Origin: an uncultured bacterium
GTDB lineage: Bacteria; Verrucomicrobiota; Verrucomicrobiia; Verrucomicrobiales; DEV007
NCBI GenBank assembly: GCA_963977015.1
Contig: CAXBMO010000002.1
Span: 256,001 to 320,000, forward strand
Length of the DNA stretch: 64,000 nt
Direction of reading: 5' to 3'
Shown: piece by piece, positions 1-64,000 of the stretch
Layout: each line of letters starts with the position of its first letter
Position numbering within the stretch: the first letter of the stretch is position 1
Translations under genes and position numbers: made by a program
Notes under the pieces: generated by a model
What the model was told of the DNA's origin: nothing
Databases searched by the model: none
Seen by the model: the letters and a program-made list of their open reading frames with translations, nothing else

Positions 1-1
1 G

Positions 2-343
2 TCGTTTCCAGACCGCCCATTCCTGCTCATCGGCGACAGCGGCCAGAAGGATCCGGAAATCTATCACGAAATCGTCAAACGTCACCCTCATCGCATCAAG
101 GGAATCCTGATCCGCAACGTCACCGCAGTTCTCGTTCCCCGGACCCTGGAAATTGAGCGAATCGGTCGCGATGTGGAGACGCGCGACGTAAAATTCCTTT
201 TGTTCACCCATACGAGAGACGCCATCAAGGCAACCGCCAAATGGGGATTGCTACCGCAGGAGGAGGCTGAAATTCAGTCGACCTTGGCTTCGGACGGCAA
301 AGTGCCGTCTACTTCGACAGTCGAATCCTCGACATCTCCTTGA
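2..343 (+). CDS. 3' part of an App1/DUF2183-family phosphatidate phosphatase-like protein (truncated by the window edge)
   Basis: Frame 2 reads ...PFLLIGDSGQKDPEIYHEIVKRHPHRIKGILIRNV... to TGA at 341-343. LIGDSGQxDPEIY is the App1 signature. Not in the ORF track because it has no start codon in the window. Confidence 0.8.
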   Translation, partial: SFPDRPFLLIGDSGQKDPEIYHEIVKRHPHRIKGILIRNVTAVLVPRTLEIERIGRDVETRDVKFLLFTHTRDAIKATAKWGLLPQEEAEIQSTLASDGKVPSTSTVESSTSP

Positions 344-861
344 GCCAATTGATCCAGCATCGCGACGACCTCTTCCTGGACTTGCTCAACTTCTTCGAGA
401 CGAATTTCCGGGTCGGCAATGATCAAGACTTCGCCGGTTTTTCGATGCTCATAGATCAGCATCCGCCGGTCACCGACGTCCCGGGTATCCACCTGTTTGA
501 GACGCTTTTCCCGCTCAAGTTTCGCCGCGAGAATATAGCGTGCTTTATCCATCCTCGGATCGTCATCATCGACCATTTTTTGCAACAATTGCTCAGCACT
601 TCCCTTTTCAATTCCAGACGGTGAACTGGTTTCGTCTTCCTGTAGAGGCATTTCGTATTTGGCACGCCAAAAAGAAAAGGGTTCACCGTCCTTTTGCCGC
701 TCCTCCCAAACTTCCTGACACAGATCTTCGCGGATAAATCCGTCGCTCTCAGGATCCTCATAGATGCAGGTGAAATAGTAGTCACCATCTTCAAAACCGC
801 GCCCGGAGACCGTGCATTTGCTGGAGCGAGATCGAATTTTCCAGTTCTGGATGATCGCCAT
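274..861 (-). CDS. Conserved hypothetical protein
   Basis: Natural-looking acidic ORF directly downstream of the LptF/G gene. Likely start is ATG 861 (MAIIQNWKIRSRS). No family recognised. Confidence 0.7.
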   Translation of the reverse strand: MAIIQNWKIRSRSSKCTVSGRGFEDGDYYFTCIYEDPESDGFIREDLCQEVWEERQKDGEPFSFWRAKYEMPLQEDETSSPSGIEKGSAEQLLQKMVDDDDPRMDKARYILAAKLEREKRLKQVDTRDVGDRRMLIYEHRKTGEVLIIADPEIRLEEVEQVQEEVVAMLDQLAQGDVEDSTVEVDGTLPSEAKVD

Positions 862-879
862 AAGGCGGACCAAACACGA

Positions 880-2532
880 TCATGCAGTCTTGGAAAACAA
901 ATTCTTAAACTTGGGAAGCTCCTTATTGTTGGCCCGCGCCCAGAACAGTATGGCTCCGATCACGCCGAGTCCGATATTCGGCCCCCAGGCCCCCACCCAA
1001 GACTTCAGGCGCGCACCCTCGGCCAAAGCCAGAAAGACGCTATCGAAGAAGATCAGGGCAAAGAAAATCAGGATGGAAGCGGTCACTCCGCCCAGAATTC
1101 CTTTTCGCGAATGCACAATCCCGAGAGGAGCTGCCATCAGCACAATGAAAAAGCAGCGGAATGGCTCGGCCCAACTGTAGTGCCAGTGCGTCCAATACGG
1201 AGCCAGCTTGTTCGGGGGCAGTTCCCGGTTGGTTCGCAAATAGCTCGTCAGACCTGGAATTCCCAAAAATTCTGCCTTGTAGGACGAACTCACAACATGC
1301 CAGGGGGTTTCGTTCCAATCTTCTTTCGTCAAAATCGGGAAGAAGCTCACTTTGGGAGTGCCATGGATATCGTATTCCCAGATTCGGGCTTTCCGAAAGG
1401 TCCAAACCTTCGTTTGGTGGTTCCAATAGGCTGAATCAGCGCGAATCGTATACATCACCCGATTGTCGTCAGCTTGAGCCCAAACCGCGACATAGCGCAT
1501 GGGAGCATTGGCCAAATCTACGGGAACCCGGCCAACAAACCATGTTCGTTGATCCATGGAGTTGCGATACATCCAGGCGAGTGCCGCCCATTCGTCTTCT
1601 CCCGATTTCTTGCGTTCGCGCCCCTTTTCTTTGTCATTCAAGGCGTCCTGGAGACGGTTCAAAATCCCCTCCTTGTGGGCTTCCGCACGAGGCGCCCAAT
1701 CATAGTTCAGCACGATGCAAAGCAGCGTGCAGTAAAACCCCGCCACGAAAAGCGGCTTCAAGACCCTGCCCATACTCAACCCAGCCCCCAGCATCGAAAT
1801 AAGCTCATTCGACTTCGACATCTTGCCGAGCGAGAACAGGAGGGAGAGCAGCAGGGTGATCGGCAACACAAGCAGCACAATTTGGGGCAACTGAACAAGG
1901 TAATATCTCCCCAGAAGGCTGAACCCTTCCTCCGTGAAAAAGACCTTCCCGTTGTCGGTAAGGTCCATGATGACCCAGATCCCTACCAATCCCAAAAACG
2001 ACAACGCCAACGGCGAAACAACTCCTCGAATCACATAGCGATCCAGAATCGGCCCCGCGTAATAGGCCCAAAGCAGGATTGGCGGACTCAGCACCAGAAA
2101 CGCAATCAGCACCAGCTTCACGAAGTAGGTCCACGGAGCGGGATCTTCTCCGACTTTGCTCAATTCGAGATTACTGACATTCGAGACCAAATCCGAAGGC
2201 AACCAAGCCAAGGCAATGCCCAAACAAACCAATGTGAGGGCCAACACTTGCCCCCAATTGCGTTTCCCGAGCACCAAGACGGACAAAAATCCCAATCCGG
2301 CCAGAATTGTTGCTCCAGCGTGGCAGGCCAAGAGCCAAAATGGGGTAAATCCCACCGATTCGGTTTCATCGCCAGCACCAATTAAATTGAGGGCCCGCTG
2401 ATCTTCCATGTAGGAATCACGCGTCCCGTCAGCCATTAATCCTAGAAATACCGCAATCACTAACGTAATGATACGCATTACATTTGCGGAAGCGTTTTCC
2501 GGCGAAAATAGGAGTCGCTTAATAGATGCCAT
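880..2532 (-). CDS. LptF/LptG-family LPS export permease with an N-terminal membrane extension
   Basis: ILDRYVIR start of the LptF/G domain, KMSKSNELISMLGAGLS motif, periplasmic beta region, C-terminal TM trio ending in AWGPN. About 160 extra hydrophobic residues at the N-terminus. Confidence 0.85.
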   Translation of the reverse strand: MASIKRLLFSPENASANVMRIITLVIAVFLGLMADGTRDSYMEDQRALNLIGAGDETESVGFTPFWLLACHAGATILAGLGFLSVLVLGKRNWGQVLALTLVCLGIALAWLPSDLVSNVSNLELSKVGEDPAPWTYFVKLVLIAFLVLSPPILLWAYYAGPILDRYVIRGVVSPLALSFLGLVGIWVIMDLTDNGKVFFTEEGFSLLGRYYLVQLPQIVLLVLPITLLLSLLFSLGKMSKSNELISMLGAGLSMGRVLKPLFVAGFYCTLLCIVLNYDWAPRAEAHKEGILNRLQDALNDKEKGRERKKSGEDEWAALAWMYRNSMDQRTWFVGRVPVDLANAPMRYVAVWAQADDNRVMYTIRADSAYWNHQTKVWTFRKARIWEYDIHGTPKVSFFPILTKEDWNETPWHVVSSSYKAEFLGIPGLTSYLRTNRELPPNKLAPYWTHWHYSWAEPFRCFFIVLMAAPLGIVHSRKGILGGVTASILIFFALIFFDSVFLALAEGARLKSWVGAWGPNIGLGVIGAILFWARANNKELPKFKNLFSKTA

Positions 2533-2671
2533 GAAGGTGGGGAGACGTCGAAATCACGATGGACCCATTGGGAGCCCGCCATCTTTAGCGGAAGTGGCTG
2601 GGCGGTCAAGCTGCGTTTCCATTTGAGCGCAATGTTAGAGTGTTGTAAGGCTTAAGGCGCACGCCGCTTTT

Positions 2672-4702
2672 TTGATGATCTCACTTCAGGAATATTCACC
2701 CTCAGGATCGCTTGCTGACGAAATGCATGCCTTGTTTTCGGAAACAGGCAAGCTTTCCGAGTCCAAGGACTTCGAATATCGGGCCGAGCAGCAGGAGATG
2801 GCCACCCTCGTTGCCGAAGCCCTTTCAGCGGCAAAACCGCTCATCGTCGAAGCAGGCACCGGTGTCGGCAAATCCCTGGCCTACCTCCTTCCTGCCTTGA
2901 CTTACGGATTGCAGGAAAAACGCAAAGTCGTGGTCTCAACCCACACCATCAATCTGCAGGAGCAACTGATCCACAAGGACATCAAGATCGTTCGAAAAGT
3001 CCTCGGTCAGGACTTCAACGCGGTACTTTACAAGGGCCGAGCCAACTTTGTCTGCCCCTCCCGCCTGGAGGCGGCCTATCGCTCAGCTGGCGACCTCTTC
3101 AACACGGGAGATTTCGCGGAATTACAGCTCATCTACGATTGGTCCAAAACCACGGAAGACGGTAGCCAGGCGGATCTGGATTTCACGCCCAGTCCACGCA
3201 TCTGGGCGCAAATTTGTAGCGAACCTCACATCTGTACCGTTAAAAAGTGCGGTGGAAGTCGCTGTTTTTATCAGAAAATGCGGCGTGACGTTCAAGAGGC
3301 GGACATCGTGGTCGTGAATCACACGTTGCTTTTCACGCTCCTGGGGAGTTCCGAAGTCGCCGAAGAGTCGGACGACTTCGATTCGGGATTAACGAAGACC
3401 GAGGGCGGCTTGCTCTTTCCCCGAGATCTCGCCGTAATCGACGAAGCGCATACGCTGGAAAACGTTGCGGCCAAACAACTCGGGATGAATTTGAGTCATT
3501 CGGGTCTCAAGTTCTTGATTCAGCGACTCTACAATCCGCGTTCCCGGAAAGGCTTGTTTCAGGTCGCCAAGGAAGTTGATGGAGTCCGCGCCACCGCCGA
3601 ATTGCTCGACGAAACCGACGATTTCTTCACCGCTGTCGAAGAAAGCTCGACGTTTCGCGGCCCCGCTCGCGAATTTCGCGTTCGTGAAGAATCCCTGGTG
3701 GAAGATTCGCTGTCCAAGCATCTCCTCAATGTGCAGCAGATGTCTCAGGCCCTTTCTGAACGCGTCGAAAACGAAACGACGAAACTTGAATTGGGAGACA
3801 TCGCCGGAAAACTTCGCGACGCCCGGCTGGGAATTTCCTCCTTTCTCGACCTTTCGGCGGACGAGCACGTTTACTGGGTCGAACGCAGTGGCGGATATGA
3901 TGGCCGCCCGACCAACGTCTCCATGCATGCGGCACCGCTTGATATCTCCGAGCGGTTGCGAAACATCTTCTTTCGATCGGGACGACGATGCGTCCTAACC
4001 AGTGCAACCCTCGGTGTCGGCGACCAGAACCTCGGCTATTTCCGGCAGCGGGTCGGAGCTGAAGAAGCGCGCTCCATCCAAATTGGCAGTCCCTTCGACT
4101 ACCGGAAACAGATGAAGCTGTATCTGGTCAAGTCGATGCCCGATCCCAAGGCGCCAACCTATGAGGAGCAGTTGGTGAAATGGGTAAAACACTTTCTCGA
4201 TGAAAGCGAAGGCAGGGCTTTCGTCCTCTTCACCAGCTATCGACTGATGGACACGGTGGCTGGCCAGGTTGAAGATTTTGTGACCAAGCGAGGATGGGAC
4301 CTCCTGATTCAAGGAAAAAGCGGATCTCGCTCCTCGATTGTGGAACGCTTCAAAGATGCCCAATCGGCCGTGCTTTTCGGGACCGACAGCTTTTGGACGG
4401 GAGTCGATGTCCCGGGAGAAGCCCTGTCCAACGTGATGATCACGCGGCTTCCATTTGCCGTTCCGGATCATCCTTTGACCGAAGCCCGGCTCGAACAAAT
4501 TGAGGAGCGTGGCGGGAATTCATTCATGGAATACTCTGTACCTGAGGCGATTCTAAAACTCCGGCAGGGTGTTGGTCGTTTGATTCGCTCCAAAAAAGAC
4601 CATGGAATGGTGGTGCTGCTCGACAACCGGGTCCTAACCAAACGATACGGGCAGTCTTTTCTCAAAGCGCTTCCAGAATCAGACTTGGAAGTTGTGGGGT
4701 AA
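2672..4702 (+). CDS. dinG: DinG/YoaA-family ATP-dependent DNA helicase (Fe-S type)
   Basis: Q-motif YRAEQ, Walker A EAGTGVGKS, KGRANFVC with further Cys residues, DEAH, TSATL, FWTGVDVPG, QGVGRLIRS. Confidence 0.92.
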   Translation: MMISLQEYSPSGSLADEMHALFSETGKLSESKDFEYRAEQQEMATLVAEALSAAKPLIVEAGTGVGKSLAYLLPALTYGLQEKRKVVVSTHTINLQEQLIHKDIKIVRKVLGQDFNAVLYKGRANFVCPSRLEAAYRSAGDLFNTGDFAELQLIYDWSKTTEDGSQADLDFTPSPRIWAQICSEPHICTVKKCGGSRCFYQKMRRDVQEADIVVVNHTLLFTLLGSSEVAEESDDFDSGLTKTEGGLLFPRDLAVIDEAHTLENVAAKQLGMNLSHSGLKFLIQRLYNPRSRKGLFQVAKEVDGVRATAELLDETDDFFTAVEESSTFRGPAREFRVREESLVEDSLSKHLLNVQQMSQALSERVENETTKLELGDIAGKLRDARLGISSFLDLSADEHVYWVERSGGYDGRPTNVSMHAAPLDISERLRNIFFRSGRRCVLTSATLGVGDQNLGYFRQRVGAEEARSIQIGSPFDYRKQMKLYLVKSMPDPKAPTYEEQLVKWVKHFLDESEGRAFVLFTSYRLMDTVAGQVEDFVTKRGWDLLIQGKSGSRSSIVERFKDAQSAVLFGTDSFWTGVDVPGEALSNVMITRLPFAVPDHPLTEARLEQIEERGGNSFMEYSVPEAILKLRQGVGRLIRSKKDHGMVVLLDNRVLTKRYGQSFLKALPESDLEVVG

Positions 4703-4872
4703 TCAACATCCCCATCTCCGCCCCGCTAGCAAAATAGCCATAGTTGTAAAAACTATGATCGAATAAAGCAGGGTATCTGTCTTGATTTAGCGGCGCTTAC
4801 GGCTTTCGATGGATCAGGTTGCGAAAAACGATCACTTTTGCGACTAAAAAACCAGAAACAACCGCACGAACC

Positions 4873-6936
4873 ATGGGAAATTACTATCGCGCTGCACACG
4901 GGGATTCGCTCGATCGTTTCAATAAAATTTTGGCGCAGGTCATCGCCTTCGTCATTATCACATTTTGTCTGGTGGCAGGAGTAAGCGCCGTTTTCAAAAA
5001 TCTGCTCGCTCCCGAGAATCTGGCACGCGCACGGCTGGAACGCGCCGGTTATCAACTGGATACCCAATCGGTGTTCAGAGCCGTCGAATTGAACGATCAA
5101 CGTTCGCTGGAACGGTTTCAGATCGCGGGCATTTCTCTCAACGAACCCAACGCCGAAGGAATCACGCCGCTCTTCTACTGCGTTGAGAAGAATCGTCTCA
5201 AAACACTGCGCGGATTGATCGAGCTCGGGGTCCCCACTTATCAACGAAACCCAGAGAACCGCTTGCCCGAGACCATCTCGATCTCCAGATCGCAGCACGA
5301 GATGACACGGTTTCTCTATGAGAATGGTGCGAACCCAAACGTCGATATCGAAGTCGGCGAACCAGCATTGGTGTGGGCAATTCGTCAGGGCGAAATGGAC
5401 ACCTTTCATCTGCTTCTCGAAAAAGGTGCGGATGTCACTCGGGAATCGAACCTTGGATCCCCGCTCTTCGTTTCCCTCCTTTATGGGAACCGTTCCGTCA
5501 TGGATCAATTGATTGCGAGAGGCGCTGATCCCAACTCCCTCAGTCCCGGCGGTGCCCGGGTGGCGGTTGCCGCAATGGAACTGGATCGCCCTGATCTCGC
5601 CCAGCGGTTGGTGAAGGCGGGAGCCAAGCCAAATCTTCGCGGCCAGAAATCCAGCCCATCGATGTTGGAGATCGCATTTCAGCGGCGCGATTCGGAAACC
5701 TTCGATCTTTGCATGGAACATGGCGGGGACATTTCCATCCTCGGCCTCAGCAAGATGACGATGCTCGAGGAAGCGGCTCGCGATCAGGACATCGACTGGA
5801 TGAACATTTTGCTCGCCTATGGAGCTGACCCCAACCAGCGCACGGCGGAAACCAACCAGCCCCTCTGGTGGGAGCGCCTCAATGCCGCCCAGCCACTACT
5901 TACCGAGACCCTTCTCGGAGCAGGCGCCGATATCAACAGCCTGGATGCAGAGGGCGTCAGCCCTATCGATCGAGCGATCGGAGCCAGCAACCTGAAACAA
6001 GTTCGCTATCTCTTTTCCCAAGGCGCGGAAACAAGCGGCCATTTGTGGAACCCGCTTCAGGAACGCAACCATGCCATGATCCGCTTCCTTCTCGCCAATG
6101 GTGAGGATGTGGAAGTGAACAATCCAGCCTCGTCCGGCATCAGTCCGCTCGGGTTTACAGCGATGAGCGGCGACGTCACCGGCGCCTCCTTATTGCTTGA
6201 ATATGGAGCCAAATTCGAGCCGGACGAAAAGCCGGGCGGCCACTCCATGTTGGAATGGGCAATCGCCCATAAGAAACCGATTCTCGCCGAGACCTTCGTC
6301 GATCTGGGAGCGGATCCCAACGAACGGCTTCCGCGCCCATCCACAGAGTTTCGCGCCCTTCTCAAGGAACACGGAAGCCTCAGCTACTACCTCCGCAATG
6401 ATCGCGGCCTCACCCCGTTGATGGTCGCAGCGGGATCCCGGCAGCATGAGATGGCGCGCATGCTGATGGATCACGGAGCGAGCAAGTCTATCAACTCCCG
6501 AAGCTACAAAGCCTGGCCCGTCAATTTTGCGATCCGGGCAGATGACATCCCAATGGCCCAAATGCTGTTTGGCCGTACTCCAGAGTATGACAAGAACTGG
6601 TCGAGAAAGGTCGTGATCGATCTCAGTCGCCAACGACTCAATTTTTACGTGAACGGCAAGTCGGTGTTTTCAACCGTTTGCTCGACCGGAAAACGTGGCT
6701 ACCGCACCCCAACCGGAACCTTTATCATCAGCGATAAGACGACCCTGCGTCATTCCACGCTTTATGGTTCGCCCATGCCGTATTTCCAGCGACTGAGCGG
6801 AAGCGCAATCGGAATGCACCAGGGGAATTGCCCGGGCTACGCCGCATCACACGGGTGTATCCGGATGCCATGGAGCTCCGCAAAAAGTCTCTACTACAAG
6901 ACCAAGGTAGGTGACATCGTGGTCGTTCAGCATTGA
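4873..6936 (+). CDS. Ankyrin-repeat protein with a C-terminal L,D-transpeptidase (YkuD) domain
   Basis: N-terminal TM segment, many G-x-TPL/LL-x-GADPN ankyrin repeats, then VVIDLSRQRL...STGKRGYRTPTG...HQG...SHGCIR (YkuD His/Cys motif). Likely start ATG 4873. Confidence 0.88.
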   Translation: MGNYYRAAHGDSLDRFNKILAQVIAFVIITFCLVAGVSAVFKNLLAPENLARARLERAGYQLDTQSVFRAVELNDQRSLERFQIAGISLNEPNAEGITPLFYCVEKNRLKTLRGLIELGVPTYQRNPENRLPETISISRSQHEMTRFLYENGANPNVDIEVGEPALVWAIRQGEMDTFHLLLEKGADVTRESNLGSPLFVSLLYGNRSVMDQLIARGADPNSLSPGGARVAVAAMELDRPDLAQRLVKAGAKPNLRGQKSSPSMLEIAFQRRDSETFDLCMEHGGDISILGLSKMTMLEEAARDQDIDWMNILLAYGADPNQRTAETNQPLWWERLNAAQPLLTETLLGAGADINSLDAEGVSPIDRAIGASNLKQVRYLFSQGAETSGHLWNPLQERNHAMIRFLLANGEDVEVNNPASSGISPLGFTAMSGDVTGASLLLEYGAKFEPDEKPGGHSMLEWAIAHKKPILAETFVDLGADPNERLPRPSTEFRALLKEHGSLSYYLRNDRGLTPLMVAAGSRQHEMARMLMDHGASKSINSRSYKAWPVNFAIRADDIPMAQMLFGRTPEYDKNWSRKVVIDLSRQRLNFYVNGKSVFSTVCSTGKRGYRTPTGTFIISDKTTLRHSTLYGSPMPYFQRLSGSAIGMHQGNCPGYAASHGCIRMPWSSAKSLYYKTKVGDIVVVQH

Positions 6937-7019
6937 TCAATCCCTGACTTTCTGCGTCAAAGGTGGAACGAGGGCGATTTTTTTCGCGTGGTCCTTCATC
7001 ACCTCCATGATACACTGAC

Positions 7020-8432
7020 GTGGTAATGCATTGCCGTTGGATAACCTGCTTCTTGGCGTTGACCTTCGCTGCGGCGACGGCGGAAGAAGCTCAGATATCC
7101 CAGATCAAAGATCCACGGCAGACCCGCGAGCGGGCAACCAGTAGCTCGGGGCAGTTTCTGATCTACGGGGATGATGGCAAGATTCGCAGCCAATTCGCGA
7201 GAGACTGCGAAAAGGCTCGCAAGGATTTCGCGGCAGTCATCGGCCTCCCCAAAGGATGGTATTATCCCGTTGTCGTCGAAATTCATTCCAAACCGCTCCA
7301 GCGAGTCGAACGGCGCACGTTGGTAAGAGCCTTCCCCATTGAGCCGAACGGATTCCGATTCCAATTGGATATTCTGCAGGACGAAGACTTCAAGTCCGCA
7401 GATTTTGAGAAGGCCATGATCAGACTGCTCATTCTCGAGCAGATGTTCTATCCTCCCAATCGTAAAATCACCCAGGACAAAATCCCACCCTGGGTTCTTG
7501 CCGGGATTGAAGAACTTGTCTCCTACCATCGCCACGAAGTCCCGACAGATATTTTCGCTTCGCTGATCGAGTCTCATCAAATTCTCCCCGTTCGGGAAGT
7601 GTTGACGACGTCGCCTCAAGATCTCGACAACAGCGTAACCCGGAAGATCTATCGCGCATGCGCCGCCGCCCTCGTCCAGGCATTGCTCGATCAAGGTGAC
7701 GGCCAAGTTCGATTTCGCGTCTTCCTCCAGGATCTGGCGGTTGAAAAAGCGGATTCAACGGAACTCTTGGAACGGCACTTTGCCGCAATGCGCCAGGATT
7801 ACACCGGACTTGAAAAATGGTGGGCCCTGCAGATGGCCGCGATGAGTCAAAAATCCGTATTCGAGTATCTCAATATCGCGGAAACCGAAAAGCAACTGGA
7901 GCAAGCGCTGCAAGTTCGATTCGACAACCTCCCGGAACAGAAGAGCGCCGAAAACTTCTCAAGTCGAATCCCGAGTTTTCGCGAGATCAAACGTCGCTTC
8001 GATTCGAGCGGGAAGGACTTCACTTCGGGTTCCCTGCGCGACTTTGAGCAATTTGCCAATCATCCGAGGCTTGGCGACGCGTTAAAAGTCACCAGCGATC
8101 AACTCGCCAATATCCAGAATCGCGCCTTTCCCCTCTACATTCCTGTCATCGCCGGGTACAACAAGACGATGGCCCTGCTCCTGGAGGGAAAAACCCGGGA
8201 AGTTGCCGAGCGAATGGAGTTTCTTGAAATCCGCCGGAGGAACATTCGGTCCCAAATGACTCAGGTTACCGACTTCATGAACTGGTATGACGCCACGCAG
8301 ATTGAAGAAGAAAGTGACGACTTTGAAAGCTATGAGCGCGCTCTGATCGACATCGAAAAACTCGATCGCAGGAAACGCACCGACCCGATTTCGGGTTACT
8401 TGGATGCCATGGAAAAGGAGTTTGCCGACTGA
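7020..8432 (+). CDS. Secreted hypothetical protein (possibly a degenerate peptidase-MA-like fold)
   Basis: Signal peptide and a PPWVLAGIEE segment reminiscent of gluzincin-like PxWxxEG, but no HExxH. Confidence 0.7.
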   Translation: MVMHCRWITCFLALTFAAATAEEAQISQIKDPRQTRERATSSSGQFLIYGDDGKIRSQFARDCEKARKDFAAVIGLPKGWYYPVVVEIHSKPLQRVERRTLVRAFPIEPNGFRFQLDILQDEDFKSADFEKAMIRLLILEQMFYPPNRKITQDKIPPWVLAGIEELVSYHRHEVPTDIFASLIESHQILPVREVLTTSPQDLDNSVTRKIYRACAAALVQALLDQGDGQVRFRVFLQDLAVEKADSTELLERHFAAMRQDYTGLEKWWALQMAAMSQKSVFEYLNIAETEKQLEQALQVRFDNLPEQKSAENFSSRIPSFREIKRRFDSSGKDFTSGSLRDFEQFANHPRLGDALKVTSDQLANIQNRAFPLYIPVIAGYNKTMALLLEGKTREVAERMEFLEIRRRNIRSQMTQVTDFMNWYDATQIEEESDDFESYERALIDIEKLDRRKRTDPISGYLDAMEKEFAD

Positions 8433-8487
8433 ATCTTTCTGATTTTGGGAATTGATATCTGATTTTCAGAATCTGAAAGTGGGGCTT

Positions 8488-9618
8488 ATGCAGCAAAAGC
8501 CCCTCGTACATCCCGAAGTCCAAGAAGCATTCTCCAACGAAACCTTTTCCGCGGATCGCCGCAAATTCCTCACTCGGGCTGGCGCAGCTGTCGGCGCCAT
8601 GTTGACCGGTCAGGCCATGGCGCAGGAACCCGCCGTTCCGCGTGACTGGACCGGCACCATCCCGACTCGCTACCCGGATCCCGACATCGTCGCACTGGAC
8701 GAACGCTTCAACCAATACAAGCTGGGCAACACCCCCATCCAGCGGATTTATCACAGCTCCAAAATGCTATGGGCTGAAGGTCCTGCCTGGAATGGAGTCG
8801 GCAAATATCTGCTTTGGAGCGACATTCCGAACAACGTGCAGCTGCGCTGGATTCAGGATGACGATCGCGTCAGTATTTTCCGGCATCCTTCGGGCAACAG
8901 CAATGGCAATACATTCGACTTCCAGGGCCGCCAAATTTCCTGCCAGCACGGCACGCGCAAAGTGGTTCGCTACGAGCATGACGGAAGCGAGACCGTTCTG
9001 GCTTCCGAGTTTGAGGGCAAGCCCTTCAACGCCCCCAACGACGTGGTCGTGTTTCCTGACGACGATGGCATTTGGTTCACGGATCCCGGGTATGGCAGCA
9101 TGATGAATTACGAGGGGAACAAGGGACCTCTCCACTTGAAGGAAGCCGTCTACCGGATCGATGCCATCACTGGAAAAATCACCAAGGTTACCGACGAGAT
9201 CAACAAGCCGAACGGCCTCTGCTTTTCTCCCGACTACAAGCAGCTTTACGTCTCCGACACCGGAACGCCAAAACCCGGTGAAGCGAAGAAAATCCGCGTT
9301 TGGGACATCGTCGATGGAACCAAGCTGGCCAATGGCAGAGACTTCGCCTCCATGGAATTTGGAGGGAAGTTTGGTGGAGCTGACGGCATTCGGGCAGATA
9401 TGGACGGCAATATTTGGGCGAGTGCGGGCTGGGTCGGCGACGGCTACGACGGCGTCCACGTTTTTGCGCCGGATGGCACCAGAATCGGCCAGATCAAGCT
9501 CCCTGAAATCTGCTCCAACGTGTGTTTCGGCGGCCAAAAGCGCAATCGCCTGTTCATGACCGGAAGTTCGTCGATCTACGCAGTTTATGTGGAAGCCCAA
9601 GGGGCGCACATCACTTAG
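8488..9618 (+). CDS. SMP-30/gluconolactonase/LRE family protein, Tat-exported
   Basis: DRRKFL twin-arginine signal; WAEGPAW, NSNG, FNAPND, KPNGLCFSPD and GADG motifs. Confidence 0.92.
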   Translation: MQQKPLVHPEVQEAFSNETFSADRRKFLTRAGAAVGAMLTGQAMAQEPAVPRDWTGTIPTRYPDPDIVALDERFNQYKLGNTPIQRIYHSSKMLWAEGPAWNGVGKYLLWSDIPNNVQLRWIQDDDRVSIFRHPSGNSNGNTFDFQGRQISCQHGTRKVVRYEHDGSETVLASEFEGKPFNAPNDVVVFPDDDGIWFTDPGYGSMMNYEGNKGPLHLKEAVYRIDAITGKITKVTDEINKPNGLCFSPDYKQLYVSDTGTPKPGEAKKIRVWDIVDGTKLANGRDFASMEFGGKFGGADGIRADMDGNIWASAGWVGDGYDGVHVFAPDGTRIGQIKLPEICSNVCFGGQKRNRLFMTGSSSIYAVYVEAQGAHIT

Positions 9619-10702
9619 GTCTGGACCGCTGAGCTGCAATCCGGGCAGCGACCGCAAACCCCAGTTTGGTGACATCGTGATCGCGCGTGTCGAGACCGGC
9701 ATTGCTGAGGAGGAGGATGTTCGTCTCCCTGGGAACGACGCGCCCAACAAAGGTGTCGAAACCAACCCAGCACCCGTTGTGCCACGCCAGTTTCTGACCG
9801 GCGATTCGCTCAATCGTCCAGCCATACCCATACCGAAAAGGCTCTGCATCAATCGCTTGCGGCTGCAGGGCCTGCTCGACGGATTCACGCGAAACAAGTT
9901 GATGGCCAAAATACGCTGTCATCCATTTGTCGAGATCCGAAACTGAAGAGTAGACGCCTTTGTCACCAACGATCCCGTTCAGAAAATCCTCATCGTCTTC
10001 CAGATACTGCCACAAAATCCGGTTGTAACCCACGGCGCGCCCGGGAACCGACTTCCAACCAAGCCCGGGCACCGATGTGTTGTCCATCGCGAGAGGGGCG
10101 AAGAAGTGCTGCTGCAGATAGGCAGCGAAACTCATTCCACTGGCGGCCTCGATCGATGAAGCGAGCATCGCATACCCCGAGTTGCTGTAGCGCCGCTCGC
10201 TCCCGGGTTCAAAGAGCAACCGCTTGCCCTCCAGATACTTGACGATTTCTGCATTGGTCGACTTGGATCGCAGAAACTGGAAACCGGTGTATTCCTGAAG
10301 TCCCGCGCTGTGGGTCAGCAAGTGATGAATCGTGAGCCCCTCATGCGATAGCGTCGGCAAAATGCGTTGCGCAAAATCCTGGATTTGGAGAATGCCGTGT
10401 TCCTGGCAATGTTGAATCGCGGCGGCCGTGATGGGTTTGGAAACCGAGCCGAGCCGGAATGGAGTGTCCGGACCAATCGAGGTCTTGGCCTTGAGATCAG
10501 CCATCCCGACATACCGCTGGTAAACGATCTTTCCATTTCTGGAATTACTCACCAAAATCGCGATCCCGGGAGTTTCCTGATCGAGTTCGGCGCGAGTTAC
10601 AAACTGATCCACCGCAGAACGAATCGATTCCGAAAGCCCGGTTGCGGCTGAACTTGAGATCAGCCCCAGGATCAATGCGATAATCGAAAAACTCAGCTTC
10701 AT
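9611..10702 (-). CDS. Serine hydrolase, beta-lactamase/class C-like family
   Basis: Signal peptide, SVSK (SxxK), LLTHSAGL, YSN and HNG motifs. Confidence 0.9.
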   Translation of the reverse strand: MKLSFSIIALILGLISSSAATGLSESIRSAVDQFVTRAELDQETPGIAILVSNSRNGKIVYQRYVGMADLKAKTSIGPDTPFRLGSVSKPITAAAIQHCQEHGILQIQDFAQRILPTLSHEGLTIHHLLTHSAGLQEYTGFQFLRSKSTNAEIVKYLEGKRLLFEPGSERRYSNSGYAMLASSIEAASGMSFAAYLQQHFFAPLAMDNTSVPGLGWKSVPGRAVGYNRILWQYLEDDEDFLNGIVGDKGVYSSVSDLDKWMTAYFGHQLVSRESVEQALQPQAIDAEPFRYGYGWTIERIAGQKLAWHNGCWVGFDTFVGRVVPRETNILLLSNAGLDTRDHDVTKLGFAVAARIAAQRSRPK

Positions 10703-10746
10703 CGGGCGTCTCATTTGGACGGAAAAACAACGCCCGTCTTCAGCCC

Positions 10747-11565
10747 CTACCCCGCCGTTTTCGACTCAGCTTCTTCGGCCGATGCGGTCGCCGCCTTTTT
10801 CTTCGCAGGCTCTTCCTCTTTCGTGATCGGCAACCTTCCAAACAGATTTAACTTCTTGGGAGGTGCCATCGCAATTTCCGTTCCCGCTGGAGTTTGCATG
10901 GCCCCGTAGACGATCGGAACTGCCGTGAAACAGATGCGATCATCGTCAACGCGCGAAATATTGATCACCGCCGCACAGGTGGAAGAGGTTCCAACCTGCA
11001 GCAACCGGTTGAGTTGGAGATCGAAGTGCGCTTCGGGCAACGAGGCGGCCGGAATCACGTATTCGATCACGACGTTGGGAAAATCTTCGGACTGTCCCCG
11101 CAATGCCAATCCAGACGGAAACACATCTTTGGGCCCGAGTTCTCGAATCCCGTAAATCCGGTAATCCCCACGAATGTAGGTCACTCGCTCCACGCCGACG
11201 TAGTTGGTGACGTATTCCCGCCGCAAAACCGAGCTGATCGATCTCAAGCCTTCTCTGTCCTGGCTGTAGTAAAGATTGTAAAGATCACGCGGTGTATTGA
11301 ATTTGCCACGCGGCGCCCCGGCAGGAGCGTAATCTTTCAGGCCTTCAATTTTCTCCAGTTTGGTAAGAAGATTGTAGCTGAACGCTTTTTCCGGATGCCC
11401 GAAGACATACATGCAGAAAATCCAGGAAAACGCCGTTAATGCGGTCAGGACGACAATCAGAACCGACCAAAGAAACAAGCCATCGTCATCCCCCTTCGCA
11501 CTCGTGCCGAGGCGAACTTGCCTGGAAAAAGTGCTTCGGTCGCTACTGAAAAAATCCATCGCCAT
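10747..11565 (-). CDS. Membrane-anchored hypothetical protein
   Basis: Single N-terminal TM helix; co-oriented just downstream of the iscA-like gene; no family recognised. Confidence 0.7.
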   Translation of the reverse strand: MAMDFFSSDRSTFSRQVRLGTSAKGDDDGLFLWSVLIVVLTALTAFSWIFCMYVFGHPEKAFSYNLLTKLEKIEGLKDYAPAGAPRGKFNTPRDLYNLYYSQDREGLRSISSVLRREYVTNYVGVERVTYIRGDYRIYGIRELGPKDVFPSGLALRGQSEDFPNVVIEYVIPAASLPEAHFDLQLNRLLQVGTSSTCAAVINISRVDDDRICFTAVPIVYGAMQTPAGTEIAMAPPKKLNLFGRLPITKEEEPAKKKAATASAEEAESKTAG

Positions 11566-11577
11566 GACGTTATAAAT

Positions 11578-11955
11578 TTAAGTTCCACAGCTGGATTCGT
11601 CAATGGGCTGGCCCTCTGTGCCGGCACCGCTCATCTCAAACGACGTCCCGCATCCGCAACTCCTCGCCGCTAGCGGATTCTGGATCTTAAAACCTGCGTC
11701 GTTCAGGGAATCCTCGTAATCGACTTCGCTTCCCTTCAAGAACTCAACACTGTCTGCCGCGATAATGAAACGAACGCCACCCGCTTCGACCACCTCATCG
11801 GCCTCCTCCGGATCGCCGACCTGCATGATGTATTGCATGCCTGCGCACCCCCCTCGTTCAACGCCCAAACGCAGCCCTTTCTCTTCAGGAGAGACGCCTT
11901 TTTGAGCCAAAAGTTCGCGCAATTGCGAAATCGCGTTTTCGGTAACGGTGATCAT
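11578..11955 (-). CDS. HesB/IscA-family Fe-S cluster assembly accessory protein
   Basis: ITVTENA start, GGCAGMQY and NP...SCGCGTSF signature. Confidence 0.95.
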   Translation of the reverse strand: MITVTENAISQLRELLAQKGVSPEEKGLRLGVERGGCAGMQYIMQVGDPEEADEVVEAGGVRFIIAADSVEFLKGSEVDYEDSLNDAGFKIQNPLAARSCGCGTSFEMSGAGTEGQPIDESSCGT

Positions 11956-12118
11956 GCTTGTTGGACGTAAATTAGCGCTCAAAACCTAAAATTCCAGCCA
12001 CACTTACCAACGAAGCAACGAATAGTCTCGCAAACGCCACGGTCAGAAGGCACGAATCAATGCCACATTACGAGATCCTAACTTTTTTCCAAGTCGATAC
12101 TGGCATACGTTTTCGCAG

Positions 12119-13888
12119 ATGAAGTCCCTTACCCTTTTGCTGATGGCGTTGATGCCTGCGTTCCTCAACGCGGAAACGCTCACGCTCGACGAATCGTTCC
12201 ATCACGTACGAAATAAGAAAAAACGTGAGTGGAATTCATTCGCCGAATTGCCGGAATCCGTTTCGATCGAACACACATTTTCGCTCAAAACGCCGGAGAA
12301 GTGGAAATTCCTCACCTTTCGGCAGGCTGAAACCAAGCAGGCGTGGGAGGTGAATCTCAATGGGCAGAAAATAGGACAACTTGCGCGGGATCACAACGAC
12401 ATGGAGCAGGTCCTGGAGATTCCCACGGGCATTCTCCAAGCCTCGGACAACATCCTGGAGATCTCGACGGCCTCGTCCGTTCCTGACGACATCCGCATTG
12501 GTGAATTCGCGCTGCAATCTGAAGATCTTGAGACCCGCGCCGGTGCGAGCGGATACGCGATGAGCGTGGTCGATGAAGCGGGACAGCCCCTGCCCTGTCG
12601 CTTCACCATTGTGAAGGCCGAATCAGGGACACTCGCCTTGTTGAGCGCGAAGTCGAACGAGCGGCAGGCCGTCCGGACCGGGGTCGTTTACGCCCTGGAC
12701 GGAAAGCTGAATGTTCGCCTGGTTCCCGGAGATTACCGAATCCATGTGGGACGCGGGTTTGAATACGAATTGGTGAACCTGCCCATCAAAGTTTCTGCAG
12801 GCCAAATGAGCCTTCCCTCCGAGCCAGTCACGCTCCACCGGCAGGTTCCGACTCCGGGCATGGTCGCCTGCGACGCTCATCTGCATACCTACGAATTCGC
12901 CAGGCACGGCGACTGTAGCCTGATCGAACGCCTCATTTCGATTGCGGGCGAAGGCATTGAGCTCCCGATTTCGACTGAGCACAATCAACACATCGACTAT
13001 GCCCCGGAAGCCGAGCGAATCGGAGCTTCCTCGTTCTTCACTCCAGTCATCGGCTGCGAGGTCACAACATCGGAAGGGCACTTCAACAGTTGGCCGATCG
13101 AAAAGGACGCGACTCCGGCAGAACACAAGCTGCGCCCGTGGAAGGAAGTCTTTCGGAACATCTACGACACGCCGGGCGTCAAGGTCTGCATGCTCAACCA
13201 CGGGCGAGACCTTCACGGAGGTTTCACCCCGTTTTCTCCGTCGCACTGGAGTCTGCGCAGCGGCAGTTTCACCGACGGAAGACAGTTGCGCGCCAACGGG
13301 ATGGAGGTTTTGAACTCTGGTGCAACCAAAGTTGATCCGTTGCTTCTTGCCCATGATTGGATGGCGCTGGTTCGATCCGGCCATCAGATCGCGGCTTTCG
13401 GAACGAGCGACTCTCATACCGTCAATTTTGCGATTCCCGGCCAAGGCCGAACCTATCTCCCGATTCCCGACGGCGATCCCTCGAATCTTGATGTTCAAGC
13501 CGCCGCTGAAGCGGTATTAAAGGGACAAACCTACGTCAGTTTCGGACTGCTCGCCAAAATCTCCCACGACGGAGAAAAGATCACGGCCACGGTTTGGGGT
13601 CCGGATTGGACTCAGGCAAAAGAACTCACCCTTTTCGTCAATGGCACGGCCCGGCGGAAATTCCGCATTTCCGAATCTGAGGGGAAAGCCGCCGGAAAGA
13701 AATTCAGCACGACGTGGACCGCCTCCGATCTCAAGGTAAAGCGGGGTCAATTCGTGGTTGCCATCGCAACGGGGCCGGGAATTACCGAAGCCTACTGGCC
13801 AATGATGCCTCCCTATCAGGCTGAATCCACCGACTTCAAACCGTATGTCCTCGGGATCAGCCCTCCAATCTACCCGCGCGGACGTTGA
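12119..13888 (+). CDS. Secreted CehA/McbA-family (PHP-like) metallohydrolase
   Basis: Signal peptide; RGFEY, DAHLHT, TEHN, GCEVT, HFN and SDSH motifs. Confidence 0.82.
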   Translation: MKSLTLLLMALMPAFLNAETLTLDESFHHVRNKKKREWNSFAELPESVSIEHTFSLKTPEKWKFLTFRQAETKQAWEVNLNGQKIGQLARDHNDMEQVLEIPTGILQASDNILEISTASSVPDDIRIGEFALQSEDLETRAGASGYAMSVVDEAGQPLPCRFTIVKAESGTLALLSAKSNERQAVRTGVVYALDGKLNVRLVPGDYRIHVGRGFEYELVNLPIKVSAGQMSLPSEPVTLHRQVPTPGMVACDAHLHTYEFARHGDCSLIERLISIAGEGIELPISTEHNQHIDYAPEAERIGASSFFTPVIGCEVTTSEGHFNSWPIEKDATPAEHKLRPWKEVFRNIYDTPGVKVCMLNHGRDLHGGFTPFSPSHWSLRSGSFTDGRQLRANGMEVLNSGATKVDPLLLAHDWMALVRSGHQIAAFGTSDSHTVNFAIPGQGRTYLPIPDGDPSNLDVQAAAEAVLKGQTYVSFGLLAKISHDGEKITATVWGPDWTQAKELTLFVNGTARRKFRISESEGKAAGKKFSTTWTASDLKVKRGQFVVAIATGPGITEAYWPMMPPYQAESTDFKPYVLGISPPIYPRGR

Positions 13889-13999
13889 GCGTTTCCTGCA
13901 CGAAACCGACTCTAACATGTGCCAAAATGCGGCTTGATTCGGCGCGGCTCCTGACGCAAATGAAGAACCTGAAATCGCACATCGTCGCTTCTTTCCTCC

Positions 14000-14725
14000 A
14001 TGCAGAACCAATCCATCGCCGCCGTTCCACCACTTGTGTTGGCTGCCCTGCTCCTCGTTCAGTGCGGATGGCAGGATCCTGAAACCAATGGCGGGGCAAA
14101 AGTTGGCGCCAGAACTTCCAAAAAGGCCAAGTTTCATGGTCTCCTTGATGTGCAGGAAGTGTCGCCAGGCATCAAGGTCGATCTGCGCTATGCAACGCGC
14201 CACAACGTAACCAACAGGCGCCTCTACCCTTCGAGCATGGCCGCCTTGCTGACGGCTGACTCTTCGCACCGACTGGCCCGGGCGCAGGAGGAGCTTCGCC
14301 GACAGGGATACGGCCTCAAAGTCTGGGATGCCTATCGACCGCCTCGTGCCCACATGGCGCTCTGGAAGTCCGCGCCGGACAGCACCTACGTTGTTAAACC
14401 CTCCCCCACTTCGTGGTCGCGCCATACGCAGGGATTGGCCGTGGATGTCACACTCGTTGACCGCAACGGTGTGGAAATGCGGATGCCCACGGGGTTTGAT
14501 GCCTTCACGCCCGCTGCCAGCTCCACCTACATCGGCAGTGACCCGGAAATTCGCCGGAATCTGGAGGTTCTCCAAACCGCGATGCGCAATGCCGGTTTCA
14601 ACACGATTCCGAGCGAATGGTGGCATTTTTGGAACCCAAATGTCGAGATAGGAAAAGTTGTGTTTGCGTCTCAGTTAGGGTTAGTATTACCAGAGAATGT
14701 CCGACGAATACAAATTCCCAGATGA
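14000..14725 (+). CDS. ddpX: D-alanyl-D-alanine dipeptidase (peptidase M15D, VanX/DdpX)
   Basis: DLRYAT.N, WDAYRP, SRHTQGLAVD (SxHxxGxAxD), MPTGFD and EWWH motifs; possible lipoprotein signal. Confidence 0.9.
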   Translation: MQNQSIAAVPPLVLAALLLVQCGWQDPETNGGAKVGARTSKKAKFHGLLDVQEVSPGIKVDLRYATRHNVTNRRLYPSSMAALLTADSSHRLARAQEELRRQGYGLKVWDAYRPPRAHMALWKSAPDSTYVVKPSPTSWSRHTQGLAVDVTLVDRNGVEMRMPTGFDAFTPAASSTYIGSDPEIRRNLEVLQTAMRNAGFNTIPSEWWHFWNPNVEIGKVVFASQLGLVLPENVRRIQIPR

Positions 14726-16145
14726 CCCGGCTTTCGAGCTAGCCAGGGGAATCCGCGAACGAGCGTCCTCGCCCGAGCCCCACGAACGTGCGTGGAAGGG
14801 TGCCACAGGATCGTCAACGCCCGAACAACTGGGACAAGCGGCCTATCGGATCGTCGCCAAGCTTCAGCAACAAGGTCACACCGCGTTCCTCGCCGGAGGC
14901 TGCGTTCGGGACAAGATGCTGCATCGCGCACCAAAGGACTACGATATCGCAACCAATGCGCGCCCCCGCCAGATTCGGCAGCTTTTTGACTCAGCCGGCT
15001 ACGTTGGGGCTCACTTCGGAGTCGTCCTCGTTCGAGAACCGGAAGGCGTCTTCGAAATTGCGACCTTTCGAACCGACGGGATCTACCTGGATGGTCGGCA
15101 TCCCCGGGACGTGCGCTACTCCGATGCGGAAGGCGACTCCCAGCGTCGTGACTTCACCATCAATGGCCTGTTCTTCAATCCAACGACGAATGAACTGATC
15201 GATTACGTTGGTGGCTGTGAGGATTTACAGAGCCAGGTTATTCGAGCCATCGGCGATCCTTCGGAACGCTTTATGGAGGACCATCTGCGATTAATGCGGG
15301 CGGTCCGATTTGCCGAAGTTCTCAACTTCGAAATTGAGCCCATGACGTTGGCTGCCATCAAGACCGCGGCTCACAGCATTCGCCAAATTTCGGTCGAACG
15401 CATTCGCGACGAACTCATCCAGATTCTCGAACATCCCAACCGAATCCGCGGATTTGATCTCTTGGTTGGCACCGGACTTCTCTCTGAAATTCTGCCCGAA
15501 GTCGCGGACCTGATGGGTTGCCAACAACCGCCGGAGTTCCATCCGGAAGGGGACGTTTTCGTGCACACGCGCATGATGCTCGGCCTCCTGGAGGACGACG
15601 CACCGCTTCCGTTGATTCTTTCGGTGCTGTTTCACGACATCGCCAAGCCAGCGACGTATTCCTACGACGAGGCGGCCGGTCGCATTCGCTTCAATGGCCA
15701 TGCCGAAAAAGGTGCCGAAATGACGACGCGGATTCTCAAGCGCTTCCGTTTCTCCAACGAGGTGATTGATGCCACCGTTGAGGCGGTCGCCAACCACATG
15801 AAGTTCAAGGACGTGCAAAAAATGCGCGTTTCAACGCTCAAGCGCTTCATGGCCTCCCCCACGTTTGATCAACAGCTGGAACTGCATCGCGTGGATAGCC
15901 TGGGGAGCAATGGCAACCTGGAGAACTACCAGTTTGTCTGCCAAAAGCTCGAAGAATTTGGCAACGAACCGCTCATTCCGCCGCGACTCCTTTCCGGCCA
16001 AGACCTCATGGCAATGGGCCTCGAGGCAGGACCACGAATTGGCGAAGTGCTCGAAGCTCTGCAAACGGCCCAGCTCGAAGGCCAGCTCACGACACGAGAA
16101 GACGCGTTGCAATGGCTGGGCAAAGAGTATGGACTGGCTTCCTAG
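14697..16145 (+). CDS. cca: CCA tRNA nucleotidyltransferase with HD domain
   Basis: GGCVRD...DYD, EIATFRTD, RRDFTIN, EDHLR template motif and HD domain (HPEGDV..HT, FHDIAKP). Lacks the poly(A)-polymerase GRRF signature (has VGAHF). Start position is uncertain. Confidence 0.88.
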   Translation: MSDEYKFPDDPAFELARGIRERASSPEPHERAWKGATGSSTPEQLGQAAYRIVAKLQQQGHTAFLAGGCVRDKMLHRAPKDYDIATNARPRQIRQLFDSAGYVGAHFGVVLVREPEGVFEIATFRTDGIYLDGRHPRDVRYSDAEGDSQRRDFTINGLFFNPTTNELIDYVGGCEDLQSQVIRAIGDPSERFMEDHLRLMRAVRFAEVLNFEIEPMTLAAIKTAAHSIRQISVERIRDELIQILEHPNRIRGFDLLVGTGLLSEILPEVADLMGCQQPPEFHPEGDVFVHTRMMLGLLEDDAPLPLILSVLFHDIAKPATYSYDEAAGRIRFNGHAEKGAEMTTRILKRFRFSNEVIDATVEAVANHMKFKDVQKMRVSTLKRFMASPTFDQQLELHRVDSLGSNGNLENYQFVCQKLEEFGNEPLIPPRLLSGQDLMAMGLEAGPRIGEVLEALQTAQLEGQLTTREDALQWLGKEYGLAS

Positions 16146-16167
16146 ATTCGTCGGATGCCTCTAAAGT

Positions 16168-18909
16168 CTAAAGCGTTTTGACGGCTTCGTCACATCGCTC
16201 ACAAAGCTCCTCACTTGCCAGGGGCAGACTCCGGCGACAACGCGGACATTCTTTGTGCTCGGTCTCGGCGACCGTCACAACCGGTTCCGCTGACTTTCCT
16301 GCTTTGAGTGTGAAGTCGGAGAGCATCAGAAACTCAAGCGCGTCTTCGCGTTGCTCGGAAAGCAGTTTGTAGGCGGGGTCAGACTCCGCCAGTTCCACGA
16401 CGATCGCGGCGCGTTCCCGCTTTTTGAACGCTCCGGCCTTGATTGCCTCATCAATCTTCATCTGTGCGGCATCGCGGATGCGAAGAAGCTGGCCAATGGC
16501 CTCGATCCCGTCTTCCGCAGCGAAATCCGGGTTGGGTTCAGGGAAGCTTTCGAGGTGAATCGAGCGCTGGTTTCCAGCGAATTCCCAGGCCTCGTCCGCC
16601 GTGTAGGCAAGAATCGGAGCAACCAACTTGGCGAACGTTTCGAAGATTTGATGCATCGCGGTCTGGGTTGCCCGGCGTCGCGTCGCCCCCGGCTGATCGC
16701 AATACATCCGGTCCTTGGTCACGTCGATATAGAGCGCGCTCAGATCAACGGCACAAAACTGGTTCAGCTCGCCAAACACCTTTCGAAACTCATACTCTTT
16801 ATAGGCGGCCAGACATTGCGTGGTTACCTGATGAAGACGCTCAAGAATCCAGCGATCGATCAGCGTCATTTGATCCGGCGAAACCGCATCCTTCTTCGCA
16901 TCAAAATCAAACAGGTTCGCCTGAAGAATCCGCAGGCTATTGCGAATGCGGCGATAGGGTTCCGCAGTTTGCTTGAAGAGATCTTCACCAAACGGAACTT
17001 CATTTTGCCAATCCACACTCGAAACCCAGAGCCGCAAAATATCCGCGCCGTATTTGTCGTAAAAATACTTCGCATCGACCGGTTTCCCACCTTTGTCGGC
17101 AGACTTGGAGAGCTTCTTTTTATCCTGATCGACGACAAACCCGTGGGTCATTACTGTTTTGTAGGGAGCCGATCCCCGATAAGCAACGCTGAGCATCAGT
17201 GAACTCTGAAACCAGCCCCGGTGCTGGTCCGTTGCCTCGAGATACAAATCAGCCGGGGCCGAAAGTTCCGGATGAGAATCGAGAACGGCGACATGGCTCG
17301 ATCCCGAATCAATCCAGACATCCAGAGTATCGGTTCCGCGCTTCGCTCCTGTGGGAAGATCCAACTCTTTCACCCACGTCTCATCGTCCCATTCAAACCA
17401 GACGTTGGTTCCCTTGTCCTGAACGATGTCGGCAACCTTGCGGGCAATCTCCGCCCCCATCAACACCGAGCCGTCCGGCAAATGAAAGACGGGAAGTGGA
17501 ACCCCCCACGTTCTCTGTCGGCTGATACACCAGTCCGGGCGAGCCTCAACCGTTCCATAGATGCGATTTCGGCCCCAATGCGGCAACCATTCCACCTCGT
17601 CGATTTCCTTGAGCGCAGATTCCCGAAGGTCATCGATCTTGATGAAAAACTGCTCAACGCTGCGAAAAATGATTGGCGTCTTGGATCTCCAACAGTGCGG
17701 ATAGCTGTGCTCATAAACTTCGCGGCCGATCAGATGCCCCGATTCATCGAGCAACTCGACAATCTCGTTGTTCGCTTTGAGAACATGCTTCCCAACGAGC
17801 TGGTCGAGCCCAACTTCCTCCGTAAACTTGCCGTCGTCGTCCACCGGCGAAAGAAGCCCCAGGCCAGCCTGCTGACCGGCCGCATAGTCAATCGCACCGT
17901 GTCCCGGCGCAATGTGGACCGCGCCCGTTCCGGTTGTGTCTTCAACAAAATCTCCTGCGATGACTTTGGACTGTCGATCCAGGAAGGGATGTTGCGCCTC
18001 GCTGCCTTCGAATTCCGCACCTTTGATCTCTTCACTCGGCTGCGACTGATCCAGCTCAAAACCCGTCTTCTCAAGAATCTGGCCAAGCAGTGGTTTTGCG
18101 ATGACGAGATTCTCGGTGCGGCCATCCGCGTTTCTGAAGTGTCCCCGGACGTAGTCAAACCGAGGATGCAGCGCGATTCCAAGGTTCGCAGGAAGTGTCC
18201 ACGGAGTGGTCGTCCAGATCACCAATGAAGTTTCCCCGGCAAGCTTGCCTTTCGTAACCGGGAACTTCACAAAGATCGCGGTGTCCTTCACATCTTCGTA
18301 TTCCACCTCCGCTTCGGCCAACGCCGTCTTTGCCCCAAACGACCAGGAAACGGGCTTCTTGGATTGATAAACCAACCCCTTCTCCACCAGCTTCGCAAAA
18401 ACCCGAATCACATCCGCCTCATACTCAGGGCTGAGCGTTAGGTAGGGATGCTCCCAATCTCCGAAAACGCCCAAACGGCGAAAACTGCTTTTCTGGATAT
18501 CGATGTATTTTCGGGCAAACTCTTCCGCTCGAGTGCGGATCTGGGCTGGCTCTAGTCCCTTGGCCTCTTTGACGACCTTGAACTCAATCGGCAAACCGTG
18601 GCAATCCCATCCCGGAATGTAGGGAGTTCGAAACCCCGCCATGGTCTTGCTCTTCACCACCAAATCCTTGAGCACCTTGTTCAGTGCCGTCCCCATGTGC
18701 ACATCCCCATTCGCAAACGGAGGACCATCATGAAGCAAAAACACCGGAGCGCTTTCATCTTTGCGCTGTGCGTCAATTTGCTGATACAAATTGGACTCCT
18801 CCCAAGATTTCAGGCGCTCGGGCTCTCGTTTCACCAAATCTCCACGCATCGGGAAATCCGTTTGTGGAAGATTGAGAGTCGATTTGTAGTTTTTCGGCGT
18901 TTCGCTCAT
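16168..18909 (-). CDS. ileS: Isoleucyl-tRNA synthetase
   Basis: YKSTLNLPQTDFPMR, HDGPPFANG.VHMGT, GWDCHGLPIE, WTTTPWTLP, DWCISRQR, KLSKS and a C-terminal CPRC...CERC zinc site. Confidence 0.98.
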   Translation of the reverse strand: MSETPKNYKSTLNLPQTDFPMRGDLVKREPERLKSWEESNLYQQIDAQRKDESAPVFLLHDGPPFANGDVHMGTALNKVLKDLVVKSKTMAGFRTPYIPGWDCHGLPIEFKVVKEAKGLEPAQIRTRAEEFARKYIDIQKSSFRRLGVFGDWEHPYLTLSPEYEADVIRVFAKLVEKGLVYQSKKPVSWSFGAKTALAEAEVEYEDVKDTAIFVKFPVTKGKLAGETSLVIWTTTPWTLPANLGIALHPRFDYVRGHFRNADGRTENLVIAKPLLGQILEKTGFELDQSQPSEEIKGAEFEGSEAQHPFLDRQSKVIAGDFVEDTTGTGAVHIAPGHGAIDYAAGQQAGLGLLSPVDDDGKFTEEVGLDQLVGKHVLKANNEIVELLDESGHLIGREVYEHSYPHCWRSKTPIIFRSVEQFFIKIDDLRESALKEIDEVEWLPHWGRNRIYGTVEARPDWCISRQRTWGVPLPVFHLPDGSVLMGAEIARKVADIVQDKGTNVWFEWDDETWVKELDLPTGAKRGTDTLDVWIDSGSSHVAVLDSHPELSAPADLYLEATDQHRGWFQSSLMLSVAYRGSAPYKTVMTHGFVVDQDKKKLSKSADKGGKPVDAKYFYDKYGADILRLWVSSVDWQNEVPFGEDLFKQTAEPYRRIRNSLRILQANLFDFDAKKDAVSPDQMTLIDRWILERLHQVTTQCLAAYKEYEFRKVFGELNQFCAVDLSALYIDVTKDRMYCDQPGATRRRATQTAMHQIFETFAKLVAPILAYTADEAWEFAGNQRSIHLESFPEPNPDFAAEDGIEAIGQLLRIRDAAQMKIDEAIKAGAFKKRERAAIVVELAESDPAYKLLSEQREDALEFLMLSDFTLKAGKSAEPVVTVAETEHKECPRCRRSLPLASEELCERCDEAVKTL

Positions 18910-19106
18910 TTCAGGCAAATTCAGGGGATGGCTCCAAAGGGCGCGGAACCTAGCACCCTCACCTGCATGCGGCAACCAGCGGATTGGGGCAGGAACCAGA
19001 ACTTTGCTCGCTCAAATTCATGCTTTTGAGCGGTTTCGTGGAGGAGAGATCGGTGCAGAAGATCGTAGGTATTTAAGATACCAAGACATTCATAGAAACT
19101 AATTGA

Positions 19107-19119
19107 TTATAATTTTTAT
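19107..19119 (+). promoter_or_regulatory. TTATAATTTTTAT motif (contains a TATAAT -10) upstream of the right-pointing polysaccharide arm
   Basis: Exact 13-mer, also present at 31634-31646 and 55036-55048 as the reverse complement. Confidence 0.45.
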
Positions 19120-19162
19120 ATATTTTATATTTCGAAAATATATTTATCCACGAAACCCGGAT

Positions 19163-20617
19163 ATGATGCCAAACTCCTTCGCTCACTTTTTCTTTTTCAG
19201 CTTCATTGCAGTTGCGCCAGTTTTTGCAGCCTCGGAGGAAGACTCCGCTGCAAGCGACAACGGAACATCCGCCCCCAAGAAATACATCGTCGCCAAACCC
19301 ATTTCATTGCGGGTGGTCGCCAAACCAATCTCCATCACAGGCAGTGTCGAAACGGAAGCATCAAAAGACTCGGTCGATTCTCCAGAAGTTGAGAACGAAT
19401 CTGCAGCCAGCCCAACCAAGCTGAAGGCAACTCCAGTCGAAGCGGCCGCACCCCAGCCATCGAAAGAAAGTCCGAAGCAAGTTCCGTCTGAAAAAACGGA
19501 ATCCGACTTCAATGAAGTCGAAAAGCAAAAGAGTTACTTACGTGCTGCGATTTCCAATACCTCATTCAAGCCCGAGGTCACTGAGCCCGAGGTCACTGAG
19601 CCCGAGGTCACTGAGCCCGAGGTCAATGAGCCAGAGGTCAATGAGCCCGAGGTCAATGAGCCGAGCCCCCCGAAACCACTTTTTGAAGTTTCAGGAATCG
19701 CCACACCAGCTAGTTATGTCGCTCCTTCCCGCTCCTCATGGAGAGACCGTTACGAACTTGGACCGGGCGATGAACTCAATTTTGGCCTTCATGGTAAGCC
19801 AACTCTTAAAAAACTGGCAGTTGCGGTAGCTCCCGACGGCACAATCAGCTATCTCCAAGCCAAACAAATCGACGTAAGAGGCAAGACGATCGATGAACTT
19901 CGGCACCAACTGAACGCGATCCTTGCCGACTACCATCGAAACGCTCGCGTCATCATCACTCCCTCCAAATTAGGGAGCAAGCAGTACACCGTACTCGGTG
20001 AAGTCAGAAAAAACGGCACCTACTCACTCGACCGCCCCGTGACACTCTTGCAGGCACTGGCTGAAGCTGGTGGTTTCAATCTCGGAAAAAGTGGTGAAGG
20101 CGCGGTTCAACTGGCCGATCTTCGCCGCTCATTTGTTGTTCGAGACGGAAGCAGGATGCCGGTCGATATGGAATCTCTCTACCTCGCAGGAGACATGACG
20201 CAAAACGTTCATGTTGAACCCGGCGATTATATCTACGTTGCATCCAAACTTCGGAACGAAGTTTATGTCTTCGGTTCCGTCAATACGCCGGGAGTCAAAG
20301 CAATTGAATCCAGGATGACGACGCTTGGAGCGATCGCCGCAGCAGAAGGATTCAGCAGTCAGGCATGGCGAGATCGCGTGCTTATCATTCGTGGGAAAAT
20401 GGATGATCCGGAAACAATCGTGATGCCGCTGAACAAGGTATTGCATGGCAAGTCCCACGATATTGAAATCCTGCCCGGAGATATCGTCTATGTTCACAAC
20501 CGCCCTTGGGCCTATGCCACGAAGATTCTCGACGCAGCGATCTTGGCCTATATTGATGGCTCGTTCGCCGGGTGGCTCGCAGACGACGGGAATATTGCGG
20601 TTACCGCTGGAAGCTAA
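19163..20617 (+). CDS. Polysaccharide biosynthesis/export protein (Wza/OPX-like, Poly_export plus SLBB domains) with a long low-complexity N-terminal linker
   Basis: Signal peptide, YELGPGDEL, VAPDGTIS, VLGEVRKNG, PGDYIYV and VFGSVNTPG. Likely start ATG 19163. Confidence 0.88.
   Translation: MMPNSFAHFFFFSFIAVAPVFAASEEDSAASDNGTSAPKKYIVAKPISLRVVAKPISITGSVETEASKDSVDSPEVENESAASPTKLKATPVEAAAPQPSKESPKQVPSEKTESDFNEVEKQKSYLRAAISNTSFKPEVTEPEVTEPEVTEPEVNEPEVNEPEVNEPSPPKPLFEVSGIATPASYVAPSRSSWRDRYELGPGDELNFGLHGKPTLKKLAVAVAPDGTISYLQAKQIDVRGKTIDELRHQLNAILADYHRNARVIITPSKLGSKQYTVLGEVRKNGTYSLDRPVTLLQALAEAGGFNLGKSGEGAVQLADLRRSFVVRDGSRMPVDMESLYLAGDMTQNVHVEPGDYIYVASKLRNEVYVFGSVNTPGVKAIESRMTTLGAIAAAEGFSSQAWRDRVLIIRGKMDDPETIVMPLNKVLHGKSHDIEILPGDIVYVHNRPWAYATKILDAAILAYIDGSFAGWLADDGNIAVTAGS
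19569..19662 (+). repeat. In-frame 15-bp tandem repeat, 6 copies (AGCCCGAGGTCA[C/A]TG), encoding (PEVTE)3(PEVNE)3
   Basis: Read directly from the sequence; three ACT copies followed by three AAT copies. Confidence 0.95.
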
Positions 20618-20659
20618 ACCAACCTCGTCATTCCACCGATCAATCTACTCACTACTTCA

Positions 20660-21817
20660 ATGAATTTCAGAGTTCTCATTCGTTGCCTGGTCCTTCTTTC
20701 GCCTCTCGTGGTGACAAGCTGCTCTCTGCTCTCCAACGAAGGCACTGACCAACTGCGTGCCAGCTATGGAGGAACCGCCGAGGAAGCCAAGCTTTCCTTC
20801 ATGAAGCTGGATTCCAGGAATAGGATCTCCCCTTCCGATCTCGTCCCCGAAAATGGCGTCTACCGGGTTGGTGCGGGCGACATGCTGAAGATTGAGGTTG
20901 TCGAAGTCAACAACACGGAAACGACGACCATGGTGATGCCTGATGGCAAGCTTTACTATGATATCGCTCCCGGAATCCATGCGATCGGAAAAACGATCCC
21001 CCAACTGGAAAGGGAACTCGCCAGCGCCCTCAAAGACGTCTACCCGTTACCGATTGTTAATATCAATGCGGTAAGAATTCGAAGCTCCAGTTACTCGGTC
21101 ATGGGCCAGGTCGTCACTCCTGGAGTCTATGAAATCGGTAAGCCGACAACCGTTCTCGATGCAGTCTCCCTTGCCGGCGGCATTCGCAGTTCCGAGGTCG
21201 CCAGCCGCACGCAAAACCTGGCGGATTTGCGGCGCAGCGTTCTGATTCGAAATGGACAAATCATCCCGGTAAACTTCGAGGAACTTATCGAGAAAGGCAA
21301 TATGCGCCACAACGTATACCTCCGGCCCAACGATTACATCTACCTCCCAACGAAAGGGAACGAAAAGGTCTATGTATTGGGTAATGTGCGCCGCCCACAA
21401 GCCGTCCCTTACTCCAGTGAGCTTACCTTCGTGAGAGCCCTTGCATCGGCGGGAGGCCCAGCTCCAAGCACCTATCGCAAAGGTCTTTTGGTTATTCGAG
21501 GCGCAACAACCACATCGCCGCATGTTGCCCCGGTCGATCTGCAATCAGTCCTGAAGGGCGGGACCGCCGATTTCCATCTTCAGCCCGGAGATGTGATCTG
21601 GGTTCCGAAAGCTCCCTGGCAAAAGCTGGCTGAGTATGGATTGGCAGCGGTCGATTCAGCGGTCTCCACAATCGCGATTCAGGAAGCTTCCGACAATGGT
21701 GATAGCAATGGTTCATTGAACTCCACCTCAAGCTCTTCAACGAGCACATCGTCGGGAAGTGATGTTCAGTTAGGAATATCGACCGGCCCAGAATCTGGCG
21801 CGAGCTCGTCGTTGTAA
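20660..21817 (+). CDS. Second polysaccharide export protein (Wza/OPX-like lipoprotein)
   Basis: Lipobox VTSC, YRVGAGDML, VMPDGKL, VMGQVVTPG and VLGNVRRP; Ser-rich tail. Confidence 0.88.
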   Translation: MNFRVLIRCLVLLSPLVVTSCSLLSNEGTDQLRASYGGTAEEAKLSFMKLDSRNRISPSDLVPENGVYRVGAGDMLKIEVVEVNNTETTTMVMPDGKLYYDIAPGIHAIGKTIPQLERELASALKDVYPLPIVNINAVRIRSSSYSVMGQVVTPGVYEIGKPTTVLDAVSLAGGIRSSEVASRTQNLADLRRSVLIRNGQIIPVNFEELIEKGNMRHNVYLRPNDYIYLPTKGNEKVYVLGNVRRPQAVPYSSELTFVRALASAGGPAPSTYRKGLLVIRGATTTSPHVAPVDLQSVLKGGTADFHLQPGDVIWVPKAPWQKLAEYGLAAVDSAVSTIAIQEASDNGDSNGSLNSTSSSSTSTSSGSDVQLGISTGPESGASSSL

Positions 21818-21949
21818 GGGAGGAATCAATTGAAGACTGCGCTCGGTCACCGATCGCATATTTAGGCATTCTTTGGTTGCGCCAGCAATGACTTCCGTAA
21901 AGATGCTCATTACAATGCGGGAGACTTTCCAAGGTCACGCATTTCCTCA

Positions 21950-22780
21950 ATGACGTCGACGGATACACCATCAATTTCAGTCATCTGCACGGTTCGGAAT
22001 GGAGCGTTGACGTTGGAGGAAACGTTTCGCAGCATCCTTGAGCAGACTCTTGAGGACTTGGAATTGATCGTTGTTGATGATGGATCTACTGACAATAGCC
22101 TGGATCTCATCAACGAAATCGCGGTTCGTGATTCAAGGGTCAGACTTATTGAAGCCGGCGCCGTTGGAAGAGGTAGTGCGCTGAATCTCGGGATCAATGC
22201 TTCGAAAGGTGAGCTCATTGCGATCATCGACGTCGATGATCCCAGCCATCCCAAGCGACTTGAGCTTCAACGCCAAATCATGAACGAACACGAGGATGTG
22301 GTACTGCTTTGCACTGGAATCGTCTTCGTCCATGGAGACGGTGCCCCGGAATGGCCTTCGATGGAGTTTTCGACTCCATCCAATCAACTCTTGATTGATG
22401 TAACTCAAACGATCATGAGGCGGAACCCCATTTGCCATTCTTCGGTTCTGATGCGTAAGCAGCCGCTGCTGGATCTTGGAGCTTATGATGAATCACGCCA
22501 AAGCAAGTTTGATTACGATCTTTGGGTGCGATTTGTGGAAGCCGGACATAAGCTTCATCGACTGGATTACTTACTGGCTTCCAAACGCTTTCACGAGTCC
22601 CAATCGTTCGATAACAATCCATCTTTTGTCCTCGAAACTGCACCCGTGCAGATCCGTGCAATCCGGATTCTCGGTGGCAATTGGAAAGACTGGCTCAGCG
22701 TGGGAGCAAGAGCAGCATGGTATCTCCTCCCTGCAAAACTGCGCTGGGCGCGACACAGAGGCGGGAACGCGACAAGATAG
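21950..22780 (+). CDS. Glycosyltransferase family 2
   Basis: ISVIC...ELIVVDDGSTD, DVDD (DxD), ICHSSV and DYDLW. Confidence 0.93.
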   Translation: MTSTDTPSISVICTVRNGALTLEETFRSILEQTLEDLELIVVDDGSTDNSLDLINEIAVRDSRVRLIEAGAVGRGSALNLGINASKGELIAIIDVDDPSHPKRLELQRQIMNEHEDVVLLCTGIVFVHGDGAPEWPSMEFSTPSNQLLIDVTQTIMRRNPICHSSVLMRKQPLLDLGAYDESRQSKFDYDLWVRFVEAGHKLHRLDYLLASKRFHESQSFDNNPSFVLETAPVQIRAIRILGGNWKDWLSVGARAAWYLLPAKLRWARHRGGNATR

Positions 22781-23926
22781 CTACTTATTTTGTGGAGGCT
22801 CGAGAACCGCCTGATAGAGACTCAGATATTTCTGATACATCACTTGAAAGGTGAAGTTCTTTTCGTAACGCGCCCTCCCCTGTTTACCCATTCTTTTTCG
22901 CAGCTTGGGATCATCGATAAGCTCCCGAAGAGCATCTACAAGTCCATTCAAATCCCCTTTCTTTACTACTCGCCCCGTCTCTCCATCTACGACGGCCTCG
23001 TTGCAGCCTCCCACGTCGGACGTAACGACAGGCAAGCCGGAACGCATCGCCTCCAAAATACTCCTGGGGAATCCCTCCCAGTTCGAGATCAACAGAAAGA
23101 CATCACAATCCCTGAGTTCATCATCCACGTTGCTGGAATACCCTACAAACTCGACCCGCTGTTCAATTTGCAAAGACATTGCAAGGTCCATGCACACTTC
23201 TCTCGATGGACCGTCACCAACGAATTTCAGTTTCCAATTGGACTCTTTCAACTCAGCCATGGCCCGCAGCAGAAGAGTTTGATCCTTCTGCTCTTCAAAC
23301 CGCCCAACCATCACCAACCTTATCGGATTATCCGACTGCTCGTCACCAGTTTTAAGTAGTTGGGCGGTGTCCGAATCAGTAACTCCGTTGTGAACAAAAA
23401 CCGTCTGGTCCGAGTTCCCGACTCTCCGAGCAAGGCCAAACTCTCGCTCCTGCTGACAGACTGCAATGATTCGTCTCGCAAATGGCGCAAGGAGACGCTC
23501 CGCCACTTCGTAAACTTTCGCATTCGGGAACCCCTCAACAAACGACCAGCAGTGAGGAGTGTAGAGAACCGGTATCCCCATCCCTAGACATGCCACCCTG
23601 GCAATCGCCCCTCCCTTGGATGCATGCGCTGAGACAATGTCAGGAGCAAACTTCGCCACGGCATTCCTGATTGCAGCCATAGCCTCCAAGTCCTTCAAAG
23701 GATTGATGGACCGTCCCATTGCGTTGACACACTCGAAGTCCAATTCTTTCTCAGCAAACCGAGCAGGAACCTCCATCTCTGAGGAGCCTCCCACCATCAC
23801 TTTGACCTGGTGGCCGTCGTCCATCAATTGGCGGGCCATATCCCGAACGTGTAAGGAAGCTCCCCCAAAGGAGTCTCCCCGAGCCGAAACAAACAAAATA
23901 CGCATCTTCTCCTTTTCTTGAACCAT
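22781..23926 (-). CDS. Glycosyltransferase family 4
   Basis: GGA, HASKGG, TPH, VHNGV, VGRFEEQKD and EGFPRSILEAM. Confidence 0.95.
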   Translation of the reverse strand: MVQEKEKMRILFVSARGDSFGGASLHVRDMARQLMDDGHQVKVMVGGSSEMEVPARFAEKELDFECVNAMGRSINPLKDLEAMAAIRNAVAKFAPDIVSAHASKGGAIARVACLGMGIPVLYTPHCWSFVEGFPNAKVYEVAERLLAPFARRIIAVCQQEREFGLARRVGNSDQTVFVHNGVTDSDTAQLLKTGDEQSDNPIRLVMVGRFEEQKDQTLLLRAMAELKESNWKLKFVGDGPSREVCMDLAMSLQIEQRVEFVGYSSNVDDELRDCDVFLLISNWEGFPRSILEAMRSGLPVVTSDVGGCNEAVVDGETGRVVKKGDLNGLVDALRELIDDPKLRKRMGKQGRARYEKNFTFQVMYQKYLSLYQAVLEPPQNK

Positions 23927-23947
23927 TTGAATTCCCGATGATCTTCC

Positions 23948-25249
23948 CTAACCCACCTGCGCCTTCGCTCCCAACCCCAAGGTATCGGTAATCACCGCCG
24001 GAAGATATACCAACCACAGCGCGGCAATGGTCGTCGGACCAAAGCTATCACTCAGCTGGTTGCAAACGACATAAACCGAGGCTGAAACATAACAAGCCCA
24101 TATCCTTCGATCGACCACCGAATCACGGCCGGAGAGAACGAGGAGTGATTTAACCGCGCATCTCCAAAAAATCCGGAGGCACAAAATCACGACGGCAATT
24201 GCTCCAAAAATCCCGATTCCCCGGAAGTAATCCAAAACCAGGTTGTGTGAGTGCGAGATTCCAAGAATCATCTCTCCTGCTCCAGCACCTATCAACCAAT
24301 GCTCTTTCCCCAATCGAATGGCTTCCTCCCAGAGAACTTGTCGTGATTGAATCGAATAGTAGTTTTCAACTCCCCCCGTAAAGATCATTCGAAGCTTTTC
24401 CGCCAGAACCGGATCGATCGCCCCGACAACAGCAAGGCCAAACAACCGCACCCCCAAAATCAAACCCCCAATCCCAATCAGAAAAGCGACCCGTTTCGTC
24501 AGACTCAATGATCTGAAGTTCACGAGAAAGAGAAACAACAAACCTGTCGCACCACCAACAAACAGGGCGGTTTTCGAACCGGTTCTCAGCAGTAAATAGA
24601 ACAGTATCAAAAAGGCACCAATGAGCCCGACCATCGTTCGCTTGCGTCTTGCCACCGAAATTTCGCAAAGAACGAGCGGGATGAGGGAAGCCAAAACGAC
24701 CGAATGTTGGTTTGCATTTTCAAAACCCCCATGAAATCGGTGGGCCCCGAAAAAGTAATCCCTCAGACCAACACTGGAGAGAATGAGAAACAGGCCGGTA
24801 AGGATGAGTCCGGTCCAAAGATGGACTCTGGGAATCTGAAACAACCGCTGGGGAGATTGACTCTGAAGCGCTAGGAGCTGAACCAAGAGAAGAAATGGGA
24901 GGACACAAGGGAAGAGGATCCGAAAGATCCGAAAAGGCTCCGAACTATTCAGTAGCGAAAAAATACTCAACATCGCCATCAGAGCCAATGCACAGAGTTC
25001 CACACTGAGACGGTCCACCACCTTGAGAAACTCTGTTCGTGAAATCCGAATTACAAAAAACCCAATGCAGAACGTCATCGCAAGAACCGACGAGAGTGCC
25101 ACGTTCGCTCCCAGAGTCAGCGGCTTGGCGAGCCAGCAACTGAAAATATAGAGATAGAGAGGGACGCAAACCAAGGCCATGACCTGGCTGGGCAACTTAA
25201 GCTGAAGGGCGCCCCATTGCGGCACTGAAAGTTGAGTCTCTCGCATCAC
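23948..25249 (-). CDS. O-antigen ligase/Wzy polymerase-like membrane protein
   Basis: About 11-12 TM segments; RFHGGFENAN, TGSKT, SR..LW, GAGAG and HSHN motifs. Confidence 0.82.
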   Translation of the reverse strand: MMRETQLSVPQWGALQLKLPSQVMALVCVPLYLYIFSCWLAKPLTLGANVALSSVLAMTFCIGFFVIRISRTEFLKVVDRLSVELCALALMAMLSIFSLLNSSEPFRIFRILFPCVLPFLLLVQLLALQSQSPQRLFQIPRVHLWTGLILTGLFLILSSVGLRDYFFGAHRFHGGFENANQHSVVLASLIPLVLCEISVARRKRTMVGLIGAFLILFYLLLRTGSKTALFVGGATGLLFLFLVNFRSLSLTKRVAFLIGIGGLILGVRLFGLAVVGAIDPVLAEKLRMIFTGGVENYYSIQSRQVLWEEAIRLGKEHWLIGAGAGEMILGISHSHNLVLDYFRGIGIFGAIAVVILCLRIFWRCAVKSLLVLSGRDSVVDRRIWACYVSASVYVVCNQLSDSFGPTTIAALWLVYLPAVITDTLGLGAKAQVG

Positions 25250-25252
25250 ACT

Positions 25253-26593
25253 TTACGTAACTGGCCGAAAGCTCACTCGAACCTCTACCAACTGACTGAG
25301 AACATACGCTATCCACAGAAAGATCGCTGGAAAAACTGGAATCAAATACCGCGGTTCTGCCGGTAATAAGAGAACACCACAAAAATAGATTCCAAAGCAA
25401 AGAAGTAGCAGCTTTATCGCCATGTGGACGTCCCTCCATTTCCAAAGCGTGACAATGGTTGCCCCCGCCATTCCCAAGAAGACGACAAAACCCGTTAGCG
25501 CCCAAACCAGTTTCGGAAAGTTCTCAAATTTTCGAGATCGTGGAACATTGAAAAATACACGACACAGGTTTGCCGCATAATTTCTCACCAAGGCCTTTTC
25601 AACACCTTCGCTTTCGAGATGTTTTTTGACTCCCTCCATCCATCGTTCTTCTCGCTCGATGGGAGGTAGTTCACTGGCCGACTGGATGAACGAAAGGTGA
25701 TTCTCCGCGAGAAGCGGATCACCCTTCACCCATTTCTCTTGAAGCCAGCTCCCGTATTCACCTTCGTGAGGACTCGTAATCCAATAGAGCAACTCGGTTC
25801 CGTTGGTGGCCCAACAAAAAACTTTCCCCGTATGATGGTGCGTGTAAGAAAGATAAGGAATGCAAAAAATCAGCGCTGCGACAAACGGGATCGTCGCAGC
25901 CTTAAGCTTCTCTCGATATCCATCGATGAGGCAGAGTACCGGAGCGGAGAGCAATGCGCCTAGGGCCACATACCCAAACATCGTCCTGGTCATCGCAAGC
26001 CACGCAAAAGCGAGCCCTGCGAGTATGACCAACTTCCAGGAAAAAGACTTCGCCTGAAGCCCCTTGATATAAGCCCAGGCAAATAGCCCGAACAACATGG
26101 GCGTCACGTTTTCAGTCATGATCATGGGGACCCAACGCAGTTGGAACGGGTTAAGCGCCATTGCCAACATCACAGCCAGAGCCCATCGACTTGGGATGAG
26201 TAGTTTCGAGGCAAAATAGATCGCCAGATACCCGATCGCGAGGAATGGAATATTGAGAAGCCGAAGTGGCAACAGCCGCCATTTCAAATTTTTCAGGGGT
26301 TCTCCAGATTCGCCAGGAACATAGAACTCAAAAGTGTCTGGATCTTGAATCATTCGATCAAATTCAAACCCAAGCAATCCCATCACTGGAGCCAACAACA
26401 TCGGGTATCCCGGCCCATTCGTGAAATCCGGCAGCTTTTCTTCTACAAAATAGCCTTTGGTCAGATTGTTTGCCCCTGAAAAATAGCGGGGTTCATCATT
26501 GAGAAGCTGATCGGGGCTCAAGAAGATAATGAGCAGGAGGTGGAAAATCGACAATCCCAACACGGTCCGAAACAGGAGCTTCTCCCTTTCCAT
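25253..26593 (-). CDS. GT-C-fold-like (ArnT/PMT-type) multi-pass membrane glycosyltransferase
   Basis: NDEPRY after TM1, PGYP, MTE, ..TR and PRYLIP motifs. Start reassigned to ATG 26593 to avoid overlap with the flippase gene. Confidence 0.65.
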   Translation of the reverse strand: MEREKLLFRTVLGLSIFHLLLIIFLSPDQLLNDEPRYFSGANNLTKGYFVEEKLPDFTNGPGYPMLLAPVMGLLGFEFDRMIQDPDTFEFYVPGESGEPLKNLKWRLLPLRLLNIPFLAIGYLAIYFASKLLIPSRWALAVMLAMALNPFQLRWVPMIMTENVTPMLFGLFAWAYIKGLQAKSFSWKLVILAGLAFAWLAMTRTMFGYVALGALLSAPVLCLIDGYREKLKAATIPFVAALIFCIPYLSYTHHHTGKVFCWATNGTELLYWITSPHEGEYGSWLQEKWVKGDPLLAENHLSFIQSASELPPIEREERWMEGVKKHLESEGVEKALVRNYAANLCRVFFNVPRSRKFENFPKLVWALTGFVVFLGMAGATIVTLWKWRDVHMAIKLLLLCFGIYFCGVLLLPAEPRYLIPVFPAIFLWIAYVLSQLVEVRVSFRPVT

Positions 26594-26675
26594 TATTTCA
26601 CCCAATATACCTTTCTTCGCCTCGACGAAGAGTTGCGCCTGCGTCGCAAAATTTACGACTCCCGACCTGAGTGTT

Positions 26676-27983
26676 TCAAGCTGCGTTGCCACTGTTTCGA
26701 GAATTTCGGAAGAAGTGGCCCAGGCACAGCCCTTTCTGCAAAAGCAAACCGACACCGACGGCCAATGCCATGCCCAAGGGGCCAAAGACGGGGATGAAGG
26801 CGAATGAAAGCAGAATGGTGGTGACCGTTCGAACCATTGAAAACATTGCCATCCGCTTGGTGTGCCCCATCATGAGAACCAGTTCGTTGGCTGGCCCCAA
26901 GACCAGAGAAACTACCGTAAACGCGAGAAACGTTTGCAGGATAGGAGCGGCTTCGGCAAACCCCGGCCCGAAGAGCCGCATTACCGGCGAGGCAAAGAGG
27001 AGAACCAGCACCAAAGGCACCCCAAGCACTTTCAACCCATTGACAATGCTGCCCCGATAAATTTGAGCCGTAAGAGCCCAATCTTTCGCATGTCCGGAAC
27101 GGGAAAGTCTTGGCATCGCCACGGAATGGATTGCGGCTGCCAGCAAATCAAACAGCATAAACAAGCGATAAGCCGTGGTGAGAAAGGAGACCGACTCGGC
27201 AGGAAACATGCTTTCCAATACAGCCAGCGGAATCACATAGGTTAGCGCCGTGAAAATGGTCGAGCTGAAAATCGGAACCCCGGCACGGAGCTTCTCAACC
27301 ACCTCCTTCGCTTCAGGAATGTGAAAGGGTAAGCCAAGCTTCGAGAATCCTGGACCAAAAGGAGCAAGAAATCCTGTGACGAAAAATGCTACGCTATAAC
27401 AAACCAATGCGTTCCCTGCCGTCAATCCCTTCCCCAACACCACGATGGCAAGCAGGAAAATGAATCCGGCCACAAACTGGCGATACAGAATCGCGAGCAA
27501 TGGATAACCACCACCTTTCATCGATTCTCCATTTACCCTGCACATGGCCATCCCCCCTATCCCTATTGGAAGCATGCAGTACCACAGGAGCGATCTGGAA
27601 ATCTCTTTCTGAGCCAGTAACGCATACCCAATCAATACGGCTCCGACGAAGGCTGAAAACGTGATGGCGATCGTTCGAACCACTCCCAGGAAATGCGCAT
27701 GCGCGACGCGATTGCCATCAAGCCTGGGGACTTGCTGAAGCGCCAGACCATCAAGGCCAAAGGTGGCCACATGCCCAAATGACATAAGGATCGCTGACCA
27801 GAAGAAGAAATCCCCGGACCTTTCTTCGCCCAAGGTCCTGGCGATCCACACGGTAGCCAGAAACTGAAGAAACGCCGCAGCCATCCTGAAGCCGGGAACC
27901 AAAACCGATCTCAACCAACCCAGATCAGCAATTGTTGGAACTCGGCGATTCAGTCTTGTTACGGGTTGAGGCGCGTCAATCAT
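26676..27983 (-). CDS. wzx: Wzx-type oligosaccharide flippase (MOP family)
   Basis: IARTLG...G, FGL, PRLSR, LFGPGF and FIPVFGPLGMA; about 12 TM segments; within the polysaccharide locus. Confidence 0.82.
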   Translation of the reverse strand: MIDAPQPVTRLNRRVPTIADLGWLRSVLVPGFRMAAAFLQFLATVWIARTLGEERSGDFFFWSAILMSFGHVATFGLDGLALQQVPRLDGNRVAHAHFLGVVRTIAITFSAFVGAVLIGYALLAQKEISRSLLWYCMLPIGIGGMAMCRVNGESMKGGGYPLLAILYRQFVAGFIFLLAIVVLGKGLTAGNALVCYSVAFFVTGFLAPFGPGFSKLGLPFHIPEAKEVVEKLRAGVPIFSSTIFTALTYVIPLAVLESMFPAESVSFLTTAYRLFMLFDLLAAAIHSVAMPRLSRSGHAKDWALTAQIYRGSIVNGLKVLGVPLVLVLLFASPVMRLFGPGFAEAAPILQTFLAFTVVSLVLGPANELVLMMGHTKRMAMFSMVRTVTTILLSFAFIPVFGPLGMALAVGVGLLLQKGLCLGHFFRNSRNSGNAA

Positions 27984-28016
27984 TCAAATTCCCGGGCGGC
28001 GGGATTGAAAATTATA

Positions 28017-29978
28017 CTAGGAAAGAGCAATTGCCGCACCGTTTCTCCAACTGCCTTTCGGATCTACCAGAAGTAGAGAAATTGGCGGCATTTGGTCGCG
28101 ATGTATGTCCCGAATACTTTCGTCCAACGCTCGTTTCGCGATCGTCCCCTTTCCGACCACTACCAGATTCTGATCCACAAGTGGAGATAGCATCTTCACA
28201 AACATCTCCTCCCGGGGCCCTCTCGCCTCCACAAAGACATGATCAAACTTCTCTTTCAGTTCTGCCATTTTCTCGCTCATTCCCCTGCCACTGAAGGCAG
28301 ACTCCGCTGAAACGATCATCTCCCAAAGATTCTCAAATTTCGTTTCACGACACGTTGCGTGTTCCAGATCTTCGCCACTCTTCGAATCGACAATCACGAG
28401 TAAACATTTCGCTCCTGATCTCGCCGAAGCGGCGGCAACCAGATTGGTCACATCCTCGCCGACGCCATTCAATTGCGGTGCTGAAATTTGGGTCGTCTTT
28501 CGCTCGGAAATTCCCAACGAATGAACCAGCACCGCAGCATCCTGGCTTTTTGATGGGCCACCGGACGCTCCCAAGTCAGCAACTACCGGAAGTCCCAAAC
28601 GGTGCTGCAACTGGCTCTTGTCCGTGTATGGCACGCCTCGCAAGATCAGGAATGCGATCCAGGCGCAGGTCAGGAAGCCTCCCACCGCAACGGCGACCAG
28701 CATCGCAATGAATAAGCTTGGGCTGGCCTTCTTATGCGGTGTCAATGGCTCTGATATTACTGTCGCAATGTTCCCTGAAGCCGATTGGGAAAAACTCTGA
28801 CCAAGTTGAGCCTGCAGACTCTCGTGAACCAACCACTCGCGCTCAGCCTGTTGTTGAAGGACCCTAAACTCAGAGCTCAGGGACTTCAGCTTTACCAACC
28901 CCTTCTGCAGCTCATTAACCTGCTTCCTCAGCGAATCCTCCTTTGCCTGGGCGGCTACATATTTTGACTGAATGGCGACTTTGATTCCGCTCACCAATTC
29001 TCGTAGCTGGTCCGAATTTTTCCGGTATTCGCTGGCTGCAGACTGGTAGGTTGGGTGTGAATTCCCCCACTCTTCCGCAATCGCAGCAAGCCGCGCTCCG
29101 GAACTGGTCCTTTGGCTGAGAAGATCCGACACGTGAGGCATGGACTGATAACCTCCAAGCTCGACCACAGCAATTGGTGAGGACTCCGAATCCACACCTG
29201 CAAGAGCGGCAGCCTGCCCCTCCAACTCAGTCCGAAGTCGGACCGCCAAATTGAGTTCTTCGCTGAACTGCGAAAGCCGAACGGCATAGAGATCGTGATC
29301 CTGCTCGACAGGAAAATCCGGGTGCGCCTCACGAAAATCACGAATCTTCTTTTCTGCCAACAACGCGGAGGCTCTCGCCTTTTCAGCCTGTGCCTCCAAA
29401 CGCAACCGGGCTCCGATGACCTCCTTTTGTCGCTGTTCATTGAGGAAAGCCTCAAATTCGGTGGCAAACGCGCTCGCAATGGCGCGCGCTCGTTCGGGAT
29501 CCGGATCCATTGAGGCAATTTCCACGATCCGCGTGCCCGGCAACAATTTTGCACTAAAACGATTCTTCCTTAGGTAATCCACCAGTTGGGAATCGGATAG
29601 ATCCGCAACCTTTTGCAGGCTGGCAGGAAGGAAGTCTTTATCCTCCCGCAGTGCAAGGTGCTCGACAACTCTCACAATCATGGAATCGGCAACCATCGCC
29701 ACCTCGAGTGAGGCCAAAGAATCCAAATCTGTTGAATTACCTTCAATCTGCTCAAACTGAATGATCTGATCGAACCTGGGGTCGATCAGCAACAAGGCTG
29801 TTCCCTTATAGAGCGGCTCCTGCGAAAAATAGTAAACCAGGCCAATGATTCCGCATAAGATAGGGATTCCTATGATAATGCGAAAGTACCGCCGAATTAT
29901 ATAGGCAATATCGAAGGCGTCGAGGATTGGATCCACGTCTGAACCATTCGGGGTTCGTTGCTCGGGCAAGGCGTTCAA
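28017..29978 (-). CDS. GumC/Wzc-like polysaccharide co-polymerase with a degenerate kinase-like C-terminus
   Basis: TM1-PLY, long coiled coil with the HP motif (WGNSHPTY), PLTPHKKASP-TM2 and LGLPVV; no intact Walker A motif. Confidence 0.85.
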   Translation of the reverse strand: MNALPEQRTPNGSDVDPILDAFDIAYIIRRYFRIIIGIPILCGIIGLVYYFSQEPLYKGTALLLIDPRFDQIIQFEQIEGNSTDLDSLASLEVAMVADSMIVRVVEHLALREDKDFLPASLQKVADLSDSQLVDYLRKNRFSAKLLPGTRIVEIASMDPDPERARAIASAFATEFEAFLNEQRQKEVIGARLRLEAQAEKARASALLAEKKIRDFREAHPDFPVEQDHDLYAVRLSQFSEELNLAVRLRTELEGQAAALAGVDSESSPIAVVELGGYQSMPHVSDLLSQRTSSGARLAAIAEEWGNSHPTYQSAASEYRKNSDQLRELVSGIKVAIQSKYVAAQAKEDSLRKQVNELQKGLVKLKSLSSEFRVLQQQAEREWLVHESLQAQLGQSFSQSASGNIATVISEPLTPHKKASPSLFIAMLVAVAVGGFLTCAWIAFLILRGVPYTDKSQLQHRLGLPVVADLGASGGPSKSQDAAVLVHSLGISERKTTQISAPQLNGVGEDVTNLVAAASARSGAKCLLVIVDSKSGEDLEHATCRETKFENLWEMIVSAESAFSGRGMSEKMAELKEKFDHVFVEARGPREEMFVKMLSPLVDQNLVVVGKGTIAKRALDESIRDIHRDQMPPISLLLVDPKGSWRNGAAIALS

Positions 29979-30005
29979 AGCAGAGTTGGGGAGTTAAATG
30001 ATCCG

Positions 30006-31508
30006 TTAACAAGCACCTTTACGTGTCAGCACGGTCTTGATGAGAATGTAGAAATCGAGAAAGAGGTTCCAGTTCTCGATATAATGAAGGTCGTAGCGTA
30101 TGCGTTCGCTCAGATCGGTATCTCCCCTCAAGCCATTCACTTGAGCCCAACCAGTCAGTCCTGGCTTGATATTGTGACGAGCGTTGTAGTGCGGAATCTG
30201 ACTTTTGAATCTTGCGATCAATTCAGGCCGCTCCGGTCGCGGACCGATCAAACTCATTTCCCCTTTGAGAACATTCCAGAATTGAGGGAGTTCATCGATA
30301 TTCCACGACCTCATCAACTTTCCAATTTTGAGGCACCTCGGATCGTCTTTCACCGTCCATCCCGGACCGTTTCCATTTTCGGCGTCCAACCGCATCGTGC
30401 GAAGTTTAATCATCTCGAAAGGCTTCCCTCCAAATCCCAATCGTTTCTGCCGGTAGAAGATGTCGCCTTTGCTTTCCCGGTAGACAAGAATACCGAACAG
30501 GGCAATCAACGGAGCGGCCAGAATCAGTCCAACAAATGCACCAATGATGTCTACGACCCGCTTGAGATAGGTATTAAATCCTGAATGAAGAGGCAACCGG
30601 GTGACCCCCAGCACCGGAACACCATGGACTGACTTCACACTGAGTCCGGAGAGAAGAGCGGGAAAGCAATTTGGAATCAGTTCAAAGTCCACCATCTCTC
30701 TTTCACAAAGCTCTGCAATGCCGGCCAACTCCTCACGAGAAAGATCCAAATCCCCCACCAGCACATTGTCTACCGAGTGCTCACCGATCACTGATTCCAG
30801 TCCCTTGTAGTTTCCCAGCACAACGACTTCAGAGGGCAACTCCGCCGAAGAGTCCATCCCTTCCGCTAGCAGCACACCTACGATCTCCAGTTCGGAAGTC
30901 CGGTCCGTCCTGACCACGTTGACGATCTGTTGAACACTGGGAGTCCAACCGATCAGAAGAGTCCTCTTTCGAAGCGAGGCAACTTTTGACGGGACGATGT
31001 AATGGGTAAAAACCAGCCTCCAGTAGGTGAGCCCTCCAATCATCAAAAGTGCACTGACCACACAGTAAACCCGGCTGATTGAGGGCTGGATCTTAAGAAT
31101 CAGAGACAGCGCGAGGAAGACCCCCAGCCACGCGAGAGTGGAGCTTACAACCACGTTCAACTCGTGAGCGGAGGAGAGGAGTTTCTGGTGTTCGTAGGCC
31201 CCACGGTGGCAAAGCGCCAGAGCCATCACTGACGTCCCCAGAACAATCTGGCCAAGATAGTTCCCCAACGTTGGAACGACGTCTGCCGCCTCTCCAAATT
31301 GCGAAAGCGACGTATGAAATCGAAGCCACCACGCAAAACAAAGCGCGCTGGCGACTACCACAATGTCGCCCGCCGAAACCAGAACCACCAATCGAGATCC
31401 TGCGGATTTCGGGTAGAATTTTTTCTTTTCCGGTTTGCCCGCGCTTGATGTCAAAACATCGGTTGGCGCTGGACGATCCAGTGGGATGTCTTGGACAACA
31501 TCGTGCAT
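30006..31508 (-). CDS. Initiating polyprenyl-phosphate glycosylphosphotransferase (WcaJ/WbaP-like)
   Basis: Four N-terminal TM segments, KRVVDI, KLRTM, DDPR, DELPQFWNVLKGEMSLIGPRPE, KPGLTGWAQ and DLHYIENW. Confidence 0.95.
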   Translation of the reverse strand: MHDVVQDIPLDRPAPTDVLTSSAGKPEKKKFYPKSAGSRLVVLVSAGDIVVVASALCFAWWLRFHTSLSQFGEAADVVPTLGNYLGQIVLGTSVMALALCHRGAYEHQKLLSSAHELNVVVSSTLAWLGVFLALSLILKIQPSISRVYCVVSALLMIGGLTYWRLVFTHYIVPSKVASLRKRTLLIGWTPSVQQIVNVVRTDRTSELEIVGVLLAEGMDSSAELPSEVVVLGNYKGLESVIGEHSVDNVLVGDLDLSREELAGIAELCEREMVDFELIPNCFPALLSGLSVKSVHGVPVLGVTRLPLHSGFNTYLKRVVDIIGAFVGLILAAPLIALFGILVYRESKGDIFYRQKRLGFGGKPFEMIKLRTMRLDAENGNGPGWTVKDDPRCLKIGKLMRSWNIDELPQFWNVLKGEMSLIGPRPERPELIARFKSQIPHYNARHNIKPGLTGWAQVNGLRGDTDLSERIRYDLHYIENWNLFLDFYILIKTVLTRKGAC

Positions 31509-31633
31509 TTATCTAAGGAAGGAGGAATTAATCTGCCGGATCAAGGAAGCCGAGATCCCTGCTACAATTGGCTCAAGAATTAGAATTTCAATATTATATT
31601 TACAACTATTTGCAGAATTACGACGCTTTTATG

Positions 31634-31646
31634 ATAAAAATTATAA
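31634..31646 (-). promoter_or_regulatory. TTATAATTTTTAT motif (contains TATAAT) upstream of the left-pointing polysaccharide arm
   Basis: The + strand reads ATAAAAATTATAA. Same sequence and same orientation relative to its gene as the copy at 19107-19119. Confidence 0.45.
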
Positions 31647-32024
31647 AAACTTCCTCATCACCTGCTTCTCGTAAACTTTCAAATTTTAAACTCCACAAAC
31701 CGCAATCATGGCTCGCCCTCCCGATCCGCCATGACAATAACCTCTCAGCCTCAGCCGCTTGAGAGATCGCAGCGGACTTTGAGCGACGAGTAGAAGAAAA
31801 ACCGGGACCAGAAATCGAACAAATGGGAGCGGGTTCTCTCCAAGCCCACACCTCACCCGGATTCACGAATCCCGCTGCCCCTGAAATATTTCAGCAAAAA
31901 TAGCGTGTGTTCTGGACGGCCCCAATCAATGCTTTTTTCCCTTTCGCCTCACGACAACTCGCAATTCCGCTTTGCTCCGGAAGTTGCGAGTTTTGCGTTG
32001 GCGCCCCTGAAAATTTCCAACTCC

Positions 32025-35000
32025 ATGAAAAAACTACTGATCATCTACCTCCTCGGTTGTGGAATACTCCCTCAACTCCTTTCCGCCAAAGATATCACAA
32101 CGGACCAACCCGGTCAGTTTGTTCGAATTGAACTCCCCGGTAAGGGCATTCTCACGTTGGCTGAGGTCGAAATTAATGTGGGTGGAAAGAACATCGCCAA
32201 TGGCGGCAAAACTTCTCAATCCAGCGTGGGATCAGGAGGCCTTCCAGAGCGTGCCATTGATGGAAATAAGGACGGGAGCTACGGCAAAAAAGGGCAAACT
32301 CATACCGCTGAGCAAGACAAACCCTGGTGGGAGATTGATCTTGGAGCCGAACACCAGATCGAAAGCATCCAGATTTGGAACCGCACCGAGCTTCCCGAAC
32401 GCCTGTCCGGATTCAAGCTCTCGATCCTCGATTCCGACCGAAAGCCCGTCTTCGTCAAAGAGAAGATCGAGGCCCCTCTCAATTCGATCCAAATCGATAT
32501 CGGGAAGAAGGGAAAAATCGCCTACTTCGACGCGAAGGGAGGCAAGGGCAAAATCGCCAAAACCAAGCCGAAAAAGAAAAGCGCCCCAACACCTCAACTT
32601 TGGGCTCTGGCCACCAACGAAGTTCCGGCAGACCATCGCGATCCTGCTGAATTTGCCTTTCAGCCGGGCGATGTCGTAACCTTGCTGGGCAACGGATTGG
32701 CAGAGCGGATGCAGTACGACGGATGGATGGAGACGCTGATCCAAAGCGTTGAAAAGGACAAAAAGCTGCGCTTTCGCAATGCCGCGATTTCCGGAGATCG
32801 GGTTGATAAGTTTCCTCGAAACAAGGGGTTCATGCCCGTGGACGCCTACCTCCAGCACACCAAAGCCAATGTCGTGTTTGCGTTCTTCGGCTACAACGAA
32901 AGCTTCGATACCAAACCGGAGGACTACACGAAAAAGCTTGGTGATCTGGTTGCCAAAATTCGAGCAACGAAGCCAGCTGGTGCGTTCCCGCGGATTGTAC
33001 TGTTCAGTCCCATCGCCCACGAAAATCTTGGTTCGAGCAATTTCCCCGATGGAACCGCGAACAACCAACGGTTGGCGGCCATTACTGCAGCAACGAAAGC
33101 AGCTTCGGAGGAGGAGGGAGTCACCTTCGTGGACCTCTTCACCCCTTCCAAGGCACTCTACGAGGCCAATTCCGAGCCACTCACCATCAACGGGATTCAT
33201 CTTAATGAGCAGGGCAACAAGCTCATCGGCGAAGTCATCGCCAAGGCCTTGACCGGGGCCGAAGTGAAGGCCTCCGAATCGCTCGCCGCTCTGCGGGACG
33301 CGGTTCGCGACAAGGATGTGACGTGGTTCGATCGTCACCGGGCGGTTGATGGCAACGATATTTGGGGAAGCCGCTCACCCCTTCACTTTGTCGGCGAACA
33401 GACCAATGGAGATGTGCTGCGCCACGAACTGGTGATGCTGGATGTGATGACGGCCAATCGCGACGTCAAGATTTGGGCGCGGGCGAAGGGCGGAGATCAC
33501 GATGTGCTGGATGAAAACGTTCCTGCTCCTCTTGAGGTGATCTCCAACGTTGGCGGGAAGGGCAACATGTCGAACGCGACGAAGGAGGGGAACGTGAACT
33601 ACCTCAGCGCGGAAGACAGCATCGCGACGATGGATGTGCCGGATGAGTTTCAGCTCAACGTTTTTGCCGATGAATCGCAGTTTCCTGATTTGGTGAATCC
33701 CGTGCAAATGCAGGTGGATGGCAAAGGGCGCCTCTGGGTCGCAGCCTGGCCGACCTATCCCAAGCAAAAGCCGATTCGCAACGTCAACGACAGTCTCCTC
33801 ATTTTTGAAGATACCGACAAGGACGGAAAAGCCGACAAAGTCACCAAATTTGCCGAAGTGCCGAACCCGCTCGGCTTCGAGTTCTGGGGCGGAGGAGTCA
33901 TCGTCTCCAGTCAACCGAACCTAGTCTTCCTGAAAGATACCGATGGCGACGACATCGCGGATGAGCGCATCAAAATTTTGCACGGGGTGGGTTCTGCGGA
34001 TACGCACCACGCATGCAACAACCTCATTTACGGGCCTGACGGCGGCATCTACTGGCAATCCGGGATCTTCCTGCACAACAACTTTGAGCACCCCTGGGGC
34101 CCTTCCCTCAGCACGGGCAGCAGCGCGATGTATCGTTTTGATCCTCGCCGTTTCACCATTGCCCAACACGGCAGCAACAGCCCCAACCCTCACGGCATCT
34201 CATTTGACTATTGGGGCTACCACTACGCGACGGATGGAACCGGAGGACGAGCCTACCAGGTTCGCCCAGAAGGCAGCGGTTGGAAGATGCATCCTCTTCT
34301 TGATAAGGAAGTGCGTCCCGTTCCTGCGAGCGAAATTCTCTCCAGCGCTCATTTTCCGGAGGAGATGCAGCAGGACTTTCTCATCTGTAACTCGATCGGC
34401 TTTCTTGGCCTCAAGCAATACCGTCTTGATCGCGGAGGCGAAGGGTCCGAACGCCCTGTCGGTGAAGTCTGGGGCGAGCCCTCCGGTGCAGAGTTGACGG
34501 TCAGCCTTGATGGCAAGGAAAGCACCTCTCGCGGACTTCTCCTCAGCGGAGACAAGAACTTTCGCCCGACCGATGCCATTGTCGGCGAAGACGGCGCGCT
34601 CTATGTTTCCGACTGGGCAAACGTGATCATCGGGCACATGCAGCACAATATCCGTGACCCCAATCGTGACGACCAGCACGGCCGCGTCATTCGCATCAGC
34701 CACAAGACCCGCCCTCTCCAGGAGCCGGTCAAAATTGCAGGTGCCTCACTCGATGAATTGATGGTGAACCTCGAACATCCGATTGACGGCGTTCGCCACC
34801 GAACTCGCGTTGAGCTGAGTGCCCGCGACTCGGAAGAAGTCATTGCCGCCTGCCAGAAGTGGATGGCGCAGTGGGACAAGAAGAATCCCGACCACGCCCA
34901 TCACCTTCTCGAAGCCTTGTGGCTTCATCAGGCTCACAACGTTCGCGATTCCCAGCTCTTGACCGCTGTTCTGAAGTCGCCGGTGCCCCATGCCCGTGTC

Positions 35001-35492
35001 GCGGCCCAAACCGTCCAGCACCACTGGTATGCGGCTGATCCCGCCAAAGGAGGCGGCTCAGTCGACCAGCAACAACACGAAGAAGCGGCGAAGAAGTCCG
35101 GCATCATTGCCGATTCAGCTGACCTCACGGAGATCCGGATTGCGACTCTGGTCGAAAAAATGAGCTACGATACCAAAGAACTCACGATCAAGGCTGGAAA
35201 GAAGATCCGGCTGACGTTCGCCAACCCGGACTTCATGCCGCACAACCTGCTCGTGGTTCAGCCGGGATCATCCACTGAAGTTGGAACCGCCGCGATGGCT
35301 TTGGGTGCGGAGGGCTTTGCCAAGCAATTCCGTCCGGACAGTGACAAGATCATCGCCGGCACCAAGATGCTCGATAACGGCCAGGAAGAGACCATCGAAT
35401 TCTATGCTCCGGAGAAACCTGGAAACTACGAGTTCGTCTGCACCTTCCCCGGCCACTTCATGCTGATGAAGGGCATCCTGAAGGTCAAATAA
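32025..35492 (+). CDS. PVC-type membrane-bound dehydrogenase-like protein: fucolectin/F5-8C domain, SGNH-like domain, beta-propeller, HEAT region and C-terminal azurin/auracyanin domain
   Basis: Signal peptide; [84 protein letters not shown]...[14 protein letters not shown] (type-1 Cu ligands). Confidence 0.85.
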
Positions 35493-35517
35493 CCGGAAGC
35501 CAGGATCCTTTTCCCGT

Positions 35518-35566
35518 TGGCCCCTTGTTGTGTGCGATCAACCGCCGCGACAAGGGGCCATTTTTT
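35518..35566 (+). terminator. Rho-independent terminator
   Basis: TGGCCCCTTGT...ACAAGGGGCCA stem followed by TTTTTT, between convergent genes. Confidence 0.85.
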
Positions 35567-35583
35567 GCCGGTAACCCATTGCC

Positions 35584-36324
35584 TCAGCGAACCTGGGCAT
35601 GCATGCCGGCTTCATGGAGAGCTTTCATGACATCGGCCTGACTGACCTCGCCTTTCACGATGACCTCTCGCGCTCCACGCTCCAGACCTTCGATCTCTTT
35701 GAGCCCTTCCACGTCCTCGAGGACCTCTTCCACTTCATCGACGCATTTCCCGCAATACAGGGGAAGCCTGGAAACGGTGAGGGATTCCTTTTTCTCGTCC
35801 GAATACTTCTTGTTGTCGGCAAAGGCCTCTATGCTGGGCTTTCCGTAAAACCCACGTTGCATCACATATCCCATGGCGGTCTTCACCAATTCTCCGGATT
35901 CCGCTTCGATCGTAATCTTGTCGCGTCCGGTCGAAATCTCGACTCCCGCCAAGCTCCCGAGCGAACCTTCAATCGCGTTGGTGCACCCCTCGCAGACCAT
36001 GTGAACGCCGGATAAAACCAACTTTGTCTCTCCTTCCGGGATTTCCATCGCGACAGCCTCTCCGCTGCCGCCAGCTGGGCTCGGGGCTCCCGCTTTCTCC
36101 TTCTGCCACTCGGCAATGAACTGCTTGTCAGCATCCGTCAGCATGGCAATCGGCAGTTCCAGAGAGGAACCGTTGGACCTCATGATGAGAATTTTTTCGC
36201 CGTTTATTCGGGTCAACTCACCTTCCAGAGTCTTGCCGGTGGAGGCTTGGGTCCAAGTGCGGGCTAGGGAAACAGAGAGACTCAGGGAGAGTCCCACGAC
36301 GATCAAAACTAGGGCTTTTTTCAC
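35584..36324 (-). CDS. Secreted protein with an SHD1 domain and two heavy-metal-associated (HMA) domains
   Basis: Signal peptide; RTWT..STGKTLEG..LPIAMLTDADKQFI (SHD1); GVHMVCEGC and LPLYCGKC CxxC motifs in HMA-like folds. Confidence 0.78.
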   Translation of the reverse strand: MKKALVLIVVGLSLSLSVSLARTWTQASTGKTLEGELTRINGEKILIMRSNGSSLELPIAMLTDADKQFIAEWQKEKAGAPSPAGGSGEAVAMEIPEGETKLVLSGVHMVCEGCTNAIEGSLGSLAGVEISTGRDKITIEAESGELVKTAMGYVMQRGFYGKPSIEAFADNKKYSDEKKESLTVSRLPLYCGKCVDEVEEVLEDVEGLKEIEGLERGAREVIVKGEVSQADVMKALHEAGMHAQVR

Positions 36325-36390
36325 GATGGGTTAGAGCTGGGGTTTGCAATCAACTCTCAGTTAAACACGGCCAACCCGGCGAAGGAATTC

Positions 36391-38067
36391 CTATTTTTTC
36401 GTCAGTTGAAAGGGAGAATCGTGTGAGTGGTATTCGTAGAGCACGATTTTCTCATGAGGTTTCGTTCCCTTCTCGGTCGTCTGCTCCTTCACGTAGACCA
36501 TTTGCATCGCCACAATTCGCTCTGATTCATCGTGCGTCTCATTCCATTGCTTCATCAGCCATGGGACCAGGAACTTGCGATGATCCTTGTGCTTTTTGAG
36601 CCGCAGATTCATCAGATATTTGCGCCACCGCTGATTCTTGTAGGTCTTGCTCACCAAATCCGGTTTTCGCCACGTCACTCGTTCGCGGGTTCTCAGATCG
36701 ACCACTTCTCCGCTGATTTTCCGAGCCGTGAAGACATACCAACCGTCATCAAGCATTGGTTTCGGCGAGAACATGGACCAGTATTGCCTCAGTCCCGTGA
36801 CTTCGCCGATCCAGTTCAGACTCCTCGGGAAATAGGTCACATAGCGATCGAAATCCGCCGCGCGCACGTTCCAGGCGAGCACGTAGACAAAGAAAAACGC
36901 CGCGAAGGCCGAGTGGAGAACTGTCCGCACATTCGCGACCGGAATGCCCACAACGGGAACCAGCTTCTCGCGATCTTCGCTCCAACGCGGCCGAACCGGC
37001 TTGGCGCCCAAACGCAAAACCGCCAGTCCGCGGGAAATTTGGACGCTCCAGCGCAGCAAGACCTCGAATCTTGCCACCAGGGATCGCAACCAACCCAAAC
37101 TCTTGGGAATGAGTCGGTTCCAGAACAATGCTGGCAGGAAAAGCAGCCAAATCGCCGCACAGGTCCACTGAAAAAGCCCGAGATCCATGGTCAGCCGAAT
37201 CCCCAGCCAGTGAAAAGCCACAAACGTCGCAACCGTTCCGATTCGGAACCATGCATTCTTCCAGGGAATAAAGGCAACCAGCGGCCCGAAAGCTTCGAGG
37301 AAATACGTCACCATGCTCAGCGAGCGATGAAGCCACTCATGATGAAGAATCCACTTTCCGAGCGGGGTCGCAAATTGATCGACATTGAGCGCGTAATAAA
37401 TCCCCAACCCATCCCGCCACCAAATCGGATCACTTTTCAGGCCGGCAGTGAACCAGTACATGAATGCCACCTGAAAGAGAATTGCCGCCGACGCAATCGA
37501 GACGACTTGATCGGGATTTCGCATTGAAACTCCAACCGGAGGGGCCCATTCGCGATTTCTGCTGTCGAGCGACCAACGAAGCCCCAGCGGCAGAAAAAGC
37601 GCCCAAAAATGCATCACCCGAAGGAGGGCGTCGCCTCCCTGGAGAATGTATGGATTGCGATTTTGGAGCGAGCACAACAGGAAGAAAGAGACCAAGGCCG
37701 CGGTTTTGGTGCGATATCCGAGCGTCATACAGGCAGCCGCGATTCCCGCCACAACAAAGAGCAGGAGTTGGAAAATTGCGCCACCACTCATGAGGTGAAC
37801 GCTGTAGAGCCAGTTGCTGCGTTGAAAATCCGCCAACAGGTCAGCTCTCGGCAAAACCCCTGCATCGGTATAGAACACTCCCAGGTCCGCCGAGCGGACG
37901 AAGAGATCAACCAGCAAGATCAGACCGAGGCAGATCCGAAAGAGAGCGACCGAGCGAAGGTCAATTCCAAACAAGTCCCGGACCCAAACCGGAGTCGTCG
38001 AGATGCCTGATGGTTGGAAGAAACGAAGTATTTCACGAGGAAATCGCATTCTGGAATTTCGCTCCAT
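36391..38067 (-). CDS. HTTM-domain membrane protein
   Basis: FGIDLRSVALFRI, YTDAGVLPR, QNRNP..GGD, PLG.RWSLD, YWFTAGLK...W..G and QYWSMFSP. Confidence 0.85.
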   Translation of the reverse strand: MERNSRMRFPREILRFFQPSGISTTPVWVRDLFGIDLRSVALFRICLGLILLVDLFVRSADLGVFYTDAGVLPRADLLADFQRSNWLYSVHLMSGGAIFQLLLFVVAGIAAACMTLGYRTKTAALVSFFLLCSLQNRNPYILQGGDALLRVMHFWALFLPLGLRWSLDSRNREWAPPVGVSMRNPDQVVSIASAAILFQVAFMYWFTAGLKSDPIWWRDGLGIYYALNVDQFATPLGKWILHHEWLHRSLSMVTYFLEAFGPLVAFIPWKNAWFRIGTVATFVAFHWLGIRLTMDLGLFQWTCAAIWLLFLPALFWNRLIPKSLGWLRSLVARFEVLLRWSVQISRGLAVLRLGAKPVRPRWSEDREKLVPVVGIPVANVRTVLHSAFAAFFFVYVLAWNVRAADFDRYVTYFPRSLNWIGEVTGLRQYWSMFSPKPMLDDGWYVFTARKISGEVVDLRTRERVTWRKPDLVSKTYKNQRWRKYLMNLRLKKHKDHRKFLVPWLMKQWNETHDESERIVAMQMVYVKEQTTEKGTKPHEKIVLYEYHSHDSPFQLTKK

Positions 38068-38221
38068 TTAATTAATTTATCAAAAATATTATGATTACTA
38101 AATTAAATGTGTAGAATTATGGCTCCTGAAAGACTCGATCACTCAAATTCGTGATTGGTGGGGAAACCTATTGATGTCGGATCTGCGGCTTTCGCAAATC
38201 GGGTCAAAACATCCAAGTCTG

Positions 38222-39628
38222 ATGAACATAACGCACACCACGGAGGAGGGATTGAATCTTCCTTCCACTCGTCGCAACTTCCTGAGAAATTCTTCTCTTG
38301 GGTTTGGCTCACTAGCTCTTTCCGGGCTTTTGGGACAACAGCAAGCCAAGGCGTCGCTTTACCAGTCCCCGTTTGCTCCCAAGCGGGCTCATCACGCCCC
38401 GAAGGCGAAGCGAATCATCTTCCTGTGCATGAAAGGCGGTCCATCGCACATGGACATGTTCGACTACAAACCCCGACTCCAGGCTGACGACAACAAGCCG
38501 GTCAACAAAGACGGCAAGACGCGCTATCGCGGCTCCCTCTGGAATTTTTCGCAGCACGGACAGAGTGGCATGTGGTTCAGCGAACTACTTCCGAACCTCG
38601 CGACCCAGGCGGATCAACTCTGCATGTTGAACGGGATGGTCTCGGAAAATCCCGAACACGCTCAGGCACTGGATTTGCTCCATACCGGCAGTTTTCAGTT
38701 CGCCCGCCCGTCCATGGGCTCCTGGGTGCTCTACGGCCTGGGCTCCATGAACCAGGATCTCCCAGGATTCGTGACGATCAACCCACCAAGTGCATTGGGC
38801 GGCTCGAAATATTACGGCAACGCCTTTTTGCCGGCCGCTTATCAGGGAACGCCAATTGGTGGAGACAACAAGGCTCTCGCCAACGTGCAGGTCAGCAATC
38901 TTGAAAACCATCGCCTCAATCGGAAGCAGCAGCGTCAAAAGCTGGATGCGCTCCAGGCATTGAATCGCCAGCTTCTTGAAAAACGTGGTCAATCCTCGCA
39001 GCTCGAAGGCGTGATCGAGTCCTTCGAACTTGCGTTCCGGATGCAGAACGTTCTTCCCGAAGTCATGGACATTTCCGGTGAATCGGAGGCGACCAAGAAA
39101 CTCTACGGAATGGATCAGCCGGCATCGAAGAACTTTGGTCATCAGTGCCTGTTGGCCCGACGCATGGCCGAAGCCGATGTGCGATTCATCCAACTGACCG
39201 ATGATGGCTGGGATCACCACGGCGGCTTGGCCAATGGCCTTCCCCGTCGCTGCGCGTCAATCGACAAACCGATTGCCGGGCTCCTCACGGACCTTCGCCA
39301 ACGCGGATTGCTGGAGGACACCTTGATCGTCTGGGGCGGCGAGTTTGGACGGACGCCAGATGATGGAACGCGGGACGGGCGGGGTCACAACGCCACCGGA
39401 TTCACCATGTTCATGGCGGGTGCCGGCGTGAAACACGGCTTTAAGTATGGAAAGACCGACGCTCACGGCCGCAAGGCTGTCGAGGGTCAAATCGGGATTC
39501 ACGATCTCCACGCCACGATGTTGCACCTGCTCGGGCTCGATCACGAGCAACTGACGTATCCATGGGCGGGTCGCGATTTCCGCCTGACCGACGTTCATGG
39601 CCGCGTGGTTCGCGAAATTCTGGCCTAA
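38222..39628 (+). CDS. DUF1501 domain protein (Tat-exported, sulfatase-fold)
   Basis: TRRNFL signal, AKRIIFLCMKGGPSHMDMFDYKP, RPSMGSW..YGLG, WDHH, GEFGRTP and FRLTDVHG. Confidence 0.93.
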   Translation: MNITHTTEEGLNLPSTRRNFLRNSSLGFGSLALSGLLGQQQAKASLYQSPFAPKRAHHAPKAKRIIFLCMKGGPSHMDMFDYKPRLQADDNKPVNKDGKTRYRGSLWNFSQHGQSGMWFSELLPNLATQADQLCMLNGMVSENPEHAQALDLLHTGSFQFARPSMGSWVLYGLGSMNQDLPGFVTINPPSALGGSKYYGNAFLPAAYQGTPIGGDNKALANVQVSNLENHRLNRKQQRQKLDALQALNRQLLEKRGQSSQLEGVIESFELAFRMQNVLPEVMDISGESEATKKLYGMDQPASKNFGHQCLLARRMAEADVRFIQLTDDGWDHHGGLANGLPRRCASIDKPIAGLLTDLRQRGLLEDTLIVWGGEFGRTPDDGTRDGRGHNATGFTMFMAGAGVKHGFKYGKTDAHGRKAVEGQIGIHDLHATMLHLLGLDHEQLTYPWAGRDFRLTDVHGRVVREILA

Positions 39629-40968
39629 CCGGAGCGGACCAGACAGGTCACCAATTGTGGAAAGATGATCACCAGGGTCAACGCGATCACCTGGATGATG
39701 ATGAATGGGATCACGCCGCGATAAATATCCGTCGTCTTGATTTCCGGCGGACAAACTCCCTTGAGGTAAAAGAGCGAAAAACCGAACGGCGGAGTCAGGA
39801 ACGACATCTGCAGATTCATCGCAATCATCACTCCGAACCAGGCGGGAGTAATGGCAAAATCGCCCAGCATCTCGCCAATAAACACATTGGCAATGAGGGG
39901 AACGACGATGAAGGAGATCTCAAAAAAGTCGATGAAGAAGCCCAGCAGGAAAATCGCCAGATTGGCGATGATCAGCGCTCCGATGATTCCGCCGGGCAGG
40001 TTCATCAGAACGTCCTCAATCCACCGGTCTCCACCATAGAGTTTGAAGACGAGAACGAACGTCGTGGAACCGATCAGCAGGAACATCACCATTGAAGTGA
40101 GCTTCATCGTGGCGAGCATGGTGTCGTTCAGGGCCATTCGGCTGAATCGCTTGTTCACCAACGCCAATCCCATGGCACCAACGGCGCCGAGGGCTCCAGC
40201 TTCCGTTGGGGTCGCGATTCCGGCAAAGATGGAACCGAGAACGATGATGATCAGCACCAGCGGTGGGAGCAAAACCAGGAGTGTCCTCCTGACCAATTGT
40301 GCCCCGGTCAGGTCTCGCTCCTCCTTTGGAATCGCAGGCGCAAAATTGGGCTTTACGATGCTCACCCCCAAAACATAAAGCCCAAACATCCCCGCCAACA
40401 TGATCCCCGGGATCAAGGCCCCTCGAAAAAGATCGCCAACGGAGGTTCCCAATTGTTGGGCCAAAACAATCAAAACGACACTGGGCGGGATAATTTGCCC
40501 AAGGGTTCCCGATGCGGCAATCACGCCGGTCGCCAATCCCTTGTTGTACTTGTAACGCAGCATGATCGGCAGCGAAATCATGCCCATCGCGACAACCGAT
40601 GCGCCGACGACCCCGGTCGCTGCGGCGAGCAACGCGCCCACGACAACGACAGCCAACCCAACCCCTCCCCGGGTCGAGCCGAACAGCTGCCCCACCGTTT
40701 GCAACAGATCCTCCGCGAGTCGGGACTTTTCGAGCATCGTCCCCATGAAGATAAAGAAGGGCACCGCCAGGAGGATCTGGTTCTTCATGATGTCGAAGAC
40801 CCGATGGGAAATCAACTGGAGCTGGGCGGGACGAATCTCATCGATCCCCAATCCAATCATGCCGAATGCCAACGCCGTTCCCCCCAACGAGAAGGCAACC
40901 GGGTAACCCGAGAAAATCAGGCCCATGGCACAAAGAAACATGATCGGGGCAATCCATTCAGGACTCAT
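39625..40968 (-). CDS. dctM: TRAP transporter large permease
   Basis: LAVPFFIFMG, ASGTLGQIIPPS, ATPTEAG and SFLTPPFG. Confidence 0.95.
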   Translation of the reverse strand: MSPEWIAPIMFLCAMGLIFSGYPVAFSLGGTALAFGMIGLGIDEIRPAQLQLISHRVFDIMKNQILLAVPFFIFMGTMLEKSRLAEDLLQTVGQLFGSTRGGVGLAVVVVGALLAAATGVVGASVVAMGMISLPIMLRYKYNKGLATGVIAASGTLGQIIPPSVVLIVLAQQLGTSVGDLFRGALIPGIMLAGMFGLYVLGVSIVKPNFAPAIPKEERDLTGAQLVRRTLLVLLPPLVLIIIVLGSIFAGIATPTEAGALGAVGAMGLALVNKRFSRMALNDTMLATMKLTSMVMFLLIGSTTFVLVFKLYGGDRWIEDVLMNLPGGIIGALIIANLAIFLLGFFIDFFEISFIVVPLIANVFIGEMLGDFAITPAWFGVMIAMNLQMSFLTPPFGFSLFYLKGVCPPEIKTTDIYRGVIPFIIIQVIALTLVIIFPQLVTCLVRSG

Positions 40969-41519
40969 GAAATCACCTCCCCCAGAGCTTCAGACTCCTG
41001 CTCGCCGGAAACGAGAGCGAGCCCGTTTTTGATCACTTCCGAAATTCCCTGCAGCATCAGCAAGAGAAAGGCGACCGGCAGCATCGTGATGATGGTATAA
41101 ACCGGCAATCCACCGGGATCGGGCGATTGTTCGAGCTCCCGCCACGAACCGATGAATTTGGGCCAGCAAACCCAAAGCATGAACAGGCAAAACGGGATCA
41201 GAAACACGACGTGCCCAACCAGATTCACCCACAAGCGCTTTCGAAGGCTCAACCGGTCGTACAACACGTCGACGCGGACATGTGAATTCTGCTGAAGGGT
41301 GTAGGCAGCTCCCAGGAGAAAAATGGTGGCGAAGAGATGCCACTGAAGCTCAATGATCGTGTTGGAACTGAGTTCCAGTTGAAACACCTTCCCGAGTGAG
41401 CGCAGGACCGCATTCACCGCTCCAATGATGACGACGGCGAGCGTCAGCCAGGCCATGCCAATTCCAACCTTCCGGCTCAGCTGATCGATAAGGTTACTGA
41501 TGGTTCGAAGGATGCCCAT
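40965..41519 (-). CDS. dctQ: TRAP transporter small permease
   Basis: ELQWHLF, HVRVDVLY and EQSPDPGGLP; 4 TM segments; 4-bp overlap with dctM. Confidence 0.93.
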   Translation of the reverse strand: MGILRTISNLIDQLSRKVGIGMAWLTLAVVIIGAVNAVLRSLGKVFQLELSSNTIIELQWHLFATIFLLGAAYTLQQNSHVRVDVLYDRLSLRKRLWVNLVGHVVFLIPFCLFMLWVCWPKFIGSWRELEQSPDPGGLPVYTIITMLPVAFLLLMLQGISEVIKNGLALVSGEQESEALGEVIS

Positions 41520-41622
41520 GGCGGTTTGGGCGCATTGTCAGATGGCGATAACAGGGAATCAACTGCCAATTCGATCTTGCGCTGATCGACAATTTGCCGC
41601 AGGAACGTAAGATTCCGTTCCC

Positions 41623-44241
41623 ATGCCGAAAATCCCTCAACTTGTAGTCCTCATCCTGGTCGGATTGCTCCCCATCGGTTTGCAGGCCGCCCCCAGCGCG
41701 GAGATCAAGGTTAGAGCAACGTCTTACTACCTGGGGAGTCCCTTCAACTTCTACGTTCAAGTCAATGGCGTGAAGAGCGCCCCGCAGCCGGATTTGCTGG
41801 AAACCGACGCGCTCCAGATTCGCTATGTTGGCGCGGCTCCAAGCTCGAGAAACGGCATCGATTCGTTCACCTTCACCTACGAGGCGATTCCGCTGAAATC
41901 GGGTAGAGTCAACATCCCCGGTGGATTGGTTAGTGTTGGCAGTCAGGATGTTCCTTTTACGTTTTCCGAGATTGAGGTGAAGCTCCCCAAGCCCACCGAC
42001 GAGATGGAGCTGACGGTCGAACTTTCCAAAACCGAGTGTTACGTCGGCGAGCCGGTTACCCTGACGTTTCACTGGACCACCAATCTCTCCCTCAACGGCG
42101 TCAAGGCCGCGGACATCCGCATTCCCGCTCTCACCGACTACCAGTTTCGGGTTCGACCTCCCGTTGGCGAGTTCGACCCTAACGCGGATAATGCGATCGG
42201 CTTGCCGGTTTCCAACGAGCGGGTCATCGCACAGTACGAAGAGACGAATCGCAACCAAAAGCCCGCAGTTCGATTGACCTTCCAAAAAATCATCATCCCC
42301 ACCAAGAGCGGCGACCTCCCCCTCCTCATCAAACCTCCAACTCTGATGTGCTCGTTTGTTGAGCCTCGCGACGGCCGCTTCAAGGGCACGCGCTATCCCA
42401 GCTACTTCAACAATGAATTTTTTGATGAAGACGTTACCGGTAGTTATCAGCGTCTCATGGTTCAGGGACAGCCCACGATGCTTCAAGTCAAGCCGCTCCC
42501 CATCGAGGGAAAACCCTCCAATTTCAGCGGAATCATTGGCTCCTTCACGCTGGATGCCCAAGCCGATCCGTTGGTGGTCGAGGTGAATGAACCAATCACG
42601 TTGTCACTCGAAGCCAAAGGCCATCCCTATCCGCATCTTCTTGAACTGCCGCCCTTTTCCTCGCAGTCGGCCTTAACCCGAAGTTTTGCGATGCCGGCAG
42701 AACAGTCCAGACCCCGGCTCGTTGACGGCATCGCCTCCTTCAGCCAAACGCTTCGTCCGCTTCGGGAAAATGTCACCGCGATCCCCGCGTTGGAATTCAG
42801 CTTTTTTGATCCGGAAATCGGCAACTATGGAGTTGCGCGAACCGCCCCCATTTCCCTGACCGTTTCCCCGGTCACGGCGGTCAATATTCTGGATGCGGAA
42901 TTCAGCGATGGTTCGGCGCTCAAAAATGTGGTGGAGCCCCAACCCGGCGGCATTTTTGCGAACTACAGCGGCCCGGAACTTCTCATCAACCGAAAACCGG
43001 AAACCTGGGCCGCCAACGCCTTTGGCTGGGTTCTGGCCTGGATCCTCCCTCCCCTTCTCTTTGGCGCCTTGTGGTATGCGACGAAGAATCTCCGGCTCGC
43101 ACGCCACAACCCGGACCTGGCGAAGAAACGAAGAGCCTTCAGCCGCTTTCGCTTCTCACTCTGGAAACTCGGACCTGATCCGGACCCCAACGATTTGAGC
43201 CGGGCGCTGAAGAGCTACCTGGAGGAACGCTTTGATGTTCCCCACTTCGAAAGCGGCGCGAGAGAACTGAGAACCATCGCGGAACAAGTAAAGGTCGATC
43301 AACATGAAGCCGACATTCTCATCGGCCTGATCGATAGTTCTTCAGCAAGCGGTTACTCCAAGCATGACGTTGAGCCTCCTGCCGTTGGGCGCGAAGGGCT
43401 TCTGCAACTGGTGCGCAGGTTGGAAGTGCAGGCCGGTCGCGCCGCCGTTGTTGTCGTTGTTGTCGTTCTGGCCATGCTGACGGCAACGCAGGCGTTCGGT
43501 GAAAATGCTCCCGATACGTTGGCGGAAGCGGAGGAGTTTTTTGCGAAGGCCAATGAAACCGCGCTTGTTGATCCCGGCAAGGCGCAGAAGTTCTATGCCC
43601 TGGCCGCCGAGCGGTTTGAGAGTCTGCGAACCGACTTTCAGATTGAGAACGGAGAACTCTACGCAAATCTGGCGAACACCCACTTCCTGGCTGGCGACAT
43701 TGGGCGTTCGATTCTCAATCTTCGTCGCGCAGAGCGATTCCGTCCCAATGATTCCCAACTCGCCGAATCGCTTCACTATGTGCGAACGCAGCGAGTGGAT
43801 ATCTTTCCCGAGAAAACGACTTCACTCTTGGTTAGACGCCTCTTCTTCTGGCATTTCCTGTTCGAGCCGCGAACGCAGGTAAAAATTGTGGCTTTTCTCT
43901 TCGCGGGAATGTGGCTGGTCCTCGGCATTCACCTTCTGCGGCCGATCAATAACCGCTGGCAAATCATCGCGGGACTTGGAGGTGTGGCTGCGGTCTTGCT
44001 CATCTCACTTCTCATCCATGCCGGCCATGATCACCGTCGTGATGCGGTCATTGTTGAAGCTGAAGTCGTCGCGCGAAAAGGTGACTCCTTCGTCTATGAC
44101 CCAGCCTTTACCAATTCCCTCCATTCGGGGACGGAAGTCCGCATCCTGGAGCAACGCCGCGATTGGCTGCACGTCAGGACTCCGAACCAGAGCGACGGCT
44201 GGATTCCCGCGAGTAGCGCAGAACGGGTGCTCCCAAATTGA
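41623..44241 (+). CDS. BatD-like protein fused to a BatE-like TPR/SH3 module
   Basis: Signal peptide, YVGEPV, QVKPLP..GKP.NFSG.IG, FSFFDP..G.Y and a TM segment (BatD). Then TPR (LYANLANTHF..GDIGRSILNLRRA), 2 TM segments and LHSGTEVRILE..W..V...GWIP (SH3, BatE). Confidence 0.8.
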   Translation: MPKIPQLVVLILVGLLPIGLQAAPSAEIKVRATSYYLGSPFNFYVQVNGVKSAPQPDLLETDALQIRYVGAAPSSRNGIDSFTFTYEAIPLKSGRVNIPGGLVSVGSQDVPFTFSEIEVKLPKPTDEMELTVELSKTECYVGEPVTLTFHWTTNLSLNGVKAADIRIPALTDYQFRVRPPVGEFDPNADNAIGLPVSNERVIAQYEETNRNQKPAVRLTFQKIIIPTKSGDLPLLIKPPTLMCSFVEPRDGRFKGTRYPSYFNNEFFDEDVTGSYQRLMVQGQPTMLQVKPLPIEGKPSNFSGIIGSFTLDAQADPLVVEVNEPITLSLEAKGHPYPHLLELPPFSSQSALTRSFAMPAEQSRPRLVDGIASFSQTLRPLRENVTAIPALEFSFFDPEIGNYGVARTAPISLTVSPVTAVNILDAEFSDGSALKNVVEPQPGGIFANYSGPELLINRKPETWAANAFGWVLAWILPPLLFGALWYATKNLRLARHNPDLAKKRRAFSRFRFSLWKLGPDPDPNDLSRALKSYLEERFDVPHFESGARELRTIAEQVKVDQHEADILIGLIDSSSASGYSKHDVEPPAVGREGLLQLVRRLEVQAGRAAVVVVVVVLAMLTATQAFGENAPDTLAEAEEFFAKANETALVDPGKAQKFYALAAERFESLRTDFQIENGELYANLANTHFLAGDIGRSILNLRRAERFRPNDSQLAESLHYVRTQRVDIFPEKTTSLLVRRLFFWHFLFEPRTQVKIVAFLFAGMWLVLGIHLLRPINNRWQIIAGLGGVAAVLLISLLIHAGHDHRRDAVIVEAEVVARKGDSFVYDPAFTNSLHSGTEVRILEQRRDWLHVRTPNQSDGWIPASSAERVLPN

Positions 44242-44249
44242 TCTGAACC

Positions 44250-47200
44250 TCAACGGTCGAAAGCCAGCCGCAAGTCTCTTTCCGAATTCGAGTCGGCACT
44301 CAAACGTGAGGCGCTCAATCGCTCCTTCAACGAAGCGGCACGGTTCCGGATGTCATCCAGGTAAGCGACACTGTCAATCGGGCCACCCTTCTTCCATGGC
44401 TCCGCCAGCCGCTCGTAAACTCCATTGACGGTTGCCGCCTGGGCTTCACCAATGGCAACGCTATCCAAAAGAAGATACTCGCAAATAAAGAGCAACACCT
44501 GCCGGTCATCCCTGGTGATGGTTTCAAACTCTTCCCGTGCCTCGATAATGCGAAACAATGATTGGATCTCACCACCCGGCTTCGAAAACGCGGAGGCAGT
44601 TTGGAAATAGAGCGAATTCGGCATGTCTGCGACCATTCCCCGAGGATCCAACTCCCGCTTCGACATCATTTCGGCAGTCCAGAGCAAGCGATACTGGTAT
44701 CCCAAATAAAACCGGTTCATCGGATGATTCTCCTGGTCCCAACCAAGAAACTCCGCATTGGAAATCGCGGCCTCGAGTTCGATGCTTGCCCGCTTCAGGT
44801 CTCCGGAAATGAATAGGTGATAGTCCGCACGGCGCTCATGAAAGTTCGGAAGCGACTCACGCCAGGCGACACTGCCCAGATATCGTTTCTCTTGAGCGTT
44901 GGTCGACATGTGAATGGCCTTCGTCAAAGCCCGGTCCGCATTGTAGGCATTCCCTGAATAGTGCGCCGCCAGTGCCTGTAGCAAATGGCAACGGATATAT
45001 TCCTGGCAGACTTCCAGGTAGATCCCTTCACCTTCGTTTTCCCGCTCGGAATCGGGATCCGCATTCAAGTTCGAAAGCTGCGCCACGGTATCAATCAACT
45101 CGCGAATCCTGATGGAGTTCGCCGACATTTCCTCGCTCTTCCGCAACTCCCAATTCTCCAGATAATAGTGGGCTTTGAACTGGTTGATGACGGCGGCCAG
45201 CAGGTGATTCCCGGCACTCAACGTCACATCCCGTTCCACGATCAGTTCCTGAAACGAGACCGCTTCAAAGCACTGCCGCAAGAGGGACATCGCCGAGTCA
45301 AAATCGTCCACTGCAGAATTGGGATCCTTATCAACCAGGGAGTTCTCGGAGGCATTGCTATCGAATTTCGACCGGGTTTTGCATTCACCACGAAAAGCCA
45401 GGACGTAGGCATGCAGAAAGCGAAACTCTCGAACGTAGTCCAACGCCTCGACCGCAGAGAAGAGAGGATCCAGGCAGACATCGAACTTGCGCCGGTAGTA
45501 ATAAAGGCGCGCCCAATCCGAATAGCACAATCCTCGCAACCCCGTCAAAATCCGGGAATTGTCCCTCCCCTGCTTTTCCTCTTTCCGGTACAATTCGGTT
45601 GCCGTCCGAAAGGCAAAAATGGCTCGATCGTAATCATTTTCGCGTCCATCAAAGGCAGAAAGCGCGGTTTGGTACTTGCTTTGAAACTCAGAATCCGTCG
45701 CGCCTTCGTCGGGTGAGGGCTTGAGGCTCGTCAACAGATTCGCGATCAGATGCCAATCGGTCGCCCGGATCTGTTTGCCCTTTTTCTCAATGAGATCCGT
45801 AATAATATCATAGCAGGCACTCCTCCCCTTCTCTTTGTCGTAACTCTTCCGGTCATCCATCAAGGCACCCAGTTCCTGCAGTTGCCGGGCCATTTCTCCA
45901 TCTTCCGGAAGCCATTTCTCTTGCAGAGTTCGATAAAATTCCGGAGCTTTTTTCGAATCCAGGATCGATTGCTTCAAACCTTCAATCTCCTGCTTCTTCC
46001 CTTTTCTCCCGTCATAAATTGCCTTCCGTATTTCCGGGGTAAACCAGGGAGAAACCTCAAACCACCACGATTGGCCGTCGAGAGCCGGAGCCAGACTAAC
46101 GAACAAAGCCTGTTGCCGTTGAATCGGCTGCCGAATGGTTTGATCGAACAGCGAGAAACTCGCCAAAACGACGAGAACAAGCATCGCCGCCAACATCGCC
46201 AACCGATAGCGGGTGCGCAGCCGCGGCATCACTTCGAAAACTGATTCCGAGCGATCCTGAATCATCACCCGCGCGCCCTTCATCTGCTCAACCTTGAAAC
46301 GGCGATTCCACTCTCCAACATGGGTTCTCGCAGCTCCGGACAACCGGATGGCGCCAACCAATTCGGGATCGGGGAGAAACTCCAACGTTTCGCTCACCGC
46401 GGATCCCTCCGGCGGACCATTCTCTTTGTCGTTGATCAACCCAAAATGGACAGCGCCACCACATTTCCCCCCCGTTGCACGAAACACATCAATCACAAAA
46501 CCGACACCGTCTTCCACGCGATCAAAAGCAAAGATCCGCGTGGTCCGAGCTTCTTCCTTCGGCAGCGTGGCCTCCTTTCCGTTGTCCAACTCAAGCGCTT
46601 CCTGAATCGCGTCGCTGAAGCGCTGGATGGACTCCCCGTTGCTAACTGCCGCCAACGCTGCCGGCTTGAGGTGATTCTGGCCTTTTCCAAGACGAGGCAG
46701 CCGTGGTTCAACGCCGGGCGGACAGTATTCCCAAACCTCCACTTCTTTGACGATTCCCTTCAGGCTGTAGGATTTGTGCCGAAACACCTTTCCATAGACT
46801 TTGGGGTCACCAAGATCATCTTCGATGAGATGCGCGACAGATGGCGATAGAATGATCTGGTTGTCCTGAGACAAGTCGTTCAAGCGATGAACGCGGTCGA
46901 CAAAGCTCCCCTGGAGTCGCCCGGATGCGTTGCGCCGCACCTTCCCGCTGTCGATGGAGAGATGATAGCGAACTTGAGGGTAATCGTAGCCCTCAGGCGC
47001 CTCGATGTCATATTTGGGGTCGAGCAGCTCCGTCGCCCATTGCCGCGCGGAATGCGGATCCTCGAACGACAGGAAACAAGCGTCACCTGTCTGATCGACA
47101 ATCTTGCCCTTGTACTTCTTGGCAAGCGCATTGGTGTGCGCACGAAAGGGAACCAGGATTTGGCGTTCGTAATTTTCGAGCCGCTCTTCGGGACTACTGC

Positions 47201-47831
47201 CCATCAGCGGCTTGAGGTCGGTGGAATGCAGAATGTCGATCACGACAAGACTCAGCCGAACGATCTCACCGGCATCTTCCTGCGATTGCCCTACGTGTTG
47301 CGTGGAACGAAGCTCAAAAATCCGAGTCGGTTTACGCTCCTTCAGCAGTTGTTGGCGTCCCAGGAAGAGAATCTCCAACTCCCCCATTTCGGCGGATGCC
47401 AGGCTTTCCGCCACGTCCTCTTCAATGTAAATCTGGTTCGGCCCGGCTTTGGCCGCAAGCGCATCGGCATGGGGCACTCCTCGGAATTCGTCTTCGTTAT
47501 CTCTTCCCGCCGTGGTGGATATGCCGATGTAAAAATTGATTGGCTCAGTCGCCCCCTCGGGAACAACCTGGAGGCCACTCTTCCCGTTCCCGATCAGAAT
47601 TCGGGAAAAATTGAGGAGATTTTTGACCTCGGAAATTTCAACGACGAACGGACTTTCGCGGTTGGCCAGGGTGGCTTTGGATTCGGCGGAACAGAATTTC
47701 TGCAGTTGCTCCGAAACCTCCAGAATGACCTGCTCGCGATACGAATCCGCCTCCTTCGTCCTACCTCGTCGGTTTCGCAGGATTTCGGCATCGGCGATAT
47801 CGATTACGACGACGAAATTCTTATGGGCCAT
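44250..47831 (-). CDS. Membrane protein with tandem class III nucleotide-cyclase-like domains and a large extracytoplasmic helical/TPR-like region
   Basis: Central domain VVIDILHST...IVDQTGDACF...LSIDSG...QGSFVDRVHRL...QIILS...SLKGI..VEVWE, flanked by two degenerate copies; TM segment at about aa 544-562. Confidence 0.75.
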   Translation of the reverse strand: MAHKNFVVVIDIADAEILRNRRGRTKEADSYREQVILEVSEQLQKFCSAESKATLANRESPFVVEISEVKNLLNFSRILIGNGKSGLQVVPEGATEPINFYIGISTTAGRDNEDEFRGVPHADALAAKAGPNQIYIEEDVAESLASAEMGELEILFLGRQQLLKERKPTRIFELRSTQHVGQSQEDAGEIVRLSLVVIDILHSTDLKPLMGSSPEERLENYERQILVPFRAHTNALAKKYKGKIVDQTGDACFLSFEDPHSARQWATELLDPKYDIEAPEGYDYPQVRYHLSIDSGKVRRNASGRLQGSFVDRVHRLNDLSQDNQIILSPSVAHLIEDDLGDPKVYGKVFRHKSYSLKGIVKEVEVWEYCPPGVEPRLPRLGKGQNHLKPAALAAVSNGESIQRFSDAIQEALELDNGKEATLPKEEARTTRIFAFDRVEDGVGFVIDVFRATGGKCGGAVHFGLINDKENGPPEGSAVSETLEFLPDPELVGAIRLSGAARTHVGEWNRRFKVEQMKGARVMIQDRSESVFEVMPRLRTRYRLAMLAAMLVLVVLASFSLFDQTIRQPIQRQQALFVSLAPALDGQSWWFEVSPWFTPEIRKAIYDGRKGKKQEIEGLKQSILDSKKAPEFYRTLQEKWLPEDGEMARQLQELGALMDDRKSYDKEKGRSACYDIITDLIEKKGKQIRATDWHLIANLLTSLKPSPDEGATDSEFQSKYQTALSAFDGRENDYDRAIFAFRTATELYRKEEKQGRDNSRILTGLRGLCYSDWARLYYYRRKFDVCLDPLFSAVEALDYVREFRFLHAYVLAFRGECKTRSKFDSNASENSLVDKDPNSAVDDFDSAMSLLRQCFEAVSFQELIVERDVTLSAGNHLLAAVINQFKAHYYLENWELRKSEEMSANSIRIRELIDTVAQLSNLNADPDSERENEGEGIYLEVCQEYIRCHLLQALAAHYSGNAYNADRALTKAIHMSTNAQEKRYLGSVAWRESLPNFHERRADYHLFISGDLKRASIELEAAISNAEFLGWDQENHPMNRFYLGYQYRLLWTAEMMSKRELDPRGMVADMPNSLYFQTASAFSKPGGEIQSLFRIIEAREEFETITRDDRQVLLFICEYLLLDSVAIGEAQAATVNGVYERLAEPWKKGGPIDSVAYLDDIRNRAASLKERLSASRLSADSNSERDLRLAFDR

Positions 47832-47895
47832 TGGTGGGAATCATAGTTTGCCTCCCCTGATGGTTGCAACCGAAAAGCCGGAACTTCACACTTCT

Positions 47896-47932
47896 AAAAA
47901 AGGAAGAAGCCCGGCCTATCCGACCGGGCTTC
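47896..47932 (-). terminator. Rho-independent terminator downstream of the DUF547 gene
   Basis: GAAGCCCGG/CCGGGCTTC stem with a T-run on the minus strand. Confidence 0.7.
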
Positions 47933-47954
47933 CGCCATAACAGCACACACAAAG

Positions 47955-48686
47955 CTACTTCGCTTCATTTCGACTCCAGTTGTACTTCTGAAATTCAATC
48001 GTTGTGTCTTTTTTCAGCGGATTTTTCCGAAATTCGTTCAAAAAGCCCTTCACGTCGCCGTCGTTGAAGTCTTCCGCGAACCAGTCAAAGATCTGCGAAA
48101 CACGCGCCACCTTGCCACCATCCGCGAGGGTCACGCCCTCGGGATTGTCGTTCACGTAATCCAAGGTCAAAGCCTGCAAATCAGCCTCCAGCGTTGCCTC
48201 CGCGAACGCGCGATCCAAGAGCGGTGGACAACTCGCACTGGCACAATTCAAGGCAAAGTGAACGCGCGGTTCGTTGAATTCCGGCCGAATGATTCCGTGC
48301 TCAAGATGATTGAAGCTCATCTTTTTCCCCGCCACTTCGATGATGTCGGAACCAAAGAAGCGATTTCGCTTCAGGAAATTGTCGTTGTTGTAGGGGTGCC
48401 GCTCCAGAAAATGAAAAACCGTCCACGCATTGTAGGCGTTGATGTAGAAGGCGAGCTTCTCGTCCTCACTGAGCCCCGAAAGCGACTGCGCCGCGATTCC
48501 GTCCACGACCGATTTCAGCTTGGCCATATCGGCAGAATCTTTGTGCCATTCGTTGTATTTCACCCCGTCAGGAGTCACGTATTTCCCCAGCAACTCGCTG
48601 TATTGACCGACCCAATTTCCAGAGTCGGCTTGAAGATTTGAGCCAAGGGCAAAGACAGAAGTCAGAAGGATCAGGAAGGTTTTCAT
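47955..48686 (-). CDS. DUF547 domain protein (secreted)
   Basis: LAFYINAYNA, EHGIIR, EPRVHFALNCASASCPPL and SQIFDWF..DF; start ATG 48686. Confidence 0.93.
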   Translation of the reverse strand: MKTFLILLTSVFALGSNLQADSGNWVGQYSELLGKYVTPDGVKYNEWHKDSADMAKLKSVVDGIAAQSLSGLSEDEKLAFYINAYNAWTVFHFLERHPYNNDNFLKRNRFFGSDIIEVAGKKMSFNHLEHGIIRPEFNEPRVHFALNCASASCPPLLDRAFAEATLEADLQALTLDYVNDNPEGVTLADGGKVARVSQIFDWFAEDFNDGDVKGFLNEFRKNPLKKDTTIEFQKYNWSRNEAK

Positions 48687-48756
48687 ATTACTAAGGGATT
48701 CGTTGATGGATCTATTGGATAGACCGCGGGCATGTTCAGATCTTACAAAAGCCGTT

Positions 48757-50322
48757 CTATTCCTCAACATCCCAATCATTGGAGCGGAGTTGTTGCCGCA
48801 GTTTGCGACGATCAGCCCGATGCTGGATTTGGCGATGTTGTTTCGGGGTCAGGATTTCATCATCGCGGCCCAAGCTGCGCCCCGCCATCACTGATCCCAG
48901 CGGCTCAATTTGAGCCACGACGTCCGCGAGCCCAAACTGGTCAATCTGGGCACGAACCTGCTCGGCCGGCTTGTAGCCAATCGGGCTCTCAGAAATATCC
49001 GCCTTGCCCAAGTACCAACGCACTTCAATGTCCTTGGTCGAATTCTTGAGTTCCTGCTCCAACGCGTCCGAGTCAAAACTTCCGTCCTTTCGCCGAAACT
49101 GCCGCACCAGAGCCCGACGCGAAAGATTTCGCCCGGCCCCATGCGGAGCAAAGGAAAGATAGTCAGGATTGTCGCGCCCCAGCACCATCAAAATCGGGCT
49201 TGCCATGTTCAGCGGGATCAATCCGAGAAGCGGTCGCCCCTTTGCATCATTCCAAGCTGGCGTTGCGCCTTTGCCGTGCAAAAAGAGGTCGCCACGTTTC
49301 CAGACGAAATTGTGTTCGTTCCCAAACGCGGTGATGGATTTGGCGTTTGCTTCTTCCAGAAACCGATGATGGATGGCCTCGTGATTGGCCTTGGTCCAGC
49401 GCCCCACATACTGCAGCGCCGCCCAATAGTCCGCTCCCTTTTCGCTGTCCATGCTCAGCCAGGCCGCCGCATCCGGAACTCCGGCTGCGATTTTGGCGGT
49501 TTCCTTAATCGCGGCCTGCATTCCCCGCTTGAAGACGTGAGCCCCCAGTCCACGCGAACCATGATGGCTCACCAACACTCTCAATTCCTGCTCCTGATCA
49601 CGCTCGCGAATGGATCGGACCAATTCCCGGTAACCGGCAGCCTCCAGCCGTTGCAGGCATTCCTCCGCAAACGCAACGGTTCCCAGGAATGCAAAATGGT
49701 TTCCGTCCCCCTGATCTGCCATGTGCGCCCGAGCATGGTCTTGAAGCCCGGAAAGAAACGGATTCGTCCAAACCGGCTCATCATTGACGGGACTCGAAAC
49801 CCGATCCGCACCGACTCTTCCACCGGGACCAAATCGCGTGCTGTCAACGAGCGCATCCAGCATTGCATCGCATTCGCCTCCACCGGAAAAGAAGGTCGCA
49901 TGCATTGAGCAACAGATGTCCGAACCGTGTCCGCCGGGCAAAATCGCATTTTTCGCGGCAATCGCGCCCCCAACCGGAATATGGGCCGGAGCATTTCCGG
50001 CGGGGCAGGCGTCGGGCATGATGGCCCCGGCTTCCACAACCGGACACGCCATCAGCTCCCTCATGTATCGACGAACCAATTTCAGGTTCTTCTCGTCAAC
50101 GGGATTGGTTGCTTCGATCGCTTCACGAAAGGGCAGCGGTTTCTCCCTCATGACCATGCGCGTATCCGGCTTCGGAAAGCGTCGTTCCAAAAGCTTCACC
50201 AGGTATTTGGGATCGCTGATCCCTTTGTCGTTGAGTTCTGTTGCCTCTCTCAGAATTTGCTCCAGCACTTCCGAGTCATCCGGCCATCCCGCCTCAACGA
50301 GTTCTTGCTGCGTTAGGGGCAC
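48757..50322 (-). CDS. rtcB: RtcB-family RNA ligase
   Basis: MPDAC, IPVGG, SDICC, GDGNHF, HHGSRGLG, HNFV, HGKGATP, HGAGR and ESP..YK; likely GTG start at 50322. Confidence 0.92.
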   Translation of the reverse strand: MPLTQQELVEAGWPDDSEVLEQILREATELNDKGISDPKYLVKLLERRFPKPDTRMVMREKPLPFREAIEATNPVDEKNLKLVRRYMRELMACPVVEAGAIMPDACPAGNAPAHIPVGGAIAAKNAILPGGHGSDICCSMHATFFSGGGECDAMLDALVDSTRFGPGGRVGADRVSSPVNDEPVWTNPFLSGLQDHARAHMADQGDGNHFAFLGTVAFAEECLQRLEAAGYRELVRSIRERDQEQELRVLVSHHGSRGLGAHVFKRGMQAAIKETAKIAAGVPDAAAWLSMDSEKGADYWAALQYVGRWTKANHEAIHHRFLEEANAKSITAFGNEHNFVWKRGDLFLHGKGATPAWNDAKGRPLLGLIPLNMASPILMVLGRDNPDYLSFAPHGAGRNLSRRALVRQFRRKDGSFDSDALEQELKNSTKDIEVRWYLGKADISESPIGYKPAEQVRAQIDQFGLADVVAQIEPLGSVMAGRSLGRDDEILTPKQHRQIQHRADRRKLRQQLRSNDWDVEE

Positions 50323-50568
50323 CTTCCACAATCCCCCGAATTTCGACGACCCGCAACCTGGATGCTCCAAGGAGCGTTGGAAAATGATGACGGACGCGCA
50401 AGTTGTTCCTCCATTTTGAAGATTGGCTTCGCATGATCTTGAGATGCGGCGCTTTTCCCGACTGGAAATGCTGTTCGGGGCTTTGTGAGGCTCATCGCCG
50501 CCCCGAGCCATCATTCCCAGTCGACAAAATCACTCACAGCGCGTCTCGACCTCATTTTCAAACGCGCC

Positions 50569-51993
50569 CTAAAGATCGTTGTCGCGAACTTCGGCCAGCT
50601 TATTGGTTAGCTTTCCCCGAAGGCGTTTCAATTCCGTTTGAGAGCCGGGATCATCAACCAGATTCGTGAACTGCTTGGGATCCTTCCTCATGTCAAACAA
50701 CTCCGCACCTCCCGAGCCGTCTTCCTTGTATTGAATATAGGCCCAGTCTTTCTCCCGGAGCAGAAACCCCTTGCGACTCGGAGCGACACTGAAGGCTGCG
50801 TCTCTCACTTCAAAGCCCGGATCATCCAGCATTCTGGAGATGTCTTTGCCTTGCAGGCGATCCGGAACCTCGAGCCCGCACAGACTTGCGAGCGTCGGAT
50901 AGAGATCGAGCAACTCGACCAAGGAATCACAAACCGCCGGTTTCTTTCCAGGCACGCTGATGATGAGGGGAACGCCGGCCGACTCATCCCGCAGACTCAC
51001 CTTGGCCCAGAAATCGTGCTCTCCCAGATGATAGCCATGATCACTGGTAAAAATGACGATCGTCTCATCTTCCATGCCACTCTTGGCAAGAGCCTCCATC
51101 ACCTTGCCGACCTGGGCATCCATGAACTCCACCGAGGCATAGTATCCACCCACCGCTTTCTTCTGGCGCCTCACATTCATCTTCATATTGACGCTGGTTT
51201 TGTAGTTGATCCCGGGTTTCGGAATATCATCCCAATCGCCTTCCCGCTTTTCAGGCAGGACCATTTTGTCGTAGGGAAGAAACGGAGCGTAGTAGGGCTT
51301 TGGAGCGACAAACGGAACGTGAGGTCGAACAAATCCAACTCCTAACCAGAAAGCACGGTCGCGAAACGCTCCGATCAACTGACTGGCCTTGGCCGCTGTC
51401 TTGCCGTCAGAATGGACCAGGTCGTCGCCATCCGCCTCAACCACGACAAAGGTGTTCCCTCCCACAACCGGCTTTTTTCCATCTGGATTACCTTCCAAGG
51501 TCTCACCGGGCCCGGGCGCTTTCCATTCCGGACCGGGACTGTTGTATTTCTCGTTCCATGAGGCAGGATCGTCAGCGCCATCGCCGCCACCCTCGATTCC
51601 GCCGGGAACCCCCATGTGATAGATCTTGCTGACCCGGGCCGCATGATAGCCGTGGTTCATGAAATGTTGCGACCAGGTTGCTCGCTCCCCGAGCTTTGGT
51701 CGCGGGTTGGTATATCCCAAGGTTCCGGTTGCATGGGGGTAATAGCCTGACATGAAGGAGGCTCGAGACGGTCCACAATACGTTCCCTGGCAATAGGCCT
51801 GGGTGAACCGTGTTCCCTTTGCGGCGATCGCATCGATATTGGGCGTCTGGCAGACCGTATTCCCATAACAGGACAAGGCTGTTGAGGTCAGATCATCCGA
51901 GATGATGAAAAGCACATTAAACCTCGCCTTCTCCTCCGCGGTGAGGGGCGCCAGAAATCCAAAAATCGCACCAAGGTAGATGGAAAGTCTCAT
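50569..51993 (-). CDS. Sulfatase (iduronate-2-sulfatase/choline-sulfatase-like)
   Basis: NVLFIISDDL, CGPSRAS (CxPSR), KIYH, RPHVP and SDHGYHLGEH. Confidence 0.95.
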   Translation of the reverse strand: MRLSIYLGAIFGFLAPLTAEEKARFNVLFIISDDLTSTALSCYGNTVCQTPNIDAIAAKGTRFTQAYCQGTYCGPSRASFMSGYYPHATGTLGYTNPRPKLGERATWSQHFMNHGYHAARVSKIYHMGVPGGIEGGGDGADDPASWNEKYNSPGPEWKAPGPGETLEGNPDGKKPVVGGNTFVVVEADGDDLVHSDGKTAAKASQLIGAFRDRAFWLGVGFVRPHVPFVAPKPYYAPFLPYDKMVLPEKREGDWDDIPKPGINYKTSVNMKMNVRRQKKAVGGYYASVEFMDAQVGKVMEALAKSGMEDETIVIFTSDHGYHLGEHDFWAKVSLRDESAGVPLIISVPGKKPAVCDSLVELLDLYPTLASLCGLEVPDRLQGKDISRMLDDPGFEVRDAAFSVAPSRKGFLLREKDWAYIQYKEDGSGGAELFDMRKDPKQFTNLVDDPGSQTELKRLRGKLTNKLAEVRDNDL

Positions 51994-52055
51994 TGCGCAG
52001 GACACGTTGGGCGCTGAAGCATCTTTCAAGAGGCCACAGTGCCTTTTCGATGCCC

Positions 52056-54029
52056 TTATGCAACCCGTTGAACATTTGCGCCCTCAGGATCACCTTCTCC
52101 CAAAATGGAAATGGCTGCCTGGGTGATCTCATCAGGGCCAATGGAGGTCATACACCGAAAATCAAGCGGGCAGCGTCGCAGGAAACACGGGCTACACTCG
52201 ACATGACGGCGAATGACTTTGTGGCCGTGACCAAGCGGAGACGTCAGGCTTGGTTCCGTGGATCCAAAGATGGCGACGGTCTTGACGCCCAGCAACGCCG
52301 CCAGGTGCATGGTTCCTGTGTCGTTGGTGATGAGTAGGTGGCAATTCCGGAGTTCTTCCATCAACTCACCGATCGAGGTTTGGCCCACTTTGTTGCTCAG
52401 CTCCACTTCGCATTTTTGCTGGAAATAGTAGGACATTTCATACTCGGCGGGCGCACCATAAATACTCCAATCGACTTTCCCCCGTAGCCGGTCGTCGATC
52501 TCTTCAACCGCCTTCGCAAAGCGTTCGGTGGGATAGCGCTTCGCTTCTCCATAGACGGCCCCAGGACAAATACCAATGCGCCAGCGTCCGCTGAATTCCG
52601 GTTCGTTGTCCCGCATGGCATAAAGATCCGGATCGGTCTGATCCGCCCCAACGTAATGGGCGATTCGCATGTAGCGCCAAGCATGATGCTCGGGCGGCCC
52701 GGGGATTCTTCGCTCGGGGACCACTTGATCCAGGTAGCGCCCCCGACTGTGGCCCTTGTAGCCAACCACATGGGGCACACCTGCAAATTTCATCTCCAAC
52801 GCGGAGCGCAACGAATTTGGAAACACGATCCCGACATCAAACGGCTCCCACATATGGAGCAGGCTCTTGACCTTCAACAACGAAACCCGCCGGGGAACAC
52901 TAATGACCTGATCCACATGTCGAACCGCATTCCACAAATCGGCCGTTCCGTCCGTGCAGAGAACCGTGACGTGAGCGTCAGGCCTTCCGTTTTTGATCGC
53001 CCTGACGGTCGGAACCGACATGCAGGAATCGCCAAGCGGGTTGGGGGCACGGATGAGTATCCGAAAGGGTTTGAGATCCTTTTCGACATCAAAGTTCGGA
53101 GGAAAATCGATTCCACGCCGATAGCCACTCAGCAAAAACTCCGGATTGGGAGTTTTCCAGCGATCATGAACCCAGAACCACTCCTCTGGAGCACGACGAA
53201 TCAGCTGCTCCATCGAGTAATTGAGCTGCGCGGTAATCTGGCCACTGTCCAGCTCGGCTCCATTCTCATCGGTCATCCGAATGGGATCACCATAAACGAC
53301 TCGCCATTTCGCGATGCCATCGGGATACAAACAAACCGGAACAATTGGTGCGCCTGTGCGAATCGAGAACAACGCTGCCAAATTACTGGTGGACGCCAAC
53401 CGGCCAAAGAAAGGGCACCACAATCCCCTTCCGCCTGCGTTTTGATCGATCAAAATTCCAAGCCCACCTCCTTCACGAAGATGCTTCATCGGCCCATAAA
53501 ACCCTTTCTTGCGATCAAATAGGGTCAGTCCATCCTGCGCTCGAGACTCCAGAACGTGCTTGTTGATGAATGGATTGGAAAGCGCCTGATAAAGAGATGC
53601 GCGTTTCACACCGGGCCCCAGAGAAGCGATCTGGCTCAGCAATTCCCAAGCCCCCATGTGGGAAATCGCTACGATTGCCCCCTTGTTCTCCTCAAAAATG
53701 CTCAGGAGGATCTGCTGACTTTCATACCTGACCCGCTTCTCAATCGCAGCAGGCCGCATCAACGACAATTTAACACTCGTGAACAGATTCCTCCCGAGGG
53801 CGCAAAAGTGGCGATGGGCAATTCTACGGCATTCGGAAGCCCCCATTTCATCACCAAGCGCGATGAGAAGGTTCCGCCGAACAATCTTACGATACCCGGG
53901 AAGAAACCAGTAGGCCCACCAGCCGATGAATCCGCCAAAGATCCAGCAGAACCAAAGAGGAACGAAAACCAGGACGGATTCTACCGACCTGAGAAGGAGG
54001 TAAACGAGGTAATGGAGGATTCGCGCCAT
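52056..54029 (-). CDS. waaF: Lipid A acyltransferase (LpxL-like) fused to LPS heptosyltransferase II (GT9)
   Basis: N-terminal half: HMGAWE, LIDQ, FFG, PEEWFWVHDRWK. C-terminal half: IRAPNPLGD, FPNSLRSA, CPGAVYGEAKRYP, NDTGTMHLA, CSPCFLRRCP. Confidence 0.9.
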   Translation of the reverse strand: MARILHYLVYLLLRSVESVLVFVPLWFCWIFGGFIGWWAYWFLPGYRKIVRRNLLIALGDEMGASECRRIAHRHFCALGRNLFTSVKLSLMRPAAIEKRVRYESQQILLSIFEENKGAIVAISHMGAWELLSQIASLGPGVKRASLYQALSNPFINKHVLESRAQDGLTLFDRKKGFYGPMKHLREGGGLGILIDQNAGGRGLWCPFFGRLASTSNLAALFSIRTGAPIVPVCLYPDGIAKWRVVYGDPIRMTDENGAELDSGQITAQLNYSMEQLIRRAPEEWFWVHDRWKTPNPEFLLSGYRRGIDFPPNFDVEKDLKPFRILIRAPNPLGDSCMSVPTVRAIKNGRPDAHVTVLCTDGTADLWNAVRHVDQVISVPRRVSLLKVKSLLHMWEPFDVGIVFPNSLRSALEMKFAGVPHVVGYKGHSRGRYLDQVVPERRIPGPPEHHAWRYMRIAHYVGADQTDPDLYAMRDNEPEFSGRWRIGICPGAVYGEAKRYPTERFAKAVEEIDDRLRGKVDWSIYGAPAEYEMSYYFQQKCEVELSNKVGQTSIGELMEELRNCHLLITNDTGTMHLAALLGVKTVAIFGSTEPSLTSPLGHGHKVIRRHVECSPCFLRRCPLDFRCMTSIGPDEITQAAISILGEGDPEGANVQRVA

Positions 54030-54095
54030 GAATTTCGGACTATGGTACGAACTTCCCTAACTTGGAAAGCTGAATCCTGCGACTTCCTCTGAAAG

Positions 54096-54656
54096 CTATT
54101 CTTGGGGCGACTTGTTCTCTGTAGCCGCAGAATCTGCAGAAGCAGCATCCGGCTCAGTTGGCTCGACCTCAGTCTCCGGGTCTGGAGTTGCGGCTTCCTC
54201 TGCAGCTTCAGGCTCGGCTGGTGATTCCGGCGCTTTTTCTGCGGGAGCCTCAGCGGCGGCGTCGCTGTCGGGTGTTGTTTCCACCGTTTCAGGGGTGGTC
54301 GCAGTATCCGGCAAGGAAGGAACAGCTGGCATCGTTTCAGGAGCAAGATCGATATTCGGCAGAGCCGGCTCCCCGGGAACAACCGCCGCCGGCTGGATTT
54401 CTGGGAGAATGTTGCGATTTTGCTGCGCTTTAATCACGGCGAGTAAAACTGCGAGCACGAAAAAGCAGATTGCCAAAAAGCGAGTCCCCTTCTGCAACAC
54501 ATCAGTTGTTTGCGCTCCAAAACTCTCAGACATCATTCCTGACGCAAAGGCGGCGCCAAGTCCTTCTTGCTTTGGCCGCTGCATCATAACCAGCAGGACG
54601 AGCAAAAGACAGACCACGACGTGGAGAAAAAGCAGGATATTGAAAAGGATGCTCAT
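54096..54656 (-). CDS. secG: Preprotein translocase subunit SecG with a long acidic Pro/Ala/Glu tail
   Basis: LVMMQRPKQEGLGAAF..G..FGAQTTDVLQKGT; 2 TM segments. Confidence 0.9.
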   Translation of the reverse strand: MSILFNILLFLHVVVCLLLVLLVMMQRPKQEGLGAAFASGMMSESFGAQTTDVLQKGTRFLAICFFVLAVLLAVIKAQQNRNILPEIQPAAVVPGEPALPNIDLAPETMPAVPSLPDTATTPETVETTPDSDAAAEAPAEKAPESPAEPEAAEEAATPDPETEVEPTEPDAASADSAATENKSPQE

Positions 54657-55021
54657 AATCGGGCGGCCACTCTATACCGGGCGGGGTATTTGTAAAGCGG
54701 TTCGCCAAGGGTTGATCACGGTGAGAAATCAAGCCCTGGGAATTCGCCGAAACTCAGGCGACTCCCAACCACGCTGAAGACTCGAGAAAATTGATCGGCG
54801 TGATGGCAAAATCACCATGAACAGATGACACAATGAGAATTAAATTAAGGAATTCTTGAATATCTGAGTCCTAACGATAGTCGAAAATCCTGTAATGTGC
54901 TTTTGAATCGAAAGATCCGGACTCTCAAATTTGACAATTTATCGCATTTGAAAGTTAAATTTTATAAAACACACCTTGATTCCGATTCTTTTTTTACATA
55001 AGCTCGCCTTACGACAGCAAC

Positions 55022-55049
55022 TTGACCTGAAAATTATAAAAATTATAAA
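55022..55049 (+). promoter_or_regulatory. Putative sigma70 promoter for marR with an AAAATTATA direct repeat
   Basis: TTGACC (55022-55027), 16 nt, TATAAA (55044-55049). A second TTGACA lies at 54931. Contains the shared 13-mer at 55036-55048. Confidence 0.5.
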
Positions 55050-55133
55050 CCAAAGCTTGTAAAATATGTCTGGGGCATCTAAAATATTAGCTCCAGCATA
55101 ATTCTAAACTTAACACATCGGAGGTTCCCCGTT

Positions 55134-55595
55134 ATGCAGGTAGTGAACGAACAAGAAACAAACCCAACATCAGAAGCCGGCCGTTTAGCTGACTTTATCA
55201 TGTTTACCCAACGGTCCTTTCTCCTCGATCTCTCGAAGGAGTTAAATAAGGGCAATATATCCTATGCGCAGTTTTTCTTGCTCGGATATCTCGCCAAAGA
55301 GGACTATTTGACGATGACTGACATCTCCAAAAAAATGGGTCACTCCACAGCAGCCGCTACTGGATTGGTCGATCGATTGGAAAAACTCGGCTACGTTCAA
55401 CGGCTTCACGCTGCTGACGATCGCCGCAAAGTCATGGTTCAGATAACCCGCAAGGGTCTCGACTTGGTCAACAGAATGCGTGACGGCATCGCCGAAGACA
55501 TCGCAGAACTGATGGCTAATCTCGATAAGGGTAGCAGTGAAGGCTCTAACCCTCTTACCGAGATCAGCAACTTTCTGATGCGCGACCGCGGCTAA
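55134..55595 (+). CDS. MarR-family transcriptional regulator
   Basis: ISYAQFFLL, TMTDIS...TGLVDRLEKLGYVQR..DDRR...ITRKG; GGAGG RBS upstream. Confidence 0.95.
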   Translation: MQVVNEQETNPTSEAGRLADFIMFTQRSFLLDLSKELNKGNISYAQFFLLGYLAKEDYLTMTDISKKMGHSTAAATGLVDRLEKLGYVQRLHAADDRRKVMVQITRKGLDLVNRMRDGIAEDIAELMANLDKGSSEGSNPLTEISNFLMRDRG

Positions 55596-55682
55596 CCCCG
55601 CCCCTGCGTCTCGCACTAAAGGCTGCTTTTCCCCCTTAGTACCTCAACTCGATTCTAGCCCTTATTGGGCTAGGCCCCAAAT

Positions 55683-55719
55683 TGCTCCCGCCTCGCATCG
55701 CGAACGGGAGCATTTTTTT
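55683..55719 (+). terminator. Rho-independent terminator of marR
   Basis: TGCTCCCG...CGGGAGCA stem followed by TTTTTTT. Confidence 0.85.
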
Positions 55720-55773
55720 GTTCGGAAACTGAACCAACCACGGGAGAATTGTTCTCACTCTGATACTTCACCC

Positions 55774-58719
55774 ATGCAATTCCTCAATCCATGGCTCGCG
55801 TTCGGCCTTTTGGCGGTTTCGATCCCCATCATTATCCATATTCTCACGAGGCAAACCGGCAAAACAGTAGATTGGGGTGCCATTTTGTTTCTGCGGGATT
55901 CGATGGTGATTCGCAACCGGAGAATCCGGCTCGAGGAAGCGCTCTTGATGGCCGCCCGTTGCCTCCTCCTGGCACTGCTTGCCATGGCATTGGCCCGCCC
56001 CTTCATTCCACCGGGCTCCAATACACCGTGGTTCGCGGTTCTCCCGCTCTTTTTCTTCGGCGTGGTTTGCCTGGGAATTGGCGTCGTCCTTTGGGATTTG
56101 GTGAAGTGGCGTTGGATTCTGCTCCTGTCTGGCACAGCAGCGCTGCTTCTGTGTGTCACCCTGGTCTGGTTTGAGAAAGTCTTCAATCTCAGCCGATTCA
56201 GCAAAGGAGGACGTCAGGACATCGCCTTGATTGTCGATGCCTCGACTTCGATGGCGCTCAATTATGACGGTCAGAGCAATTTCCAGCGCGGTCTGGATGA
56301 AGTCCGCACGATCGTGAAACGCAGCCCTCGAGGAAACTCGTTCAGCCTCATCCTCGGCGGCCCCACTCCTTCCGCTCGAATTCTGACGCCAACTTCAGAT
56401 CGCGAGTTTATTCTTCAACAACTGGATGACATCAAACCGCTCGAAGGTGGCATGGCGGCCTACGATTGCCTGACCCTGGCTTCGCTGGGGCTGGCACAAG
56501 GGAGCAATCCGGCAAAGCAGATCGTCGTGATTACCGACGGCCAGAATGTCGGTTGGGAAACCAACAAACCCGGGCGGTGGGCCTTTTTGAAGGATGCATT
56601 TGAGAATCTTCCATCTACTCCGCAGGTGATCGTCCGCGAAATGCCTCTCCCTTCGCACTTCCGCAACGTCTCCCTCGCTGACATTTCCTTCTCGCGCGAC
56701 ATTGTTGGGGTCGATCGTCCCGTCAAAATTTCCGTCACGATCGAAAACACCGGCACGGAGGCGGTTTCGCCGCGGCAAGTTGAGCTTGAGGTGGATGGAA
56801 AGAACCTGGTCGACCAAACGCTGGGCCAAATGATGCCGGGCAGTAAGGAGACGCTCCACTTTACCCATCAGTTTGAATACCCGGGAGCCCACGAGATTCG
56901 TTCCCAGGTGTTCGTCGATGACGAAATTGAGCAGGACAACACCTCGACCAGCGCTCTCAACATTGTTCGGAAACTTCGGGTTCTTTTGGTGGATGGAAAC
57001 GCCGGTGCTCGCTTCTTTGACCGGGCTACCTCCTTCGCCGCGCTGGCCCTTGCGCCGGGAACCACAATCACCGCACCTGGCGCCGATCCCAACAGTGAGG
57101 AAACCATGCGTTTCCTGGTCGATCCCGAGATGGTTTCCGCGATCGATCTGACACAAATGCCTTCCCTCACCCAGTATGACGCGGTGATCCTGGCAGACAT
57201 CCCGCGAATGCCGCGGGAAGTTGCGGAAGGGCTGGAACTTTTCGTCAATCAAGGCGGTGGGTTGCTCATTGCGGCGGGTCCACGCGCTTCGAGCGAATTC
57301 TACAATTCCTGGGTTTCCAGTGACGGCCTCCCCGTCATGCCGGCACGATTGGTGGAACCGGTTGTCCCCAATCCAAACACCGATCCCATCACGGCTTCAC
57401 TTGAGACGTTTCGCCATCCCTCCGTTCGCGTGGTCGCCAATCGCAGAGAAAGTGATCTCGAGACCGGAAGTTTTGCCCACTACTGGAAGTTGAAAGAGAA
57501 TACGGGCATCGATGCGATCGTCGGAGGTCGCCTCAACAATGGAGATCCCTATCTCACCGCTCGTAAGCTCGGCCTTGGAAATCTCGTGCTGCTAGGCTCC
57601 TCTCTGGATCTGAGATCCGGCAATCTCCCAAGTCGCCAGGCTTTCGTGCCCTTCATTCACGAACTCGTCTATTTCCTGGCGAACCCTGGCAATTTTAATC
57701 TCAACCTCGCACCAAAATGGGAACTCGCCCTCCATCTGGCGGGCAACGAACACGCCTTTTCAGGCCATGGGCTGCGCGGAGAATATTTCGCCAACCGAGG
57801 CGATCGTGAACCCAAAGTCACGCGGATTGATCCTGCGATTCAGTTCAACTGGCGCGGCGGGAGCCCGGCATCCGGGATTCCCCAGGACAACTTCAAGATC
57901 CGGTGGACGGGCAGAATCCAGGCTCCCCGCTCGGCAAAGTACAAATTCAGGGCCGAGGCCGACGACTTCCTCACCGTTTACATCGACGGGCGGGATGTGC
58001 TCCGCGCCGAATATGGAAAGTCGCCTCGCGTTCGCGAAGTCTGGCTCGATGCCAATCGCCTGCACGACATCCGGATTGAGTTTCAGGAAGGCACCAGCAA
58101 CGCCCAGGCCGTCCTCTATTGGGAATGCAAAGATCTCCAACGCCAGATCGTTCCGACGTCTGCCTTCCGCTCAGTAACCGGTTCGGAAGAAGACGTCATT
58201 GCCACCTACCGCGTCACCGGTCCCAGCGGCGAAAAACGAGTCGCCAAGATCGAGGCAACGGCCGGAGGAGCCGTCGCGAAAATCCAGGGAGATGTCGCGG
58301 CGGGAACCTACCAGATTCACATTCCTGATGATCAGCGCGAGAAGTTCAACGAATTGCTGGGCGACGACCGGGACACGATCCCGTTTACGGTGAAACGCGA
58401 CCCCGCCGAAAGCCGGCTTCAGCCCCTCACCAACGCAGATAAGGAATTTCTCGCCAACTACGTGGGATTGGTCGAGCCGCAGACTCCCGAGGACGTCATC
58501 TCGATTTTGAACGGAAAGTCTTTTGGAGAGGAGTTGTGGAAGTATCTCGCCCTCGCGGCCCTTTTCTTCCTGCTCCTGGAGGTGGGTTTGTCACGCTGGA
58601 TTGCGACGTCCCGGCAAATGGCGCAGGATCAACGGATCAAGTTCGATACAACGGAAGCCCCAGGGAATGGGTTTGAGAAGCAACTCAAGCAGGTCAAAAA
58701 GAAGGCAGCCGCTGCCTAA
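55774..58719 (+). CDS. BatA N-terminal domain, VWA, CARDB-like, glutamine-amidotransferase-like and PA14 membrane protein
   Basis: MQFLNP...PIIIH..R, MALARP, VDASTSM (MIDAS), ITDGQ, VLLVDG, GLRGEYF..RIDPAIQFNW..F.IRWTG (PA14) and ELWKYL TM segment. Confidence 0.85.
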   Translation: MQFLNPWLAFGLLAVSIPIIIHILTRQTGKTVDWGAILFLRDSMVIRNRRIRLEEALLMAARCLLLALLAMALARPFIPPGSNTPWFAVLPLFFFGVVCLGIGVVLWDLVKWRWILLLSGTAALLLCVTLVWFEKVFNLSRFSKGGRQDIALIVDASTSMALNYDGQSNFQRGLDEVRTIVKRSPRGNSFSLILGGPTPSARILTPTSDREFILQQLDDIKPLEGGMAAYDCLTLASLGLAQGSNPAKQIVVITDGQNVGWETNKPGRWAFLKDAFENLPSTPQVIVREMPLPSHFRNVSLADISFSRDIVGVDRPVKISVTIENTGTEAVSPRQVELEVDGKNLVDQTLGQMMPGSKETLHFTHQFEYPGAHEIRSQVFVDDEIEQDNTSTSALNIVRKLRVLLVDGNAGARFFDRATSFAALALAPGTTITAPGADPNSEETMRFLVDPEMVSAIDLTQMPSLTQYDAVILADIPRMPREVAEGLELFVNQGGGLLIAAGPRASSEFYNSWVSSDGLPVMPARLVEPVVPNPNTDPITASLETFRHPSVRVVANRRESDLETGSFAHYWKLKENTGIDAIVGGRLNNGDPYLTARKLGLGNLVLLGSSLDLRSGNLPSRQAFVPFIHELVYFLANPGNFNLNLAPKWELALHLAGNEHAFSGHGLRGEYFANRGDREPKVTRIDPAIQFNWRGGSPASGIPQDNFKIRWTGRIQAPRSAKYKFRAEADDFLTVYIDGRDVLRAEYGKSPRVREVWLDANRLHDIRIEFQEGTSNAQAVLYWECKDLQRQIVPTSAFRSVTGSEEDVIATYRVTGPSGEKRVAKIEATAGGAVAKIQGDVAAGTYQIHIPDDQREKFNELLGDDRDTIPFTVKRDPAESRLQPLTNADKEFLANYVGLVEPQTPEDVISILNGKSFGEELWKYLALAALFFLLLEVGLSRWIATSRQMAQDQRIKFDTTEAPGNGFEKQLKQVKKKAAAA

Positions 58720-58791
58720 CAGCAGAACGTCTCGCCAGAGAAGATTCAGAAGAGTAAACGGTCAATATTTTTAAAATATCAACTTTTGCTG

Positions 58792-58819
58792 TTGAACTGT
58801 TCAAAAGAACACTTACAAT
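58792..58819 (+). promoter_or_regulatory. Putative sigma70 promoter (TTGAAC, 16 nt, TACAAT) for a leaderless transcript
   Basis: -35 at 58792-58797 and -10 at 58814-58819. The expected +1 falls on the A of ATG 58826. AT-rich sequence lies upstream. Confidence 0.65.
58798..58811. promoter_or_regulatory. LexA (SOS) box 1, TGTTC-AAAA-GAACA
   Basis: Perfect match to the Verrucomicrobia LexA motif TGTTC-N4-GAACA; lies in the promoter spacer. Confidence 0.8.
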
Positions 58820-58832
58820 GTTCTCATGAACA
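58819..58832. promoter_or_regulatory. LexA (SOS) box 2, TGTTC-TCAT-GAACA
   Basis: Second perfect match, 21 bp after the first; overlaps the end of the -10 element and the ATG. Confidence 0.8.
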
Positions 58833-58993
58833 GCACTTCGTCCCAACAGATACCTCAAGTGTCCGATCGAATCCAGTCACTTTTTCAGGACGCCAAACGC
58901 TATCGGAACGCTCGAAAGGTGAGGCAGCGCAATGAGCAGCCCCTCAGTTGCGAGCAACAGCTTCAACTGACTCTGAAGGCGTCGTCAAACTAA
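58826..58993 (+). CDS. Putative SOS-regulated 55-aa small protein
   Basis: MNSTSSQQIPQVSDRIQSLFQDAKRYRNARKVRQRNEQPLSCEQQLQLTLKASSN*. Below the ORF-track length cutoff; supported by promoter and operator geometry. Confidence 0.6.
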   Translation: MNSTSSQQIPQVSDRIQSLFQDAKRYRNARKVRQRNEQPLSCEQQLQLTLKASSN

Positions 58994-59066
58994 GCAATTT
59001 CAAGAATTTCCAGGGTAGAACCGGTGCGTGGTTCTTGGTGTGTCCTGGGTAGAGCAAACAACTGTG

Positions 59067-59124
59067 ATCGCCCGTTTTCCTGAACTCCTTTTTCTTCATT
59101 GGAGGAGTTTGGGAGACGGGCGAT
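59067..59124 (+). terminator. Long imperfect hairpin between the small ORF and the convergent gntR gene (probable terminator)
   Basis: ATCGCCCGTTTTCCTGAACTCCTT...GGAGGAGTTTGGGAGACGGGCGAT; about 24 bp with several G.U pairs on the + strand. Confidence 0.55.
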
Positions 59125-59146
59125 TTCCTTGTCCCATGAGCCGCCG

Positions 59147-59818
59147 CTAATCGCAGTTCAAAAGTTCGTCCCAAGCATGGATGATGCGCTCCTCTTTAAC
59201 CAAGATGTGCTCGCACATCCGTTTTTGGGCGAGATCAGAGTCCCGTGCCGCAATCGCGTCCACGATTTCCAGATGTTCGCGAGAGATGTCCTCCGGATTG
59301 GTGCAGGAATGGAGATCGATTCCGTAGAAATAGGGCTGATTGTCCTGATCCAACGTCGTCACGACGATTTTTTCGAGAATCTCATTTTGAGCCGCCCGCG
59401 CGATGAGGTGATGAAATTCCCGGTTCACCCGAATGCATTCCAGAGCATCCACTTCCGGATCATCATGTTCAGGAACAAACGGAGCTGCAATTCTGAGCTT
59501 CTCGATATCCTTGAGCGTTGCCCGCTGAGCTGCCAATCCAGCAATCTGGCCTTCCACCAATCTTCGCGCTTCGCAAACCACCTTGAATCGGTCCAACGTC
59601 AACTCGGGAACGCGATAGCCCTTGTTTGGAATCTGATCCAGAATATGCTCGTGAGCCAGGCGGGTCAGAGCTTCGCGAAGGCTGGCCCGGGAGACGTTCA
59701 ACTCTTCACAAATCGTCTTTTCGATAAGACGTTCCCCCGGTTTAAAGTCACAGGTCAGGACACGCTGACGAATTACATCTGCAATTTGGTCGGTAATTTT
59801 GATGGGACGGATAGACAT
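59147..59818 (-). CDS. GntR-family (FadR/FCD) transcriptional regulator
   Basis: FKPGERLIE...LNVSRASLREAL..L, then FCD domain NREFH..I..AA.N..L and EH..IVDAI..RD. Confidence 0.95.
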   Translation of the reverse strand: MSIRPIKITDQIADVIRQRVLTCDFKPGERLIEKTICEELNVSRASLREALTRLAHEHILDQIPNKGYRVPELTLDRFKVVCEARRLVEGQIAGLAAQRATLKDIEKLRIAAPFVPEHDDPEVDALECIRVNREFHHLIARAAQNEILEKIVVTTLDQDNQPYFYGIDLHSCTNPEDISREHLEIVDAIAARDSDLAQKRMCEHILVKEERIIHAWDELLNCD

Positions 59819-59822
59819 TACA

Positions 59823-59845
59823 TTTTGTCAGATAGTCTGACAAAA
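59823..59845. promoter_or_regulatory. Palindromic operator TTTTGTCAGA-TAG-TCTGACAAAA
   Basis: Perfect 10-bp inverted repeat 4 bp upstream of the gntR ATG, in the divergent gntR/phoD-like intergenic region. Confidence 0.7.
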
Positions 59846-59939
59846 CTACCATCTTCAAACACCACGCTGCCGTCAAGTCACCTTTCGCTTCTGTTTTTTT
59901 GGGTAGACTTTCGGCTCAGCCTTGTTCAGTTGAGATCCC

Positions 59940-61790
59940 ATGTTTGCAAAACCCCTCTCGCTGTTGATCCTCGCTGCAGGATTGCTTCCTCTTTCGTCGT
60001 CAGCCCAGGATCTCGCGCCGACGGATGTGCGCCTCACACATGGGCCGATCCTCGGACGCCCGGCACATGACTCGATGAGCCTCTGGGTTCGCACCCAAAA
60101 AGCCGGCGCGATCCGGGTCTTTTACGGAACCGACGAAAAGAACCTCGATCAAGTCAGCGAGACGATCGAAACCTCGGTGGAAGACGACAACACCGGCATC
60201 ATTACGATCGGCAACCTGGCTCCTGACACCCGTTACTTTTATCGCGTTGATGACCATCAGGAATCGGGATCGTTTCGAACCTTGCCGCGAGCAGAAGACT
60301 ATCAGAACGCGGAATATAACCCTGACGGACTCTTCAATCTCCGGTTCGAGTTTGCCTGTGGAAACAATCAAAGTGCGGGAGGCAACAGCGTCGGCCCAAC
60401 GGTTCCGGTTTTCGATACCCTGAACGAGCAGGTTCGTGATTCGATCCATTTTGCGATTCTCAACGGAGACTGGCTCTACGAAGTTCAGCGCGACCATTCT
60501 CCGAAAAGCTGGCTTCAAAGCGTTGGCCTCGAACCCGACCAAAAACCTCGGGTGGTCGAAATGATGCCGACGGTGGTTGGTGTTTGGGAGAACTACAAAA
60601 CCTATCTCTCGCGCGGACGGAACCTGAGCGAGTGGCATCGCAACATCCCGTCCTATTACACCTACGATGATCACGAGACGATCAATGACATCTATGGCAC
60701 CGCTGAGACCGGCTATGTCAATCGCCGGGCCGTCTTTCGCGATATCGGCGTCGAGGCCTGGTATGATTACCTCGCCTGGGCAAACCCTCAGGCGCATGAG
60801 GCTCCCATCCACTACGGGAAAGCCGTGTTGAAGGCGGCAAGCGACATCCTGACGGACAACGATGCGGACTTCACGAAATTGAATCTCGAGGATCACGCAA
60901 ACCTCCACGTTCATTGGGGAACGCCGACTGCGGGAGTGCCGGATGCGGCGCTCGATTCCGAGCCTGGGGATCCCAATGCCAAAGTCTATCGCATCGAAGA
61001 AGTCATCAACGCCAACCAGGTTCGAATTCATCCTCCCGCCGTCGCAGATACGACCTCGGCTTACTCGATTGGGCGCCGTTGTTATGGCAAAAAATCGATT
61101 GGAAACTGCGACTTCTTCTTCGTCGACACCCGCAGTCATCGCGACCTTCACGATGTCGACAATCCGGCGAAACCTGGAGCTTCGATGCTCGGCAAACAGC
61201 AACTCAAGTGGCTCAAAACCGGGATTACGGAAAGCAGCGCCGACTTCATCTTCGTCGTATCAAGCGTGAATTTCATGGTTCCCCACGTCGGAAGCGGCGG
61301 AGGAGATGACAAGCAGCTCACGGTCAAAAAAGACGATGCCTGGACCGTGTTTCTTGAAGAACGGGAAGAGCTCATCGAATTCTGGGACAAGTTGGAACAA
61401 CCGGTTTTTGTCCTCACCGCCGATTTGCACAACAGCTACTCGATCAAGATTACCGACAATGTCTGGGAGTTTGCGAGTGGCCCTCACAACAGCATCAACC
61501 ACTCCCCTCAGGACGACGAGGGCAATCGACCAGCAAACGGCAAATTCAAATACGGCCCCCGCGAATGCGATATCCGCTGGTCAAGCTATGTGCTGAACGA
61601 CATCCCCCGCGCGGAGCGTACCTACCCTCATTATTGTGTCGTTCAGGTCAACAACGTCTTCAACAATCCAGTCAAGTTTGGCGATGAACGCTGGGTCGCA
61701 TTTCCGCACCCTCAGGTCATCTTCCAGTTCTTTGATGGATTAACCGGTGAACTCCGATACAGCGAAACCATCCTCAAGGGAATGGAGTAA
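59940..61790 (+). CDS. Alkaline phosphatase D-family metallophosphatase
   Basis: Signal peptide, THGPILG, NLAPDTRYFY, FACGN, NGDWLY, YDDHE, DTRS.R, MLGKQQLKWL and TADLH. Confidence 0.85.
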   Translation: MFAKPLSLLILAAGLLPLSSSAQDLAPTDVRLTHGPILGRPAHDSMSLWVRTQKAGAIRVFYGTDEKNLDQVSETIETSVEDDNTGIITIGNLAPDTRYFYRVDDHQESGSFRTLPRAEDYQNAEYNPDGLFNLRFEFACGNNQSAGGNSVGPTVPVFDTLNEQVRDSIHFAILNGDWLYEVQRDHSPKSWLQSVGLEPDQKPRVVEMMPTVVGVWENYKTYLSRGRNLSEWHRNIPSYYTYDDHETINDIYGTAETGYVNRRAVFRDIGVEAWYDYLAWANPQAHEAPIHYGKAVLKAASDILTDNDADFTKLNLEDHANLHVHWGTPTAGVPDAALDSEPGDPNAKVYRIEEVINANQVRIHPPAVADTTSAYSIGRRCYGKKSIGNCDFFFVDTRSHRDLHDVDNPAKPGASMLGKQQLKWLKTGITESSADFIFVVSSVNFMVPHVGSGGGDDKQLTVKKDDAWTVFLEEREELIEFWDKLEQPVFVLTADLHNSYSIKITDNVWEFASGPHNSINHSPQDDEGNRPANGKFKYGPRECDIRWSSYVLNDIPRAERTYPHYCVVQVNNVFNNPVKFGDERWVAFPHPQVIFQFFDGLTGELRYSETILKGME

Positions 61791-61798
61791 CGCGACCC

Positions 61799-62788
61799 TT
61801 ACCGATCGCGCTCCCAAAGCGCCCGTTCCGTCGATACCATCAGCGCCATCGCGCCCCCCCGCTGATCCCGTCCATTGATGGCGCGACGCTGGAAGTAGGC
61901 TTCCAGGCTTTTCTGTTTTCCGGTCGATTCACAAACATTGGTGAGGGATTCCCCATCGAGCGCGATCCGGGTTTTGATCGCATTCCATGCCCGGTCGACA
62001 ATCGGCTCATAGGTAGCGCGATCGAGCCAGCCATTGCGCAACCCATGCAGCATCGCGTAGGTGATCATGCAGGTCCCGGTGAATTCCGCATAGCTCTCGG
62101 GATGGTCGATCACTTGATGCCACATCCCTTCCGCATCCTGGTGCTTTGCCAAAGCGGCCAGATGATCCTGGAGACTGGTGAGAATTTCGGCTCGTCCCTC
62201 AAAGTCTCCGGGGACATAATCCAACGCCCAAGCCAAACCCAACGCCGGAAACCCGTTCCCACGTCCCCAGGCCGCTTCATCAAGTGGAGAGTGCCGGTAA
62301 ATGCCATCCTCACGCAGGCAGAGCCGCTTCATTTCCTGGAGAAGAGAAAGACAATCGTCAAACTTCCCGGCGGCGGCAAGGGTCGGACATCCCATAAAAA
62401 CGCCGTCACTCATCTGGTTGTGATTGGGAATCTTGGATGCGGCATGGGCCACGCGACCCTTCATTCCCAGTTCCGCGAAAATCAGATGCCCGGCCACGAC
62501 CGATCCCCCCAGGTTTTTGGCCTGCGGTGCCTTTTCGGCTAGCTCCCGAACCTCCGTGGCGAGAGTTTGGTCTTCGGTGAGACCCGCCAAACGGTATTTC
62601 CCCACCAACTGCAACGCCGGAATGTAGGAGATCTGATTGAAGCTCTGCCCGTAGGCGTTGCTTAGCTGGATGGCCAATTCCTGCGGATGCCGATTGAGCC
62701 GTTTCTCCAGATCAGACTGCGCATCGACTTCAGCGCGCGCTGAAATTCCCAAAACCGACAGAGCCAAAAACACAAATAGGGGTTTCAT
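61799..62788 (-). CDS. Glycoside hydrolase family 88/105 (unsaturated uronyl hydrolase-like)
   Basis: SDGVFM, GIYRH, WGRGNGF, Q.AEGMWHQV and Y.E.TGTCM. Confidence 0.85.
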   Translation of the reverse strand: MKPLFVFLALSVLGISARAEVDAQSDLEKRLNRHPQELAIQLSNAYGQSFNQISYIPALQLVGKYRLAGLTEDQTLATEVRELAEKAPQAKNLGGSVVAGHLIFAELGMKGRVAHAASKIPNHNQMSDGVFMGCPTLAAAGKFDDCLSLLQEMKRLCLREDGIYRHSPLDEAAWGRGNGFPALGLAWALDYVPGDFEGRAEILTSLQDHLAALAKHQDAEGMWHQVIDHPESYAEFTGTCMITYAMLHGLRNGWLDRATYEPIVDRAWNAIKTRIALDGESLTNVCESTGKQKSLEAYFQRRAINGRDQRGGAMALMVSTERALWERDR

Positions 62789-62798
62789 CGCAGGATTC

Positions 62799-63581
62799 TC
62801 AGCCAACCGCGTCCCGGATCAACTCCAAAATTGGCTCACGCAATGCCGCGTTCGTTCCAAGTGCTTCGGGCTTGTCGATTCGTTCGTTCCCGTGCCAATC
62901 CCCAAAATACCCACCAGCCTCGCGGAGAATCGGAAGAAACGGTGCGCAATCCCAGATGTTCATAATCGGGTCCAGCATGGCTTCCACTCTCCCCGTGGCG
63001 ACTAACGCGTATCCGTAGGCATCGCACCAGCCTGCGTTGTAGTAACTGGCCGCCTGCAACCGCTGCCACGCCTCACCTTTGCCGTTCTCAGCAAAAGCGG
63101 CGGTGTCGGCATGAGCCACAAAAGCACGATCCAGCTGATCCTGCTGCGAAACCCGGCAGGGGCTTCCATTCCAGTGGCACCCCATTCCCGTTGCCGCCGA
63201 AACCATCTCGTCCAGCCCTGGAAAATAGACCGCACCAACCTGACTTTCCCCCTCGATCTCGAGTCCAACGAGAACCGCATACATGGGCACTCCACAGATG
63301 AAGGACTTGGTTCCGTCAATCGGATCGATGATCCAACGGTGCGAGGCGCCGGAGTTGGTCTCGCCAAATTCTTCCCCTAAAATCGCGTGGGATGGATAGG
63401 ATGCACCAATCCGTTCCCGAATCAGCTTCTCAGCTTCCTTATCCGCAATCGTCACCGGAGAATCGTCAGACTTGAATTCCGCTTTCACCGCCTTTTGAAA
63501 GTAGTTGAGCGTCAATTGACCGGCATCGCGGGCGATGCTTCGAGCAAAATCGAGGAGTTCAGAAAGTGATTCGGCAGCCAT
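62799..63581 (-). CDS. hisN: Histidinol-phosphatase, inositol monophosphatase family
   Basis: KSDDSPVTIAD, GEEFG, WIIDPIDGTKSF, DAYGY.LVA.G and WD. Confidence 0.85.
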   Translation of the reverse strand: MAAESLSELLDFARSIARDAGQLTLNYFQKAVKAEFKSDDSPVTIADKEAEKLIRERIGASYPSHAILGEEFGETNSGASHRWIIDPIDGTKSFICGVPMYAVLVGLEIEGESQVGAVYFPGLDEMVSAATGMGCHWNGSPCRVSQQDQLDRAFVAHADTAAFAENGKGEAWQRLQAASYYNAGWCDAYGYALVATGRVEAMLDPIMNIWDCAPFLPILREAGGYFGDWHGNERIDKPEALGTNAALREPILELIRDAVG

Positions 63582-63747
63582 TTGCTTTTTCCTCTCAACC
63601 ACATTCTTCTCAATGACAAGATGAAGCTGCTCCTGGCTTTCTTTCTCCGGGGTTTTGAGTCGTAGCCAGCAGCAAGCCGTTCCTGTCTGCAGTCTTCGCT
63701 AGGCCTTGCGAAGCTCTTCCGAATGGCGTTCTGTGGCCCCTCCTGAC

Positions 63748-64000
63748 ATGAGCACCACCCCATTCAGCCTCGATCTTGTCATCGCGGATCTTCCCGGAGT
63801 TCCCGACAAGCAGCTAAAGGCCCTGAAGAAGTTGAAAATCGCCACCCTGGGCGACGTCGTTGCTCACTATCCCCGCCGCTATGAAGATCGCCGGGAATTC
63901 GATCAATGGCCCATGGCGGCTCTTGACGAAGCCGTTTGCATTCACGGAGTTGTGACCGACACGCAAACCAAGCGATTCGGGGGAGGGCCACGCCAAAGCT
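63748..64000 (+). CDS. recG: 5' end of ATP-dependent DNA helicase RecG (truncated by the window edge)
   Basis: ATG 63748 reads MSTTPFSLDLVIADLPGV...LKKLKIATLGDVVAHYPRRYEDR, the RecG N-terminal signature. Not in the ORF track. Confidence 0.85.
   Translation, partial: MSTTPFSLDLVIADLPGVPDKQLKALKKLKIATLGDVVAHYPRRYEDRREFDQWPMAALDEAVCIHGVVTDTQTKRFGGGPRQS

Follow-up and report, generated by a model that had tools for sequence, protein, structure and literature searches.

A predicted receptor with three tandem class III cyclase-homology domains in a marine Verrucomicrobiota bacterium

Few signalling enzymes are understood as well as the class III cyclases: two domains come together around one or two interface sites, with the metal-binding residues and the base-recognising and transition-state residues acting across the dimer interface. 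In mammalian and soluble adenylyl cyclases, the partners form a C1-C2 pair within one chain, and across canonical enzymes the specificity pair is Lys/Asp for ATP and, for GTP, Glu together with a small residue. Several bacterial systems bear on what follows. Cyclase active sites are described as lying at a head-to-tail dimer interface, and clade A PycC as carrying two consecutive cyclase domains (PMC11224242). In Xanthomonas campestris, XC_0250 is reported to have an N-terminal cyclase domain fused to TPRs and to make cGMP with Leu and Ala as transition-state residues (PMC3770947), while Ma1120 is described with Ala at the catalytic Asn position and as losing activity in the A164N mutant (PMC4215837). 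For Planctomycetota receptor kinases, the predicted topology is a periplasmic TPR or WD40 region and a cytoplasmic kinase (PMC11032199).

The protein analysed here, P0001, begins with three class III cyclase-homology domains (CHDs; d1, d2 and d3) in tandem, followed by one TM helix and ~630 aa of helical TPR-like sequence. Its gene lies at 44250..47831 (stop codon included; minus strand, as are all features below) in the window, the whole 64,000-nucleotide stretch of DNA analysed, from a marine Verrucomicrobiota bacterium, and encodes 1193 aa from an ATG start. The initial annotation held that the gene stands alone, and it does appear to be its own transcription unit: a terminator-like hairpin (47905..47933; 12-bp stem with 8 GC pairs, then a T run) follows the upstream DUF547 gene, a promoter-like site that is a consensus match only (TTGCAA-18-TATGAT, 47840..47869) ends 9 bases before the ATG, and the downstream gene is convergent.

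That the N-terminal half consists of three tandem class III cyclase domains was supported by profiles for all three and by structure models for d2 and d3. The middle domain (d2, aa 186-372, 46716..47276) is a well-conserved class III cyclase fold, and its model aligned with Ma1120 (5d0h_A) at a VIA Z of 22.4 and an rmsd of 1.8 A over 162/162 Ma1120 residues and with Rv1900c at Z 21.7, in a search where 303 of 997 chains reached Z of at least 8, the matches listed being cyclases. Its PDB profile match was 3mr7 (E 4e-4), and against a profile of 37 outside CHDs it scored an hhalign E of 1.9e-33. The third domain (d3, aa 388-535, 46227..46670) was folded alone (aa 376-545; pLDDT 85, pTM 0.81) and had Ma1120 as its best Foldseek match (E 1e-8, TM 0.67/0.70); in a wide VIA search run without Foldseek, Rv1900c led (Z 17.7, rmsd 2.3, 146 aligned), and the best 25 of the 48,161 chains included nothing but class III-type cyclases, after which scores fell to Z 8.1. 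Against the same 37 CHDs, d3 gave E 4.1e-8 over 104 columns and d1 (aa 1-182, 47286..47831) gave E 1e-10 over 167 columns. Of the 30 named ESM clusters closest to d1, 29 were PF00211, its PDB profile match was weak, and in the AF2 model of aa 1-545 it had pLDDT 33-81 per block and the strand and helix order of d2; the profiles and these features support d1 as a putative CHD. In Pfam, PF00211 gave no match to d1, d2 or d3 with the threshold set as loose as E<=10; its link to d2 is transitive, through the 24 of 31 scanned relatives that match at E<=0.001 (19 above cut-off).

The repeats could also be recognised from within the protein. With family sub-profiles for d1 (aa 1-182), d2 (aa 186-376) and d3 (aa 395-540), hhalign related d1 to d2 (E 1.8e-6, 137 columns) and d2 to d3 (E 1.8e-6, 125 columns), and found no match between d1 and d3 (E 0.13). 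The AF2 model of aa 1-545 (pLDDT 70.2, pTM 0.45) repeated the same strand and helix order three times, d3 being without helix 1; its low pTM makes the domain packing unreliable. The annotation of d1 and d3 as degenerate was also upheld: invariant columns make up 12% of d1 and 10% of d3, compared with 37% of d2, the most conserved part of P0001. The first domain retains D11, the first metal Asp, but neither the second one nor the transition-state Asn and Arg, and d3 has no catalytic residue at all. Between d2 and d3 runs a Pro/Arg-rich linker, PPGxEPRxPRxGKGQ (aa 373-387, 46671..46715), with 35% invariant columns over aa 373-395, and relatives have a similar P/R-rich tail after their CHD.

These features bear on an intramolecular pseudo-heterodimer, in which d2 would pair with d1 or d3 of the same chain in C1-C2 fashion, leaving the third domain free for dimerisation. 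Each chain would then have no more than one pocket, and that crippled or regulatory. Tandem CHDs pairing within one chain are the rule in sAC, and human sAC chains were the best Foldseek matches of the aa 1-545 model (5iv4, E 1.2e-10, 467 alignment columns), AC5 aligned over its residues 2-375, clade A PycC has its two domains in a row, and the first metal position of d1 is D or E in 8/8 full-length members. Nevertheless, the two-domain alignments had rmsd values of 17-22 A, and the model therefore does not show the arrangement of a C1-C2 pair (within the limits of the pTM of 0.45), the linkers are short (~12 and ~17 residues), and d1 and d3 have neither the second Asp, the Asn position nor the Arg, so that no complete site could form. 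Altogether, we consider this pairing unlikely.

In d2 alone are both metal-binding Asp residues (D199 and D250) and the transition-state Arg (R316) retained, as the initial annotation had claimed, and all three are present in 9/9 family members. In the HMMER alignment to 3mr7, which likewise places D250 and R316 on retained positions, the canonical Lys position is occupied by D246, the Asp position by R305 and that of the catalytic Asn by D312; d2 thus has the Arg of the transition-state pair with Asp at the Asn position, and D246 and R305 in place of the canonical specificity pair. None of D199, D246, D250, D312 and R316 varies among the 8 full-length members. The proposed charge-swapped residues stood in part: D246 is invariant and the D/R pair occurs in 32 of 96 outside relatives, but R305 is present in only 2/9 members, position 305 reading R,R,T,T,T,L,F,N,L when the fragment P0009 is included. 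The Asn-to-Asp change is not peculiar to P0001 but proved to be the hallmark of a large CHD subfamily, with Asp in 89/96 outside relatives, which keep the two metal Asp and the Arg in 95, 96 and 95 of 96 cases. Three further positions set the family apart from these relatives: position 290 is an invariant His (R or K in 89/96 relatives), position 294 an invariant Asp (His in 94/96) and position 358 is Gln in 6/8 members (K or R in 86/96). In canonical enzymes, the Arg and the Lys that are replaced here contact the triphosphate.

The losses at 290, 294 and 358 speak for the possibility that the whole N-terminus is a pseudo-cyclase. In that case d2 would cyclise nothing and would serve to bind some nucleotide, metal or protein partner, and the receptor would signal through recruitment or a change of conformation, a mode proposed for inactive cNMP-cyclase domains elsewhere. 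This reading, which we hold to be quite possible if on the doubtful side, also fits the clear decay of d1 and d3, the failure of PF00211 to see P0001 and the long branch (2.21) on which the triple-CHD family sits in the CHD tree, a branch that fits a change of function. Moreover, d3 matches 6yii (Z 10.2), a PDB entry titled "class III adenylyl cyclase-like ATP-binding protein", and in relatives the CHD precedes an active-looking kinase and could be regulatory there. Against it, no family member has lost either metal Asp or the Arg, residues that a binding-only domain needs less, and H290 and D294, which stand in for the usual residues, do not vary either, arguing that the d2 pocket is changed rather than decayed. 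Odd active sites are also known to work: Ma1120 and XC_0250 are both reported to be active, and non-canonical transition-state residues therefore do not preclude activity. A working d2 has its own difficulties, since the PF00211 silence, the replaced near-invariant residues 290/294/358 and the non-conserved position 305 all count against it on sequence grounds.

We then placed d2 among its relatives. The triple-CHD family is small, ~9 sequences found in 2/201 genomes of the order, and P0001 has 7 full-length relatives at 33-78% identity. The CHD subfamily around d2 seems to be a sizeable and uncharacterised group of CHDs on receptor kinases and on TPR, WD40 or FGE-type receptors: its CHDs are commonly N-terminal and followed by a Ser/Thr kinase or by a TPR, WD40 or FGE region, and its named genome loci are mostly from Planctomycetota and Verrucomicrobiota. 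Among the 96 outside relatives, the specificity pair is D/R in 32 (the commonest), K/D in 18, S/N in 17 and E/R in 6, the two positions co-vary, and E/G and E/Q pairs also occur in the subfamily. Because D/R is the commonest pair and co-varies with K/D, S/N and E/R, the specificity positions look functional. In a quick tree, the four pair labels required 8 changes (shuffled mean 35.6) and D/R up to 4 (shuffled mean 25.0); this pattern, together with the co-variation, is what selection on base recognition would be expected to produce.

For d2, this makes a non-ATP substrate possible, and the invariant Asp at the "Lys" position disfavours plain ATP specificity of the K/D type. In its specific form, this would make d2 a cyclase for GTP or a Pycsar-like pyrimidine nucleotide by virtue of the D246/R305 charge reversal. 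The recurrence and co-variation of D/R speak for it, as do the E/R, E/G and E/Q members of the same subfamily, Glu being the residue of guanylyl cyclases at the first specificity position, and the precedent of XC_0250, a CHD-TPR guanylate cyclase (PMC3770947). The charge reversal nonetheless seems an improbable account, because R305 is so rarely kept in the family, the well-supported branches of the tree are compatible with a single origin of D/R, and two residues are too few to read specificity from. Nor does the pyrimidine variant gain from d3, which matches pyrimidine cyclases (Z 11.8-12.6) less well than adenylyl and guanylyl cyclases (Z 14-17.7), or from the locus, where no PADLOC match and no adjoining Pycsar-type effector was found.

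The second half of P0001 begins with the single TM helix (aa 544-562, 46146..46202; 2.65 in a 19-residue Kyte-Doolittle window), which is in the same place in all 8 full-length members and has four Arg in its N-terminal flank in P0001. It is followed by a juxtamembrane segment, predicted to be periplasmic, with the motif WWF(E/D)xSPWFTP (aa 569-610, 46002..46127; 33% invariant columns), and by the C-terminal helical TPR-like region (aa 611-1193, 44253..46001), presumed to be a periplasmic sensor. The C-terminal 631 aa have a faint TPR_8 match in Pfam, and their ESM features lie nearest to TPR clusters (score 0.90). In addition, aa 872-1119 are homologous to P0011 882-1153 (E 1.5e-20) and also to P0012, P0015, P0018 and others, relatives that are TPR-bearing.

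A search for proteins that share the C-terminal region with WWFEVSPWFTP returned Planctomycetota cyclase-kinase and kinase receptors, the sensor half alone being matched in 30/32 genome loci, mostly of Planctomycetota, with the WWF motif. The relatives have the layouts CHD-TM-sensor (P0015), CHD-kinase-TM-sensor (P0011, P0012, P0013, P0032, P0033 and P0046) and kinase-TM-sensor (P0061 and P0066), and TM helix and WWF motif were found together in P0012, P0013, P0032, P0033, P0046, P0061 and P0066. P0001 has every element of this PVC receptor module, namely the TM position, the WWFxxxPW motif and the homologous C-terminal region. The description of P0001 as receptor-like is supported. As to its architecture being new, the three-CHD receptor is indeed rare and unusual, but CHD fusions are common and the TM-sensor half is shared with Planctomycetota kinases.

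From the domain identities, the conservation, the topology and the relatives, we infer, tentatively and at a little under even confidence, that P0001 is a single-pass dimeric receptor with d2 as its output, d1 and d3 as pseudo-cyclase partners and d2:d2' catalysis gated by the sensor. The C-terminal ~630 aa would face the periplasm as a helical TPR-like sensor behind the WWFxxSPW juxtamembrane segment, and the N-terminal 540 aa with the three CHDs would face the cytoplasm. There, d2 would be the sole candidate working centre, and d1 and d3, as decayed copies, most likely scaffolding or regulatory partners. Since d1 and d3 supply neither the metal-binding nor the base and transition-state set of residues, catalysis, if any, needs a d2:d2' pair between two chains. 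Changes in the sensor driven by a ligand would gate this pair, and the likely output would be a cyclic nucleotide made from an NTP. The genome has 6 cNMP-binding domain matches, so readers for a cyclic nucleotide exist, and a six-frame search gave 7 canonical PF00211 matches, P0001 not among them. The genes around P0001 are BatD-like, TRAP transporter, DUF547, RtcB-like and sulfatase genes, with neither a cNMP-binding gene nor a phosphodiesterase among these neighbours, and this counts against a working d2.

The triple-CHD receptor is, as far as its sequence tells, an unusual arrangement of familiar parts with a candidate chemistry. With three CHDs in one chain and catalytic residues in the middle one only, it falls outside the two-domain scheme and raises the question of what use pseudo-cyclase domains are. 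The d2 subfamily, with Asp for the catalytic Asn and coupled specificity pairs, offers a testable handle on nucleotide specificity, and its branch of signalling proteins seems not yet to have been assayed by anyone. A bolder proposal, to which we give little credence, is that "VD-x-x-x-R" CHDs at the N-terminus of PVC-type single-pass receptors form a large nucleotidyl cyclase branch in which coupled-pair switches (K/D, D/R, S/N, E/R) lead to different messengers; the triple-CHD family would be derived within it, with an acidic His/Asp d2:d2' pocket (D246, H290, D294, D312) that would answer a periplasmic cue by making or binding a non-cAMP signal, the two pseudo-cyclase domains exerting control over it. 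Nothing hints at a medical or ecological importance of the family, which is rare.

How, then, does P0001 compare with the known systems? Like sAC (ADCY10) and the membrane adenylyl cyclases, it has several CHDs per chain with degenerate sites among them, one site being degenerate in those enzymes; unlike it, they have two domains, and C1 and C2 each contribute part of the catalytic residues, while those still present in P0001 are all in d2, and the sAC arrangement is not superposable on the aa 1-545 model (rmsd ~19 A). Clade A PycC and 6yii share with P0001 bacterial tandem CHDs that match d3, but have two domains, are soluble and belong to a phage-defence setting. P0001 gave 0 PADLOC families at E<=10 and has no adjacent PycTM or PycTIR effector, and so does not look like a Pycsar PycC. 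Ma1120 and Rv1900c are the best structural matches of d2 and d3, and Ma1120 likewise has no catalytic Asn; both are single-CHD homodimers at 17-19% identity to d2, and the specificity residues of Ma1120 are K/D, unlike those of d2 (PMC4215837). By its description, XC_0250 resembles P0001 in having an N-terminal cyclase followed by TPRs, the metal Asp pair kept and non-canonical transition-state residues; it differs in its single CHD, with no TM helix mentioned in the available text, and in being experimentally active on GTP with a linked cGMP receptor gene (PMC3770947).

Also to be compared are the Planctomycetota cyclase-kinase receptors, for which our literature search found no study and which consist of a CHD, a Ser/Thr kinase, a TM helix, WWFxxxPW and a TPR-like region. 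Their N-terminal CHD and d2 belong to one subfamily (E 1e-13 to 1e-19), their TM helix lies almost where it does in P0001, and they share the juxtamembrane motif and a homologous C-terminal region. Unlike P0001, they have one CHD, mostly with an S/N pair and with R/K-290, H-294 and K-358 retained, and are without d1; and where they carry the kinase, P0001, with no Pkinase match in Pfam at E<=10, has the cyclase fold of d3.

The sole Pfam match on the whole of P0001, the 1193-aa product of the ORF at 44250..47831 (minus strand), was a faint TPR_8 (E 0.36); the cyclase family PF00211 did not match even at E<=10, and NCBIfam and PADLOC returned 0 families each. Among PDB sequences, 3mr7, a protein with a cyclase fold, matched aa 235-372 (E 0.0055). 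When 5.8 billion proteins were searched with a word index, 7 full-length relatives (33-78% identity) were recovered; among 1.84 billion cluster representatives, searched exhaustively with HMMER, 108 proteins reached E<=0.001, but only 4 of these were full-length family members, alongside the fragments P0009 and P0010. One species-level genome collection added two further copies, both in Verrucomicrobiota MAGs. The genome of the window itself (6.9 Mb, 95% complete) carries a second paralog, 49% identical, on another contig (C11); with this genome counted in, 2 of the 201 genomes sampled from the order encode a family protein. The metagenome scan yielded just two copies, an identical one (L035) and one at a further locus (L036), and the family copies from metagenomes come from marine samples.

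The initial annotation had read three tandem cyclase-like domains in the N-terminal part of P0001, and this architecture is borne out by several comparisons. When the 8-member family alignment was cut into domains d1 (aa 1-182), d2 (aa 186-376) and d3 (aa 395-540), hhalign matched d1 to d2 (E 1.8e-6, 137 columns) and d2 to d3 (E 1.8e-6, 125 columns), and direct comparison of d1 with d3 showed no similarity (E 0.13). Against an independent reference profile, built only from 37 class III cyclase-homology domains (CHDs) outside the family, all three domains matched: d1 with E 1e-10 over 167 columns, d2 with E 1.9e-33 and d3 with E 4.1e-8 over 104 columns. An AF2 model of aa 1-545 from 8 sequences (pLDDT 70.2) showed one succession of strands and helices in all three domains, except that d3 is without helix 1; with a pTM of 0.45, its packing of the domains is not reliable. 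In this model d2 superposed on the cyclase Ma1120 (Z 22.4, rmsd 1.8 Å, 162/162 residues) and also matched Rv1900c, sGC, CyaC and others at Z ~20. Because d2 filled the structural hit list, d3 (aa 376-545) was modelled separately (pLDDT 85, pTM 0.81). The Foldseek comparison of a separate domain, suggested by the initial annotation, returned class III cyclases as all top matches of d3, Ma1120 being the best (E 1e-8); in a search independent of Foldseek, the top 25 of 48,161 representative chains were class III-type cyclases (best Rv1900c, Z 17.7, rmsd 2.3 Å, 146 aligned), after which scores dropped to Z 8.1 with Cas10 and GGDEF palm domains. These matches show that d2 and d3 are class III cyclase-homology domains. 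For d1 the same assignment is well supported at the level of sequence, by the profile matches and by PF00211 in 29 of the 30 nearest named ESM-Atlas clusters (top score 0.96); with the family profile, aa 88-149 of d1 weakly matched Ma1120.

Both metal-binding Asp and the transition-state Arg are kept by d2 alone, as had been proposed. Aligned with 3mr7 (HMMER) and Ma1120 (profile), D199 and D250 fall on the metal-binding Asp pair and R316 on the transition-state Arg, while D312 occupies the Asn position, D246 that of the substrate-specifying Lys and R305 that of the substrate-specifying Asp (roles of these positions as given in the available portions of PMC4215837 and PMC3770947). d1 keeps the first metal Asp only (D or E in 8/8 members) and d3 none of the catalytic or specificity residues. 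Invariant columns in the 8-member alignment make up 37% of d2, 12% of d1 and 10% of d3; conservation extends to the linker between d2 and d3 (35%) and to the juxtamembrane segment (33%).

A d2-type CHD was present in 105 of the 112 gathered proteins, 9 of them family members and 96 outside relatives, and the latter keep D199 (95/96), D250 (96/96) and R316 (95/96). The replacement of the catalytic Asn by Asp, which had been pointed out in P0001, is correct for D312 but is no peculiarity of this protein: 89/96 outside relatives have Asp there, so that it marks the whole subfamily. The reversed charges at the specificity positions likewise proved to be a real and recurrent subfamily state, positions 246 and 305 pairing as D/R in 32, K/D in 18, S/N in 17 and E/R in 6 of the 96 relatives, with the rest scattered. 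On a quick IQ-TREE phylogeny of 104 rows (short row P0107 dropped), in which 50 of 101 inner branches lack support, the D/R state required 4 changes against a mean of 25.0 after shuffling, and the well-supported branches alone are compatible with a single origin. Within the triple-CHD family, however, the swap is not fixed, as D246 is invariant but the nine members have R, R, T, T, T, L, F, N and L at position 305. The coupled change of the two substrate-specifying positions across the 96 CHDs (relatives among P0012-P0112), together with the Asn-to-Asp replacement of the subfamily, may merit a separate study.

At other positions the triple-CHD family departs from its relatives. Position 290 is His in the triple-CHD family versus R or K in 89/96 outside relatives, position 294 Asp versus His in 94/96, and position 358 Gln in 6/8 family members versus K or R in 86/96; in canonical cyclases the Arg and the Lys make contact with the triphosphate. 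No family member departs from H290 or D294, and this invariance points to a d2 pocket that would have been rebuilt rather than decayed.

One subunit of a class III cyclase supplies the metal Asp pair and the other the base and transition-state residues. Neither set is present in d1 or d3, so a complete site would have to be built from two d2 domains belonging to different receptor chains. Head-to-tail dimers with active sites at the interface are the class III arrangement according to the part of PMC11224242 that was available. We tentatively favour a dimeric receptor in which a periplasmic C-terminal sensor would gate a d2:d2' pair acting as a putative nucleotidyl cyclase centre, with d1 and d3 as candidate pseudo-cyclase partners of d2. 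Several points favour this reading: the metal and Arg residues are invariant, d2 is strongly constrained, the base-reading positions co-vary across the subfamily, cyclases with unusual transition-state residues can be active (Ma1120 and XC_0250), and the genome contains cNMP-binding domains. Against it, positions 290, 294 and 358 carry family-specific changes, PF00211 misses P0001, the family's branch in the tree is long, and no reader gene is linked. The main rival explanation, possible if rather doubtful in our estimate, is that d2 too no longer cyclises and would only bind something, a role that the available text of PMC7159879 suggests for inactive cyclase domains in other systems. A model of the d2 dimer (two copies of aa 186-376, family alignment) scored 0.01 in both runs, which were made without controls, and is evidence for neither side. 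Pairing within one chain, in the manner of C1-C2, is unlikely in our estimate. The N-terminal model, with its pTM of 0.45, is no basis for judging it: sAC and AC5 alignments span two domains of the model, but at rmsd 17-22 Å. A Pycsar-like anti-phage role was rejected, with no PADLOC model match and no effector among the neighbours.

The gene had been described as standing alone, and its boundaries agree: on the minus strand, a terminator-like hairpin (47933-47905) lies 3' of the upstream DUF547 gene and a promoter-like site (47869-47840) 5' of the P0001 ATG, and the downstream BatD-like gene (41623-44241) is convergent, 8 bases separating the ORF ends. GC content of the gene is like that of its surroundings, and none of its neighbours is informative. 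The BatD-like protein (872 aa, plus strand) ends in an SH3 domain, and apart from it, 55774-58719 (plus) encodes a 981-aa BatA-VWA-CARDB-PA14 protein, also of the Bat (aerotolerance-operon) type. Pfam RtcB covers only aa 259-542 (profile 141-424) of a 585-aa RtcB-like ORF at 48757-50514 (minus); its ~250 N-terminal aa have no assignment, and the true start may lie downstream of the listed one. The 657-aa ORF at 52056-54029 (minus) carries two domains, a lipid A biosynthesis acyltransferase at aa 4-293 and a family 9 glycosyltransferase/heptosyltransferase at aa 397-622; two LPS-core steps appear to be fused in it. Elsewhere, 31905-35492 (plus) encodes 1195 aa with F5/8 type C, GDSL lipase, DUF7133 and C-terminal cupredoxin/plastocyanin-like domains, and the polysaccharide-synthesis gene run at 23948-31508 (minus), with Wzy_C, Polysacc_synt and Bac_transf, overlaps a stretch where AT skew is high (0.22-0.24 at 24001-28000) and includes two ORFs, 25253-26785 and 28017-29978, without Pfam matches at E<=1e-5. 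A 558-aa ORF at 36391-38067 (minus), without Pfam families at E<=0.001, adjoins a DUF1501 gene (38171-39628).

No conserved neighbourhood was found for the window's gene, the neighbours at locus L002/L037 being different. Unlike it, the paralog sits in a conserved neighbourhood: an EamA transporter lies directly downstream, a few bases away, at the paralog itself (G000:C11:57815-61318, locus L034), at L036:1732-5337 and at L001:568-4155, the last in a MAG that differs from the others. A sigma-54-dependent response regulator is upstream at L034 and L036, and at L001 and L036 the gene beyond EamA is GspS-like, of the circularly permuted ATP-grasp type. From their matching ORFs and flanking genes, L034 and L036 appear to be one locus.

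Among 31 relatives scanned, PF00211 was found at E<=0.001 in 24, above the gathering score in 19 of these. Most have an N-terminal CHD followed by a Ser/Thr kinase and others are CHAT-CHD-CHASE2 or CHD-STAND-TPR proteins; architectures in the large D/R clade are CHD-TPR, CHD-kinase-WD40, and a CHD, either alone or together with a kinase, ahead of FGE-sulfatase or PD40. The initial annotation had also proposed a search for other proteins sharing the C-terminal region, and the TM helix, WWFxxxPW motif and C-terminal region of P0001 indeed recur in CHD-kinase-TM-sensor proteins (P0011, P0012, P0013, P0032, P0033, P0046), in kinase-TM-sensor proteins (P0061, P0066) and in one CHD-TM-sensor protein (P0015). 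Likewise, 30 of the 32 genome loci from the family-pattern search match the TM-sensor half only, nearly all in Planctomycetota. Judged from this shared half, the triple-CHD family is a variant of a PVC receptor type, with d3 in the kinase's place and d1 added. Planctomycetota receptor kinases have a predicted cytoplasmic kinase and periplasmic TPR or WD40 arrays (PMC11032199, in the part available). By the same logic, the nucleotide-using N-terminus of P0001 would be cytoplasmic and its C-terminal 630 aa periplasmic, and four Arg preceding the TM helix agree with a cytoplasmic N-terminus. Another hydrophobic segment, at aa 1112-1130 with a score of 1.7, was rejected as a TM helix, being found in P0001 only among the 8 members and lying inside a conserved helical region.

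In openly accessible main texts, neither a three-CHD protein nor the CHD subfamily of d2 was found described, and nothing relevant came up on a cyclase-kinase architecture in PVC bacteria; PMC4886424, in its available part, deals with DUF2652 proteins and not with the triple-CHD family. All parts of P0001 (CHD, pseudo-CHD, single-pass receptor and TPR-like sensor) are of already known kinds, and what is new is their arrangement and the residue pattern.

Follow-up and report, generated by a model that had tools for sequence, protein, structure and literature searches.

A putative LexA-controlled microprotein of a Verrucomicrobiales family with a clamp-binding-type tail

In a window of 64,000 nucleotides (the whole stretch of DNA that we analysed, from an uncultured member of the Verrucomicrobiales), a 55-codon gene lies under two exact LexA-type boxes and encodes a small basic protein with a clamp-binding-type motif close to its C-terminus. 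Our main reading, to which we give a probability of about 0.6, is that the product is a LexA-repressed microprotein made from a leaderless mRNA, that it would be induced by DNA damage, and that its tail would sit in the cleft of the beta sliding clamp, DnaN, where it would act as a brake on replication or bias the exchange of polymerases. That the locus is a real protein gene under LexA control is very probable, given the operators, the coding signature and the distribution described below.

The elements that make up the control region and the gene are as follows.

58792-58797, plus strand: -35 hexamer TTGAAC (promoter scan)
58798-58811, no strand: LexA box 1, TGTTCAAAAGAACA, an exact TGTTC-N4-GAACA that occupies the spacer between -35 and -10
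58814-58819, plus strand: -10 hexamer TACAAT (promoter scan)
58819-58832, no strand: LexA box 2, TGTTCTCATGAACA, also exact, spanning the last -10 base, the predicted transcription start and the ATG
58826-58993, plus strand: putatively leaderless 55-codon microprotein gene, stop included (ORF list, homologues, codon-position differences)

Both palindromes reported in an earlier note on this DNA are present at these positions, and the TTGAAC/TACAAT promoter that the note had placed beneath them was recovered by a promoter scan at 58792-58819, with a spacer of 16 nt and 9/12 matches. These are the only two matches to TGTTC-N4-GAACA in the 64-kb window, where 0.11 would be expected, and 0/100 shuffles gave two or more; this low expectation, together with the conserved architecture, rules out a chance origin of the pair. 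The ATG at 58826, said by the same note to stand at the expected start site without a Shine-Dalgarno sequence, indeed lies 7 nt past TACAAT and within box 2, and there is no space for a Shine-Dalgarno sequence between the predicted transcription start and this ATG. From the spacing of the -10 hexamer and the ATG, which leaves no such space, we infer that the microprotein mRNA is leaderless.

Judged by its position before lexA, TGTTC-N4-GAACA is the LexA operator of this lineage. The window's genome (G000; 6,885,723 bp) contains eight exact copies, five of them in promoter position: two at the microprotein gene and the others before lexA, an ImuA-like/ImuB-like operon and a PA0069 radical-SAM gene. 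One of the remaining three is intragenic and two have no clear target. The box of the single lexA gene lies 27 nt before its start, and in 5/5 other genera that carry the microprotein an exact box is found 19-32 nt upstream of the LexA DNA-binding domain; in all, the motif precedes lexA in 6/6 genomes checked. These exact copies agree with the claim that the box is the LexA motif of the lineage. The proposed check of both lexA and recA, in contrast, came out only for the first of these genes, the best box at recA in the window's genome being a site with two mismatches. In the box-preceded operon, the second gene encodes a Y-family IMS domain (ImuB-like) and the first has a weak match to ImuA, at 24.8 bits below the cut-off; the divergent PA0069-family radical-SAM gene scores 455 bits, above the cut-off. 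Erill et al. reportedly defined TGTTC-N4-GAACA as the LexA motif of the Verrucomicrobia in 2016; as a literal string, it was not found in our full-text literature search.

The architecture of the control region is conserved. We compared 15 orthologous loci, all from family genomes found by profile search, and the -35 hexamer, box 1, the -10 hexamer and the ATG are in register in 15/15. Box 1 is present in every one of them at two mismatches or fewer (nine exact, four with one mismatch, two with two). Read by eye, a -35 hexamer of the TTGAAC/TTGCAC/TTGACT type is found at the same place in these 15 loci, and the ATG follows a -10-like hexamer by 6-10 nt. The box over the ATG is exact in six loci and has one mismatch in one; the loci from genera g6, g24 and g9 (8/15) do not have it, and most of these carry a TTTTC-N4-GAACA-like site at -45. 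Four metagenome loci have the same architecture.

The reading frame at 58826-58993 does encode the 55 residues claimed for it, and the differences between homologues have the pattern of a protein gene. Between G000 and its closest relative, G003, differences fall 6/2/30 by codon position (pN 0.066, pS 0.81), and an excess at third positions is seen in all 25 pairwise comparisons (pN 0.07-0.39 versus pS 0.62-0.87). Across seven genera, where identity to the protein encoded in the window is 29-42%, the frame is uninterrupted and the protein motifs persist. The check that had been proposed, homologues with a conserved frame of the translated type (dN/dS<1), thus gave a positive answer with the tblastn and profile homologues and with the pN and pS values for G003. 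Purifying selection and the conserved frame mean that the locus is not merely an sRNA, and the codon-position pattern rules out a pure sRNA.

The region downstream of the stop codon holds two further elements.

59010-59049, plus strand: conserved 3'UTR stem-loop, CCAGG...GGTTCTTGGTGTGTCCTGG, with a core that does not vary among the four genomes of the genus
about 59067-59124, no strand: long GC-rich hairpin between the convergent genes, with a stem of about 25 bp (RNA fold)

The first of these bears on a reading in which a LexA-controlled non-coding or dual-function RNA is the effector, acting through the transcript with the 3'UTR stem-loop, and the ORF is incidental. The core of the stem-loop is invariant within the genus despite saturated synonymous sites, and the element occurs only once in the genome. 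Against an RNA effector stand the coding signature and the frame and motifs kept in seven genera; the stem-loop was not seen outside the genus in the homologous-locus sequences inspected, and a search of Rfam gave no family match, only a weak and implausible microRNA match at E 0.034. We consider this reading very improbable, with a dual-function RNA as a minor possibility.

The second element matches the strong hairpin that had been said to follow the ORF. It is conserved in the genus, with a T run after it in G001, and is likely the terminator; it went unflagged in a simple terminator scan, its loop being too long for the limit set there. Since the next gene downstream, encoding a GntR/FCD regulator (59147-59818), is convergent with the microprotein gene, the unit is monocistronic, as the earlier note had it. 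Upstream, a co-directional gene for a 981-aa BatA/VWA/PA14 protein ends at 58719. Within the genus, G000, G003 and G002 have these flanking genes in common and the fourth genome, G001, differs; between genera they are not the same, which argues that the microprotein gene is a self-contained unit.

How widespread is the gene? A tblastn search of 61 related genomes found it at E<=1.3e-10 throughout the genus (4/4 genomes, 65-85% identity) and in one further genus (50%), and weaker matches proved on inspection to have the same promoter, box and conserved protein motifs. A profile built from 12 members then found the microprotein in 15/134 family genomes and 7/30 genera (E<=6.9e-16). With G000 counted, it is present in all genomes of g1 (4/4) and g6 (6/6) and in one genome each of g4, g9, g24, g25 and g29. 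Eight weaker profile matches within the family have neither box nor motif and were set aside as noise. Among 401 genomes sampled from the phylum, the profile gave only matches at E 0.002-0.01, none with a box in promoter position, and the exact double-box pattern occurs in 0/400 other genomes of this sample. The family and phylum-wide searches are samples and are limited by the profile; within them, presence in only 15/134 family genomes and in none of the 400 sampled genomes of the phylum points to an accessory function.

Searches of protein databases returned no described family. Pfam and NCBIfam gave only sub-threshold noise (E >0.07), 0/14 members matched PHROGs, and a PDB sequence search gave no relative, with one match at E 0.17; this is in keeping with the claim that the product resembles no recognised SOS gene. 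Feature scores in the ESM Atlas were 0.82-0.83, below the level of a lead. Viral contigs, searched with two sub-alignments of closer members, contained no relatives, and a phage origin was rejected on this ground. A word-indexed search of 5.8 billion clusters returned one relative, identical to the G001 copy, and an exhaustive HMM search of 1.84 billion representative proteins returned nine matches at E<=0.001, consisting of eight family members of 46-93 aa and one unrelated repeat protein. Six of these were looked up: two have no source name, and the four that have one, which come from Verrucomicrobiales MAGs or metagenomes, are all listed as 'hypothetical protein'. The close relatives in named records are all from MAGs labelled Verrucomicrobiales or Verrucomicrobiota. 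The exact 55-aa sequence of the window is absent from about 15 billion predicted proteins, which fits the observation that the ORF track had missed it.

Two parts of the protein are conserved.

58850-58933, plus strand: predicted basic amphipathic helix, codons 9-36 (AlphaFold2 model), with L19, F20 and A23 invariant
58958-58975, plus strand: QLQLTL motif of the clamp-binding type, codons 45-50, with Q45, L48 and L50 invariant, in a predicted disordered C-terminal tail

With an alignment of 14 rows, AlphaFold2 predicts a single helix at residues 9-36, with block pLDDT of 89-93 for residues 11-30. From residue 37 onward the block pLDDT falls to 61-76, and the only structure in the tail is one short helical turn at 42-45. 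The model thus places the motif in an accessible, unstructured C-terminal tail. Among 14 aligned members the invariant columns are M1, L19, F20, A23, Q45, L48 and L50, the nearly invariant ones are N2, R15 and R30, and position 46 is L or M. The QLQLTL reported at residues 45-50 is therefore not only present in the window but conserved in type: the proposed check for a conserved QLxL motif found Q[LM]xLxL in 20/20 distinct members, 0-7 residues from the C-terminus. Net charge across these 20 members ranges from +1 to +9, and the microprotein sequence has no hydrophobic transmembrane stretch.

QLxLxL is the hexameric type of clamp-binding motif known from Hda. The tails of the members read EQQLQLTL, RQLELGL or EQLELPLF, with RQLELGL in several, and the Pol IV of the window's genome ends in EQLELEI (tail motif QLELEI). 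The ImuB-like protein of the same genome carries QFQLF. Since Pol IV and ImuB have these motifs, the clamp clients of this lineage use the canonical motif. For comparison, PMC6204406 gives RQLVLGL as the clamp peptide of E. coli Pol IV and QLDLF as the clamp consensus. At the level of sequence, the tail of the microprotein is a mimic of the Pol IV tail. IQSLF was considered as a second clamp motif and set aside; it lies within the confidently predicted helix and has no confident contact in the complex model described next.

A complex of the microprotein family with a dimer of the genome's DnaN was modelled from separate alignments (25 rows for DnaN and 14 for the partner). This DnaN has 365 aa and matches the beta-clamp chain of 56 PDB entries, including 1mmi and 2pol, at E 1.1e-56. 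The benchmark mark for the complex score is one that 58/80 solved complexes and 2/110 mismatched pairs reach. The pair of DnaN and microprotein scored 0.68 (runs 0.70, 0.68 and 0.68) against 0.00 for the best of three controls, a pass that may come from the model's memory, because a large number of clamp-peptide structures have been solved. Unrelated partners and an unrelated receptor, used as controls, gave 0.00. The runs have at least 66% of their contacts in common, and the pLDDT of the partner is at least 54.

The confident interface in this model consists of microprotein residues 41-53. On DnaN, the contacts are residues 171, 173-176, 239-243, 245-246, 277-279, 317, 319, 343, 345, 357 and 359-364, a set that takes in the C-terminal MPMR stretch; presumably these residues line the cleft that, in E. 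coli structures, lies between domains II and III and takes up clamp-binding motifs. The helix makes no confident contacts with DnaN. The AlphaFold-type check that had been suggested for DnaN came out in part: at 0.68 versus 0.00 and with contacts through residues 41-53, the model speaks for clamp binding by the tail without demonstrating it, and the pass, which reflects likeness to solved complexes, may be memory. Taking the motif and the model together, it is likely that the tail of the microprotein binds DnaN.

A different target is conceivable. The product may be an SOS microprotein that modulates cell division or RecA, in which case QLxLxL would be another kind of contact, an oligomerisation element or a degradation tag. 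The small SOS effectors SulA, SidA, YneA and DinI provide a precedent, six-residue motifs rich in leucine can serve many interfaces, and the complex score may stem from what the model remembers. On the other hand, the clamp consensus is matched at every defining position in 20/20 members, a disordered tail carries the motif at its C-terminal end, as in Pol IV, the unrelated controls scored 0.00, and the protein lacks a transmembrane stretch of the SidA, YneA or TisB kind. We therefore regard a target other than the clamp as quite unlikely. A membrane-peptide SOS toxin or division inhibitor of the type of TisB, DinQ, SidA or YneA was rejected: there is no hydrophobic stretch, the charge is +1 to +9, and the helix is basic.

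The helix raises a second question. Its conservation suggests a second contact, and an adaptor role is therefore the main rival to our reading. As a clamp-tethered adaptor, the microprotein would anchor on DnaN through its tail, and its helix would recruit or stabilise an SOS factor (the ImuA/ImuB mutasome, RecA or DNA) at stalled forks, promoting repair or translesion synthesis. In favour of this, conservation of the helix equals that of the tail (L19, F20 and A23 are invariant, R15 and R30 almost invariant), which points to a second surface for interaction; across the 20 members the protein is strongly basic, and the ImuA-like/ImuB-like operon has the same operator. However, ImuB with QFQLF and Pol IV with QLELEI have motifs of their own, so neither needs a tether in trans, and the more specific idea that the microprotein is the missing clamp tether for ImuB was dropped for this reason. 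Nor does the helix have confident contacts in the complex model, and no partner was found for it. Double operators also point to a product whose leaky expression would do harm, going by E. coli SOS genes. On balance, an adaptor role is unlikely.

The preferred reading, a damage-induced microprotein that occupies the clamp cleft, can be set against known systems. In kind, the microprotein would combine a clamp-motif protein with a small SOS effector, and on the sequence searches it belongs to no described family. The likeness to Pol IV (DinB) is in the type of motif and in its site, the end of a flexible tail. In contrast to Pol IV and Hda, the microprotein has no polymerase or AAA+ domain and consists of one helix and the motif; apart from the motif, no homology to DinB or to Hda emerged from Pfam, NCBIfam and PDB sequence searches. 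Among small SOS effectors, SulA, SidA/DidA, YneA, SosA, DinI and TisB are short LexA-controlled products, often with strong or multiple operators. These act on the division machinery, on RecA or on the membrane and are mostly membrane peptides, whereas the microprotein is predicted to be soluble, is basic and bears a clamp motif.

The closest bacterial precedents are UmuD and the SocB-type toxins, which have another fold, another regulation and another gene organisation than the microprotein. UmuD cleaves itself and has the fold of a LexA-like peptidase. In E. coli, UmuD and UmuD' are reported to be SOS-induced, to interact with both the beta clamp and the replicase, and to be able to slow replication, the umuDC checkpoint (PMC3384344, PMC4045847). 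They resemble the microprotein, as proposed here, in being LexA-regulated products that interact with the clamp and replicase, but UmuD is no microprotein with a clamp-motif tail, and the Pfam and NCBIfam searches gave no sequence relationship. In Caulobacter, the SocB toxin of the SocAB pair is proposed to block replication by binding DnaN, and toxins of this type trigger the SOS response and are not known to be LexA targets. A small protein of a pneumococcal toxin-antitoxin pair is likewise proposed to block replication via DnaN (PMC12795458). The likeness is thus one of small proteins with a proposed DnaN-binding block of replication. Unlike these toxin-antitoxin or protease-adaptor pairs, the microprotein has no adjacent partner gene, its neighbours vary by genus, and no homology with them was found.

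The closest analogue in logic is p21 (CIP1/WAF1) of eukaryotes with its clamp, PCNA. As described in PMC6204406, the C-terminal clamp-interaction peptide of p21 fills the partner-binding pocket of the clamp and excludes other clients. The likeness, induction by damage and occupancy of the clamp pocket, is an analogy only: p21 is eukaryotic, binds PCNA through a PIP box and is regulated by p53 rather than LexA.

The sequence data establish the operators, the promoter geometry, a conserved coding gene and the invariance of its motif, and the model adds a fit to the clamp; the course of events that we infer runs from LexA binding through damage induction and leaderless translation to clamp binding and the direction of its effect. 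In the undamaged cell, two LexA dimers would cover the -35/-10 spacer together with the start of transcription and translation, keeping the gene tightly off; a strong promoter would in this way be silenced by a double LexA operator. On DNA damage, cleavage of LexA would release an mRNA that starts at the AUG or a few bases from it. As the microprotein accumulates, its tail would slot into the clamp's hydrophobic cleft and compete there with other users of the cleft, such as the replicase, Pol IV (QLELEI) and ImuB (QFQLF). Replication would then probably be slowed in response to damage, or the exchange of polymerases at the clamp would be biased.

In E. coli, tight double operators mark SOS products whose leakage does harm, and this favours an inhibitory role; a checkpoint-like brake as the net effect is a possibility that we put forward tentatively. 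Also tentative is a full counterpart of p21: a dedicated checkpoint microprotein with a double LexA operator and a leaderless mRNA, whose Pol IV-like tail plugs the clamp cleft and thereby halts or remodels the replisome, and whose helix has a second function, for example dimerising onto both clefts or contacting DNA.

A full-text literature search (article texts, with supplements and the Verrucomicrobia regulon paper outside its coverage) found no report of an SOS-induced microprotein with a clamp motif. Known products of SOS regulons include repair enzymes, translesion polymerases and division inhibitors. The gene described here is conserved and apparently functional, is mostly missed by gene callers, and was traced through its operator and not through its ORF. 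If the microprotein does bind DnaN, it would mean that bacteria can control the traffic at the replisome after damage through competition for the clamp, in the manner of p21 and PCNA, and the tail would be a natural clamp-blocking peptide, tuned by evolution, from a poorly studied phylum.

The microprotein gene, a 55-codon ORF predicted to be leaderless, is followed by a stem-loop in its 3'UTR that was compared among the four genomes of the genus:

window 59010-59049, + strand: stem-loop, CCAGG...GGTTCTTGGTGTGTCCTGG

The core of this element is unchanged in all four genomes; in contrast, synonymous sites in the ORF are saturated across the genus. The stem-loop occurs as a single copy in its own genome (G000) and was not seen in other genera. 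Its role may lie in stability or in regulation, or it may represent an sRNA derived from the 3'UTR.

The operators differ in two other genera of the family, g6 and g24 (loci L008-L010 and L043-L047), where the second operator lies away from the start codon:

Positions -45 to -17, counted from the ATG: variant second operator, TTTTCACTTGAACA-C-TGTTCAAAAGAACA

Here a TTTTC-N4-GAACA-like site adjoins box 1, yielding tandem sites 15 bp apart. The operator geometry of the microprotein gene is thus of another kind in g6 and g24.

Three more exact boxes (TGTTC-N4-GAACA) are found elsewhere in G000, on contigs C13, C28, and C33:

C13:124228: some 157 nt upstream of a minus-strand ORF of 150 aa
C28:30708: intragenic
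C33:1686: close to the contig end

The C13 box also lies about 175 nt before a second ORF, putatively rpoA-like, and the sequence beside the C33 box resembles tRNA genes. Another box precedes an operon:

C8:231490-235111: ImuA-like/ImuB-like pair with LexA box

After this pair comes not dnaE2 but a 455-aa ORF that looks unrelated; the gene for the error-prone polymerase must therefore be located elsewhere, unless the assembly lacks it.

G000 also encodes a second, divergent DnaN-like protein (locus L108):

C14:8968-10515, - strand: DnaN-like gene, 514-515 aa
C14:7556-8335, - strand: neighbouring 259-aa ORF

The L108 product shares 29% identity with DnaN and matches the N-terminal and central beta-clamp domains of Pfam; it may be a clamp borne by a mobile element.

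At dinB (the Pol IV gene, contig C24) there is no canonical LexA box, and for recA only a 2-mismatch site was found:

C24, about 53534: TGTTC and GAACA half-sites with 10 nt between, TGTTCAAATCAAAATGAACA, about 100 nt upstream of dinB
C15, about 4704: LexA-like site, TGGACATATGAACA

The dinB half-sites may form a variant-spacing operator or may reflect chance. Since the recA site has two mismatches and lies well upstream of the coding region, direct LexA control of recA may be absent in this lineage.
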